DNA of 63,989 nucleotides, counting the filler, from Perkinsus olseni (taxonomy: Eukaryota): assembly GCA_013115125.1 (NCBI GenBank). It is 5 parts of 5 records of this genome, joined end to end, with 100 filler letters (N's around TTAATTAATTAA, not from the genome) between each part and the next. Parts side by side here need not be neighbours in the genome. Positions count along the whole stretch, not along the records: positions 53,899 to 63,989 come from JABANN010000897.1; 4 more parts are not named here. One strand, written 5' to 3'. Of this stretch, positions 1 to 63,989 are shown one piece after another (the first letter of the stretch is position 1; the number at the start of each line of letters is the position of its first letter). A model generated the notes under the pieces. That model was not told where the DNA came from. It was given only the letters and a program-made list of their open reading frames with translations, and searched no databases. The position numbers and the translations under genes are program-made.

Positions 1-1
1 C

Positions 2-70
<69 letters not shown>
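1..70 (+). repeat. (CAA)n microsatellite
   Basis: Perfect CAA run from the window start to ~70. Confidence 0.95.
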
Positions 71-71
<1 letters not shown>

Positions 72-1765
72 GGGCTAGTAGTAGTAGTGGTAGTGGAGGA
101 GGATATTACTACTACCAGCTGAATGATGCATTATCCTCGATGAACTTCTTAATATCAGCATCATGAACCAACTCCCTCTTGATATGAGGAGGTCCCTCGA
201 TGGCTGGTGCCAGATGCACCTAGGGATCATCAACTACACAGGCCTTCTGCCAGAGTGATGATAAGTACTACTGGTGTTAGTAGTAGTAGTAGTACTACTA
301 CCTGGAATGCTTTTATCCAGTCAGCAGCCGATAGAGATTGTAGGGCCTCCTCCTCCGGTGTTGATGCTAATCTCTTCACCCCCTGGACGAACGGGGCTCG
401 AGTGAAGGCTTCCTGTCCTTGACGCGATAGAATGTATAAAAATGATATCAATAATCTGTTGGTACAATAACAATAACAACAAGAACGATACCTCATGATG
501 ATGTTGATGTGCTCACTTTGGGTCTGATGGATGACTATTGCCTTCTTCTTGCAGCAGGGCACCTTCTACGATATCGATCAAGCTAGAGGAGGTGTATCCA
601 AGTTCGGCTACAGGTAGGGCGAATGCTGCAAGATGCGCTCTAACCTCAGGAGGGTATCTGAATACCTACGCTACGTATGGTATGGTATGGCGTTAGTTAT
701 CATTACGGCCGTGCTCTGCTGCTGTTGGTGGTGGTGGTGGTGTCACCATAGGACTGCCTTAACATCCATTTGTACCATGTTACTACCCTTTGCAGTAGGG
801 GGGTGTCATGCACGCGTAATACTCGGAGGGACTGCATCTGGATACATGATAACAGCACTGTAGTGATGGTAATAACAATAACGCCGCCCCTCACCAGATC
901 CCCGACGTATTCCATACTTGATGATGTTAATCGTGTAGTCATGAGAGCATCAATCATGGACGTGATACACCGAGTAGAGTACCTGACGATAGTGTGCATG
1001 CTGCTGCTGGTGCTGCTGCTGGTGCTGCTGCTGGTGCTGCTGCTGGTGGTGATGATGATGATGATGAGGTAGCAGCAGCATACCAGTCAAGTCTAGCCAT
1101 GGCCTTCAAGGCAAGGGTTATGTCCTTCATGTGGTTGTTGCTGGTCGGTGTGATGATGGTCGTGATGGATAGGGTTGATAGAATTGATGATGATAGCTGC
1201 GATAAGGGCGAGTATCTGATGGCAATAACTGTTGTTGGTGATGATGGGCATGATGATAATAGTAATACACATTCAGTTCACTCGTGTTCGGCAGGGCTTC
1301 CTTCTTCTGTGATAACAACGTTAGAAAGTCTATCAATGGTCTAGCAGGGCTATCATGTATTACTGGTACCAACACCTAACACACCATCATGACCACCAGC
1401 AGCAGAAGCAGCAGTGGGGTTGGAGTACCCGTATGGCCTCTGCCAGTAGAGGGTCGTTGAATGTCCTTCTAGAAGCTGTTAGCTCAGCACTATGCTGTAG
1501 GCATGCTGCTATTATAGTCATTATATCATTGGCACTTAGATCATCACGAGTACCTACCCCAGCATCACCACCATCGTACAGGTTTCATTGCTATTATCAT
1601 TATTATTATTATTACCATGCAAACTGTACTGGTCGAATAATATGGAAGCAAGCTTAACTGTTGCATTTTTGGCATCATCATCATCATTGAAATGATATCT
1701 TTTACTGCGCATAACAGTAGTTGCAGCCAGTAGCTGAACGTCTAACAACAACAACAGCAGCAGCA

Positions 1766-1797
<32 letters not shown>

Positions 1798-4260
1798 GGG
1801 TTTATGTTGTTGTTACATTGAGGAGTGGTCATGAGCAGTATATTGTTAGGTTTTGCCATGAAGTCCTCAACTGCCTCTGATACATCAAATGAATCCCCCA
1901 AGACATCCACATAGCGACAGGCACCTGATCAGGCATCATCACCAGCAGCACCAGCACCAGCAGTGATGATGGTGATGGTGATGGTGATACGTGCTATATC
2001 GGAACTCTTCATGTTCCGTGGTGGATTGTCCTTAATATATTGCCGTAGTACTGCAGCGAGTGGTATCTCCTGTTCTTGACCCAACACCCTAGACGATGAT
2101 GATGATGATGCTAGACCATGATCCGCTAGTATACCTAGCAGGAGTTGACTGAGGATGACGGGTGTGGTAGTAATAGTATGTAGTACATAGTAAGTGTAAG
2201 GCAGTTGTCCCCTTCTTGTTGGCCCCTAATGCATCGAGTGATGCATACAATAATTCGATCTGGGGTGCCCTCTCGTTATTATCATCGGATATGCTGAATA
2301 TCAACCTCAAGACCTCTGTTACAGAGGCTCGCTGTGACTGGGTGAGGCGATCCTTACCTAGCATGTAAGTGAACAACAACAACACCGAAGAGAAGCAACA
2401 TTACCATGATAGGTGTAGGTATCTTTAATGATATCATTTATGGAATCTATGTCAAGCTCTCGACCTCTAGTACCTTACCGTCTATCAGTGTGTGTAATAA
2501 CCATCACTACTACTACCTAGCACTCCGATAATGGCATGTACAATACTATCATCATCACCCTGGCCAGCCTGTGGTGCATCATCCTTATTCACCTTGTGTA
2601 ATAACACCCGTAGCACCACTGCAAGTTGATGAGGTTTGAATGAATCCAACATCTCCATACCCTACACGCATGTATACAGGTCTCCTGTGGTGGTCAAGCA
2701 TACCTTAGACTGTAGTGCATCCAACAGAACACGGTGATACTCAGTCTCATTATGACGAGTCTTCAATAGTCCAACCATCATGCAGTAGATGTCATCACGT
2801 GTCAAACTGATGATGATGATGATGATGATGTGTTCGGTTGGCCAGTGGTCTTACCTTCCCTTTATACTCATCATTCTCTCGGTAGCGCCTCGTAACAGGG
2901 AAACAGCAGCATCAGTAGATACCCCAATTCTACTTGCACATAGGAGACACTAATGTTGTAATAATCAGCAGGGTGACGACGAGTTGCGCATATTACGGTA
3001 TGAATAATCCTAGCTATCTCGTTGGGTAGTAATACTGATTTAACACCGTCCTGGACTGCACTCTTGACAGCCGTCGGCAAACCCTCCAAACCCTCACGTG
3101 ATTGTGCTGCCTACCCCATACGACCAATCACTGATGCTGCTGTTATCATCATCAGTACTACTACTCCTACCCATTCAATAGCAGCTGCTACTGATGATGA
3201 CCTCCTTGCTGTGGCTTCCTTACCACTTATCAATGTACCACCATCATCACGCTCATCATTGCCATTGTTGTTGTAGTGGTCTATCCGTGCCATGTAGGCA
3301 ATACGACTATAGAATGCCTGATAATATGCAGTACTACCAACACTTTCGTAATTCTAATTATTACCTTATCAATATTAACAACAACATCACCCAATCCCAG
3401 AGGCCCACAGGCTTTCCTCAGTCTCCATAACGCATCAAGATCACTCTAAACACCACCAACCCTGTCCTCATACCACCCATAGTAGTAATATTACAGTCGG
3501 GTCGTCGAACACGATCTTAGCAGCATTCAACGCTACCATCCTTCCCTCTTTAGAGACGTGTGGTACCATACTCGATATGGCACACACAAGATCCAAGCAT
3601 CGTGATGATAACTTCTCATGGTTACTGAGTGCATACAATAACAATGATTATTGCTATCGTCATTACTCATTCAAGTGTTGATCATCACCAAGTGTCGTGG
3701 CTCTATTGTATAACATATCCAGCAACTGCTGCCCATGCAACACATCGTCACTGCCTCTGCATATTAGGGATAAACCCTGGATGGAGGTGAACACATCATC
3801 CAAGTGTAGTTCTACTGGACTCATACTCGTCTGATACAACAACAACATGATGATGGTGATGAGTATGCCCTTGTTGTTGTTAATACCAGTAATTTCGCCT
3901 TGAATGTTCTCTCACCATTATCCTTAGTTTTCGACGCTTCTAGCATGTCATTCAGCATATTATTAAGATACGCTGATTGGTGCATGGCAGCATTATGAGC
4001 GGGGGACTCTAGAGTGTTGATAACGAGTAGGGTCCTCGCCAAACCAATAATACCCGTACATCGTATTCTAACAGCAGCATCAACTAGTAGTAGTGCTCGT
4101 TGTGATGATCCTTACATATTGTCTCCTGACTGTGAGTCCGCTGTGAAGTTCCTCTCAATAGCAGCTCTAACGTCAGTGAGAGCCGCTGCCCTCCACCCAA
4201 GGAGGGACTTCACCAATCTTACTGACGCTAGCGCTTGCTGATGTTGTTGTGGAGATATCA
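71..4260 (-). CDS. Large multi-exon hypothetical protein; ends approximate, probably runs off the left edge
   Basis: Chain of minus-strand coding-like segments separated by short GT..AG introns (e.g. IRCTGIIGLARTLLVINTLE, SPVELHLDDVFTSIQGLSLIC, DRLTQSQRASVTEVLRLIF, VHLAPAIEGPPHIKRELVH). No family recognised. Confidence 0.5.
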
Positions 4261-4285
4261 TCACAAAGGAAAACAGGCAGTGAGC

Positions 4286-4328
<43 letters not shown>

Positions 4329-4931
4329 GAAGAAAATCATGTCGGTATTGTTTAAAACTCTATACCTATGTAGATCTATGGCATATCATCCTCTGCTAGA
4401 CGATCATGATAGCAAGATTATTGGTAAGCTGTAATAATAAGACTGCGGCCCTCCAGCATGATCACACAACGCCGATCGTGGTTCGTAGCAATGCAGTGAA
4501 TAATGGTAATGATTATTATTACTATGATAACAAGAAGCCTTCAGTAGTATTAGGATTACCGTAGTAGTAGGGTAGTAGTAGGTAGTAGTAGGAGAATAAT
4601 AACAACAGCAACGATGATGATGATGTTGGCCAGTATTTGATAGCCCGAATGACAATAATGACAACGGTAAGGAGGCGAAAAAGAGAAACATAATAGAGAC
4701 GAAGATGATGATGATGAAATTGTGACTAGAAATAGTAGCAGCATCAGGGTATTACCCTTACGCTCATGTTGTTGTCGTTGATAATAATAATAATATTATT
4801 ATTACCATTGCAACGAGTAAAATAACAGTATGTGGGCTATCAACAGGGCGATAGAATCATCATCATCATCAGTTGCAGCAGCAGCAGCAGCAGCAGCAGA
4901 CAATAATATCTACTTCCCGCATTTGTTGTTG

Positions 4932-6459
4932 TTATTGTTGTTGTTGTTGATTATCACCATCGATAACGCTAGGGGATGTACTTTGGGACTCCTCCTCGGA
5001 TATAGCAGGTATCGGGTCTTCTTCTATGCTACATAATACTTCTAAAAACTCCATCACCTGATAATAATAATAATAATAATAACAGCAACAACAACAACTG
5101 GCTACCATCGTGATGATGGTGTATGTAGCGCTGCTGTTGCTATTACCTCTTGAGTATCTTCTAATGTATATGTTGCTGCCGTAGGTCGACCTATATCATG
5201 AGTAGTATTGTGTACTAAGATGCCCATACTAGTAGTAGGGAAGGATGCTTTGATGGCTCTAAACCCATCCTCATCGGTGATATCATCACCAATATAAATG
5301 GGTACAATACCACCACCACGGCCATGACCATCCTCATCATCAATCATGTCATCATAACCAACCTCATCATCTTCATCAACAGCTGCTGCTGCATCGTTAT
5401 CATCATCTTCGATACTATTATTGTTGATAACATCTAAATGATGAGGACTGATACCATTACTACCTCCAGTAGTGTTGTTATTATTACCCCATGCATTCAG
5501 TAACCATAACACTGCTTTACCTTTATTCCAACTTAAATTGAGCTTGATCTCATAGACCATCTTACCGTAATGAAGGCGTAGTTGTGGGTATTTAGCGATT
5601 ACACCATGTACCAAGTTAGATACCTACACACCACCTCCTCTACAGACACCTACGGGCCGCCGAGGACAAGGCTATTACATCAACATGAAGGTCGGGATGG
5701 ACATTACGGTAATGAACTGATATGCTAAATTCATTGTCCTCTACGACACAATGAGGATATTTCTTAGATCCTTCTATCAGCTCATCTCTAGCCTTATGTA
5801 ATTGTGGTAGATACGCTCCACCAACCTGATAATCATTATGATGATGTTGCTACTCATGTAATGACAACTACCTGATAATGGGTATCACGTGGACCCCAGA
5901 TATCGAAGCCGTGTGAAGCTGCAAAATGTATCCTCTTCCTGGCATCACCAGTGGATTGAAGGAATGTCAATATCGTATCCATCGATCGTCCAGTAACAAT
6001 AGATACTCTATGTGTTAGGGATAGACGCTCTAACACTTCTGCCCTAACAACAACGACAATATCTAACATCAGTACATGATGATGATTATGATGTTGTTAC
6101 ATTTGTGGACTGAGCTTGGCATCCCCCGGATTGGATACTATCGGTGTCAAGGTACCATCATAGTCGAGGAATATATACAACTTCTTCTTATTCAACCTCT
6201 CCTTCAATGCATCGACACCTTTACCACTGTGTAATGGTATCTTGGTCAAGGGGTTAATAGTGGACATAGACCCACACCTCGATAATGTCCTCGCCATCCT
6301 ACTACCACCACCACCCATTCGAAGACAACTCCCTGCTGGACTCAGTGTGTGATGATGATGGTGATGATGATGATGATCGACAACAGAACCACCAGCAGTA
6401 CCAGCAGTATCGGGCTGTGTTGTTGTTGTTGATGTAGCAGCAGTCGCAGCAACACTCAT
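4932..6459 (-). CDS. TPP: Trehalose-6-phosphate phosphatase (HAD family, OtsB/plant TPP-like), multi-exon
   Basis: Motifs FLDYDGTLTPIV, IVTGRS, AASHGFDI, EDNEFSISVHYRNV, GKMVYEIK..WNKGKAV and PIYIGDDITDEDGF. Last exon VMEFLEVL.. ends at TAA 4932-4934. Confidence 0.92.
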
Positions 6460-6606
6460 CCTGTATTAAAGGTAAGAGGTAATAATGAGAAAGAATACAG
6501 TAGCAGAACTGTGATGATGGATATAGTAATGAGGAGATATCCTGGTAATACACATATGTATAACACAACTCCTGAGAGCATAAACTAGTAGAACTTTGAT
6601 ACTGGT

Positions 6607-6647
<41 letters not shown>

Positions 6648-6899
6648 CGGCCATTATTCAACATGCATAGCGAGCTTGAATCCCATACCAAGTGGATGAC
6701 CCCTCCTCCCTCCACTGCTGTATGACGATGATGATGACCACGTTGGCAAACGACGTGAATGTTCATAATTAACAACTGTAGAGGCAATTATAGTCTTACC
6801 TTGGGATAGATTATATACACCATTAACACATAAAGATACCTGATAATAGCCACTACTATATTACTCTTACTAAATGTATTATTACCTCTTTCTGTAATA

Positions 6900-8063
6900 C
6901 ATCTATCCTATAGTCACATTCGACTGATATACCAAACTTCTCCAAGATCGTCGAGGGTACTGATGAAAGATACTATTATCACTAGCAGCTTCCCTCGACA
7001 CAATCCTCACCCTTCTCTGTCCCCCCTCCCACAACTTGAAGTCCGGTATCGGGTGAAGCTGCCATAATGATGCCGACGCTACGATTGTCCCCTGATTACG
7101 ATGATGATGATACTAACAACGCATGAACACTATGAGGAGAACCTTGTGAGCATCCAGTAAGAAGTATCCTCCTAAAACCAAGTAACGGAGATGATAACGC
7201 GAAGTCACTTCGTAATGATACCTGAAGGGTACGTCCTGGGAGCACTGATGGAGATAGGAATGATGATTACTTGGAAATGTTTGCAGGGTGCAAATCTAGC
7301 CCCGATAGCAAAGATACCATCGACTGATGATGCCGAGGTAAGTCTATTGACAACTTTATCATCAATAGCAACTCCTAAACCAGAGACTAATGTTATTGGG
7401 GCTCTCCTCGCTGCGGTAGTGGGCCTGATTGTGGATTACTGCTGTTGTTGATGCTTTACGAATGGTGCAGAGCTTACCAATAATCAACAGCAGCACCGAT
7501 ATTAAACTCTTCATCACTCAGATGGAACCTCACACTTCTAGGTGATAGCCTCTTCGATGGAGTATCTTTTATGATGATCATTATCATAATATTTACGATA
7601 ACCATCGCGGAGTGTGTAGATACTTTCATCAGGGGATGCATGGTCCCACCCTCCCATGATGCAAGTCCTGATGCCGCTGCTATCACGAATATTGGACGAC
7701 TCTGATGACCTCTTCTGTGATGACCTCTTCTGTGAAGACTTTATGTCATTCATTTGCGGTATGAAGCCTTCCATCTGATCTCACGACATACCCTGCACCG
7801 TCATTGTTAATACTACGCCGTTATTACCATGGCCTTAGCGAAGTATGGATGCTTATTGTATACCAATGATACCATACACAAACGATCAGCGAATAACCTA
7901 ATGATGCCACTACCTCCGCATCAAAGGTTGACCATTGCTCTTGGTAGTACCGCATGAGGATAGAGGTATCTTTAATGGGGCCATTGAGGGTTACTGCTGT
8001 TGAAGATACATTACCAGATAAGAATGAGAATCCCTGATAACGAGGAATATCACTGATAATCAT
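6900..8063 (-). CDS. Hypothetical multi-exon protein (approximate)
   Basis: Several minus-strand ORF pieces (7824-8063, 7538-7774, 7474-7686) with GT/AG-bounded gaps; no homology recognised. Confidence 0.3.
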
Positions 8064-8593
8064 TATAGTCGATTACATTAAAAAAGATGCTCCTCAGTGG
8101 ACCACATCCTCGGATATCTTCCAACGTGGCTGTTACATGTAATGGCATCTTAATGACAATAACAATACATGCGCTATGCTACTACCACCCCCACTACCAC
8201 CTCCCGAATATCCCTGGTAATACTACCAAATCTTTGTGTTATCATGTGAGGTGATAACAATCTATTACATGGTTCATACAATAGTGAACCTGATTATAAT
8301 AACACGAGGTGATAGCAGTATTGAAGGTGGTGTCGAATCATCATCATCGTTACTACCAATAACATCCGGCTTGTATGGATCTATCCTTGCTTCTGTTGTT
8401 GCCATTGGGTAATCACAACTTGACCCACTATTAACAATGTTGCGCATACTGTATACAGTAGAAGACGTTGTGACACAAGGATCTTGCACGCATGCACAAG
8501 CATCTAAGGCTGTTCATCATCTCATCAATTGGACGACTCTGCATAATTCAACTCGCGTTATGCTTGGCAGTTCCTATTTAGTTACTACCAGTT

Positions 8594-9157
8594 ATGTTTC
8601 TTACACTTCTTCCCTCTTCAAGACCCTTCCTTCTATTATTGGTTTATGCTACTATCACACTAGTAAGCGGTAAATCATCAATCGTTTGCCAGAGCATATG
8701 TTGGAACACACCCTATTGTGGTGATTCCGGGTATACATCATATTGTAGGGATGATGATGGTTTGTGTTATGGTCTGTATCATAGAGGTGGACCATCATCA
8801 TACTGTTATCAACCCGAGGATCCTTCATGTAATGGGGATGTACTCGAACCAGTTAGCTGTTCCCAAGGTGTGGTATCCTCCTGTGAAGATGTATGTGATC
8901 AAATACCCTCTTGCCGTGCTAGCACATCGTCAAAGTCGTTCTGCAAGACTTGGGCTAAATCACAGGTATGTTATGGTATACTGCAGAGAGAGGATGGATC
9001 GTTGTGTTATGCACCAGCTGATGATGATTGTCATGGTATACCATACCCTTGCCCTTCCATTCAACTTCGTAATGAGGCTATCAATTCACCTCTCAGTAGT
9101 ACTACTACTACCACTCCTTCACCACATCATGATGATGAGCACATAGTTGTAGTTTGA
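8594..9157 (+). CDS. Secreted cysteine-rich protein with two tandem 8-Cys domains
   Basis: Hydrophobic N-terminus (FLLLLVYATITLVSG), two ~60-aa repeats each with 8 Cys and shared S(Y/F)C, CYG(L/I), CY.P, P..C, then a Ser/Thr-rich tail. Confidence 0.8.
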   Translation: MFLTLLPSSRPFLLLLVYATITLVSGKSSIVCQSICWNTPYCGDSGYTSYCRDDDGLCYGLYHRGGPSSYCYQPEDPSCNGDVLEPVSCSQGVVSSCEDVCDQIPSCRASTSSKSFCKTWAKSQVCYGILQREDGSLCYAPADDDCHGIPYPCPSIQLRNEAINSPLSSTTTTTPSPHHDDEHIVVV

Positions 9158-9604
9158 TAATGCTGGTTATTAATACCGTCGTAGTGGTAGTAGAACATTT
9201 CATTGCATCTTGACGAGGCTGCTGGTCTCTCAGATGTATTCTTACGATGTTACACCATTACCGTCATTGCATTGTCGTCATTATAACTCCATTATAATAC
9301 TACTACTGCTAGTAGTAGTAGTATTATCATCATCATCATCATCATCATCCCAGGATTCCTCTCTCGTCCATACTGTCCATACTGCATCATCATCATTATT
9401 ATTGTATACAGCAAGTAGTACCGGCCTTGTACTATCCTTTAGTACTTGATGGTGTACCAACATCACCAGCATCGGGGAGTTCTTGTGTTGCTACGTCCTC
9501 ATCACGGTCATCTTCGAATACCATAACCCGCCCTACTCCAATCGTAGTTTTCTTCTCCCACTGATGTCCTCCCCTCTCCCCACTACGTGTGTGATGAAGT
9601 CAGC

Positions 9605-9642
<38 letters not shown>

Positions 9643-9729
9643 TTACGATGGTAGTATTTCCGGTAGTAGTACAGCCGGTACACCCTTCTGTCACTCGTGC
9701 AGGAAGGCTTCTTCTCCCTTCCCATCATG

Positions 9730-10414
9730 CTTGACAGGTATACCGAGACGATGCCGAGTAGACCTCCTGCATACTCGGTTGAGTACCGATGACGATGCTG
9801 ATGATAATGATGATGATAATGATGATGTTCGTACTACTGTACTCATCCCTAATGTAGTGTTGTCTAGTCTCCATCATTTGTTCACGACTTTGGTATCCTC
9901 CATACATAGCCCCAGACGACGACGACATGAGGGAGGGTATACCACAGAAGAGGAGGATCGGGTTGGTGATGTTGAGGATACTGTTGGTGTTGAGCGTTGG
10001 TGTGGTTATTGGAGCTGGGGTCTACGTTGCAGTGTGGTCTATCATCACCCAGAGGCTTGGTATGTTGGACAGTCACGAGGAGGTATGGGTGTTATATAGG
10101 AGGTATGGAGTCTAGCAATATGGGGGCTCTAGTAGGTGATACAGAAGATAACAAGAAGCATTGAGTCTTGGGTCTGCTGGATGATGAAGAGAGGCTATCT
10201 ACTGACTATGAGAGAGATGAAGGTATACGTGCCATTATAATAGAAGAATCGGCGAAGGCATCATCATCATCAGCAAGAGGTCATCATCATCTTGGCTAGC
10301 ATCCTCAAGGGTCCATCACCATTATCGTCAGGAACTGTCATGTCTAGACTTGAAGATCAGCTCAGACATGCAGAAGGCTTGATGAAAGATATCTCAACTA
10401 CACTGGATGCATGA
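9730..10414 (+). CDS. Hypothetical membrane protein, multi-exon (approximate)
   Basis: ORF 9927-10115 has a TM-like stretch (LVMLRILLVLSVGVVIGAGVYVAVWSII); a later exon-like segment ends ..RLEDQLRHAEGLMKDISTTLDA*. Confidence 0.35.
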
Positions 10415-10631
10415 CCATCTTGTCGTCCGCCAGCAGCAGTTCTGTTGTGTCTACAGCGGCTCATCACCACCATCGGGTGACGGTTTCACTCTCATGGCGA
10501 CGTATCCGTTGCCGTGTGTGATTTTCGGGCGAGCGCTGTTTTATTGTTAATCCACCACTACTAACTTCATTACTGCTCTGACGTTTGTAGTGTAGTTTTT
10601 TTCTCCTCTTCCTCCTCCTCCTGACTACACC

Positions 10632-10942
10632 ATGCAGGTTATGATGAAGCTATTCGTCCTTCTTTTCGGCATCATCCTCGCTGCCACCATGTAGTACCAC
10701 ACCTCCACTGTGTTGCTGCTACAGGTTGTTAGGTTGGAGGGCTGTAACAAGGCTGCTCATGATGTTGAACATCATGAACAACCCAAACCTGAACAGCATG
10801 AGCAACACGCTGTTCATAAGGAAGAGAAGAGAAGTATTGAAGAGGGAGGAGGCCCACATGAGGAGAAGAGGGCGAAATCCCCTGAAACAAGTATGGTTAT
10901 TTTCATCATGTTAGGCTTGCGGTATTATTATGTTTAGGTTAA
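10632..10942 (+). CDS. Small secreted His/Glu-rich protein with an LxGC signal-peptide end
   Basis: ATG 10632; a phase-consistent 42-nt GT-AG intron 10691-10732 gives MQVMMKLFVLLFGIILAATMLEGCNKAAHDVEHHEQPKPEQ... Confidence 0.55.
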
Positions 10943-11130
10943 TGATGGTGGTATCATCACTGATCATCATCGATATGGTTATACATGTAGTCCTTGGTAT
11001 TGGACTATATGATTGATAGAGTTATCTCTCAACATGATTATTCTCAGTTTGAATGTTACTATCAGATTTGTGTTGATGTAGTAGTATACACTGAGGGTAG
11101 TGATGGTGTGGTGGAAGTATAGTATTAATA

Positions 11131-13327
11131 ATGGAAGATAATGACCGCTGTGTTGCGGGTACGAGTAGTTGTCATACCATAAATCCAACTACTCGTCCCC
11201 GGCCGCCACCACCATTAGAGGTTATTGCCACGACATGGGCTAGAGAGTCCCATGAGCTGTATGATTATGAATCGAGGTACTGCTATGAGTGCACACCTAC
11301 CGCTATTGACTGCTATCATCATTAGGAATGTGCGCTGCCAAAGATTTATAATACCAATGGATGATGGTGATGAAGGAAGTAGTAGGGCATCGGTGGTGCA
11401 GTGCAAGGATGATCATCCTCATGAACAGGTTCATCATCATCAACAACATCAACATTGTATCGTGTACGTGATGGTGGCAGCAGTAGCATGATGTTACATG
11501 ATGGTAGAAGTAGAGCTATGATCAGCAATGCTAGTGGTATTATAGAAGTACCTATCACTAGTACCCGCTCTAGTGTTATCATGAAACATGATAATAACAA
11601 CAACAGCAGCAGTAGCAGCACTGGTAGTAGTAGGCATGGTGATGATGATGAGAAGGGACAGGAGAGAGAGGAGCCGTTAATACGTATTGAGAGGTATTAT
11701 GAGTAGTGGTGAGCATATACTAATGATGATGACGATGATGCGTTCAGGGATCCTACTGATGATGGTCTACATATCAAACCGGTGGTGATGGTGTCACCAT
11801 CAATATCCAACGATAATAATAATAATAGCACTGCAACACCACCACTGCCATCGTCGAGACCATGGTTGGTAGTGCATGATTCATCATCACCGTCGAGTGA
11901 TTATGACGATGGAGTATCATTGGAAGAAGGAGATGTAATCAAATTGGGGAGAGTTGAATTAAAAGTTCGACAAGTAAGGAGAGGAGTGGTATGAATAGTA
12001 ATCCACTATATGTATCATTAGATGGTATATGATTATTGTGCTGCTGATGGTGGTCATAAGTTATCAAGAGAGTGTGTATCTACCGACGATGATGATGGAG
12101 GAGGAGGAGAAGGAGGATGCTGCTCGTCATTAACTGTATGCTGCTCCAATGATGATCACGATGTCCAACTGCAATTACTACCAAAAGGTGTCAGTAAAGG
12201 TAATAATATTGGGAAGTACGGTAGGGATATTAGAATGCTGGTAATTGTTGATCGTCATCATCATCAGAATCGTCGATGACGGTAGCCTGTAGTGGTAATA
12301 GCGGTATAGATGGGTCACCATTGAATGGGGTTGTATGCAGGATATGTCTAATGGAAGGTAATACTAATGTGACCTCATCTATCACTACTCATCACGAGCA
12401 TCATCATCATCAGGTTCTACAGCTGATGACCCGTTCATAGCACCATGCCATTGTAGTGGTAGTATAAAGTAATACTTATAATCACACACCATCCCCATCT
12501 CCATCATCATCAACATGCCAGATATGTTCATATCAACTGCCTTCGCCATTGGATTGCTGGCAGACTCAGACTACCACCATCATCATACGAATCGGACTAC
12601 GACTCGGCACGGCCAATACCGACAGGAGCAGCAGCATCACCACCATTTTTGTACAGACCATTGACATGCGAGTTGTGTAAAGCTCCCTACCCAACCTATG
12701 TAGTACAACAACACGTCGTCATCATCATGATGATGAAGAGCATATTGATTATTATCAACTCTTGTGGTTAATGACAGGTTAGTATGAATGGGAGCATCGA
12801 GTGCCTTTATCCACTACCCCATGTCAAAGCACCATACATTGTTTTTGAGGTTAATCTCAAGCCTGTCATCACAGCATCAACACGCGATAATAATAATAAT
12901 GGTGATGATGTTGATGATCAAACTGGAGGAAGACAACAACATCATCATCATCACCAGCAGGGATACAATGATGATACTGTTAATGGTATTAATCCTGATA
13001 TAGGACTCAATGTTGTCAGTCTTGCGAGCGATGACACAGAGAGGATGATGGGGGGGAGCCCTGATGATGATGATGATGGCGGTGATCCGTTGTCCCCCTC
13101 ACATCGTGTCCCTACTACGACAAATACTTCATCAGTAACTGCTGCTGGTGCTGCTGCTGGTGCAGCTGGGGATGATGATTATGAGCATCGTAATCATCAC
13201 TCTAGGGTAGAGGGAGCACTACATGGTGATGATAATTATAAAGCTATAACTATTGGTAGAGGGCATGAGAGTCAGGTTAGGATAACAGATGTAATACTAA
13301 CTAGTATTGATGCTATTCATTATAAGA

Positions 13328-13402
<75 letters not shown>
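11131..13402 (+). CDS. FHA-domain + RING-CH zinc finger protein, truncated at scaffold end
   Basis: N-terminal TTWARESHELYDYES; FHA-like LEEGDVIKLGRVELKVRQ; RINGv CRICL..DDPFIAPCHCSGSIKYVHINCLRHW..CELCKAPY; second FHA start ITIGRGHESQVRITD. Confidence 0.85.
13330..13402 (+). repeat. (TCA)n microsatellite at scaffold end
   Basis: Perfect TCA run up to the linker. Confidence 0.95.
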
Positions 13403-13502
13403 NNNNNNNNNNNNNNNNNNNNNNNNNNNNNNNNNNNNNNNNNNNNTTAATTAATTAANNNNNNNNNNNNNNNNNNNNNNNNNNNNNNNNNNNNNNNNNN
13501 NN
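13403..13502. other. Artificial scaffold linker
   Basis: N run + TTAATTAATTAA (stops in six frames) + N run, 100 bp. Confidence 0.97.
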
Positions 13503-16142
13503 CACGATTGCCCTGTTTTTAGTAAGAGTTAGTATTTTGCGCCAATCGGCTCGTTTGGTTAAAGTGTTACATCAGCAGCTCCTCATCCAGGCCGTCACGA
13601 CCTGGTCGCAGCCGAGATGCACTGCCCCAAGTTGGGGCCCCAACTCTTCTCTACACTGACGCCGATGGAGACAAGTGTCTGCTAACCGGGTTAGCCTAAC
13701 CCCCACCTCTCTTGGCGACGCGAATCGCGTCCAAATTTCGGTCCAACAGTTGGACTCCAACTAAGTTGGAGGTACGCCCGTACCGCTCTTCGGAGGTAAG
13801 AATATCATCGAGTCTGAATGGCCTACATTGTAATCTAGCACAAGATAGAGGCTGTCGAACACCAGGCTGTTGTCACTAGCTTTCAAGTGCCGAGTCGGCA
13901 CTGCCGACGCTCCGGTCCTTAGACCCCACGAATTCTACGGCCGCCAGCTCACGCGGATTCTCCGCAGTCGAGAATAGTCCGCTCATGAACTATGAGTCAT
14001 AATTGAGGACCTCAATTTGAGGTGATGTCGCATTCCTCAAAAAATTCCTCAAAAAATTCCAGGGAAAGTTCATTTTCCATGAGCACGCCAAACCAGCAAG
14101 AGCCGAATCCGTGCACGGCAATAGATGATCTACGTGTGGAAGCTGCAGTGTAGGGCCTACACTCTAGGCCGTACTCGTGGCCCACGAGTCGTGGGTCAAG
14201 ATATAGTCCGATATATCAGGAATCCTGATTCAGGATGATACATCGCAGAGTGCTTCTGAAAAGCGCTGCGGGCTGTCGCGGTACCCTGTGGGTTCTGCAT
14301 GGGGTCAAAGAGATTTCAGCTATCGCGGCGGTTAGTTGAAGCCCCATCCCGCGAGAAAGTTTCTCGGAAAAATGTGGCTCACAAGTAGTGAGCCAATTTG
14401 GCTCAGCCAAAGCGCCACTATTGGCTACTCACTAATACATAGTGAGTCACAACTCCAAAGGGCGATGGTACCAGACCATACGGTATGGTCCATACCTGAT
14501 TGCTTGGCAATCATAGCCAAGGGGGATATGATATCCCGGATATCGCTCAGGCCCGACAGCGGTACAGCGTAGGGCTTTCCCCTTCCGACACCAGGTCCCC
14601 TGAGGCAAACTACGAGAGAAAGCCACAGGAAACATTGAGCTTTACGGGAGGACTTAGTCCTCAGGACTAGCAGTCGTAGTCCGATTGCCGAACTTCGCCA
14701 AAATTCCCAAAGGCCCGAAGTTACTTCGGGCAACAAAATCGAACATCCCATTTGCGAAGTTGAATTTCCCACAGCCGCGAGATTTCAGCGGCGCAAATGA
14801 AAGTTTCAACTTGGAACTTCCAAGAACATTGAAGGTTCGACCGTGAGTTTGAAGTTCCTCATCGCGAACTTCGCTATGCGAAACTTAGAGTTCCATCCGA
14901 TGGAATCCATCGTGTGGACATCGAAATTATGAAGGTGTGCCCGCTCCCGGCGTCACGCAGCGTGACCCACGCAAGAGACGCTCCATAAACACTATCTGTC
15001 ACGTCACCACGTCACGTCACGAGGTGGCAGCCGCAAGACCGGCTTTTTTACGGATTACTTTTTTCCACCCAACACAACTCTACTTGTGTCATGACCGTCA
15101 AAGGCGAAGAAGACCACAGTCCAACACAAAGGCCCAAGGTGCGGATTCGAAAGCCCGGGACTTTAAGTCCCATCACGAAATTGGAAGTTTTATGTGCGGA
15201 ATAGATATTGCTGATTCAGATTCGTACCTCAAATTTCGCTCGCCTCAGGGAATTTGATGGTACAATTTCTACTTGCTTGAACCAAGTTAGTTCCATTCCA
15301 TAAGAACCACACCCTTACACGAACGAATAAAAAGTTCCTCCAAAACGTTATTGAAGAAGGACGATAATATGAAGGATGCTGACTTCCAGCTAGCTCCTCC
15401 TTCAACGTAATAGCTCTCTCTGTCATGAACCGCTTCAACGCAAAGCCCTCCCAACACCACACGCAAAGGTGTGTGTATGCGTGCAGATGTGTACGCGGAA
15501 ACAGGACCCAACTGGGATATTTTGCGTGCGGGGATCGTCTCGTGTTAGGTCGCTCGCTGCCATTTCTTCGATGACCATGTGCCAGGAATGTATGATTGTT
15601 CCCTCTTCCCTAGTCTACACAAAGGTATATCCGTGTATTAGTACCCATAAAACGCAGTCGGTGCATGGAATATCATAGTCGTAGTGGTTATGATGACATA
15701 AGACGCCCCGGCGCAGACTCAGTTGAAGCCCGCTTCTTAGCGGCCGTGGGAGGGGAAGTCGATCGAAGAAAGACCCAAGGGTGATGTCTGTGTCGACTTA
15801 ATGTCATCCGTGATACTATTATCAGTATCTTTTTCCTTGTGAACTGCATAAGTGCACCTCACGGGTCCAATCGGCGCGGTTCCAGTCTCTCTGACTAAAC
15901 CGTTCCCTCCCTCATGTAATTCAAGACTACAAGACTTGTATCGCCCCCTTCAATCGCTCTGCACATGGACTTCACCTGCGCTCTTCAATCGCCTAACGTG
16001 AAAGCCGGAAGCAATCAGAAGGCAGTCTTTTCAACCACCCGCCCGAACATTGCTCGGGAAATTAGTATCATCAGCGCCGATCGATTATTCTGACACCTCT
16101 AGCTGTTCTTTTTTCTCCTTTCATCTGTACTTCTCCTCACAA

Positions 16143-18886
16143 ATGGCAGTCCTTCCGCCGATAGTATGCGACACCGGGTCGAGGTGAGCTCACGGCGTAT
16201 CTTTCTTCACTCTGGAAGATATCATGAATGTCGAACCCTGTCATTTTCAGCATGATAAAATGCGGATTTTACAGCTCCGAAACGCCGGAGGTTCAATTCC
16301 CGGCAGCCGTGGCCCGCCGGACCCTGGGGTAATACCGACTCCTTTGGATCGCTTCCATATAACTTTTCTCAGAATCGATGGGCTCTTCTTTGACACTGAA
16401 GACAGCGATGACGATGAGGTTGAGAACGTCTTCGGCGAACAGAATCGGAGGCACAGCCGGAAGCGACAGCTGAACCAATCCGTGAGTCCACTAGGACGAT
16501 CGGGGAGTCGTCCACCGTCGGGGGAACAGAGTTTGATCTGTAGGCCGGCTAGGAGCGCATTTCGCCTTAATTTCTGATTGAACAAAGTAATATAATAGTA
16601 ATTTAAACTTCAAAGAACTTCTTTGGTGATCACTGAGGCTCATTTTTCCTGGAGTGTAAAGAGGCTGACCGATTTAGAACGCAACAGCCCGGGTTTGGCC
16701 GTCTCTGACCTATCGCATCATCAACGGTGTCGCTCAGCTTCAGCTTAGCCTCTTAGCGGAACAGGATAGGATCAGCGATAGAAACATTACACGAAGCTGG
16801 ATGACTCCCTGAGGATGATACGAACCAATCCCGAGCTCTCCTCAGCCGGCGTCTTCGGCCGTATCCAATGGTATCCGAGGTTCGAGCTCGTCAATTCTGG
16901 TTGGACATGATGCTCTAGCGACTGCGGATCAATCTGGCATCAACGCCAACTACCCCCTCGTTAACGGCGTCGTCACGGACTGGGGCGACATGCTGCTGGT
17001 TTGGGACGAAGCGTTCTTGCAGCTTCTCAAAGGAGGTCGTCACGGATCGAAGCGAATGAAACTGGCGGGTATTTTCTCTGGGTTGAATTATTATGATATT
17101 TCCTGCTCTCATTCAGGAAGGGGGATGGCGGAGAGGGGTACGATTTGGGAGAGTGATGGTAGTGATGAATGGCTGGATGAGCTCAAGGGCGGGAAGATAG
17201 TCCAGACAGAAGCCGCTTGCAACCCTACAAAAAATCGGGAGAGAATTCTCACGGAGATGTTTGAACGGTGGGCTGTGATTGATTTTGTTCGAGCCATGGA
17301 TCAACCTAAGATACGGCTTCGGTAGCGTCAACGTGTCGGTCCAGGCCGTATTGTCTCTTCTGGCGACGGTAATGAGAAGCAGCAGGTGCCTTTGAGTTGG
17401 CGGTTTTCAGGGCCAACGCATAGGGATGGTCGTGGATTCTGGTGACGGTGTCACGCATGTGGTTCCAATCTACGAAGGCTTTGTCCTGCAACCCTGTGTT
17501 AAGCGGATGGCGATCGCTGGTAGAACGATCACGCGGTGAGAATGGTATCATAGCTTGAGCCTGGCGGTGCTCGGAAAATGTCAGGCAGCTGGCGTATCTT
17601 GTGACGCATACGTCGGGTAACCGTGTGAAGGGCTTGAAGCACTTGAACACGGTAAGTCGCTCGGCCAGCGTTTCCGTCCAGTGAGGGCGCAGATGCGGCA
17701 GTGGAAGGAAGAGCACTGCTTCGTTACCGATGATCCGGCGAGGAGCAAGATAGAGGCTAGGAGAAATACAGTACTGCTGGGCATTTGGTATCTTAGGTTG
17801 AAGCTTGCTCTTCTCGGATTAACCGTTTCGCCTGATCATTTAGTATCTTAGGTTGAAGCTTGCTCTTCTCGGATTAACCGTTTCGCCTGACTTCGGGGCA
17901 TTTGGTATCTTAGGTTGATGCTTGCTCCTCTCAGATTAACCGTTTCGCCTGATCATTTAGTATCTTAGGTTGAAGTTTGCTCTTCTCAGATTAACCGCTT
18001 CGCCCGACTTCCAGATGGCACTGAAGTCCCCATCGGAGCAGAGCGTTACTTAGCGCCCGAGATTCTCTTCACTCCCGCATATGCTGTTGACGAAGTCTTC
18101 AAAGACCAACCGGGAATACAGGGAACCCTAATGGAGGCGGTAGTAGCTTACATGTGTTCCTGGGCCTTCGATGGAAGCTTTCCTTGTACATGCCACAGTC
18201 GCCACGTCTCTCGGCTGCCATGCGAATTTTACACGATAGTTTCGTGGCTCAGCGAAAATCGCTTCGTATCGAGCTTCATCTATGGCGCGGCGTCCGTAGT
18301 TTCCCCCTGGGCGTTCCTGGAACGTCGATAAAAGCTTTTTTACGGCTATGAAAAAGCTTTTTTTCGGTACAAAAACCTATCCCTATTGATGTAGCCGCTT
18401 CTCGTTCGCCTATATTTTTTATACCTTGGCTTTCATGGTACAATCGCTACGTCTCTCGGCTGTCATGCCAATTTTAGGCAAGAGTGGTCGAGAGACTCTC
18501 CTGTCGCCAGCTGCTGCGGTCTTCATGGTCCATCTCAGATCGATTCGTCGCCGCTGGACATACGGGAATCTCTGCAAAATTCGGTGCTCTTATCGGGAGG
18601 CAATACCCTCTTGGACGGCTTCGGTCGGCGGTTGAACGCGGAGCTTGGAAGAGCTTATGGCGGTCGAGCGCGAGTGATCGAAAGGGATGATCGGATGTAG
18701 TCCGGGTGATGGATTTTATGCTACTTTACTGACCATAACAGGTTTCTACCCTACATCGGGGCCTGTACTATGGCGGAGATTCACAGAGATACTGACGCCC
18801 CGGAGATGTGGATCACCCGGGAAGAGTTCGAGGAGCAGGGCCCGTCGGTGGTGCATAGGTTGATCCCGACTCACCATCAATGCTGA
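16143..18886 (+). CDS. Divergent actin-related protein (Arp2-like features), multi-exon
   Basis: Spliced exons read [135 protein letters not shown]. Confidence 0.88.
17782..18010 (+). repeat. Four-copy tandem repeat (55/62-bp units, 117-bp dimer period) of an intron 3' end plus exon start
   Basis: Units begin CATTT(G/A)GTATCTTAGGTTGA at 17782, 17837, 17899 and 17954. Confidence 0.92.
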
Positions 18887-19268
18887 AGATAGAATTAAAT
18901 TCATGCAGCGATCTGCTAGTTTCCTTTCACAACGCCTTGGGTGGATCATAATGGGGAATTGATTCTGGACTGTCGTTTCGGCGTTGATTGCCATTTCAGG
19001 ATCGATTTAGATTCTCAGAATTGGTCCTGGGCTTCGAAAGACGGCCTCTCCTTATTAGTTTCGCTCGCTCTGTGAGTATACTCTTACCTCAGGGGAGGTA
19101 GGTTGAGTATGTTTTTGCAACTGGGAATTGCTGCAGTAACCGCATTTCACGAGTTAAAAATGAATTCCAGAATCGATTCTGGGCTTCTGTGCGGGGTCGG
19201 GCGTGAATCTCGCTCGCCCGTGACGTTCACGTGCTTTCGTTTCCGTAGCTGCCATTCTCTCATCCAGC

Positions 19269-20552
19269 ATGGACTCCCGCGCAGGCAGTTCAGAATCGGC
19301 TGCCTCCAAAGGGTTGGCGGCAGGCGGCCCTCCTCCTCTCCCCAGCACTGCCATCAAGGTCCCGCGAGTCGACGCCTGGCTGCTCGTTCAGTACGGCATA
19401 CTGGGCTTCGTCGCCCTGTCACCCTGGAACTTCGTACTCACTGCTGTGGCCTTCCTCGACTCAAAGTTCCATCACAATTTCGCTTCTAGCGTCCCCATCA
19501 TCTACTCAGCATCGGTCAACATCGCCCAGTTGATCCTGGTTTGGGTCGGCAACAAGTTCACGTTTGCTCCGCGCTTCGACCTTGGATGCGTCATGCTCTC
19601 CATCGCCATCACCCTCCTCGCCGTTGTTGCTATCATTTTCGGAGATGGCGATCTTGTATCCAACGCCGGTCTCGGTTTTGGCCTCGCACTGATATGCGTC
19701 TTTTTCCTCGGCTTTGGGCACTCTATCATGGAATCTTCAGCCTTCGGACTGGCCGCCCTGTGCCCGAAGATCTGCATGGTGGCGACTATGGTCGGCGAAG
19801 GTGTTGGTGGCTTAGCACCCTGGCCGTGCCAGCTCCTTATCGAGGTTATTTTTTCCGCTGTACCCAACTCCCAGGGGTGGCAGACGCTCATATTCTTCGT
19901 CGTACCAGCGGCAGTATCGTTGCTGATAATACCCATGTTCCGCCTGTGGACTGCCAAGCACCCGTACATGGTCGAGGTCTTGCGAATCGAGGAAAAACGT
20001 AAGCACGACGCGTTGGCCACTCGACAGACGCGTCGACCGGTTCATCGTATCATAAGAGAAGTCCTGCCAATGGCTTTATGCGCCTGGGGAGGTCTGGCGG
20101 TTCTCTTCGTCGTGTTCCCCGCGCAGGTTGTTCTTTGGACGTCCTCCGACCCCAACAACAATGGCTTCGTGCCACAGATTATTTACACGTTCCAGGTCCT
20201 TGATACCGTCGGTAGATTTGCCCCGTCAGTGGGCTTGAGCCTGTCTGAGAGAATGCTCATGTTGTTCATCACCCTTCGAGTACTGTTCATACCATTATTT
20301 ATCTGTACGACGCTCTACCAGTCCACCGCACCATTTTCCTTCGACTGGTTCAAGCATGTCGAGATGGCCTTGATGGCCGTCACCAACGGTTTCGGTGTGA
20401 CTCTGGCGATGGCATACGGCCCTCAGAGAGTCTCCCAAGACAAAGCCGAGCAAGAGGTCGCGGGATACACCATGGGCTTTGCTCTCATCAATGGCATATT
20501 CGTCGGCAGTCTCTTCGGTCTACTCGCCAACGTCGGTCTTGGGCAGACATAA
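19269..20552 (+). CDS. Equilibrative nucleoside transporter (ENT/SLC29 family), intronless
   Basis: 427-aa multi-TM ORF with ENT motifs LGFVALSPWNFVLTA, SAFGLAALCP, VVFP, DTVGRF, LRVLFIPLF and TNGF..TLAMAYGP. Confidence 0.92.
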   Translation: MDSRAGSSESAASKGLAAGGPPPLPSTAIKVPRVDAWLLVQYGILGFVALSPWNFVLTAVAFLDSKFHHNFASSVPIIYSASVNIAQLILVWVGNKFTFAPRFDLGCVMLSIAITLLAVVAIIFGDGDLVSNAGLGFGLALICVFFLGFGHSIMESSAFGLAALCPKICMVATMVGEGVGGLAPWPCQLLIEVIFSAVPNSQGWQTLIFFVVPAAVSLLIIPMFRLWTAKHPYMVEVLRIEEKRKHDALATRQTRRPVHRIIREVLPMALCAWGGLAVLFVVFPAQVVLWTSSDPNNNGFVPQIIYTFQVLDTVGRFAPSVGLSLSERMLMLFITLRVLFIPLFICTTLYQSTAPFSFDWFKHVEMALMAVTNGFGVTLAMAYGPQRVSQDKAEQEVAGYTMGFALINGIFVGSLFGLLANVGLGQT

Positions 20553-20697
20553 GAGTGACTGCCCTTTCCGTGCACTATTCTACGCTTTTTTGACTGTCTT
20601 TGTCTAGCAGACGACTTACTTTCGAAACTGTTACGACGGCGTTGTTAGTAAATTGAAACCAAACTGCCATGTCATGATGGAAAATGGAAGGAAATCA

Positions 20698-21834
20698 TCA
20701 GACTAGGGCGCGGCATGCAATTCTAGCTAGGATTCTGTCTTTCTCCTTCTCCCTTTCGTCGAGGTCCTCGTAGGAGACAAAAAGTTGTTGTTGGGCTGGC
20801 GTCTTGAGGCCCTGGTTCAGCTCCACCCACTTTGTATGTGCAGCCGCTGCCAGTTCCTGAGAAACCCGGGAAATTTTGTTAGTGAGAGAGAACAGTACTT
20901 GGCGTGGAGGATACATTTTTCAGTGTGAATCTTGCCGCTGACACGACACTCTAGCGATGACAGACGAGTAGCTACAGCGCAATACCACAACTCGCCCGCA
21001 TCGTCTATACCGCCGATTCTTCACGACGAGCAACGAACATTGACGGCTCGTGAAGTGATCTCTATAAAATGCTGCGCGAAAGCTGAGCAAGACAGTAGAC
21101 CGGAAACCAGATAGCAAAACCAGAGTCGTGTATAGTTTGCAAAGCAGATGGTCTCTTGACAGGGTTACCAGCTGCTGAGCGCATCGCGGGAAGGGACGAG
21201 GTTACCTCGACATCAGTAGTGCCTGATCTCACCATAGCAAGCAAGCACCTGCCAACTTCTTCCATCTGCCTACGGAACTGGTCTGGTAGTTCAGAGCCTC
21301 GAGCCTGACAGAGGAAATGCATGAAACGAGTATGAGTGCAGAAAGGGTCACTTCAGCCATCGACGGACGGAACACGTGAGATTCCGAAAATACATCGGCC
21401 ATTGTGAAGTTCATATCGCGGATCATTTCCTGCCCCGATAAGAAGCTACGCTGAAGGCTGAGGTTATGATGCGTTAATGATGCGAAGAAAATAGGCCAGA
21501 GATGGGCAAATCCCGGGTGTTGTGTTCTTAATCAGCCAGTCTGGGTGAGTATGGTTATCAAGCAGGAGTCTTTCTGTCTTCAAAACGAAAAGTCGAGTCT
21601 TCGCCCGAAGGTCACCTGAAGAAGCTCGATCCTTCTGCCAGTGGGTCGTGAGCCGGGTAAGTCATCCTCGTTGTTGATCCAGACCAGATCTCCCGAGATC
21701 AGTTCAACTTCTTTCTTCAGGCGCGTCTGTGCTTCTGGATGTTGCAGCCGGAATTGATGTTTCCATTCCTCGTGCGCCTCATCCACAAAATTGGTGAGCA
21801 GGGAGGCGTCCTTGGTTCCACTCGAAGGGGCCAT
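20698..21834 (-). CDS. RyR-repeat-like protein, multi-exon
   Basis: C-terminal exon ELAAAAHTKW...LFVSYEDLDEREKEKDR resembles the RyR repeat; the N-terminal exon has a similar half motif FVDEAHEEW. Confidence 0.55.
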
Positions 21835-23309
21835 GAGACGAAAAAACTAATCGATGACACGCTCGGTCGAGCTAGACATGCATACGAGCTGAAAACAGAA
21901 ACAAGGTTCCGAAGGTTTGCCGATAGCCGATTTTGGGATTCCCTGAACGGCGAGTCGCCGTCGACGACTAAGTGTTGACAGCTGTTCCAGTCTGTGGGAA
22001 CCAGGGTGGACTTTTCCGATCAACTCCCACTCATTGCGACTCAACGCCTCGAAGAATGAATGGTTCTCGGCTCGGTATGAGCATGGGCGTTGCGAGTCCC
22101 CCGCCCTCTCGGTACGCAGATTTGCGCATGCGTGCAAGGGGTCATCACTGGCCTCGTAGGAAGCTCAGAATGTGTTCCAGACTATGCCGCAGTTGGTTCA
22201 GCCCTGCTGATTCCTTGCATCTCCAACCTACTCGAACAGATCAACGGGGGGACGCGAACTGCTCACAAAGGGGACGACTTCTGAATGACAGTAATTGTGG
22301 CACTGACTGTGCCTTGTTCCCCTTCGCCATTATCGTTCCCTCGGATACTTATAGTATAAACTCATCACTATTATGGATCAGAATTTCCGGCGGCAGAATG
22401 CTGCGTTAGGTGAAGTTGAATGGGAAAGCTGTATCGATGCCTAACTGCGTAGTTCAACTTGAATGATTATCAGATCATGTTTTTTCTATTGGAGAGAAAT
22501 TCTCCCGAGAGACCGAATTGGATGTGCATGCGTGCAAGCGGCAGATCCTTGTCAGTAGGATCTGCCAGTAGGTGACAGCCATGAACGTTATGACTGTAAT
22601 GATGATGGCGGATGCGAGCTCGACCCCAGCCCTCTGCTCCCTGGATGTGGAGGTACGATACTAGACACTCCTGCTGACTCAACCCAGACAACAGCTGTAT
22701 GGCAGCTACAGCACCGTGGCAGCTCTCGTGTCCTACTGAACCGTCGTTGCTTTCGAGCACTATTTCACAGCTACAAGCACAGACTACTGCCTGGTAGCTA
22801 GCTCTGACCCTGGTGAATGTCGTACGGTGGGAGAGTCTGACTGTACGACACTCATGACTCTGACTCAGAGTAGAGCCATTCGCTATCCACATTCCAAACT
22901 TCTGACAGAGGGACCGTCCCGATTGCGGCGGCGAAGTTATTGCGCCGCGACCGGAACTTCGGAAGCCACAGAGCGGAGCTTACTAGATCCATGTTCCTTA
23001 AACTCTGACCTTGGCGACGTTCGAAATCTGAACGTGGCCGGACTCAGCCAAGTTGTGCAATGTTTTCCACTCGCAGGACTCTATAAGTATTTTCTCTTGA
23101 GGCAACTTCGGCCGCTTTTATGGTCAATTGTCAAAGCCTCCATCAGGCGGGAAGCCCTGACCTCGTAGTTCTTGGCAGCACGCACTGGAGCTACTCTCAG
23201 CATACTGGATTTCAACAACACAGATCCTTATATGCATTTTCGGACAACATCGACTTCAACGGGCACTCATCCATTTGCATCACAGTCATCTGCATGTGCC
23301 CTTCCCTTC

Positions 23310-25015
23310 CTAGTTTCCGGGCGCTAGTCTCTCATGCCATCCAGCAGCTACGGCTATTGTCACAGCTGATAAACGGGTCTCCATTTCAACTTCGCTGATT
23401 CCCTCCTCCTCCGTGTCGATCCCCCACGCGGCAGCAGTGTCCAGAATGGAATCAGTGAGGTTAGCATCATTTTCCTCGGGGAGCATCCAAGCTCTCATGA
23501 TATCCAAGTTCTTACCCAGTAGGGGAAGACTGGCATGGAACAATCTTACAGGGGGGAAAATAAACACTTTCGACTCACTCGATCGTGCCACCTGGAATAG
23601 TGTAGTCAACAAACTTGATGAAGTTCACTATCGAGCGGTTCAATCTGTCATCCCAGAAGTAGGTGATAGCTGAAGGGAGAAGAGCCTGGAGGAAAGGGTT
23701 GAGAATGAGCTCGTCGCCTGGGTCACACCTCTGAGGGTCCGAATGCATAACTGAAAGTGGAATCCTCGCCGTTTTCTCGGTTTCGAGCTTCCTTTAAAGC
23801 CTTTCTGGACACAGCTAGGACGGCGGAGACTTTACTGACGCGCCCTTTTTAAGTAGCGCCTTTCCCTATTCGATGATGGTCTCCTCGCATCCCAAGCCTT
23901 CGGTCTCGAATAGATAGCGAGTAAAAGGCAGCCCCGCAGGCTCGGGGACCCACCAGAGAGTGTTGGTTCTGGACAGCTTTGTCCACTTAGAGAACTCCCA
24001 TGGCCTCCGCTTCGAAGTTCTAAGGAGCGTAAAGCTCCGCGTTGAGCGTCCGCTGTCACACAACCAACCTGGTTTCGCTAAAGGTGGTAAAGCCGATGAC
24101 GAACTTCCGTTTGCTCTCGCTGAACACGGCGCCGACGGAAGCATACCTCTGCACGGGTTTGCGTGATGCTCGTCCAAGGAGGCAATAGTTGTACTCACCG
24201 CCACAGACACCTTCTCGGAGGTTCTCGTGAGCCCAAATTTCAGCTTCGCTCCGGATCCGAACTTACGTTCTTCGACAACGCAGCGGTCGCCACCCTATGC
24301 TTGGAGACATACCTCGTGACGGAAAGCCATCTTCCTCACCTGCTTGACTTTTCGCTGGTTCTCGGGCCTTCGATTTAGGAAACGCTTCCCCAGGAACTGA
24401 CGAACAGTCAGAGCCTCATAGGCGCGAAGTTCGTGAGTTGTGCTCACGCTTGCGCTTAATAAGACACTTAGTTTCACGTTTGGTAAAGCGAAGAGAGAAT
24501 CTATTCGACGAGCATATGAGCTTGTGTCAAGAACTGGAGTATCGCTAGGAGTGCCAGGAACGGCTTACTGCTAGAACTGCTCCCGCTTGACTTGGGTTGA
24601 AGCAGAAGACCATGAGGATGGTCGGAAGGCCATACATGTGTTTTCACCAAGGTCGCGCTGAGACGGGTATAGAGCGCTGCAAGACTACCAGTGGAACTTC
24701 CATAATCCGCTTCCACTGTGGAAGCGGTTGGGTCCGGATAGAGAGGGGGCTCGCAGAAACTCAATATCCGTGTGAATCGGATTCTTCGGAAACTTCGTGC
24801 AGTTCGAGCGATGCAACGATTTGGTTGTTCCCGTAGGCCACTGTGTATATCCTGAACGGACCAGCTTGTCTTCGTGGAAGGCCAAGGAACAGTTGACCCC
24901 GCCCAACTGTGTCTGGGTTCACTCTGTGCCTGGCACAGTGTGCCACAGTGACTGTAAGAATCAGTGTAAAAATCTCAAAGCGAAGATATAGTTTCCACAG
25001 CACTTCCTGCAGCAC
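23310..25015 (-). pseudogene. Degraded member of a lineage-specific, probably secreted, family
   Basis: Signal-like start MLQEVLWKLYLRFEIFTLILTVTVAHC, broken frames, and C-terminal block LPLLGKNLDIMRAWML..RLSAVTIAVAAGWHERLAP that recurs nearby. Joining these pieces into one gene is inferred. Confidence 0.4.
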
Positions 25016-25244
25016 GATATAACTGCTCTCTTGAGGAGTAGTGGACGGATCGCGCTCGTCTAGCTACTAGACTCTATTAGACTAGACGCGCATTATCTAT
25101 CTCCGGGGTTCTCATTCCCGACTTGAACGAAAGAGTAAGCTGCCACATCAGAGCCACATCATCTTCTGAGGGTGATTCATCACCAGTAATAACATCTCTC
25201 AGCATCATATCAGTTTCGTGTCATCTACAAGCCTTTCTCGGTCT

Positions 25245-25507
25245 CGAACGGTGCCAGCCTCTTATGCCAACCAGTGCCACTGGTCCAGTGGCTACACTGT
25301 AGCCGCTACAGCTATTGTCACGGCCGCGAAACGAAGTTTGTATTCGCTGTTGATGATGTTTTCTTACATGGGATTTATGCCCCACTTCGCGGCATTCCCT
25401 AAGATTGAGGCAGTACGGTTAGCATCTCTCTCATCTGATTCGTCCTCGTCAGAAAGCATCCATGCTCTCATACGATCTAGGTTTCCTTCGTACAAAGGTA
25501 ATCTAAG
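25245..25507 (-). pseudogene. Second degraded paralogous fragment of the same family
   Basis: Reads LPLYEGNLDRMRAWML..DANRTASILGNAAKWGI..RFAAVTIAVAA with stops; aligns with 23310-23612. Confidence 0.65.
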
Positions 25508-26398
25508 ACGACACAGTGAAGTTTCACCTGTTTAACACGAAAAACAGTTTTACGCGAAGTGTTTAGCGCGAAAAACGTGATGTGTTGTGTAGTCATATCA
25601 CTTCGCGTGATAACGCCGGTGAAAAACGCAATAACGCGTTCAACACTTAAGTCAAAACGCGTTATAACACGTAGTACGCGTGATGGCGTTAGAAAAACGC
25701 CTTTTTCACTACTCGTGTAAAAACTAGGCTATTTCAACGCGTTATAACGTTATCCCTGTCGGTCTCATACAGCCCTCCAAATAAATTTGGAATATCGTGA
25801 TTTTCTCGCCGCCAGCTCCAACTGGGACGAGTTACAAAACGAAATTCATAGAGATACCTTCTAGGACCCTACCGAGTACAACCCCAAAGTTTCAGACCAC
25901 AACTCCTAATGGGTGCCGAGATCTCGGAGGGTCCCTCGAGAAATGTGCCAAATAATTTTGGAATACACGGCTTAAAATTTGGGGGAAAATACCAGTTTTT
26001 ACTCAGTAAGTACCTCAAGTGTTAATCTGCCGGTTCATTGCAGCACACCGATGGAAAGAGCGTCTTTCCAATACCTATCCACCTAACTTTCGTCACGGTC
26101 ATCAAAAGCCAGAGTGTTGTGGGCGGCCTTGACTGCAAGAACCCGCTAATATAGGCCTTTCACAGCCAAATATGCCGCGTTTCTGAGATTTTGTTCTACG
26201 AAGACGAATCTCAAGTAGACAACTCAGAGAATCGTGACGAAAGTTAGGTGGATAGATGGACATTCGCGCTGTTCTCGGTAGATCACCAGGCGTCCCTTGC
26301 TGGAAGGCAGGCTTCTGAAATTTGTCCACCCCTCTTCCACGATATGCTCCTCGCACGGACTGTGCAAAACACCTACCTTAAAGTGCATCTCCGAACAA

Positions 26399-26430
<32 letters not shown>

Positions 26431-26579
26431 AGCTCCTACACATTCCAGCCCGCGGCTACGGCTATTGTCACAGCTGTCACAGCTGGCTATTGAACACTTG
26501 AACTTGTTCTGCGTTTCAAAGCGGCATGGTCCTGGAGACAGGTCCTCAGACGAGGAGTGTGAGAATCATAAGATGCAAC

Positions 26580-26897
26580 TCAAGTAAGGATCCCGTACCT
26601 ACCTGTCGTCGCAGTCTGGGGTGTGGCTTCTTCCCACGGGTACGGAAAAGGGTCGATCTCGGGACGAACCTCATCGCCACCCGGCGGGGTCAACCGGCGT
26701 AAGTGAGTACGGGCAGATTGGAACCAGCTCTCCAAGCTCGCCTCGTCGACAGGTAGATTAACCAGAGCGTGAAGAGAAGCATCGGTGACCTCATAGTAGT
26801 TCTTTCTTCGCGGTCGATCTCCTCGGTCAAGATTGCCGACCTTCACCCGTTCCTTGGCGATGAAACGCGCGGTGTTTTCTATCCACTCCCATATATT
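26580..26897 (-). mobile_element. C-terminal fragment of a Mutator/MULE-like transposase, cut by scaffold end
   Basis: IWEWIENTARFIAKERVKVGNLDRGDRPRRKNYYEVTDASL resembles the IW.FI...G..P.RRK.Y...D tail seen after the catalytic Glu in MULE transposases. Confidence 0.45.
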
Positions 26898-26997
26898 NNN
26901 NNNNNNNNNNNNNNNNNNNNNNNNNNNNNNNNNNNNNNNNNTTAATTAATTAANNNNNNNNNNNNNNNNNNNNNNNNNNNNNNNNNNNNNNNNNNNN
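26898..26997. other. Artificial scaffold linker
   Basis: N run + TTAATTAATTAA + N run. Confidence 0.97.
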
Positions 26998-27200
26998 CCA
27001 TTGCTGATGATTTACTTGATGGTACGTTGATAATTATACCTGTCATCATCATAGCCAACATCAGTGCAAGGACTAGAAGTAGTACTACTGGGATTACCGT
27101 CTCTTGTTATTATGGCATCACTATCCTTCTCACTGTTAACAACAGTACTGTGCTGCTGCCCTTCTGACAGCTGTTCGACTGATGAGGATGATGACGCCAT
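26998..27200 (-). CDS. 5' end of a hypothetical gene, truncated by scaffold edge
   Basis: ATG at 27200 reading MASSSSSVEQLSEGQQHSTVVNSEKD, followed by a GT donor. Confidence 0.4.
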
Positions 27201-27516
27201 GGTGATGATGATGATGCGAAGGACGACAACACTAGTAGACGGCAATGTTATTGGTGTATACCACACTAATAACACAACCATTGATGATTATGATAACAAG
27301 AATGACTACTATCATTGTTATGGACGATGATGATGATAGTTGCGAGCGACAAGAAAACTTGTCATCATAAATCCGATCATAACGACAACAAACCTGTACA
27401 TTGGTCATGTCTCTCGAGTATGATGATGACAATGATGACGTGTATAAAAACTGTTTAAAAAGTCTCATAGTGGTAGATGCTAACCATCTCTACCGATGAC
27501 TATGATGATGCCATCA

Positions 27517-28979
27517 CTATTCATCATCAGTAGTGGCAGTCGTAGTATGATTCCTGATGATAGTAGCACTACAATTGCGCTTCTCGGCCGCCCTGGTTAT
27601 CTCATTAATAGTATCATTCAGTGTGTAGCATGATGATGCTGATGTATTAGGGTCAGATGGCGTTACTTTAATACCAACCTCAGACGTCTCATTAACGGAT
27701 GACCCTAAACGTATCCTGCTGAAGTGCGCTACACTCTTATGCTCTTCAACAATATCCAATACTGAGTTTACCAATTGTGAATCAAATAAATGACCGCGTA
27801 GTATGATTGTTGTAGTATTATCATTTTCGTGACCTGAAAACGATAACATTACTACCCATCCCTGATGGGTGTGTTATTGATCCTACCTCCGGCTAGATCA
27901 TCGGCATCTTGGGCAGCATCAGTCTTGTCAGCTGATACCTCTTGAGTAGTGATAGCAGTAATGGGCTGCCCTCTGCTGGCATCAGTCGCCAACTTGTGCT
28001 GTTGTTTATTGTTGGTTATCCTATCCATCATAGTCTTGAGTATGGGCATATGGCCTTCAATACTAACTAGATATCTGCCAAGCATAGCTACCTGTATATC
28101 GATCTCCTCCTTAGTAACATTGAAGTGTGGTGTAAACCTCAATGCATTCTCCCCACCATGTATAACACCAATACCATGACATCTTAGCCAATGCTCAGCA
28201 CCAGTGAATGCTACTACTGGTATCTCCTTGTGAAGGTGTACTGCATATAATAGACCAGTACCGCTAACATCAACAACAGCATGAGGGAACTTATCCTGTA
28301 ACCTTTTATACTGGTTGATAGCATATTGACCCATGTCAATAATGTTACGTCTAATATGAGGATTGTTATATATCTCCTTCAATACAGAGGAGGTGACTGC
28401 GCAGGCCCTCGGGTTAGCTGTCATGGTATTACCGTACACACCATGTCTATAGTAGGTAGAGGCCCTCTCATTCATAGCCAGGATTGATACTGGATATTGC
28501 CCACCATTGATGGCTTTGGACCATACTTCAAAATCAGGTGGTGGTAGATTGTGGTAACCAGGATAATCAACTATACTTAGTACCCCCATACAGCGGAAGC
28601 CTGATTGAACCGAGTCTATTATTAAGATAGAATCATGCTGTAAAGTCAACTCCCTGGCTAAGGCATAGAATTCTGGTCTTATCTGTTGACCAGGATTACC
28701 CTCACCCATCACAGCTTCTATCATTACCTGACATCACTATCGTGTATCATGGATGAGGCCAACAGCAGCAGCAGCAGCAGCAGCAACATTATTAGATGTA
28801 CTATTTACTTACACACTCAATAAACTTGCCCTCCTCTTCAGCTCTCAGGAATGCCTCTCTTAGTTCATCACCATCATTCGGTGTTACTGTAATAGAGTAT
28901 CCTGACTGGGCGGTGATAATACTCTCACACCTATGCTTGCGGTACCTAGTAGTAATGCCTTAGTGAGGACAATACACTG

Positions 28980-29024
<45 letters not shown>

Positions 29025-29188
29025 ATATTACGTATCATGGCAACTACTGCTGAATACTGCTGGTCGGAAGGTACGTCCATGGAAGGAGCCTTTCAATGAT
29101 AGACCCAATAATGGTCTATTATTACGTACTTGTCCGGTATGGATCTGATGGTGGAGACCACGATAATGACGGTAGTAGTAGTAGTAGT

Positions 29189-29221
<33 letters not shown>

Positions 29222-29824
29222 CTATTACATCCATTATTCTATCAGCGACTGAGTTGCCTTCGGAACCCGAGTTCATCATTAATACAGAATGGTAGGGGCA
29301 GCCATCTGACCTAGTATGGCCAATCTCCTTCTTAATATCATTAATAACATTCATTTGTAGTAATGATGGTGTCATAATGTTAGCCATAACGTAATCATTA
29401 CTTATAGCCTTCAAAACGTTAGTTGGATTATGCCCAAGACCCAACATACCATAACCACCATTATCTTGTATAACACTGCCATGTAAGGTAATAATCCATG
29501 GTCCTTTACCACCAATAGGGATGTACGGGTTACGAGTATCATCAGCATAGAAATGACACCAATGCTCACATATACTCTTAATAAGCTGCCCCTCAGGTAC
29601 ACGATAGGTGGTATTACCATCTAATGTACTCCAAACTTCATGAGCATTAATAATAGCCAATGTTAGATTATGATCACGACCAAGGAACCTGATGACGATG
29701 ACCAACATTAACTACGATGCATACTGAGGTGGTAGAGGTAGTACTACTTTTCAATAATATCATCCGATAAACCAATAGTCTCCTTGGGCCCAGCAGCAGC
29801 TCTCATCTGACGGAGTAGATCCAT
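27517..29824 (-). CDS. Class-III PLP aminotransferase, L-lysine 6-aminotransferase-like, with C-terminal LOR/SDH linker-like domain
   Basis: Start MDLLRQMRAAAGPKETIGLSD; motifs FYADD..PYI..GPW, DNGGYGMLGLGH, MANIMTPS, NSGSE, KGSFHGRT, EAVMGEG, IDSVQ, SKAINGG (PLP Lys), YGNTMT, VIHGGENALRFTPHF. Last exon LRGHLFDSQLVNSVLDIVE. Confidence 0.9.
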
Positions 29825-29920
29825 TATGACCAAGACAGGAGGAGAGGAGTGATAATAATAACACTAATAATGAGGTAGTAGTAGTTAAGATCACAACACA
29901 ATAGCCTAGTAATAACACTA

Positions 29921-30559
29921 CTATGCAGTACTAGTTTTAGATGATGTCTTAGGAACCTTGATAAGCTGTCCACTACGTACAATAGTAACATTAGTGAAAG
30001 GCCTATCTCTCTCGTTAGTATCAACATCATTCTCAATAGTATTCAATACATCCCAACCCTTGATAACTTCACCGAAGACAACATGTTTACCATCAAGATG
30101 AGGGCATGCTCTAAACGTAATAAAGAACTGCGAACCATTGGTATCGGGGCCTGAGTTAGCCATTGACAGAATACCTCTCTTCATGTGTTTATGTAGTAAT
30201 AGACCATTCTTCTCATCAGCCAGCTTACCACCATATCCAGACTCACCACCTGTACCATCATTATTCTCGAAGTCACCACCTTGGCACATGAACCCCTTGA
30301 TGATACGATGGAATATGGTATTAGTGTAATGCATTGGTTTGTAGCCACATGATGAGCTGATACCATTCTCACCGGTACATAGACGACGGAAGGATTCACT
30401 TATGATTGGTACATCCTTATTGTATCTGTGATTCAGCAGCATCATTGATCAGGGTACTACCAATAATCATCAGTATTACAGTCTAAATATTATCCTACCG
30501 ATATACTCATCGCCGATGTTGATATCAAAGAACACTCTCACCTCTTCATCAACAGTCAT
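29921..30559 (-). CDS. Cyclophilin-type peptidyl-prolyl isomerase
   Basis: [76 protein letters not shown]. One intron ~30428-30477; start MTVDEEV inferred. Confidence 0.95.
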
Positions 30560-31343
30560 GAAGGGTAGTGAGGAGGAAGAAGAAGATGCTAATGATGGGT
30601 GGTTAGCCGGCGCCGCCCCAAAATTATCGCGCGCGCCCCAATTACTGTCCATCCGCCCGTAATTTGTCCTCTTCGCCCTTAGCGCGATCCGTTCTGCCTT
30701 ATCCAACTTATAGTCGAGTATGGCATGCGTGGCATGTTGGTTACAGCAATTTGAACCTTAGCCAGAGTAGGGTTGCATTTGGAGCCCCTGCTTGAGCTCT
30801 GGAACAAGTGCTTTCATCCCGGCGTCTGGATTCGACTCGAATCATTGGAGGATATAAATAACGATATTGCTACTTCGAAGTTCAAACTTTGAACTGAGCT
30901 CTGATGGTAATACTGGTACCGTACCACACTGCGCGTCTTGGCTCGTGATGATGTTCTCACCCTTCTCGCTGTGTAAACTTTTCGTTCTCGTAGTCCCGGA
31001 AGCTAGTGAGTGAACCTGACTCTTCTTCCGTGACTCCGAAAAATACAGGAAAATGCAAGCGCTCGGGATCCAAGTCCGATCAATCGAATCATTCGATCCG
31101 AATGTGAAACCTTGTTTGCGCGAAATACGCAGGATTACGCAAGATTGATTGCTACAAGATGTGCGGTACCCATGGCCGTGAGAGGGGACGCACTTCCCAG
31201 AGGCCCCAACGTAAAGTATCGGTAACGAGACGTATCCCGTTCAGGAGGAAAGTCACCTCACTGAGGTGGTAAACCGTCAGTGTACTGTGGATGCGCACCC
31301 TGCCTAATCGTGAGCCTGTCAGATGCGTCTTAGTAATACCAGA

Positions 31344-31805
31344 CTAAGATGAGTGAGTGCAGATTCTGTGGTGCAGGAGATTTCGATAGTGTTGACACGA
31401 CTTTCTACTGTAGCAGGACAGTTTACATGTTGAAGAAATTCTCAATCGATTACTCGAGTCAAATTGCAGGACAATTATTCTCTCACTAACTATAGTTGAT
31501 TCGTTACTCTTTTCGATGCGGGTCGGTACCTGCTGTCGAGGTGGAAGGCTCTGCCGCGCCTTGAGATCCTTCTTATCCAATCCACTAGCTCCACGCGACA
31601 CCACTAGTAGTGGTCCACTACGTAAGGGCTTGTTGGGCGCGATGGGGTACTGTATAATGTCGTTGTTAAGTAGAGCATCGCTTGTCGCTTGTTGGATCCA
31701 CACAGCGGTCAGCCACAGGCCTATGGTAATGCCTACAGCTAGTATGAGTGCGTGTTTTCTGAGCATTACGCTCATCAGGTTATGCATGCATTCGCTGGTC
31801 GGCAT
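31344..31805 (-). CDS. Hypothetical type II membrane/secreted protein (5' part)
   Basis: N-terminal TM segment LILAVGITIGLWLTAVWI; downstream structure unresolved. Confidence 0.35.
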   Translation of the reverse strand: MPTSECMHNLMSVMLRKHALILAVGITIGLWLTAVWIQQATSDALLNNDIIQYPIAPNKPLRSGPLLVVSRGASGLDKKDLKARQSLPPRQQVPTRIEKSNESTIVSERIIVLQFDSSNRLRISSTCKLSCYSRKSCQHYRNLLHHRICTHSS

Positions 31806-34800
31806 TACCCAGCCTTGAATAGTCTCGGTTCGTCGTCAGTGGTGCGGAGAAGGTGCCAGAGAATGCGATGAAGGACGGATCTGAGGGATGACAAGCAGTA
31901 GAGTGCAATTACTCCGTGATAGATGTGAGTCGGATTACAGCTTTGCAAGGCGCCAATCATTTACACTCTTACCTATCTCAGATGCGGCAGCTGTTGAGAA
32001 TCGCTATCAGCTTGGCGATACTGGATCCTCGCCGCTCTCTATCAGCCAGAAGGTGTGGGGCACAATGGATCTGAAACTGGAGAAGACCTAGCAGTGCATT
32101 TTCATGGTGAGACTTTTTCGGGTAGAGGAAAGATACAATTCGTCGCGTGGGTTTGTTCTACGATGCCGGGGTATTGATTCCGTTAGACTGCCTCTTCCTT
32201 TCATGCGAACTGCTCACGAGCGGCTCGGAAATAGAAAGAGGCACCAGAAAGGCACCACCGAGCTTTGTGTGGCACCTGAAGCTACAACTAAATGCTCAAC
32301 TTTCGAATTGGATGATGTAGAATTGGATGTATGAGAGAGTGATTGATAATTTACGCTCCTCAGGTTGCGAATTTCGGAATGCGAAATCGCTGGGCTGTCC
32401 AACCTTGGGCAGTCCCGGCTCGTGGCGTGTGGCCTAGAGGCAGACAGTGTGACGGGCGATGGCATATCGCCGATCGCCCGTCACCTCGACGGGCGATGAA
32501 GAAACCAGCTTAGCAAGATTACTCCTCTCAAGATGTAAGCCGGAATACAGCTAAGCAACTTGCTTAAAGCAAGGCATCCACCATTCCATTCTTACCTCAG
32601 ATACTGCGAGTTCTGAACGACCATCGATACTTGGCGATGCTGGAACCTTGCGAGTCGACGGGGAACAGGTATGACGCTTAGAGGATCTGAAGCAGGAGAG
32701 CGCTGGCAATCCATTTGTTCTATCTCACGAGGGGATGTTAATTTGTTCATTTGTTCTTTTACTTAGTCTGCGAGAGGATACTGTTTTACCCTCCTCTGGA
32801 TCCGTCATCCATCATTGGCAGATCTTGGCTTCTTGTGAGCCGCTCGTATACCGGACAAGGAAATGCTGATAGGCAAGTTCCCACATTGCCATATGAAACC
32901 ATGCGCCCTGTTCCCCAATCCCCGTCTTATAGTAATCGAGTGGTGAGCCGGGCAATTGTGTACAACATTCAGCTACTGACTGGTCAATTTAGCACTTATG
33001 AATGACAAGTTGTGATGAAGAGACTTCAGTGTCGGCGGTGCAGTTGCATTCGATGCAGTGATGAAACTTTCTCCTATATCGCAAAACTGAATTAGTCAAG
33101 CGGGGTGCCGGATTGACGAATGAGTCTGACGCAATCGTGGTGATTCGTCCCTCCCCTTCCCAAGCGGCTGTGACTAACCCGGAATGAGTCTTGCAAAAGG
33201 ATCTGTTACGTACATAATCAGGCCTTGGGATATAGTATTTCTGGCTCATGCTCAGTTTCATTTTTGCGTTCTCGTTGCCGGACGCATGGCGACATCTCGC
33301 GCATTTGAAGATGGCGACGAATATGCAGAAGGCCGAGTCGAAGCATATGAGAGGTGGAAAAGATGACGGAGAAGGTAGGTTCTTGTGGGAGTAGAAGCAT
33401 GCGAAACATTTTTATTGGCTGAGCCAGTTTGGCTGTGAGGCGAAGTCTCCAAACTTTCGGTGAGAAAATTACTGAAAACTAGTAATAAATGGCCTGACAG
33501 ACTATGAGTACTAAATTATTGCTAATAATCTATCACGCAGTATTCAGTCCGTGGTGCAGTGGACAGTTTTCCATTGGTGTTTTCGTATGATTCATTCTAC
33601 GTCATATACCAGGTATATTATACCTCTTTCTCGAAGAGTCTTTGTGGAGGATTGTGCCTCGCTCGTAGAATTGCAATTCGTTCGAGCCAGCCGTGAAGTG
33701 AGCAGGCTTAAGGCTCGCCGTTCGATCTCGGTATCTGCAATTGCTAGGCATCAGCATAGGCATAGGTCGTGCTGCTCGGTTGCAGGCCCAACTACGATCC
33801 CTGTGGCTGACGAGACTATGGTGTGCAAGTCAGTGTCAGCAAGCTGCGTGACTCTCCTCTTCCATCATCAGTCTGTCTGGTACTGAAGGATCGGCATTTA
33901 GTGTTGCAAGCTATCGAGAGCCGGAGACGAGTTGGCCTGAGAAGAGTAAGTATACTCGCGGCTTCCGAAGCTGAGCTTCCGAAGCTTCCTTAGTTATCTC
34001 GTCCAGATCTGTCTTGATTTTCTTGCCGCATCGAGGGACGGTGGGGTCAGTGCTGTTTGCCCCGCTGATAGTATTACTGATAACGGAAGTACTACTCACT
34101 CTGCTAGTACTATTGACACTTGCTGATACATATGAGTGCGGGCAACACAACTCTCAAACGAGTTTGAGTATAGTAGTCAGTCTATCATGCAAAATCTCAT
34201 CTCTCCTAGCAGCATCACTATGATACTCCGCCTGCGGCATCATCGGTGGATGGGTTTCTCATCAATTGGCACGATATCTCATATAGGGCAAAGGAGTCAC
34301 GATCTTTCGATGAAGCTCCATTGGCCTCGTCCCAAGCGTTGATAGTCAGGTCTTGGGCCTCTTCGTAATCTCTTCCTAAGAGGAGGAGTGTTGCTTTTTG
34401 TTCCCTCGTGGTCCTCTGGTTCGTCAGGATTATGTCCCCGTATCGCGTTGGCCTCTAAGACAGTACCTGAAGAGTGTCTATAATGCGTAAGATACATATA
34501 TAATCTCATAAGTGTGAGTGTCCGACCTAACTTAAGAGATGCATGTAGTCACTGATCTAGTTGATTAGAAATCGAACTCACCGTGACTGTTCCCGACTGT
34601 CATCGTGCCCTCCTGAGGGTTCCGCAAAAGTTGCTGAGGATTCTTTCGGTGGTTCGTTCCTCTGGTTGGATGCTGCGAGTCTTCGCACCAGTCTTCGCTT
34701 TCTGGATGAAGCCATTGAAGCGGAGTCGGGTCGGGATTTACCGCGGCCTTTACCGAGCAACATTCAGCCTTCAGCCGGCCTAGAGGTGTTGGCATCCATA

Positions 34801-35002
34801 TCATCATCACTATTACTCGTATAGCCCAGGAGCTCATGTATGTATCTGTCCTCTGTAGATTCTTCGGAACGCTCGGAGTCGTTGCCGGGATATAATGCAT
34901 GTGTATCTATGAATAACCGTTGATCTTGTGTTGGACTGGCAGGCTGTCTTGAATGCCGGCAGGGCAGCTGACTGGTGGCTTCAACGCCACCGAGTCAGCG
35001 GT

Positions 35003-37773
35003 TCATCTATATTTACAGTTCAACATGAGAAGGTCTTTACCTCCAGAGGCTACGTCCTCTCCATGGACTTCCGCTGCGGCGCTCAAGTCCAGCATCTTGG
35101 CGTCTTGTGGCAGTCTTATCACTCGTTTCGCCATCTCTGCAGCATGAGTAACGATCTGTCGACTTCTACGGTGATATGCTTCGTCAAACTGCAATGCTGT
35201 TGTTGTGGTGTATCTGAAAATTGTTATCATTATCAGAAGTTTATGTCAGGTTACTACCTTGGTTTCCCGTGACTCTTAGGGGCGAAGGGCATCAGCTCTT
35301 CGAGCTGAAAGCGTCCGAGATGGCCGTTGGTGAGTAGGCGGACTCCCAAGGTGTGTACGCAGGCGTCTTGTTTCTGCCTTTTGTGATCCTTCGTCTTATA
35401 GCAGGTACACCAACCCCGTCCATCGCTATCGCCACTGTCTACAATCACCATTCTCTCAACTGTGTCGAGAAAATCATCCCATCCCTCCCATGGACGAGCG
35501 GGCTGGTTCATGTAACGTAAGAAGAATCGCCCTGCGAGACGGCTTAGTACATTGCCGTTCTCCAAGTCGTGCACCTCAGTAACAAGCTGGGGTGATGGTA
35601 TCACGTAGTACCGCTTGGTTGTATCCGTAAATATAATGGGCGTCTTCAGGGCCCACTCGGCAGCCATCGTCGCATCGGCTAGCGCGATGTGACTGTCCTC
35701 GGTTTCGCCTTGCCAAGCATAATCTTCTATGCATTTGAGGAGTTCGCGGACGAGTAGATCGAAAGTGCAGCCTTCCTCAATCCTACCTGATCAAATGTCG
35801 CAATATTTCACGTGAAAGCAGTTACTGGCTGCTGTCAGTCTATCACTTTCTTCTCGTGCTCACCTTCTTTCAGACTCGAATTAACGCCTTCGACTGCACA
35901 GCTATGGCGAGGCACCCACCCCGGAACGGAGTGGGCGCCTGTATACCAAGTGGCAGTCTTGTGGAGCCACGTTTTGCCAAACTTCTCGATGAGGTGGGGG
36001 TGGGTTGCCTTCCATTTTGCCACGAACAGTTCTACTCCGTCCTCGAACAGTTGGTCACTCGCGCAGCAATGAAGGGCCTTTATATCTCTGTAGAATTCAC
36101 CACGCTTGGCTTGAGCGGCCGCGACAGATCCCTCCGTAGTCTTGTTGATGTAGGTAGGGAGCCACCCTCGGACCGCTCGCAACATGTGCACCCAGCAATA
36201 GAGCCTAGTTCCCCGATTGAACGAGCCGTAGTCCCAGCGTAGGTCACGCTTTAGCCCTGTTGGACTTAACTCGCCGAATACCTAAGCTCATTTCGTTATG
36301 ATAGTGGCGGCGCTGCCGCAGCGACGTAGTCAGTAGTAGTGGCAAATTCTCGCGACTATTACTATACGATTATTACTATACGATTATTACTATACGATTA
36401 TTACTATACGATTATTACTATACGATTATTACTATACGATTATTACTATACGATTATTACTATACGATTATTACTATACGATTATANNNNNNNNNNNNNN
36501 NNNNNNNNNNNNNNNNNNNNNNNNNNNNNNNNNNNNNNNNNNNNNNNNNNNNNNNNNNNNNNNNNNNNNNNNNNNNNNNNNNNATTATTACTATACGATT
36601 ATTACTATACGATTATTACTATACGATTATTACTATACGATTATTACTATACGATTATCACTATACGATTATTACTATATGGTAGTACTCGACTATCGCG
36701 AGCTGCGGAGATTACCTGCTTGTAAGCATTCGTGAAACTCTCCGCAGCATCGGCAACAAGTACGGTTGGTACAAAAGGACCGCGTATCTTCTCAGTCGCT
36801 CGCGCCACGCAGGAGAAGACGGACGCGACATCGTCCTGAGTTTGATGGCTGGTTAATGCGAAGGCGATCGGTCTGAGATGCCCCCTCCAATCGAGGCCTC
36901 CCATCACCAGGAGGGGCATTCCCAGCCAGCTGAGTGCTGATGTATAATCACAAGTGAGTGTTTGGTGCTTCGTTCCTTCTCTCAGCAATCTCGTGCATGA
37001 GAATACGAAGTAGAAGGAATCGCCTATCTTGATATCAAACGCCAAGCAGTATGGTTGATTTTCATCATCCGGCACCTTTTCGTTAGCCTCGCAGAAAGCC
37101 CGAATGGACCCCACTGTGGAACCCGTGCCCAAGATGGCGTCTTCTCGCTTTTTTTAGCAACAGTACGCAGTTTGTAGATGGCGTTCATCACCTTCGTGCT
37201 TGACTCACCGTTCGCTCCGAGTAGTCCTCTGTCTCTCAGTGACCTCGCAGTACCACGAGCCTTCGCGCCATCCCGCAGCTGATCCACTACAAGTTTCCTA
37301 GCCGTCTCGGATAGAATCATAGGCGGCGAGCCTCTGCAGCCAGGGGCGAGCTTGTGGTCGTGGACATCATGTGGCGCCTGCGGTAAGCGAATCTGCCACT
37401 GTGATGCTTTGCGCGTCAGCTGGGCTGTGAAGGGACAGTTGTACCCATTCTTCCGTCCAGGGCCGAAGCAGCATGCATACCGACATATGAGCGTGCCGTC
37501 CTTGGTGAAGTATGTCCCCTTGCTCGTCATATTGTTTCCGGCCGCGGAGCACAGTGAGCCATAGGCTTCTTCTTGTGAAGTGAATCTCCTTTCTCCTGGT
37601 AGGTACAAGATTGTCCTTCTACGAATTGGAGTTGACGATGAGGCTCCACCATCTTCCTCCGCTTCCCGACCTGTAACAGCCTCCTGCCCTCTGTCATTTT
37701 GATCCACGTTGGAGGGGCTGACGAATGGTGAGCTAGCCCGACTCCGGCCGCTGGAGGACGCGCTCCGAACCAT
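35003..37773 (-). mobile_element. Mutator-like (MULE) transposase with WRKY/FLYWCH-like N-terminal Zn domain and SWIM finger; frameshifted, intron-containing
   Basis: RYACC..NCPF..HDVHDH; LTCDYT (D1), RPIAFALT, VLVADAAES (D2), YCWVHMLRAV (CxxH), AVEGVNSSLK (E); SWIM CTC..ACVH. Frame break at A7 37149-37155. Confidence 0.88.
36356..36679 (+). repeat. 14-bp minisatellite (ACTATACGATTATT)n spanning an assembly gap
   Basis: Near-perfect tandem copies on both sides of the N run 36487-36583. Confidence 0.95.
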
Positions 37774-40383
37774 GCTCCGGAAGGCGACAGGGAATTTCGA
37801 CAGGGCGACGAAATTTCAGCGGACGACAGGGGTGCGGTAGTCTCCCCGGAGGATGATGTACAGTTGGGAGTGGCGTTCATCGCTCAACTGTAGGGATTGG
37901 GGTATTTGAAATGGCTAAGCACACAGGAGAACGCCTCAGAGCTGCCGAGCACTCTCGTAAGGCTCAGCACAAGGATGGGTGTGAGCCATCGGAGGTGAGC
38001 CAGCTGTCAGTCAGATTTTGGATGTGATCGAGAATACTTTTCACTGAAAAGTTTTCAGCCGTCGTCAGCCTCGAGACCCGAAGAAGGGCCAGTGAATCAG
38101 CCGGTTCGCGAACTAAGGGATTTTCTAACTAGTCCACCTCCGAAACTACGTCGTGGTATGCTGAAGAATAGGTGATGTGGGAGCACCAGGGTGTCTGAAG
38201 ACATGCTTTGGGGACGATCGAAATTCTTCCATATACTTTCCTGAAATTTTCCTGAAATTTCCGGAGCTTGCCATTGGCAAGTTGCCAAGAAATAGAAAAA
38301 TGGTTTCTAGTGGCAATCAAGGCCAGTTCGGTGGCAGATATTGCTCGAATTCGGAAGTCCTGGGTGGGAAGAGGGCAAACTGTATCATGCGACGCGCAAT
38401 GGTTTTGCGAGGACATGGAGTGGGCATAGAGTGGATCCGTTCTGTACTGCATTGAAATATGCAGACTGCCCGCAAGTCATCGCTGCGCTTCAATCCAAAG
38501 CACGACGTTCAAGCATTCAAGCGTCTCCAGAATTACCCAAGCGTTCTTTGAGTCTCAAAGTTTGAGGTCAGTTTCTAGTAACACCGCGTTGCAGGAACAC
38601 TGATACCAATCAACTACACGATACGATCCGTATCATACGACATTCTAGATACTATAGACATTCCTTTGCGGAGCGATCCAACCGGTTTTTTCATGTGCGC
38701 CCACTATGGCCCATAGTCTATGGGAGCAAGTTGCTCCGAGCAACCCCGAGTAGCTCAGCCTCACTCTGTCGGTTGAGCCCGGCTCAACAGTAGTATTACT
38801 ACTGTAGTAAGCATCATCATGCTTACTTGTGCGTAGGGATGCATGACCTGCCTCCCGTAAGCCAGCTCGAGAGACAAGTGTTCTATGCTGTTATCCCGCT
38901 ATTCTTCGAAATTTTGCTTCCCGGAAAGATTCTCAGATGCCCTGGGGAGCACGAATAGACCATGTCGTATATGCTATGACTCTAGTGCCGCCTGGCCTGA
39001 TCAGCCCCCTAGATATATCACAGAGGTAGTGTATCTCAGGTACCCTGTGATCCCGGTTCAAGAAGACATGAAAGAACTACTAGAATATATGAGAAGTACG
39101 GAAACCTCTTCAATTGAGAGTTCCCATTTGTCCACATTTCCTTGGATAATGTCTTCCTCAGATCAGCCAATGCCGTCAACCGAAATAGAGGGCGCAGCAT
39201 CCCATGTCGAGCAGGAGCCTCCTATCGCGGCTGAGATCGATGACTCGATATTTGAAACGCCACCCCCAAAAGTCAGAATATTGGTTCCTGGGACTCCGAC
39301 GACCATAGCGCGACGGAGATGCGAGCGGGCAAATTTTGCATTCGTAAGTCATGGAATCTCTGTGGCAGGGGATTTCTCTGAAATAATGCCATCTTGAAGC
39401 GTTCGATCCACGCCTTGCGCAAAAGCACCGCGCGCCAGTCGTTCCTATTGCAGGATATGAACTTGGTGACAGACGAAGCAAGAATACCCGTCTCGGACAC
39501 CATCGAACCCGTACCACAGATTTCACAGTCTCGACTGAAAGAGCTTCTAGACGCGACTCCCACAGATAGGAGGCGCGGGAAGCGATCGTCTCCGGCGCAG
39601 GTGAGCCAGCACTAGTACTACCACGGTTGTAGAGACTTTCTCTGAGGGGCGTCAATCGAGTTGATCGAATCAAGTTGGATCTATCTCTTGCAGGTAGAAA
39701 GCACTGTTCTTTGCCAGTGCTTTCAGAGCAATCTCGAAGCAGAACATGCCGACGCGACGGATGACTTCGGGGGAGCATTTCCCCGACTCGAATTGTTTCC
39801 CCAAGTTCCTAAGTACGAGGACAAACTAATATTCCCGGACTCTGAGGTGGGTCGTTAAACGCATCTGCATATTCATCGGGTCACCCGCGTCAGACGGCCA
39901 GTCCGATCACTTCTACTTGAACGAGTCCAATGTCCAATCCGTCCAGTCTGGCTGATTACCAACTAATATTCAAGGGTGTTGGAGAGTATCATGGTGTCTG
40001 CAAGATCACAGCTCCTGCGGTGCTGGTTGTGCGGCAAATCTTCATGAGGATTGTTAGGCATCGTTATTGAGCTCTTCAATATCATAAGTAGTGGACACCT
40101 CCCCACGCTTCGGCGAGTCTTGATATTCAAAATAGGAGGGTATGCACGCTTTTCATTCAACTCGGGGCTCATTATTGTGTTCGTCAGTCGGAGGTTCAAT
40201 GATAAATTCAGTCGGTATGTTTTCCACAACACTTGGAGGTCATACGGGCTGATCCCCGGTACTGCCACTGGAGGGAGGGAGAGTTAAAGTCACCAGCCGC
40301 ATTGGTAGCGCTACTGTTCTCTGCCAAACGTATCGAACACAAGTACTGCATTAACAGTCCGGATACCAGAATCGCACTACTAT

Positions 40384-40483
40384 NNNNNNNNNNNNNNNNN
40401 NNNNNNNNNNNNNNNNNNNNNNNNNNNTTAATTAATTAANNNNNNNNNNNNNNNNNNNNNNNNNNNNNNNNNNNNNNNNNNNN
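40384..40483. other. Artificial scaffold linker
   Basis: N run + TTAATTAATTAA + N run. Confidence 0.97.
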
Positions 40484-40870
40484 GTTCCATATTCTTCGTA
40501 GCAGTTGTGGTTGCAGCGTCAAAGCTGTTGGGAATCTCCTGCTTTCCGTTTATTATGTTCCGGAACGGCTGAAATAGCTCTCTAAGTTGTTGAAAATGCC
40601 CCCCTCTATTTGTGCTAGTCACAACAAGATCTGATCATTGCAGACTCTCTCACAAGCTCGCCTGTATACTCGAGTATCCTCTTACATAAATCAAACACCG
40701 GCTTTCGAATTATCCGGGGACAAACTCGACTACCTGATAGTGCAAAACCCAACCATGAATGGTTTCACCACAACGCATGATTGACAAAACGCAACAGATG
40801 TTGGCATTGTCAAGGTCAATTCCCAACTACTTCGGGTGAGAGCTATCCCAACACACGCGAGTTTAAATTC

Positions 40871-43800
40871 TCAATCAAAAAACTGTAAAAGCCCTATAGT
40901 TGTTCGAAAAGAACGACGGATGTTGTAATTTCCACGGTCGTGTTCCACTTGCCCGAGCTGTTGACGTTCTGCCTGTTGGGAATGTTCACTCACCCCAAAA
41001 GTATCCATCTCGAGGACGTCACCTCCTGACTGCATCATCTTGTAATACTGAACCAACAAGTCTCGTTCTTCAGGAGATCGTCCAACTTCACGAAGTACTT
41101 CTCCGACGACATATCCTACTCCCAACGCATCTTGTATGAAATAGAGATGATCCTGGAGTCGATGAAGCCAGCCAAACTGATCTTGTTCTAGGGATATAGT
41201 ATGATCGGATAGACGCTTAAGGTAGCCTCTTCGATAACTTGGGTAATCCATGATGAGCTCGACAGCCCGCCTGGGACTTAACCCTCGTGGGTCATCACAG
41301 GCCTCATAGAGAGCTGTAATCATACGTCTATCATCGGCAGTCGTAGATAGCGGAACAAACCCTTCTTCAGAGCTCCTATCGACCAAGACGAAGCGTCTAC
41401 AATGATCGACAGGTGTTTGGAACTGAGCTTCTAGAGGATGGTCTTCTGGACTTGGAATATGGTGGCTTGACGATACCTTCGGAGCAGGTGTGTTGGTTTT
41501 TTGACTATCAGCACCAGCGCTACAAGGGCGTAAAGCATCATTGACAGATTGAACTCGTGGTTCTCCACTATCTTGTGATGCTGGTGGGTGTGAGGTAGAG
41601 GTTATCTCGGAATGACTACGCCGCTGCTCGCGAGTGTTCCTCTCAGATAGTGAAGGGGAACTACCACCGATGTCATAATGAAAGGCTGCCGGGAAATTCA
41701 GATGTACCAGACGGTCCACGTTGATACGAGTGGAAGGACTGGGAACGGGCGGTCCACTCGGCAGGGCTTTCAACAGAACGGTGTTGCCGCTTACACTATC
41801 TATCACATATGGACCACGCCAACGAAGTGATAGTTTGCTCGCTCGTGGAGAGGTTCTTACTCCAACATAGTCACCGACTCCGTAATCTGGCGAAGTTCGG
41901 CCTTGGTCATACCTATCTTTGGCTTTCAGACGACTATCCAGCAGAGCGAGGCGAACACAGGCATGCGCAGTTTTCATGGCCTCAACCCTGTCGACCGCCG
42001 CACCGGCATCGATCTCGAGGTCAGTGACCTCATCAGCCGCGGACTGATTCAATAGCAGGTCTGGCAAGGCTTGAGGGTTTCGTCCACCATGGGTGATATA
42101 GTATGGTGAGTGAAGGCGACCAACACCGGGGTTAGTATTGTGAGCATAAGTGACTGCTTGCAGATACTGGGGCCAACGATTCTCTCTACCACTGCAGATG
42201 ATTGAGAGAGCTTCAAGAGGGAATCTATGCCCTCGCTCACATTGCCCGTTGAACTTAGGCCTTAGAGGTGAAGTTCGTTCTACGACAACATTGCCGATCT
42301 TATAGATTGAATCTAGCAAAGAGTTGCAGAACTCTCTGCCACGATCCGATCGTATCGATCGAAAATATCCATGATTGCATATGACTGCCTCGTACAAACA
42401 TTGACCTACCTCAGGCATACTCTTGGTACGCAGAGGTCGAGCAACGATGAAGTTCGAATATAGGCAGATGGCATGTAGGATATATCGAAATGGATGGCCT
42501 TCAACGTCACTATCGCCTGGTGGCATCTCGATTAAATCCACACCAATCGCAGTGAATGGTTGTGTATAGATCGATGTACGAAGGAAACCGGCCGTGGCAG
42601 TACCGGACTTCTTGCGGAGTTGACATCCAAGGCAACGTTTGCAGAACTTCTTCACGCTCTTGGCGAGACCGGACCACCAGAAGGAACGTCCCACAGCTGC
42701 CAAAGTAGCTTCTCGACCACGGTGCGCGCTATCCGGTTGAACATGAAAGTAACGTAGAAACGTTAGCTGGTGTTCAACAGGTATCACGAGCTTCTCAACA
42801 TCTTCAGGTAAATCCCAGGAGCCCTCGTACGGCGCACACATCAACAAGGCATCATCAGAAGGGTCGAGTCTATAGTAGCCATCGTGGTTTAAATGTGAGA
42901 GTTGTTGGATAATCTGACTCAGGACAGGGTCTCGTCGCTGAGAGCTGATGATCGTCTGGCGACTTGGCAGATGAAGTGGTGGTGCTTCTTGGTGGGTCAC
43001 CACGACACACAGATTAGACCGAAGCACTGCCGTAGAGAGTGCCGAAGAGAGCTTAGCGTCATGACGGCCTGAAGTTACAGGAGAGACCCTTCTCTTCTTC
43101 GCAGGTGGTGGGTTGTGGCTGACAGCAGTTCGTGGAGGAGGCTTGGGCGGATCAGTCGAGAGGCCAACAGGATGTCGACTGAAGTAATCGACATTAGCTT
43201 GTAAAGGACCTTTACGGTGTACGATATCGAAGTCGTACTCGCACAACCTCAGAATCCAGCGACAGAGACGAGGCTTCCGTGGAGACAAGTTCAACAACCA
43301 ACGTAGGTTGTTATGATCAGTGGCAACGACAAAATGACGACCATAGAGATATTGATGCCATTTCTCAACCGCCCAGACGATAGCCAACAACTCGTGTTCT
43401 TCTGTGCTCCACTTGGCTTCTGCGGCTGTCAGAGCACGACTAGCGAACCGTACAGGTCGCTCAATCCCATTACTATCAACTTGGGAGAGAGCGGCACCAA
43501 GACCGCGTGAGGAACCATCAGCTTGGAGAAGGAAGGGCTTTGAGAAGTCTGGATGGACGAGTAACGTGTGAGAGAGTGACCTTTTGAGATCCTTAAACTC
43601 TTCTTCTTCGTTACGACCCCAGTGCCAGGGTACGTCAGTACGAATGAGTTGTCGAAGATGAGAGCTTCTCTGAGCATAATCGCATATGTGAGCACGGTAA
43701 TATCCACTGAGACCGAGAAAGTGTTGTAGATCTTTTCGGCAAGTAGGGCGAGAGATTGCCTGAATCTCAGCCGTCTTCGCCGGATCTGCAGAGATGCCCT

Positions 43801-45964
43801 CCTTAGAGACTACGTAACCGAGGTAAGTGATATGATCATAGCCGAAATAGCATTTTGACGGCTTCAGCTTCACCCCTCGTTGTGCGCAACGTTCGAACAC
43901 ACGAGAGAGATGTTGGAGATGCTCTGTCCAGGTAGACGATGATATCAGCAAATCATCCATATACGCGCACAAGAAGTAGCCGCTGTCAGCTGTAACTTCA
44001 GAGAGAAGGTCGGCAAAGACACTGTTGACTGTGCGCATGAATGTCGCTGGAGCTCCGACGAGGCCGAAGGGCAACCTCAAGTATTCGAAAATACCATATG
44101 GAGTGGTAAAAGCCGTTCGACTAATACTATCGGGAGCCATACCGACATGCCAGAAGCCAGAGTACATATCCAACTTACTGTAGAAACATTTTTTATTTAA
44201 CCTCGACAGCAAAGTCTCTATCTGGGGTAAAGGATAGGCGTCAAAGCGAGTGATGCTGTTGAGACGCCTGTAGTCAATTACCAGGCGAGGCCTCACTTTC
44301 TGACCGTGCTCATCTTTCTTGGCGACCACCAGGATTGGAGAAGACCATGAACTCTCACTGGGGCGACAGATGCCCTCAGCGATCATGCGATCGATCTCGC
44401 TCTTGACGAACCGTACGTGGCTTTCAGGAAGTGGATACGGAGTGCAGTATAGCGGCTCGTGATCACCAGTGTCGATGTGGTGTTTGTATCCTCGGATCTC
44501 TTCGAACTTCTCACCCGGTAAGTGGAATATTCGGCACCACTTGGTGATAACCTTCTTCAAGTCATTCTTCTGGGCAGTACTTAAGTTGGTGCATTCATCA
44601 AGACGGATTTCCGCTAACACCTCCTTGGCGTATTGCTCGTCGCTTCTCGGAAGCTTCTTATCAACATTCTCATCACCGATTGGTGGTAAGTCACGATTAG
44701 CATCATCTTCGAAAGCGTGCTCACGGGCCTCATTCAAGAGCTGCCTCTCTCTAGTCAACTCATCCTTGAGAACATCGGAGAACTCCTGTGGGTCGCGATT
44801 AATCACACGACCTAGGGGTTCTGAAGCCGAAACCTTCGTTGGCGAAGATGAAGTATTAGCAACGAGTACCGTGAATGGTGTTGAAGAGTTCGCAGACAAA
44901 GCACTCTGGTCGATGGGTCCCTCGACGAGTGACAACGAAGCAGACGGACAATTGACTCCGACAAGCCAGGGGCGTTCGGGTAATTTCAAAGCATGATGAA
45001 CGAAACATGCCTTGATTTCATTCACACCTGGTGAGATTGTCTGCGTCGATGCTGCTCTGATGACATCATAGGTGCTTATCACCAGGGCACTCTTCTCGCC
45101 ACCGGTAGTTGCAGTACACTTGAGTGTAGAATGCCAGCCTCCATGTTCGAGTTGAACCACTCGGGTATGGCAATTGATCTTGGCATGTAATAGTGTTAAG
45201 TGATTAATACCAAGAATCAAAGGCCATTGTAGATCTTTGATAATGGGACACTCTACTCTCACGCAATGAGCATCTACGCCATTGAAGACAAGAGGTACTT
45301 CTTGCAGCGAAGAAGATGTGAACGAAACGCCTTCTGCTGCCATACCAACTTCCACAGGCGCGTTGATAGTTCGACAGCAGAAGCCATGGCGTTGAAGCTG
45401 ATTAGCATAATTTTCGCTCACAAGACTAACACTGCAGCAGGTGTCAATAAGCGTCTTGACAGCTGGTAGATCACAACGAGGTTGAATCAAAGCAGTCAGA
45501 ATATGTCTCCTCTGAGCATCAACGTCATGATGGCTACCCGTGTTACCCACGGTAACAAATAAAGGCATAGCCAAGAACTCATCATCATCCCGAGAGGTGT
45601 GGCGATGGGACCCTCGGCTCTCCTGTCGACGGGACTTTCTCTCATCGTCGTCTTGAGCAGGCTCTCTCTCACGCTCACGAGGTGGAGATCTCGGCTCATG
45701 CTCGTCTGCAGAGCTTTGGGGCTGAGTGTCAAGGCAGTTCACACGGAACCTTCTTCTGGTCGGCTTATTCCCTTTTCCTCGGCGACCGTTGCCTTGACGA
45801 TAAGCAAAGCCCTTGCCTTTAGCAGTCCCCTTCGCCTTGCCCGCACCTTTATTCCGTCTTCTAAGCCACCATTCACTTTGGCCATAGGAATGGCTCTCAA
45901 ACTGTGGCATAGGTCCAGAGTTATTGAAATTCTGCGAGCCACCGAGGCCATTCGCAGGTGTCAA
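40871..45964 (-). CDS. pol: Ty3/Gypsy pol polyprotein (protease-RT-RNase H-integrase)
   Basis: LIDTCCSVSLVS (protease), RLVIDYRRLN, LPFGLVGAPATF, YMDDLLI (RT), ADGSSRGLGAAL..ELLAIVWAV..TDHNNL (RNase H), H..HRG..CKRCLGC, IGVDL, RSDRGREF, NGQCERGH (integrase). Confidence 0.97.
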   Translation of the reverse strand: MTPANGLGGSQNFNNSGPMPQFESHSYGQSEWWLRRRNKGAGKAKGTAKGKGFAYRQGNGRRGKGNKPTRRRFRVNCLDTQPQSSADEHEPRSPPREREREPAQDDDERKSRRQESRGSHRHTSRDDDEFLAMPLFVTVGNTGSHHDVDAQRRHILTALIQPRCDLPAVKTLIDTCCSVSLVSENYANQLQRHGFCCRTINAPVEVGMAAEGVSFTSSSLQEVPLVFNGVDAHCVRVECPIIKDLQWPLILGINHLTLLHAKINCHTRVVQLEHGGWHSTLKCTATTGGEKSALVISTYDVIRAASTQTISPGVNEIKACFVHHALKLPERPWLVGVNCPSASLSLVEGPIDQSALSANSSTPFTVLVANTSSSPTKVSASEPLGRVINRDPQEFSDVLKDELTRERQLLNEAREHAFEDDANRDLPPIGDENVDKKLPRSDEQYAKEVLAEIRLDECTNLSTAQKNDLKKVITKWCRIFHLPGEKFEEIRGYKHHIDTGDHEPLYCTPYPLPESHVRFVKSEIDRMIAEGICRPSESSWSSPILVVAKKDEHGQKVRPRLVIDYRRLNSITRFDAYPLPQIETLLSRLNKKCFYSKLDMYSGFWHVGMAPDSISRTAFTTPYGIFEYLRLPFGLVGAPATFMRTVNSVFADLLSEVTADSGYFLCAYMDDLLISSSTWTEHLQHLSRVFERCAQRGVKLKPSKCYFGYDHITYLGYVVSKEGISADPAKTAEIQAISRPTCRKDLQHFLGLSGYYRAHICDYAQRSSHLRQLIRTDVPWHWGRNEEEEFKDLKRSLSHTLLVHPDFSKPFLLQADGSSRGLGAALSQVDSNGIERPVRFASRALTAAEAKWSTEEHELLAIVWAVEKWHQYLYGRHFVVATDHNNLRWLLNLSPRKPRLCRWILRLCEYDFDIVHRKGPLQANVDYFSRHPVGLSTDPPKPPPRTAVSHNPPPAKKRRVSPVTSGRHDAKLSSALSTAVLRSNLCVVVTHQEAPPLHLPSRQTIISSQRRDPVLSQIIQQLSHLNHDGYYRLDPSDDALLMCAPYEGSWDLPEDVEKLVIPVEHQLTFLRYFHVQPDSAHRGREATLAAVGRSFWWSGLAKSVKKFCKRCLGCQLRKKSGTATAGFLRTSIYTQPFTAIGVDLIEMPPGDSDVEGHPFRYILHAICLYSNFIVARPLRTKSMPEVGQCLYEAVICNHGYFRSIRSDRGREFCNSLLDSIYKIGNVVVERTSPLRPKFNGQCERGHRFPLEALSIICSGRENRWPQYLQAVTYAHNTNPGVGRLHSPYYITHGGRNPQALPDLLLNQSAADEVTDLEIDAGAAVDRVEAMKTAHACVRLALLDSRLKAKDRYDQGRTSPDYGVGDYVGVRTSPRASKLSLRWRGPYVIDSVSGNTVLLKALPSGPPVPSPSTRINVDRLVHLNFPAAFHYDIGGSSPSLSERNTREQRRSHSEITSTSHPPASQDSGEPRVQSVNDALRPCSAGADSQKTNTPAPKVSSSHHIPSPEDHPLEAQFQTPVDHCRRFVLVDRSSEEGFVPLSTTADDRRMITALYEACDDPRGLSPRRAVELIMDYPSYRRGYLKRLSDHTISLEQDQFGWLHRLQDHLYFIQDALGVGYVVGEVLREVGRSPEERDLLVQYYKMMQSGGDVLEMDTFGVSEHSQQAERQQLGQVEHDRGNYNIRRSFRTTIGLLQFFD

Positions 45965-45996
45965 TTGAACTCCGGACTGGTAACCCTTACCGTTCC

Positions 45997-46962
45997 CTAA
46001 CGGCCACCTGGGTGATAATTTATCACTGATAAAGCCGGCGAGCTCACCCCAGCCGTTCTCTGGGACATCCGTTGAGGGTCATTCATACAATTACGAGCAA
46101 AATGCCCATAGTCACCACAGTTGTAGCACTGCACAGCGGAGCACCACACCGAAGTTGGTACTTGGTCTGACGCCGGGTCAGAGGAAGCTCCTTTTTGAGG
46201 TGGGTGAAAATGCTCGTAACGACGTGCAGCTTCGATCAACAACTGGATCGAATCATAACGGGCTTGGCGGGCAATAAGCTCCTTCCTTATATCTTCACGA
46301 AGCTTCACAGTAAATTGAAGCTGGAGCTGTATATCATCAGACTTCTTCACCCCATCGGTTTCAGATGACACGATGAAGATACCGGGGATGAGTTTCTGTA
46401 AGTCATGATGTAGGTCGAGGAAACGGACTGAGAATTCTTCAACAGTCTCAGAGTCCTCTTGGGCCATGCCATTGAAACGGGTCAACAACTCGAGGGTTTT
46501 TTCCTCCTTAGGCTTGCCCCTCTTGGAAGCAAGGTAGTCTTGGACCTTCACATAATATTCCAAGAACTGTTTGTCATCCTCGGCAGCATCGAGGTCTGAA
46601 CGATACTGTGCTTCGGCAAGCCTTATCAAGTCGAAAGATCGACGGTCGTTGATCACTTGTTGCTTGAGGAGTGCGACCCAGTGCTTAGGGGGAGTACCCG
46701 TTGTTTCTAGTAGCGATCTTAGCTGAATGAGGAAGTCATCCAAGTCATCCGTGGAGTGGAAGACAGGAAGCACGATGTCGGGTAACCGCAAACCCAATGA
46801 TGATGAATGATTCGTCGCAGCATTAGAAGTAGAGCTTGTACTAGTACTTCTTTCCTGCGCGATAATAGCGACTGCCTCGGTGAGTTGAGTCACAATGTAA
46901 CGGGTTCGAGTGAATGTAACTGTAGAGGGTGTAGGCCTAGCGACTGGAACTTGGTAACGCAA
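45997..46962 (-). CDS. gag: Ty3/Gypsy gag with CCHC zinc knuckle (no ATG start seen)
   Basis: QEDSETVEEFSVRF major-homology-like motif; CYNCGDYGHFARNC. Confidence 0.9.
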   Translation of the reverse strand: MRYQVPVARPTPSTVTFTRTRYIVTQLTEAVAIIAQERSTSTSSTSNAATNHSSSLGLRLPDIVLPVFHSTDDLDDFLIQLRSLLETTGTPPKHWVALLKQQVINDRRSFDLIRLAEAQYRSDLDAAEDDKQFLEYYVKVQDYLASKRGKPKEEKTLELLTRFNGMAQEDSETVEEFSVRFLDLHHDLQKLIPGIFIVSSETDGVKKSDDIQLQLQFTVKLREDIRKELIARQARYDSIQLLIEAARRYEHFHPPQKGASSDPASDQVPTSVWCSAVQCYNCGDYGHFARNCMNDPQRMSQRTAGVSSPALSVINYHPGGR

Positions 46963-47448
46963 TAACTAGTGAACTTGTAGAAGTAGCTGAGCTACGGAGA
47001 CTTAGGGGAGTGACTGTAGAGTAGAGTTAGGGCAGCGCGCGCAGGGCGACCAACAACCACAACAATTAGCTATGGATCCTATGCTGCACGCAAGCACATG
47101 GATGTGCGCAGAATCCCGTAACATGCTGCTGGTGCTCTGCGCACAACGGCCTTTGCGCATGCGTACAGTTTCGTACGTGGGTGAAATAGTTGCGTAGGCG
47201 TTTACCTGTTTATCCTCAGCTCAGCTTGACGCTGGCGAATGGCGGGTAGTTGAAGACAGAATCTGACGATCCCACTAACCATATACCTTTCGAGCTCCTC
47301 TTGGTTAGGAGCCCCTCGCTTGACGTATGGCGTTTATCGCTCCACAGAGCTGAGAGATGGGCCTCATCGCATGCAAGGTGAGCTTCTCTCGACCAATCAG
47401 TTGGTTTGTACCGGTGACGAGCGTTGGTAGCGCGATTTCATCCTTTGA

Positions 47449-49872
47449 ATGAGCAGTCCACTCGCCTTTATCGCTCTTCTCTGTTGTTGGAGCCTCTCTG
47501 TATTCACTGGCTGTAGCGGGAAGAACGGGAAAAATGGAGGAAATGGGAAGCCCGGGTCTCCCAACATCACTGCGAAAGGGTGAGTTTGAACCTAAATGGA
47601 CTGGTGAGGGCTAACACGCGTGCCGTTGATTCTTCCACCCGAAGGAGCCGCGGTTTGAAGGAACGAATGAGTGGGATTGTTCACGAGATTCATACGCAGT
47701 CCGTCTGTCAACAAGAATACCCATGGCAGAATTACTGCCCTGAGAATTTCCAGTCTTTCTGTTGTTTGGGCTGCCGTCGGGAATCAGATAGTACCATCGA
47801 TCTATATTAACAATTGCTGCCTAACTAAGTCTGGAGTCCTCTGTTATAATTCCAACCTCAGAGTCACCACAGCAGCTAGTGGGAAGAGATGGGCAAATGT
47901 CGATGTGGAAGTATCCACAGGACGTGCGAGGAGTCCGCAAGTCACGCTGGCGACGGGTATCGTCTGATGGGAGCGCTTGGCTCTCCGGCTGTTGCCGTTG
48001 GTGGCAGATTCTGTCAGTCGGTGGCCAATCGTCGGCTACGGAGGGGCTGTCACTCAGGGAGATTTCCTTAACTTGCGAGAAGAACAGATAACCGGCATCG
48101 TCGATGCGTGAGGATTGAGGACCTTATTCTTGGAAAATAATTGATCCACGATGATGAGGTTGTCTAGGTTCTTCGGTCCTAACGGGCTTGATTACAACAT
48201 GGTACGATTGCCGATACATTCGACGGTGAATGGTTATGTTTTTGACAATGTTTCCGATGACTTCGAGCTCAAGTATTTTGATTATAACCTCACTGGTGAT
48301 AGAACGAGTGGCAAGATGAACATGATTGAAAAAATACTCAAAAAGAAGAGGGACGTTAAGATACTTGGTGAGGTCGCGCGTCGTGGGCGAGCCAGCTTAC
48401 GAGGGTTTGCTGTCTATCTCAGGCAGTGTTTGGTCACCGCCGTCGTGGATGAAACTCGGCAATCACAGTATGAATGGCAGTCCGAATCCATGCCTTAAGA
48501 GAGATCTAAGATACCACGAGGTGTGGGCAAAGTATCTTGTTACATGGGTAGGTAGGGATCATTGGCTACCCTCTTCAGCTCCACTCAGGTCGACGCATAC
48601 GAGAGGCTTGGAGTGCCAATATGGGCCATCACGCAGCAGAATGAGCCGCAGTAGGCCGACTGTTCTTCGAGGCCAGGAGGAGCACTCTCCTGCAGGAACT
48701 ACTTCACACAAAGCTGGGGTACATGTATCTTCGAGCCCAAGGCCCAACTTGCCTTCATTCGAGATCACCTCGGCCCCGCTATGAAGGCGGCTAATAAAAG
48801 CACCAAACTGTTCTTTAATGACGACGACAAGAACTTCCTCCCAGATGTGGCGAAGCTGATCCTCGAAGACGAAGTTGCTGCTGGGTAGCCTCACAGCAGC
48901 AGTGCATTAGCGATGAATATCAAGGCCCTCTGTCAGGTTTGTGGACGGCGCCGCGATTCACTGGTATACGTTTGACCAGTACGCTGCCTTGAAAGACTAT
49001 AAGGAAAAGTATCTCAAGAAGTATACTCTAATCAGCACCGAAGCGAGTGAGTTGCCTTCTGCGTCCCGAGTTCGACGTAATGACATTACGGTAATGTCCC
49101 TTGCCAGCTAATGGTGATCCGATCCAGGAAAGTTTCTTCAAGACCGACTGGGACCGAGCGATGCACTATGCCCACGGCACGATAGTTGACTTCTTCCATG
49201 GAGGGTCTACTGTGTTCATGGATTGGGTCATGACTGGGGTAAGTAGTAGAAGCCGATATGGACCGTATCAGTACCATATCATATGGTACGTATCCAGTGA
49301 ATCTTCATGCGTGGACCGCGCATAGATCGCGATTCCGCTGGACCTTTTCCCCGTGAGGTGTGCTTGCTGACCTCTCTCAGACCAAAAACCTCATCACGGT
49401 CAATAAGGATAGCAGCACAATAACGGTGAGTCAATCTTGTCGGCCTCTGTGTGTATCAATTTCTGCTCACCAGAGATCTCACCGTCCCCTTGTATTCAGT
49501 TGAACACGCCTTACTACACGTTCGGGCAAATAACTAAATATTTCAAACCGGGTTACTCCGTCTTGACGTCACTCAACGTCATCAGCCCAGGCCAGCAAGC
49601 TGATGGTGTATTCCCAGCTGGGATTGAGGCAATGGCAGCGATAAACCCGTCGAGAACTGAGATCGTTATTGTGGTAGGGATGCCTCCAGAAGCGCTCCTC
49701 TCCACTGTTCTGGGTTCAGGTCCTGTGTGATGATCGCCATGAGAGTAACTCGACCATTGCTGAGCTACTGATCGAACTAGACCTCGGCGGTGGACGCTAC
49801 TCGACCATTGCTCTAAAAGATGTCGAGCAACGAAGTGTGACTACCGTGGTTCTCACAACTGATAAATTTTGA
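47449..49872 (+). CDS. Glycoside hydrolase family 30 (glucosylceramidase-like), multi-exon
   Basis: IVGYGGAVT, FFGPNGLDYNMVRLPIHS, GSVWSPPSWMK, WAITQQNEP (acid/base Glu), DGAAIHWY, LISTEA (nucleophile Glu), WDRAMHYA, FMDW, YYTFGQITKYF. The exon near 48060-48200 is unresolved. Confidence 0.88.
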
Positions 49873-50343
49873 GGCTTTGTCCTGCAGCTTTATTGACGTT
49901 CCCTATCACACATGGACTTTTTAGTGATGCTTGTATATTGAGATGATGCCATTCTCCTTTTCTTGACCTGAGTCCGACAGTGTTTCGCTGTAGTTGCTCT
50001 CGGGAGTTGCTGCAGACAAAAAATACCGGAAGCGTTTGTACGGATGGGGGTCTAATACTACTCCCTAGGATCGACTAGTAGATCTCAGGACGAAAAACCA
50101 ACACCACGGTCATGATCTCACCCCCCAAAAGTAACCAGCAAGGGTTCCTGCCCGGCCGGAGCTCAACGCGCACGCCCCTACGATCGATGCGATGTCGCGC
50201 ACTTCGTCGTTGAACTTGCTCCCTGGCTGGACCTTCACGGGGGCCAGCGATGCGAAGGGTACAAGGTGAAGGTGAAGCCGGTCCTCGGGGAATGTATCAT
50301 TCACACATTTGTCAACATGAAAGCCACGTTTCTATGGTTGTGT

Positions 50344-50415
50344 GGTTCTATGGTGTAACGGTAAGCACTCCAGACTCTGAATCTGGCGATCTGGGTTCAA
50401 ATCCCGGTAGAACCT
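50344..50415 (+). tRNA. tRNA-Gln (CTG)
   Basis: Cloverleaf: acceptor GGTTCTA/TAGAACC, anticodon stem CCAGA/TCTGG with loop CT-CTG-AA, T-loop GTTCAAATC. Confidence 0.95.
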
Positions 50416-50724
50416 ATTTATGCGTCTAGCTCCGATAGAAACAATGCTTGCAGTGGGCTTGTATCGAAGCGACTATACGCTAGTCAGCCCAGTGGAAGCT
50501 TGCCCCTACCCGAACACAAGAGGTTGTATAGCATCTGATGTTCAGCATATGGAGATTCGACTTCCAACACAGAAACTCATCTGAACGTTGGAAAAATTCG
50601 AATAAACGGAGTTACGTGATCTGGAAGTTAATGCAGATGAGGTGTTGTGATTGGCAAGGAAAACTGATCCCCAAGCAGGTAGTCCATGAATAGCAGACGG
50701 AACCGAGCAATGCGACCTTCATCG

Positions 50725-52100
50725 TCACTCCTGGGGCTCGGGAAGCTGCTCTAACCAGTCAATTGCGTGAACTGTTAAGCCGGAACGTCCTCGATCATCT
50801 ACGATCTGATTCAAGAGGTGTGCAAGATACCTGATCAGCAGTCGTTCAATCCGAGCTACACAGCTTCGAGGCAAGGGGTCGTCGCTTTTCCCGGCCCTTC
50901 GATCCAATACCCACCTCCGATGGCCTGGCTCTAGAAGTGTCCAGAGCGCCCTTCTCTCAGTTGACTGGCGGAAGCGGTCCAACACATTCGTTAGAGTCTG
51001 TTCATCTCCATGTCGGAATATGACCTGATGCCACCACCCGGGGGAAGCATGGCATCACAGCACCCGGCCGAGTAGGGAGGGAAGCCTTACGTCGAAACTC
51101 TTTGTGTAATGGCCATCAGCCAGAAGCCGCAAGGCTATGGTAGATTCCTCATCCAGGCCCCCTTGCCGTTCCGAGAGGAAGTCAGCAGACCTCCTTCGCA
51201 CTTGTCGCAGCACTTCATCAGGAGAAACTCCGGCACTCGAGCTTTCAGAAGTCATCCAAAGTCGGGATGACATCTTCGTCTCGGTGGGAGCCTTCTCCTG
51301 AAGTACCATTGTACTAGTCCTGTGGAAGCATCTGTGCTTACCGCCATCAATCGTTCTCGCTCCCACCTCCCAGACACGTCTTCTGGTTCGCGTGGCCGAG
51401 CCAACTCTCCCGAGCTCGTGCTGTCGACCAGCTCAGACGCGACCGGACGTTCGCTAGCTCCATCCCATGTTACAAGAGGGGCACTGCTGTAGACGAGTTC
51501 ACTGGCCCCTAAGGGGATCTGCTCGAGTTTCACCTGATACCCTCGAGTGCTGGTGAGGCCTTCGGGTAAACTGGAGGGCCTGTTGCTCAGTGAGAGGCTC
51601 ATCTCATCGAGGCAGAGCATCGTAGGTTGCGGATACAGGTTCTCATTCAAGCTGATAGTCGGGATGCCGTTCCTCGCTTCTGTCATTCCGGTTGTCGGTG
51701 GGTAGGTGCTCCGGTGAGAATACAGGGATTCTAACTGCTCCTCCATAGATCTGGCTGAATCACCGTTCGGCTGCCCTCTTACAAGCTCGTCACCCTCCCC
51801 AAGCTCACACGACAGCTCGCTCGGGTGCAACCCCTGGGCATCCGGGTGGTTCTCCGTGACTTCGCTTTCACTGTCTTCCACGTTATCATCGATAATGAGA
51901 AATTGCTCACCAGCGTTATCGGCTGCTGAGGTCTTCTCCCCTGGATCCTCGTCTGGTGGTAAATGGGAAACGGAATGCGAACTGTTCATCGAGGTGGTAC
52001 GAGGCCGATGCGGCGACGCCAGTGACTTCTGCAGGGCCTGCTCGTTGCCCTTTCGGGAGAACCTACGCAGTCTTACTGATTCGTTGAAGATATCTTGCAA
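50725..52100 (-). CDS. Hypothetical protein (acidic low-complexity N-part), multi-exon or broken
   Basis: Consecutive minus ORFs 51252-52100, 51055-51366 and 50725-50985; no family recognised. Confidence 0.4.
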
Positions 52101-52539
52101 GCTTCAACCTCGCGCAGGGCACCTCAATCTCCCAGCCCGAGGCTCTCTTTTAGTATGAGTTTAATATTTTACCGTAAATGGCAAAATAGAGTGGTTTTCT
52201 CTGCCAGAGCAGTAAGCCTTTTGTCTTGAAGTTCACAAGAAAACACGGAAAAGCGCATGAGGCCCCAAAAAATGTAGTGGTGCAAGCGCACAACCACGAA
52301 GCCTCCGCTCGACGCTAGCAGTTGATTTAGAGGACTGGTTCTGAGTATGTCACGCAGGAGGGCTGAGGGATAAGGTTGCCCCAGAAAAAGAAAAAGAGAG
52401 GGAAAAAAGGATTTGGGGGAGAGAACGGAAGGAAAAAGATTTCTTCTTGAAAACCCGAAACCCCACGGTATCAAGCCCCGTGCTGTTGTGCTATTCCTCC
52501 CACGATGGACGGTGGCACTGTTTGATAGTCAAAACCCTC

Positions 52540-53620
52540 CTACCCCATCTCGTAGGACTTGGACCGTCTCGGAGACTCAGTAAATCTCTGCTGATGCATG
52601 GCGGCTGCCCCTTGATGGTCCACAGCAGCTGCGAGTGTCCATGCTTGCCTAGCGAAGGCGATGGCCTGCCGCAGCCGTGGATTGGAACGGGTTAGCTCGT
52701 ACAAAGACAAGTTGGTACGGTCGAGGCTATCGAGGACCTCTCTCGTCGTAACGATACTCAGAGTCACTGAGGGAGGGAAGGAAGACGTCTTCGTTCTGAC
52801 AGTCAGCTTACCCCACTTGGCCAGGTGACCGAGGCATACGGTAGCAGCAAATGCCAAGGGTCTGCCCATCTCCAGCTTAGCGCCCTTCAGGGAGTGCGTT
52901 CCGTTGATAACGGATAGACAGGTGTTGGCTAGAAGGGCCAGGCTCGGAGGGGAGGGAGCGTGGCCGGCTGCCAAGTGCTCGACGGCGGCGGAGATGCTCA
53001 GCTCTAGCTCGACTGATGTGCGACCTGACAGGGCCCTCTTCTCGCTGCAGTGATCATTGGAGGCGCCATCCCCGTAGTTGCACAACACCGAGTTTCTGTC
53101 AGCAGCGCTGCCTGCCGAGGAATGTGTTCTAGGATCCATCGAGAATGGACCCCGACGTTGCACGCCGAAATCATTGCGAAGACGCGGGTTGTTCCCATGC
53201 CCGTGCCCTCACTCTCTCTTAGGAGTTGGAAAATTCGGGTAACATGGAGGTCCAGTAGGGACGGGCGAGTAGCTTCCCCGACTGGTCTGCTAGTTACCGA
53301 TTCGACGAGAGCTCTGGTGAAGTGCGCAATGACTAGGAACAATCTAACAGATAAGTCTATGAGGGATAAGTCCTCGGAATGGTCACTCACCCTCGGCGTC
53401 CTTGGAGATTCAGTTTTGGCTGACGGTTGCCGTCATCGTCTGCCTTCAGCAGTCCGAATAAACGGCTGACGATCAACTCATAATAGACTGGCCAGTTCTG
53501 TTCTGGAGTAGCTGCCGTTATATCGCGCCAGATCTCCACGACGGTCTGGGAGATGACCTGATTATCATGCTGCATCACTCGAGGACAGCCTTCAGCGCAA
53601 TCATCGATGATTGCACATCA
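52540..53620 (-). CDS. Hypothetical protein, multi-exon
   Basis: Consecutive minus ORFs 53387-53578, 53004-53390 and 52540-53163 with helical character. Confidence 0.35.
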
Positions 53621-53798
53621 GCGGGCAATAGTCACGGATGAATAGTGAAAGGAATTCGAGAATAAGTATAATGACAGTGATGCCGCGGTGTCTCGTTGCA
53701 GCGGATGGCGTTCTCGAGCCATGTGGCATACAGGGTGTTCCAATTCGATATGCAAATCACAAAAATCAGTCTAATTCAGCACATACTACGTGTTTGAG

Positions 53799-53898
53799 NN
53801 NNNNNNNNNNNNNNNNNNNNNNNNNNNNNNNNNNNNNNNNNNTTAATTAATTAANNNNNNNNNNNNNNNNNNNNNNNNNNNNNNNNNNNNNNNNNNNN
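53799..53898. other. Artificial scaffold linker
   Basis: N run + TTAATTAATTAA + N run. Confidence 0.97.
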
Positions 53899-54537
53899 AG
53901 CGCGAGAGCATCGAACCTCTACGTATGCCCTACCAGTAGCAACGCAGTGACGGTGAAGTGGCTACAAGCAGCTAAAACTTATGCTGATGTGATGCTTGTC
54001 CGGACCGTTCAAGGTGTTGGGAGGAAGAAGTTGATTCCACCGGGGCGCTATCTCAAGGCCGACGTTCAGGCTACGGAATTCGAGGAACTCGTCGATATGG
54101 AAATTAAGGTTTCGAAGGGGGACCCAAGAAAGCAAACTGCCAACATCACATTCTATCATAGAGAGAAGGGAGAGTATTCTCTCTATGAAATTCCTCTGAA
54201 GACTTACTTTTATCGCGCGGACCGCTCCGTAAATGTAGATGAGTATCGCCACCGTTGCTACGGTATGAGGGAGAATAACAGGCCGAATGAAATACTATCT
54301 GACCAATTTGCGGAGGTGGCCAAAGCTTTCGGAAAAGACTTGCCGGGTGTGTCGCTGTCTTCAGCCATGATCTGCGTGGAAGGGGAAGACTCGATATCCT
54401 TCAAATGCAGGGCCCAGAGGCGAGGCGCCGAATTTAGATCGGTGAACCTCGTACTAGACTCGACCAACCTGCACATGTTAGCTGAAGCCGCCATCGAAGG
54501 ACCACAGCCCAAGAGGCGGAGGATAGATAGTTCGTGA
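53899..54537 (+). CDS. Hypothetical protein, 5'-truncated
   Basis: Open ORF of at least 196 aa with globular composition and basic tail PKRRR. Confidence 0.5.
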   Translation, partial: SARASNLYVCPTSSNAVTVKWLQAAKTYADVMLVRTVQGVGRKKLIPPGRYLKADVQATEFEELVDMEIKVSKGDPRKQTANITFYHREKGEYSLYEIPLKTYFYRADRSVNVDEYRHRCYGMRENNRPNEILSDQFAEVAKAFGKDLPGVSLSSAMICVEGEDSISFKCRAQRRGAEFRSVNLVLDSTNLHMLAEAAIEGPQPKRRRIDSS

Positions 54538-55324
54538 AAGAGGAGAGAGACACTACCATCACTTCATATCTTCATGTTCGATGTTGATGTTATGCTGCTC
54601 ATGAGAGTTTGGTTATTGAGTGATGCACAAGAAAATCGGCACAGTAGCTGGCAGGCTGTTGAAAAAAATCAAGCCGCCCTACACAGGATATGCTCACTTT
54701 GCATAAGCTATTTTGTAAGAGCATTTATAATTCACGCTGAGCTGCGATCTCTGTGCTCTCCATTACTCCAGCTCTCCCCATTCAGAGACGACCAGGTGCT
54801 CGTGTGTGTGAGTTGAACGTCCCGCTGAGAGTTGTAAGAATGCGCCAATCTTTCGAGCCTTCATCATTTCCTGCACACTCTCTTTGTCTTGAGGTCCTAA
54901 GAGCTCTCCGCAGAGGTCACGATAGCATTCAAGTAGAGGCGTAATCTCTTATCAGCTCCAAGCGCTAGATGACGTGATTCTGTGTCAGAAGAGTTTGAAG
55001 TGCTCTGAGGTCATCCACCCACAACGACCAGTTATTATCCTCGGTATTTGCCATTCTAATCAGCTGCGCCCGACGTTATAGATTCTATTAATCATCAACT
55101 GCGGTTGCCGTCCATTAAGAACTTCTGCCACATGTCTTGGTTCTAGGTGACTGTGATATGTATTCTCACTCCTCGGGGGGTAGCGTAGAGGGACTTGAAA
55201 CACCATGAATATAACCAGCATGAGTCTCCTGCCTCGTTCCACTATGTTGTGTTATACTACGAGATACCTTCATTCTCCCCTTCGCCAGGGCTGCCATTGG
55301 TTACTGGTTTTCCTCTTCTCCACC

Positions 55325-58300
55325 ATGCGTTTGACGGTAAAGGTGATGGACGTCCAATTCGATATCGAAGTTGGAAAAGGACAACAGCAAGCCCGCTGGC
55401 TAGGTTTGGTGGCAGCTAGCAGGTGGGGTTACGCCAGCCATTGTCTCAGCTGGAAGTCATCCTCGCCCCATCCCCAATGCCACGCTGCTCTCCTTATTGG
55501 AACCATTCGTAGACAGTGTTGGCACCCGCTCGATAGCGGAGTATCGTTCGATAAGGCCCTCTGGCGTATCGAAATACTGTATGAAGCATCATGTTTACCC
55601 ACGCTACTCTGTAGCAGCTTGCAAGCTCTCCTCATGCTTCCAACGTTCTTTGACGGAAATTCAACGCCTCACAGTCGTGTTTTTTAAAACAGCTCCTCAC
55701 TGCTATTGGAGTTCTCAAGATACGCGGAGCAAGCGTCCAGCCCCGGTACCTTCCTCTTACCAACTTCCGTCAAGACCATCGACAATAGAGCGATACAACC
55801 ACATCAGACTCTGAGGGCCGCGGCTGTTCATGGAGGTGAGAGGACGCCCTGCTGGATCCGCCCCGAGGGCTTGAGAGCTCCTTCGTTCGCTCGAAGTGCG
55901 ATGGTGCGTGAAACCACTTCCGTATTGGTTTTTTTATCCCTATTTCCCCATTCGAGAATTTATGATCATATCGCCATAGAACACCGATAAAGTATCAGTG
56001 TATTGCTCGTCAAAGATACGATTGTGGTCGACCTTTCCGTCCGTGGCGATGTGCTAGCGAGAATGGTAAATTGTGAAGATACCATGTAAGCAAGAGAGGT
56101 CCCTGGTTCAAATCCTAGTGACGGCATTAGTTATGCGAATTTACAGCCAGCCGCAGGAGGGATAGCCAAAGCCTTCGAGACCCTCGGTATCTCCGACGTA
56201 AAACAACAGCAGTCCGATCTCTGGCGGCAGGTGATGGTTTTCCCATTCACCTTCCTGTCGATGCTGTATCGTCACGTTGCCTTCAGGAAGCCTACGAGAA
56301 GGGGTCGAACCTCGTAAGATGCCGAGTCCGATGGATTCCCGGCAAGCTACATTTGAATGAACTCCCCGTTAAAGTGAGAGGGCCAATGATATTACTAAGG
56401 GCGCGTTGCTGCTGCGGACACTATGCATATGATACCGACACTCTCTACTTAATGCGTCTACCAGTACCGTACTTCTACCACTTCGCATCACAGCTGCTAC
56501 TGCCACTAAGTTTTCTTTGCACAGGTCTGCGGTAACTACATGGTCGATAATAAATGGTTGAAGCTGTTCCCCCAAGCCGAGTTTGGTGGTCCTTTCGACC
56601 TCCCTCTGGAGGCTGTTGATGCCGGTGATGGTGCGGGTTACCATTGGGTGAGGTCTGCTGCCCATCCACCACTCGACCTGGCCACCCCTCCCTCAGGATG
56701 CCCTCATCCGAGCTCCTCCCGGAACGGCCGTATTCAAAGTGGGTTTCATTCTGGTTGTTCTCTCATCGTATGCCAAGTCGAACCCTCCTCACAGAAGCTC
56801 CTCTCTGCTAATCAGTTTGTGCTACCGGACGGAAAGAAAATCGTATGTAATAACATACCGGTCATTGGCAACACGGAAGATGATCACGCTCAGAACATCA
56901 TGCATTTCAAGTGGGACGTAAGCTTGGGAATTGACGACTTTCTTGGCACTATCGAGACTATATATTGGACGCGTATGAAAGAGTAAAAACTTGGTACCGT
57001 TTCACTGATGACACCGACCAAGATTCGGATGGTTGTCACGAGGACACTTGTATTCAGGCGCCGATCGTGGAGGACCCCGAGTTTGCCTTCGACAAGGTTA
57101 GTACAGTCAGTAGCGGAGGGAGGGCTGCTTCTGTAAGGTGCAACAGCGGATATAAACTCAGTATCACTTCCTTGTCATTTCGTCCATCGTCGTGAATTGG
57201 TTGGTGAGAGTGGAGTAATGATTCTATCAACAGTTTGCAGAGTCGTCCTACTTGGTGTAGCGATTATGTTTGTTTATCATCCCGAGCTCTACTGTAGCGT
57301 TGATGTTTTCAGAAGGACCCTAGGTTTAGAGGGGACTGGGAGAAATTGAAGTTGACCTGGTTGGAAGGTGAAGATCAAGCGAACGTAAAGGTGAGTACAA
57401 GGAGGTATCGGGTTCGATTCCCGCACGTTGCATTTACATCCAGGATGTCCTCATCGAGTTCTATGAGGCTTTGATTGACCTGTTCGATTCCTATGCATTC
57501 ATGGGAGTCCAAGGTGAGGGCGGTGGTGTCTCGATGTCGGTGTTGAGTGTTGCATCCTCTGCAGCTGGGGAGGGCGAGGGCAGCACAATAGGGGCTGATG
57601 ATTTTAAACATCTCATGGTAGACCAATCTGCGACAAGTATGGGCACTAACCGTTCTACGTTTATAAGATACAATGCGGATTATTGACCGGACAGGAGGGT
57701 GGTGTGATCGATTGGTCCCCCACCATCAAGGGATGGCTTTGTGAGATAAATCCGGCATTATTCTCAACTTCGAGACTTTGCCTACAACAGAGGTTGGAGA
57801 GGTAGGTTAAACGACTTTGCCGCCGCCACTCGTTACGTTTTCTCACTGATCGCGGCTGCATCCGCTGGGCTACCAGGCCGTCCTGATCATCCTTCGTACA
57901 TCTCTTCTATGTTGCTCTCTTCACTTCGGATGAGCTAGCTATCGTAAAAGCAAAGTCCTAGACCTCCCTTTAGGTCCTTGCAATCGCTTGCGTCGTTCGA
58001 CTGCTGGCCCTTGTTCCCAGGTACCAGTACCTGGACCTCCTCGTCAGGGTGGCTATCCGAGTCAGTGGACATACTCAGGGTGAGTCAGCCATTGCTAATT
58101 TCGTGGCGAGTGACTGGCCCAGACGGAGTACCACCAGCGGACGAAGCGGTATTTCAATTTATAAAGGAAGTGCTATTGCCAGTCATGGACGAGTAAACCT
58201 TCTCACATCAAATGGGCGGCGATGGTTCATCTGTCAGATACGATGAGGACTACATACGAAGGCAGGCTGTTGAAAAAGAGAATCTCATCGTCCTGCAGAA

Positions 58301-59130
58301 GGTTTGCATACTCCATCCCCACGTGATATTTCTTTCCCTTAGTATCGTACAACTCTGCGATCTCTGCATTTCCTACTCCAGCAGCCCTGCCCCTTTGAAG
58401 ATGATGAGATGCTCGTAGCACAGGATTCACTCGAGTACCTATCCAGGGTCGCCTGAATTTTAATATCAGTGCTCAGTCTCTAATTTCTAAGGACCTCGGA
58501 TCACTGACCCTTGAATAGTTTCGAGCCATTAATGCAGCTGAGCTTCTGTGTGGTAGGTTCGTCCTGAAGCTCTGCAGTGAAGGATATTACACTGGAGAAG
58601 GTATTGATAACGAATCACAAAAGCAGATTATTTATTGTCAGGTGAACATGTCCCGACACCGGAAGGTATACTGACCGGTGAGGAGAGGCTGGAAAGGCAA
58701 CACGTTGACAGCATGCTACGGGTAAATCTGTTGTGCTCGGCCTCAGTTACTCTCATCGACCTGTCAGATGTACGACGGTCATTTGGCTGACGTCCTCCGT
58801 AAGCGTCCGATGAATACGGAAAAATGCGGAATGTAGTTGTCGGTCAGTCGTGTCGTTTGTTGTCATGGTTCTCAGGTATTTCTGGGAATTCTTTGAGATG
58901 TTCATGTATCTATGCGATTCCATCAAAAGCAGCGTCGCGATCCATGATGCTATACCGAGGACCTTAGGAACTCTAATGGCAATGCTGGACCACATGACCT
59001 CACACGGGATTCAGTTACCAAGGTCAGTGTCATCAGGCGTCTCAGAGAGCGGATTTACATTAAATTACAGGATTTACGATGATGGTAGGGACATTTTTTT
59101 TGACTAAGCCGTTTTTCGGCGTTGGACTTA
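55325..59130 (+). CDS. Large multi-exon hypothetical protein (3' end approximate)
   Basis: Start MRLTVKVMDVQFDIEVGKGQQQARWLGLVAASR, then many GT-AG-bounded exons (FAFDK/DWEKLKL, DVLIEFYEALIDLFDSYA, VLRYFWEFFEMFMYLC). Confidence 0.55.
56085..56126 (+). pseudogene. Orphan tRNA 3' half (Thr-TGT-like)
   Basis: TGTAA-GCAAG-AGAGGTC-CCTGGTTCAAATCCTAG-TGACGGC-A matches anticodon loop to discriminator; no 5' half upstream; T stem mismatched. Confidence 0.55.
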
Positions 59131-60037
59131 AAACTCACACACACATTCGGCTTTCTTTCAGTCTGGAGGAAACTATCACTGAACCAAGCGAGGAGGAGGA
59201 GGTTGAAGAGGCAGCAGACGGGGATGAGAATGAGAAAATCTCGTGAAGTGCAAGCATGCATGAGCTTCCAGTGTATGCTTAGCTTGTTGAGTTTCACAAG
59301 TCGGTGTCACTTAGACTCTAGTTGATGCAGGCCGTGGGTTCAGACAGGTTGGGCCTGCGCGGGGGACGTGGCTATTCTTAGACGTGATGGACATTCCCTG
59401 GACCTTACTGGAGCCTTCTGAGACACACTTCACCAGCATACACAACCGGCTGTATCCTCGATTTGCACCTCCCAGCACTCCGCGTCGCTCCCTGCTCGCC
59501 AAAGAAAATGTTTAAAGGAGTTTTGCCGGGTTTGAATGGTCTGCTTTTGCGGGAAGCCTGAGGCGGAGGTTTCAATATGATCACAATACCATCATTCTAT
59601 ATCAACTTGTCAATTGAGCCCTCGAGTACTCAATTATGAAGGAAATTCTCACCGATGTGTACCGACTCACTCTAATTGGGACGTGGTTGCACACAGCGTC
59701 GAAGGTTTTCCCAGACTCAAACCGCCATAACTAGCCACAGAGGCGTCAGAGGCCAATTTGCGTCGCACTATGAAAAGACGAGTTGATTATTTGCCACCTC
59801 AGCTATCTCAAGGATATCACCCAGTGTCCAATAAAATTGGTTCGGATGTAGCGTATGGTTCATCATCGATGGAATAGTCGTATAGACAAATGTTGCGGTC
59901 TAAGGTTAAACAAAGACAAAGATCAATGTCCTACACAGTCCTCATTCGGTTGAGATGTGGCGAAGAAGTGGTATGGAAGCGAGGAGAAAATATTTCGAAC
60001 CAGTCATCAGGAGGTCACGGCGCTCTTTTATCTCATT

Positions 60038-60109
60038 GACCTCGTGGCGCAATGGAAGCGCGTCGGTTTCCGGAGCCGAAGGTTGCGGGTTCAAGTCCCG
60101 CCGGGGTTA
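60038..60109 (+). tRNA. tRNA-Arg (CCG)
   Basis: Acceptor GACCTCG/CGGGGTT, D arm GCGC/GCGC, anticodon stem TCGGT/GCCGA with loop TT-CCG-GA, T arm GCGGG-TTCAAGT-CCCGC, followed by TTTT. Confidence 0.93.
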
Positions 60110-60585
60110 TTTTAGTGAGCGATGAATCCGCGTTTTTCGAGAAGACGTCAGCGACGTTGAGAGGTTGATGCACGCTCGACTCTGCGTCCATCAACTTCTG
60201 CTCCAGTGATCCTCACGTGTAACCCCTTTACATATGTGATCGAACTTAGTCGACTGGGTGGTGTGGAGAGGACCTGAGGCTTCAAGGTCTCCACCCAAAG
60301 CCCCAGTCACGGGACAGGAACCCGGCTAACTGATACACCGCTCACACGGGTCCGTCCCGTCACCCAGCCAACTAGAAAAGAAATCTTGCTTATCACCTCA
60401 ATCTTTTGGTGTAAGACCTCTAAACTCCTGTAACAATCACCGCGATCCAGTCTCGCTCGCCCGACCGAATCACTTTCGCTTCAGTTGACCCTAGTCTCTA
60501 GCGAGACTCTCCAAGAAGAGGTTCAAGTCCCGCCGGGGTTATTTTAGTGAGCGATGAATCCGCGTTTTTCGAGAAGACGTCAGCG
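60088..60585. mobile_element. 366-bp insertion (60154-60519) flanked by a 66-bp direct repeat (60088-60153 = 60520-60585)
   Basis: Identical GGTTCAAGTCCCGCCGGGGTTATTTTAG...GAAGACGTCAGCG at both positions, 432 bp apart. Confidence 0.75.
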
Positions 60586-62426
60586 TGCAAGAACTTCCAA
60601 CAAAAAAACCGATTCATAAGCGGAAACAAAATCAATTCGGAACCCACCACTTTCACATTCAGCACTGAAGCTGCAGCCGATGGAGTTGAGCGTCTTGTGG
60701 ACTCTCTGTGCCATTCGACTGTCCCGGCAAAACCCAGCCACCGGGTGACGGTAGTCTAAGTTTACACGGAGCATCGACCGGAGTAGCGACGTCGGGATGA
60801 GGTCTAAGGAGTCTAACACCGCTGCTGACCACGCAATCCATGACATGTTGGTGTTCCGCAGTGAAACCCTGGAGAGGTCATTAATTACTTGACGTATCAG
60901 CTGAGACGATCCAGATAGAAGCGCCACTTGACAAAGCATATCCACACAATCTTGCAGGACATCAACATGAGGCTTGGTAGCACGCATGCTGGCGAGGATC
61001 ATCATCCCCACGTCATGCACAGGAAGTCGGAGTGCGAGATCCGCCCGACAGAGAGACATCAAGGCCATCAAAGCATCCTGATGGTTTGGCGGCTCAGACA
61101 AGCGGGCTAGCACATCAGCAGCAACCTGCTCCGACGGGCGACGATTGCAAGTAGTCATAAATCCAACCGAAGCGAATAGATCCTCCGTCGACATCTCCTC
61201 ATGTAACTCATCAAGCTTACCCACCGCAATCTTCCAGAGACCCACACCATCGAAGTTACATGCAAAGAGATAATGAATTAGCGACAAAACAGCCTCGCCG
61301 TTGGGGACCAATCTTCCAGGATCTTTCTCGATGCACCCTTCGACCTTGGCCATAACCTCTGTCGGAAAGTACCGCATTTTCACCAACTTGATAATGAGCA
61401 GATGGAAACTCCTGTGACTGACGTTTGACAAATCGATAAGCTCCGGAATGCTCCTCGCGAGATGTTCAATCTCCTTCGTTGCTTTACCCAGGGGGTAGCC
61501 CGCCGACACCGAGCCCAACACACCAATACGATCTTCCCCACTGCCGGGCAGCCTGGCGTCACTCGCCGCAACAGCTATCGACCTCCACAGACCATTGGAG
61601 ACGTGGTTGAGGAAGGCCAGCGAGAAGCCCAGCGCTATCTGCTTCAGTTGGAGTAAATTGGACCGAGAGAGATCCTGAGCCAGTAGGAAATCTTCCAACT
61701 TCGCAAAGTTGCGATCGAGCTCCGCAGTGCCGATAGCGTTTTGCGTCTGACCAAGCCTCGCCAAAGATATACACGAGATAGCGGCACTGTGGACATCCCA
61801 GCCGTTGGCTGAGCCGCCGAGGGTCAAGTCCAACCTCCGCACATCAGCAGCTTTGGAATGCGCCCGCGCCAGGGCGTTGAGGATCATTGCGGTCGTCTTG
61901 CCATCGCCGGACGATATCGAATCGACAATTTTACCCCAAATTCTGTCGATCCATGCATCATTCCCTTCCGCGTAGATCCGTGAGAACTGTGCCCAGGAGG
62001 CGGCTGGGACATCGTCACGGTTTGCTATCTCCTCCATGATGAGGAAGTGGGTATCTTCGTCCGTAGGAGGGACGAGTTGGGCGATTTGCGCTATTGATTT
62101 TGGCGTCATCGTCGGCAACGACTCTGGCAGGCGCTGCACGAGGCCCCTGGTAATCTGACAAAACAATAGGATCTCGCGAGAAACCACTGACCAGCAGCGG
62201 AGGTCGCGAGTTCGACCCCCAGGGTGGGTATTATTACGCCATTAATATGTTTCCTCAAACTCGAGTGAATCTTCTCTTTACTCCGTCCCAAAGCCGATAC
62301 CAACACAACCGCATCATCAATCGGTATCGCGTGGAGGTTCTTCTCGATGTGATCGAAGAATACCCGATAAGCTTCCCTGGTGACCAAAGGGCGATGGACC
62401 GTCGCCGCCGAGGACCACATCGCCAA
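60580..62426 (-). CDS. Helical-repeat protein with partial C-terminal RAP-like domain
   Basis: 535-aa ORF plus upstream ORF 62106-62426; helical repeats (TAMILNALAR, AAISCISLARLG); C-terminus LNSIGCSFSAECESGGFRIDFV..LLEV resembles the first half of RAP. Confidence 0.6.
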
Positions 62427-62827
62427 CTCCTGAACGACAAAATCAGAGGACGAAAATAGGGACGGGGAAGGGAGAGATGATGATGATGGTGACTGCCACT
62501 GACTATGCTCGTCTACGTGCTGACAATATTAATATCGTAAACAACAGAGCCCATGCATTACGGTAGAGCTGATAGAGCGATAGTCTGAATGACGTGTCCA
62601 TGTATTTGTAGCATCAGCATTTGTCATTGTATTTTCAGCTCGTGTAGAGCCCACGCCCTCTAACGAGTGCTTTGCTTTACTACTATGATGCGTGTCCTCT
62701 TTGAACGGAAGGGAAGTGTACATAACCTTATAATATTAGTCTGATGACAGAGCTCATGTGTGAGTACTATCTAATAATGAAAGTAATAGATCATGGCAGC
62801 ATTGATAGCTAGTATTCGACTAAGGTC

Positions 62828-63560
62828 TCACTCATGTCCGAGATTAGCGAGAGTTGTGGTAGTCAATCTGGTGCTGTAAACCGAGGCAGGCGCAGATCGA
62901 CAGAGACAGCGATATTCTCGCGAGCAAGTCATACTTCCACGAGCAATTGCCGTGGTTGCTGTGGAATAAGGTAGAGACCAGAAAAGCCCACAGGAAGCCT
63001 CAGTCAGGTGACGGAAGGACACGCAGATTGATACAAGCTGCGATTCCATAGTTCTCACCTTCCCCGTCCACTGGTGCAGTTTCGAGTAGAAGTGAGTGGC
63101 GGCCACTGCTGTCAACGCGTCCCTCGCATACTTGTTGTCTTCGGGGAGATGGGCACCCAAGAAGTGACAAAGTACAGCAGCCTCGCTCGGTCGAAGCTCA
63201 GCAGCCTGACATCATGTAAGGTACGTTTGTATCGCTGGTCCTATCTTGCTCTGATGAGAAGCTGCGCAATCGTTGATGATGCTGAGACAGATCTTAGATC
63301 CCAAAAGGCATAACCCTGCTGTTGTGTCCACAATCAGCCAATATCTTCGCAACGGATAAGACCGCTCGATGACGGGTATAATCATGTATGATCCTCACCG
63401 AGGAAGCAAGACGGCGTGCGATTGCCGTCCAGTCCTTCTCCGATCCTCGTTGCTGCTGCTGCTGCTGCTCGCCTCGTGATCTCAGAATAAGAGCATCCCG
63501 ACACAGCTGGCATTCTCGACCGAGACGAGCGTAGAATGAGGACTCTGAAGATTCGCCCAC
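62828..63560 (-). CDS. Hypothetical protein, multi-exon (approximate)
   Basis: Minus ORFs 63294-63560 and 62828-63160 with splice-like junctions. Confidence 0.35.
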
Positions 63561-63989
63561 CTGATAAGGCGTTATGCTACATCAGTTGTCGACCATTACT
63601 CACATGCTTAGCGATTCGCCTGCCATCCGACCCGGGTTCGATCCTCGCACCCTGCCTCCCCTTCGTTGATGCATGTGCCAAAATTCTCCGACTCATTAAC
63701 GGAAAAAAAGAAACCACGCGAGAAATTACCACTCAGTTCGACTGAGCTGATAATAGCGAGGAACAGAAAGGACGTTTGCAGCGTCTACATAACAGAATCG
63801 AGCTGTGGTCATACTAGCCTCGCCATCAACACCCTACAGTAACAGTATATTAGCCTCTATGTCGTTCACTGTCCATTCTTCTTGTGTTCTGCTGCCCCTA
63901 CTAAACCCGTCCACATAATTATATCACATGAAGTTTTTTTCTAATTTCTCCGTAGCGATTGTGACTCAGGGCCCGAAACTTGGTGTATG

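What the first reader, a model, noticed from the sequence alone, without database searches (positions are those of the whole stretch)
60038..60585. Insertion at a tRNA-Arg 3' end with an att-like 66-bp duplication starting in the T-arm
Seen: an intact tRNA-Arg(CCG), and a perfect 66-bp direct repeat that begins at the T-arm GGTTCAAG, includes the tRNA 3' end, terminator and the stop codon of the convergent gene, and brackets a 366-bp insert. Both genes remain intact. Known: intact tRNA plus displaced 3' fragment is the attL/attR signature of tyrosine-integrase islands in prokaryotes; some eukaryotic elements target tRNA genes (Dictyostelium TRE, Dada, Tx1-clade), usually with much shorter duplications. 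Inference: footprint of an undescribed tRNA-targeting non-autonomous element in this protist.
Basis: partly seen in the sequence, partly recalled or inferred. Interest (0 to 1): 0.75.

Follow-up and report, generated by a model that had tools for sequence, protein, structure and literature searches.

The report
Single insertion beside a tRNA gene
A 366-base stretch of anonymous, non-coding DNA sits between a tRNA-Arg gene and the end of the neighbouring gene in a Perkinsus parasite, flanked by a perfect 66-base duplication of the target; it looks like one insertion event, and nothing yet shows that it is a mobile element.

Summary
An intact tRNA-Arg(CCG) lies at 60038-60109. A perfect 66-nt direct repeat (60088-60153 and 60520-60585) brackets 366 nt. 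The repeat runs from the tRNA B box, through two T-runs, to the stop codon and last codon of a convergent five-exon gene, which is intact. The organism is a Perkinsus close to P. olseni.

The insertion reading is supported. Both outer junctions, tRNA-repeat and repeat-gene, are functional. The repeat-gene junction is shared at protein level by two other P. olseni gene models.

The att/integrase reading is disfavoured. The repeat extends 44 nt past the tRNA into locus-specific DNA. The insert has no ORF, no family match, no terminal inverted repeats and no tail.

tRNA-targeting transposons (Dada) are already described in Perkinsus marinus, but they make 6-7 bp duplications inside tRNA genes (PMC3706591), which does not fit here.

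The insert has no second copy in the 64-kb window. No Perkinsus DNA collection was available, so copy number and the empty site stay untested.

The most likely cause is a one-off insertion at a staggered break, with a mobile element or an assembly artefact as rivals. Interest is modest.

The parts
60038..60109 (+). Intact tRNA-Arg(CCG) gene. The B-box-like GGTTCAAGTCC is at 60088-60098.
   Evidence: ARAGORN; Rfam RF00005 at 64.6 bits, model positions 1-71 of 71; B-box pattern hit.
60088..60153 (+). Repeat copy 1 (66 nt): tRNA positions 52 to the 3' end, T4 (60110-60113), T5 (60133-60137), a displaced copy of the neighbour's stop codon (TCA, 60148-60150) and of its last codon.
   Evidence: the repeat finder, 100% identity; bases read directly.
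60154..60519 (.). 366-nt insert: GC 52.5%, non-coding, no family match, several local hairpins, no terminal inverted repeats, no A-rich or T-rich tail, no second copy in the window.
60520..60585 (+). Repeat copy 2 (66 nt): an orphan tRNA 3' fragment without a T-stem partner, plus both T-runs. Its last 6 nt are the working last codon (CGC) and stop (TGA) of the convergent gene.
60580..63696 (-). Convergent protein-coding gene for a conserved Perkinsus hypothetical protein. It has five exon blocks; the last exon is 60583-62154 and the stop is 60580-62582's first three bases, 60580-60582. It is intact.
   Evidence: tblastn of P. olseni protein P0001 (720 aa) maps residues 1-720 onto 63696..60583 in 5 blocks at 87-96% identity; homologues; alignment with a shared C-terminus LLEVLAR.

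Best explanation
This is a single, fairly recent insertion event in a Perkinsus (olseni-like) chromosome. Originally the tRNA-Arg(CCG) gene and the convergent gene were packed tail to tail, with only 38 nt between the tRNA 3' end and the neighbour's stop codon. The DNA broke with a 66-nt stagger: one strand at the first base of the tRNA's B box, the other just inside the neighbour's last codons. Both single-stranded overhangs were filled in, or a stalled replication fork switched template and returned 66 nt upstream. A 366-nt piece of unrelated non-coding DNA was joined in between without microhomology. The result is tRNA - 66 nt - insert - 66 nt - gene. Because the whole shared 3' zone was duplicated, the tRNA keeps its 3' end and terminators and the gene keeps its last codon, its stop and the first 60 nt of its 3' UTR. 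The event is therefore neutral and could survive. Shown: the anatomy, that both genes are intact, that both outer junctions are the functional ones, and that the insert is non-coding and unique in the window. Inferred: the staggered-break or template-switch mechanism, the recency, and that the insert is filler DNA rather than a transposon.
For: The perfect 66-nt repeat is flush against the insert on both sides, with no shared bases at either junction. The tRNA is full length and high-scoring. The gene maps exon by exon to the 720-aa P. olseni protein and ends at the stop inside copy 2. Two other P. olseni gene models (2 of 2) end with the same LLEVLAR, so the repeat-gene junction predates the event at least for its 6 coding bases. 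The repeat covers 44 nt of non-tRNA, locus-specific sequence, so it was copied from the target. No CCA follows the tRNA part of copy 2, so it is DNA-derived and not from mature tRNA. The insert shows no terminal inverted repeat (17 short inverted pairs listed, none terminal). It has no significant similarity to the tRNA or to either flank. No Rfam family reaches E<=1, and the one sub-threshold hit inside the insert is HOTAIR_2 at E=1.5. Pfam found nothing for 5 of 5 insert peptides. Its stop-codon counts are ordinary: 2-11 per frame, with shuffles matching as well in 29-48% of 2000 trials. It has no protein relatives and no other copy in the remaining about 59 kb of the window.
Against: Insertions of a few hundred bases flanked by target duplications are usually made by mobile elements, and the copy number of the insert in the genome was not testable here. 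The source of the 366 nt is unknown, so template switching cannot be verified. The insert folds better than shuffles (z -3.3 and -4.0), which filler DNA need not do. The left breakpoint coincides exactly with the first base of the B box, and the two breakpoints are flanked by a weak inverted motif (TTGCG ... TGCAA, 4 of 5; my estimate is p about 0.06 after allowing for four comparisons). Both hint at a directed cut rather than a random one. The junctions have no read support available to me.
Confidence: 0.4

Rival explanations
1. The 366 nt is a non-autonomous mobile element, or a 5'-truncated retroelement end. It was inserted by an enzyme supplied in trans, and the two strand cuts happened to lie 66 nt apart. 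The enzyme could be a non-LTR reverse transcriptase/endonuclease working by target-primed reverse transcription, or an aberrant event of a tRNA-directed transposase such as Dada. Pol III factors on the B box may have guided it.
For: The target duplication is flush with a discrete insert. The left breakpoint lies at base 1 of the B box. The insert is more structured than shuffles. [quoted passage not shown] An intact Ty3/gypsy gag-pol in the window shows that this genome carries reverse transcriptase and integrase genes.
Against: The window holds no second copy. The insert has no terminal inverted repeats, no poly(A) or simple-repeat tail, and no TG..CA ends. A 66-nt duplication is about ten times the Dada value of 6-7 bp, and by my recollection outside the usual range of every DNA-transposon superfamily. 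Dada sites in Perkinsus lie in the A box, inside the tRNA, and split it, whereas here the tRNA is whole. No RT or transposase remnant is present.
Confidence: 0.25
2. Assembly artefact. The A-B-A arrangement was created when a fragmented, heterozygous polyploid genome was assembled, scaffolded or gap-closed, and does not exist on any chromosome.
For: The sequence comes from a draft of roughly 13-kb contigs. One of them has an internal 97-N gap inside a 14-bp tandem repeat. Perfect identity of the two copies is what an algorithmic duplication would give. No reads were available.
Against: Both junctions are flush, without Ns. The insert must be joined to the 66-mer on both of its sides, which a simple failure to merge overlapping contig ends would not produce. 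No other perfect bracketing repeat of this kind occurs among the 12 repeat families found in the 64-kb window. The structure leaves both genes exactly intact.
Confidence: 0.15
3. Remnant of a site-specific (tyrosine-recombinase) integration at the tRNA 3' end. The two 66-mers would be attL and attR cores, and most of the element, including its integrase, has since been deleted.
For: The pattern is an intact tRNA plus a displaced 3' fragment starting in the T-arm. Tyrosine-recombinase retroelements (DIRS1-like) are listed for Perkinsus marinus in a table of PMC3266345 (passage).
Against: The identity block runs 44 nt past the tRNA, through locus-specific spacer, to the neighbour's last codon. 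An incoming attP would have to carry that exact host flank. There is no recombinase ORF or remnant. Only 366 nt lie between the repeats. By my recollection, DIRS elements and Cryptons are not tRNA-directed and do not leave long duplications.
Confidence: 0.05

Closest known systems
Dada DNA transposons of Perkinsus marinus (Dada-tL, -tIA, -tIB, -tG, -tY; Kojima and Jurka 2013, PMC3706591, passages read)
   Same: Same genus. They insert at tRNA genes, lack terminal inverted repeats, and non-autonomous derivatives exist (described there for zebrafish).
   Different: Dada makes 6-7 bp duplications and inserts inside the tRNA, at the A-box site TAGCTC in Perkinsus, splitting the gene. Here the duplication is 66 nt, the tRNA is whole, tRNA-Arg is not among the reported targets, and the insert has no transposase. 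Terminal sequences of the Perkinsus Dada families could not be compared, because figures are not held.
Prokaryotic genomic islands and prophages integrated at tRNA 3' ends (attL/attR)
   Same: An intact tRNA on one side, and a direct repeat of its 3' part on the other side of the inserted DNA.
   Different: This is a eukaryotic host with no integrase and a 366-nt cargo. The repeat extends 44 nt beyond the tRNA into unique flanking sequence, which points to duplication of the target rather than attP x attB identity.
Filler-DNA or templated insertions at double-strand breaks, and replication template switching (FoSTeS/MMBIR); named from my own knowledge, no paper read here
   Same: A one-off insertion of unrelated DNA, flanked by a duplication whose length is set by the stagger or the re-entry point. 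There are no element hallmarks.
   Different: The donor sequence was not identified. No microhomology is visible at the junctions, which MMBIR would usually show.
tRNA-directed retrotransposons of Dictyostelium (TRE5, TRE3) and yeast Ty3; recalled, no paper read here
   Same: Insertion is positioned relative to Pol III factors. The left breakpoint here is the first base of the B box, and the insert lies 44 nt downstream of the tRNA.
   Different: By my recollection those elements have short duplications (about 5-16 bp), recognisable coding or terminal sequences, and many copies.

Membership tests
Tyrosine-integrase integrative element (attL/attR at a tRNA) | Recombinase gene, or a remnant of one, between the repeats | tested here: not met
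   The insert is 366 nt with 2-11 stops per frame. Pfam found nothing for 5 of 5 insert peptides. phmmer of frame -2 against 1.84 billion representatives gave only an unrelated TPR-repeat protein. Frame +2 gave no hit among longer proteins.
Tyrosine-integrase integrative element (attL/attR at a tRNA) | Repeat equals the shared attP/attB core, confined to the conserved tRNA 3' part | tested here: not met
   Only 22 of the 66 nt are tRNA. The other 44 nt are spacer plus the neighbour's stop and last codon.
Tyrosine-integrase integrative element (attL/attR at a tRNA) | Empty site and occupied site both occur in the population; the same element sits at the same tRNA elsewhere | not testable with these tools
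   No Perkinsus DNA or read collection was available. The collections on hand hold phages, plasmids, E. coli, and bacterial and archaeal genomes.
Dada transposons | 6-7 bp target-site duplication | tested here: not met
   The duplication is 66 nt, against 6-7 bp (PMC3706591).
Dada transposons | Insertion at a family-specific site inside the small-RNA gene, splitting it | tested here: not met
   The tRNA is complete. The insert begins 44 nt after its 3' end.
Dada transposons | Termini shared with an autonomous copy that encodes the DDE transposase | not testable with these tools
   Repbase consensus sequences and the paper's figures are not held. No Dada-like ORF was seen among the 10 large window ORFs scanned with Pfam.
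TIR DNA transposon / MITE | Terminal inverted repeats and a short fixed duplication | tested here: not met
   None of the 17 inverted pairs pairs the two termini. The duplication is 66 nt.
SINE / non-LTR retroposon | 3' poly(A) or simple-repeat tail; internal A and B boxes at the 5' end (for a SINE); many copies | tested here: inconclusive
   There is no tail: the ends read ...CCAAGAAGA on the plus strand and ...CTCAACGT on the minus strand. The tRNA model does not match the insert at E<=10. It is single-copy in the window. Genome-wide copy number was not testable.
Solo LTR | TG...CA ends, 4-6 bp duplication, similarity to LTRs of full elements | tested here: not met
   The ends are AC...GA. 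The insert has no similarity to the contig carrying the Ty3/gypsy element beyond a borderline 39-nt match in an intron-like stretch.
Any Rfam RNA family | Covariance-model match | tested here: not met
   Only the tRNA passes. The one hit within the insert is HOTAIR_2 at 14.7 bits, E=1.5.

The most novel reading that the evidence does not exclude
The 366-nt insert is a member of an undescribed family of small, non-coding, structured elements in Perkinsus. They would be placed next to Pol III genes by a factor-guided nuclease that cuts at the edge of the TFIIIC-bound B box and again beyond the terminator. This would give unusually long (tens of nt) target duplications that regenerate both the tRNA 3' end and whatever abuts it. 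That would be a eukaryotic, duplication-based counterpart of prokaryotic tRNA-att integration.
Probability: 0.1. Interest if true: 0.7.

Novelty: new member of a known kind. Interest (0 to 1): 0.3.

Why it matters
If the event is a one-off, it is a tidy natural example. In a tightly packed convergent tRNA/mRNA gene pair, an insertion survives only when it duplicates the shared 3' zone; otherwise it is ordinary. If the insert proves to be multi-copy and tRNA-associated, it would add a second, mechanistically different tRNA-directed element to Perkinsus, a genus already known for Dada. It would also give a marker for strain typing of an important shellfish parasite. The case shows too that an 'intact tRNA plus displaced 3' fragment' is not diagnostic of integrase action when the repeat runs on into unique flank.

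Tried and rejected
(1) Tandem duplication of the gene's 3' end. The insert has no significant similarity to the 815 nt after copy 2 or to the 636 nt before the tRNA; scores were 19-23 against shuffle means of 20.7-21.1.

(2) An inverted, degenerate tRNA inside the insert. Two short complementary matches to the repeat (15 nt at 87% and 14 nt at 86%) are non-collinear, and the best local score of 20 is within shuffles (17.5 +/- 2.2, maximum 30). The tRNA model gave no hit there.

(3) A captured coding fragment. Frame -2 looked open and contains 'EVDG'. However, stop counts are ordinary, Pfam found nothing, phmmer found only a TPR-repeat protein at E=5.5e-4 with 7 repeated stretches, and frame +2 had no hit among 482 candidates.

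(4) Vector, plasmid or phage contamination. blastn found no match in 72,556 plasmids or 50,697 phage records. One 24-mer of the insert is absent from the bacterial and archaeal genome collection.

(5) A second copy near the other tRNA. Insert bases 60180-60216 resemble 49445-49482, an intron-like stretch about 900 nt from tRNA-Gln, at 31 of 39. The score was 19 against 15.5 +/- 1.0 for whole-window shuffles under one scoring scheme, but below the shuffle mean under another (48 against 60 +/- 5.9). I treat this as chance.

(6) Relaxed ARAGORN with introns allowed gave 112 calls, evidently noise, and was not used.

(7) An intron reading. No GT..AG pair fits any cyclic permutation of the 432-nt unit on the gene's strand (read).

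(8) Literature. I found no paper on Perkinsus elements with long duplications at tRNA genes in searches. The Amoebophrya introner paper says nothing about Perkinsus introners. The cryptophyte polinton-like virus paper found no tRNA genes near integration sites.

Full report
**What is there.** The stretch 59700-60900 was read directly. ARAGORN finds two tRNA genes in the window, tRNA-Gln(CTG) at 50344-50415 and tRNA-Arg(CCG) at 60037-60110. Rfam's tRNA model matches the latter full length at 60038-60109 with 64.6 bits. The repeat finder reports one direct-repeat family in 59000-62000: two 66-nt copies, 60088-60153 and 60520-60585, 100% identical and 432 nt apart. The insert is therefore 60154-60519 (366 nt). 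The bases outside the copies differ on both sides (TTGCG/GAAGA before, ACGTT/TGCAA after), so 66 nt is the exact extent.

The repeat begins at tRNA position 52, the first base of the B-box-like GGTTCAAGTCC. It contains the last 22 nt of the tRNA, a T4 run immediately after the discriminator, a T5 run, and finally TCA-GCG. On the minus strand, TCA-GCG is the last codon (CGC, Arg) and the TGA stop of the ORF 60580-62187. Across the whole window, this is the only long non-low-complexity repeat of its kind among 12 direct-repeat families.

**Context.** The window holds 449 Ns. Four N44-TTAATTAATTAA-N44 linkers (at 13403, 26898, 40384 and 53799) show that it is a concatenation of five contigs of about 13.4 kb in decreasing order of size. 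A 97-N gap also lies inside a 14-bp tandem repeat. The feature lies in the last contig (53899 to the window end), about 6.2 kb from its start.

The 535-aa ORF next to the tRNA has four database relatives, all Perkinsus hypothetical proteins. Two are from P. olseni (96% and 92% identity), one from P. marinus (69%) and one from P. chesapeaki (61%). The organism is therefore a Perkinsus close to P. olseni. tblastn of the 720-aa P. olseni protein maps residues 1-720 onto 63696..60583 in five blocks at 87-96% identity, ending directly at the stop codon in repeat copy 2. The gene is intact. Both P. olseni proteins end with the same LLEVLAR as the window's gene, while the P. marinus and P. chesapeaki models stop 7-12 residues earlier.

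**Which state is ancestral.** Call the tRNA 5' part L, the repeat A, the insert B and the gene R. The order is L-A-B-A-R. L-A is needed for a working tRNA. A-R supplies the gene's last codon and stop, and that C-terminus is shared by two other, 4-8% diverged P. olseni gene models. Both outer junctions are therefore the old ones, and the simplest history is L-A-R, with only 38 nt between the tRNA end and the stop, followed by insertion of B and duplication of A.

The alternatives fail. B is not a diverged copy of R or of the left flank. It contains no remnant of the tRNA 5' part. Zero differences in 66 nt suggests a fairly recent event. This is only a modest constraint: by my estimate, roughly 2-3 differences would be expected if the duplication were as old as the split from the other isolates.

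**What the insert is not.**
- It has no second copy or significant partial copy in the rest of the window (blastn with word size 7; Smith-Waterman against shuffles).
- No Rfam family is matched; the best hit inside it is HOTAIR_2 at E=1.5.
- Pfam found nothing for any of 5 stop-free peptides taken from it.
- Stop-codon counts are ordinary (2, 3, 5, 6, 8 and 11 over the six frames), and 29-48% of 2000 shuffles are as open.
- Frame -2, read through with X, found only an unrelated TPR-repeat protein among 1.84 billion representatives.
- Frame +2 found nothing among longer proteins.
- It has no match in the plasmid or phage collections, and one 24-mer is absent from the bacterial and archaeal genome collection.
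- Its termini carry no inverted repeat, no TG..CA and no A- or T-rich tail.
- No CCA follows the tRNA part of copy 2, so the duplicated block was copied from DNA, not from mature tRNA.

On the positive side, its GC content (52.5%) matches the contig (50%). It also contains several local hairpins that make it fold better than shuffles on both strands (z -3.3 and -4.0).

**Mechanism.** The decisive structural point is that only 22 of the 66 duplicated bases are tRNA. The other 44 are spacer unique to this locus, up to the neighbour's last codon. An element arriving with its own attP would not be expected to carry that flank, whereas a duplication made from the target does so automatically. I therefore read the 66-mers as a target-site duplication, not as att cores.

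A 66-nt duplication is about ten times the Dada value and, by my recollection, far longer than any DDE transposase makes. It is within reach of three processes:
- fill-in of two nicks 66 nt apart, followed by end-joining of a captured fragment;
- a replication template switch that returns 66 nt upstream;
- target-primed reverse transcription with a distant second-strand cut.

The flush, microhomology-free junctions and the lack of any element hallmark make the first the best guess (confidence 0.4). By general knowledge, tRNA genes are sites of replication-transcription conflict, and this one is head-on with a Pol II gene. Selection also explains why such an odd product is seen. With 38 nt between the two genes, only an insertion that duplicates the whole shared 3' zone leaves both intact.

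Two details keep a directed cut alive. The left break is exactly at base 1 of the B box. The duplicated segment is also flanked by TTGCG...TGCAA, a 4-of-5 inverted symmetry; I put its chance probability at about 0.06 after allowing for the comparisons I made, so it is not significant.

**Comparison with what is known.** The finding calls the element an 'undescribed tRNA-targeting' one. In fact Kojima and Jurka (PMC3706591; I read the passages returned, not the figures or supplements) describe Dada DNA transposons with five tRNA-specific families in Perkinsus marinus. Those make 6-7 bp duplications. In Perkinsus they sit at TAGCTC in the A box, split the tRNA, are 4.7-11 kb long and encode a DDE transposase. 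None of these tested features is met here. Their termini could not be compared.

DIRS1-like tyrosine-recombinase retroelements are listed for P. marinus in a table of PMC3266345 (passage), but by my recollection they are not tRNA-directed. My searches found no paper describing long duplications at tRNA genes in Perkinsus. That holds only for the open-access library searched.

**What stays open.** No Perkinsus DNA was reachable. An assembly artefact cannot be excluded (I give it 0.15). It is unlikely, because both junctions are flush, the insert is joined to the 66-mer on both sides, and the product is functionally exact.

**Verdict.** The insertion with target duplication is supported. The att/integrase analogy is disfavoured. 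Mobile-element status is untested. Interest is modest (0.3). It would rise to about 0.7 if the insert proves to be a multi-copy, tRNA-associated family, which I put at about 0.1.

Noticed in passing
window 13403-13502, 26898-26997, 40384-40483, 53799-53898; also 36487-36583: The window is five contigs (13402, 13395, 13386 and 13315 nt, plus a last one cut by the window end) joined by N44-TTAATTAATTAA-N44 six-frame-stop linkers. A separate 97-N gap sits inside a 14-bp tandem repeat (36313-36721). Features must not be interpreted across these joins.
   Followed up: yes
window 40871-46962 (-): An apparently intact Ty3/gypsy retrotransposon. The gag ORF (321 aa) has a CCHC zinc knuckle, and the pol ORF (1697 aa) has RT, RNase H, an integrase zinc-binding domain and the rve core. 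No LTR pair of 40 nt or more was found in the contig, and the contig starts only about 390 nt beyond the end of pol. tRNA-Gln lies 3.4 kb upstream of gag.
   Followed up: partly
window 16290-16300 (+), 56105-56115 (+), 56301-56311 (-), 57411-57421 (+): The B-box-like 11-mer GGTTCRANYCC occurs 7 times in the window against 0.38 expected. Three hits are the two tRNAs and repeat copy 2. The other four, three of them in the same contig as the finding, are not called tRNA by ARAGORN, and for the three in 55500-58000 not by Rfam at E<=10. They could be orphan Pol III factor sites or tRNA relics, or they could be chance matches within coding sequence.
   Followed up: partly
window 60583-60822 (-): The C-terminal 80 aa of the convergent gene give a weak hit (E=0.14) to the first third of a restriction-endonuclease-like domain (PF18741, profile positions 3-32 of 96). 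The protein stops right there in all Perkinsus models. The domain may be truncated, or a downstream exon may have been missed; none was seen in 58600-60040.
   Followed up: partly
window 60180-60228 vs 49445-49491: A 39-51-nt similarity (31 of 39 identical) links the insert to a GT..AG intron-like stretch in another contig. It exceeds shuffles under one scoring scheme but not under another.
   Followed up: partly
window 60083-60087 and 60586-60590: The duplicated segment is bounded by TTGCG on the left and TGCAA on the right, a 4-of-5 inverted symmetry around the two breakpoints. Both breakpoints follow GCG. By my estimate this is not significant.
   Followed up: partly
window 1-13402 and 26394-29238: There are abundant (ATG/CAT)n, (CTG)n and (TAG)n trinucleotide runs. 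The other contigs also carry a nucleoside-transporter ORF (19269-20552) and class-III aminotransferase fragments (27852-29708).
   Followed up: no
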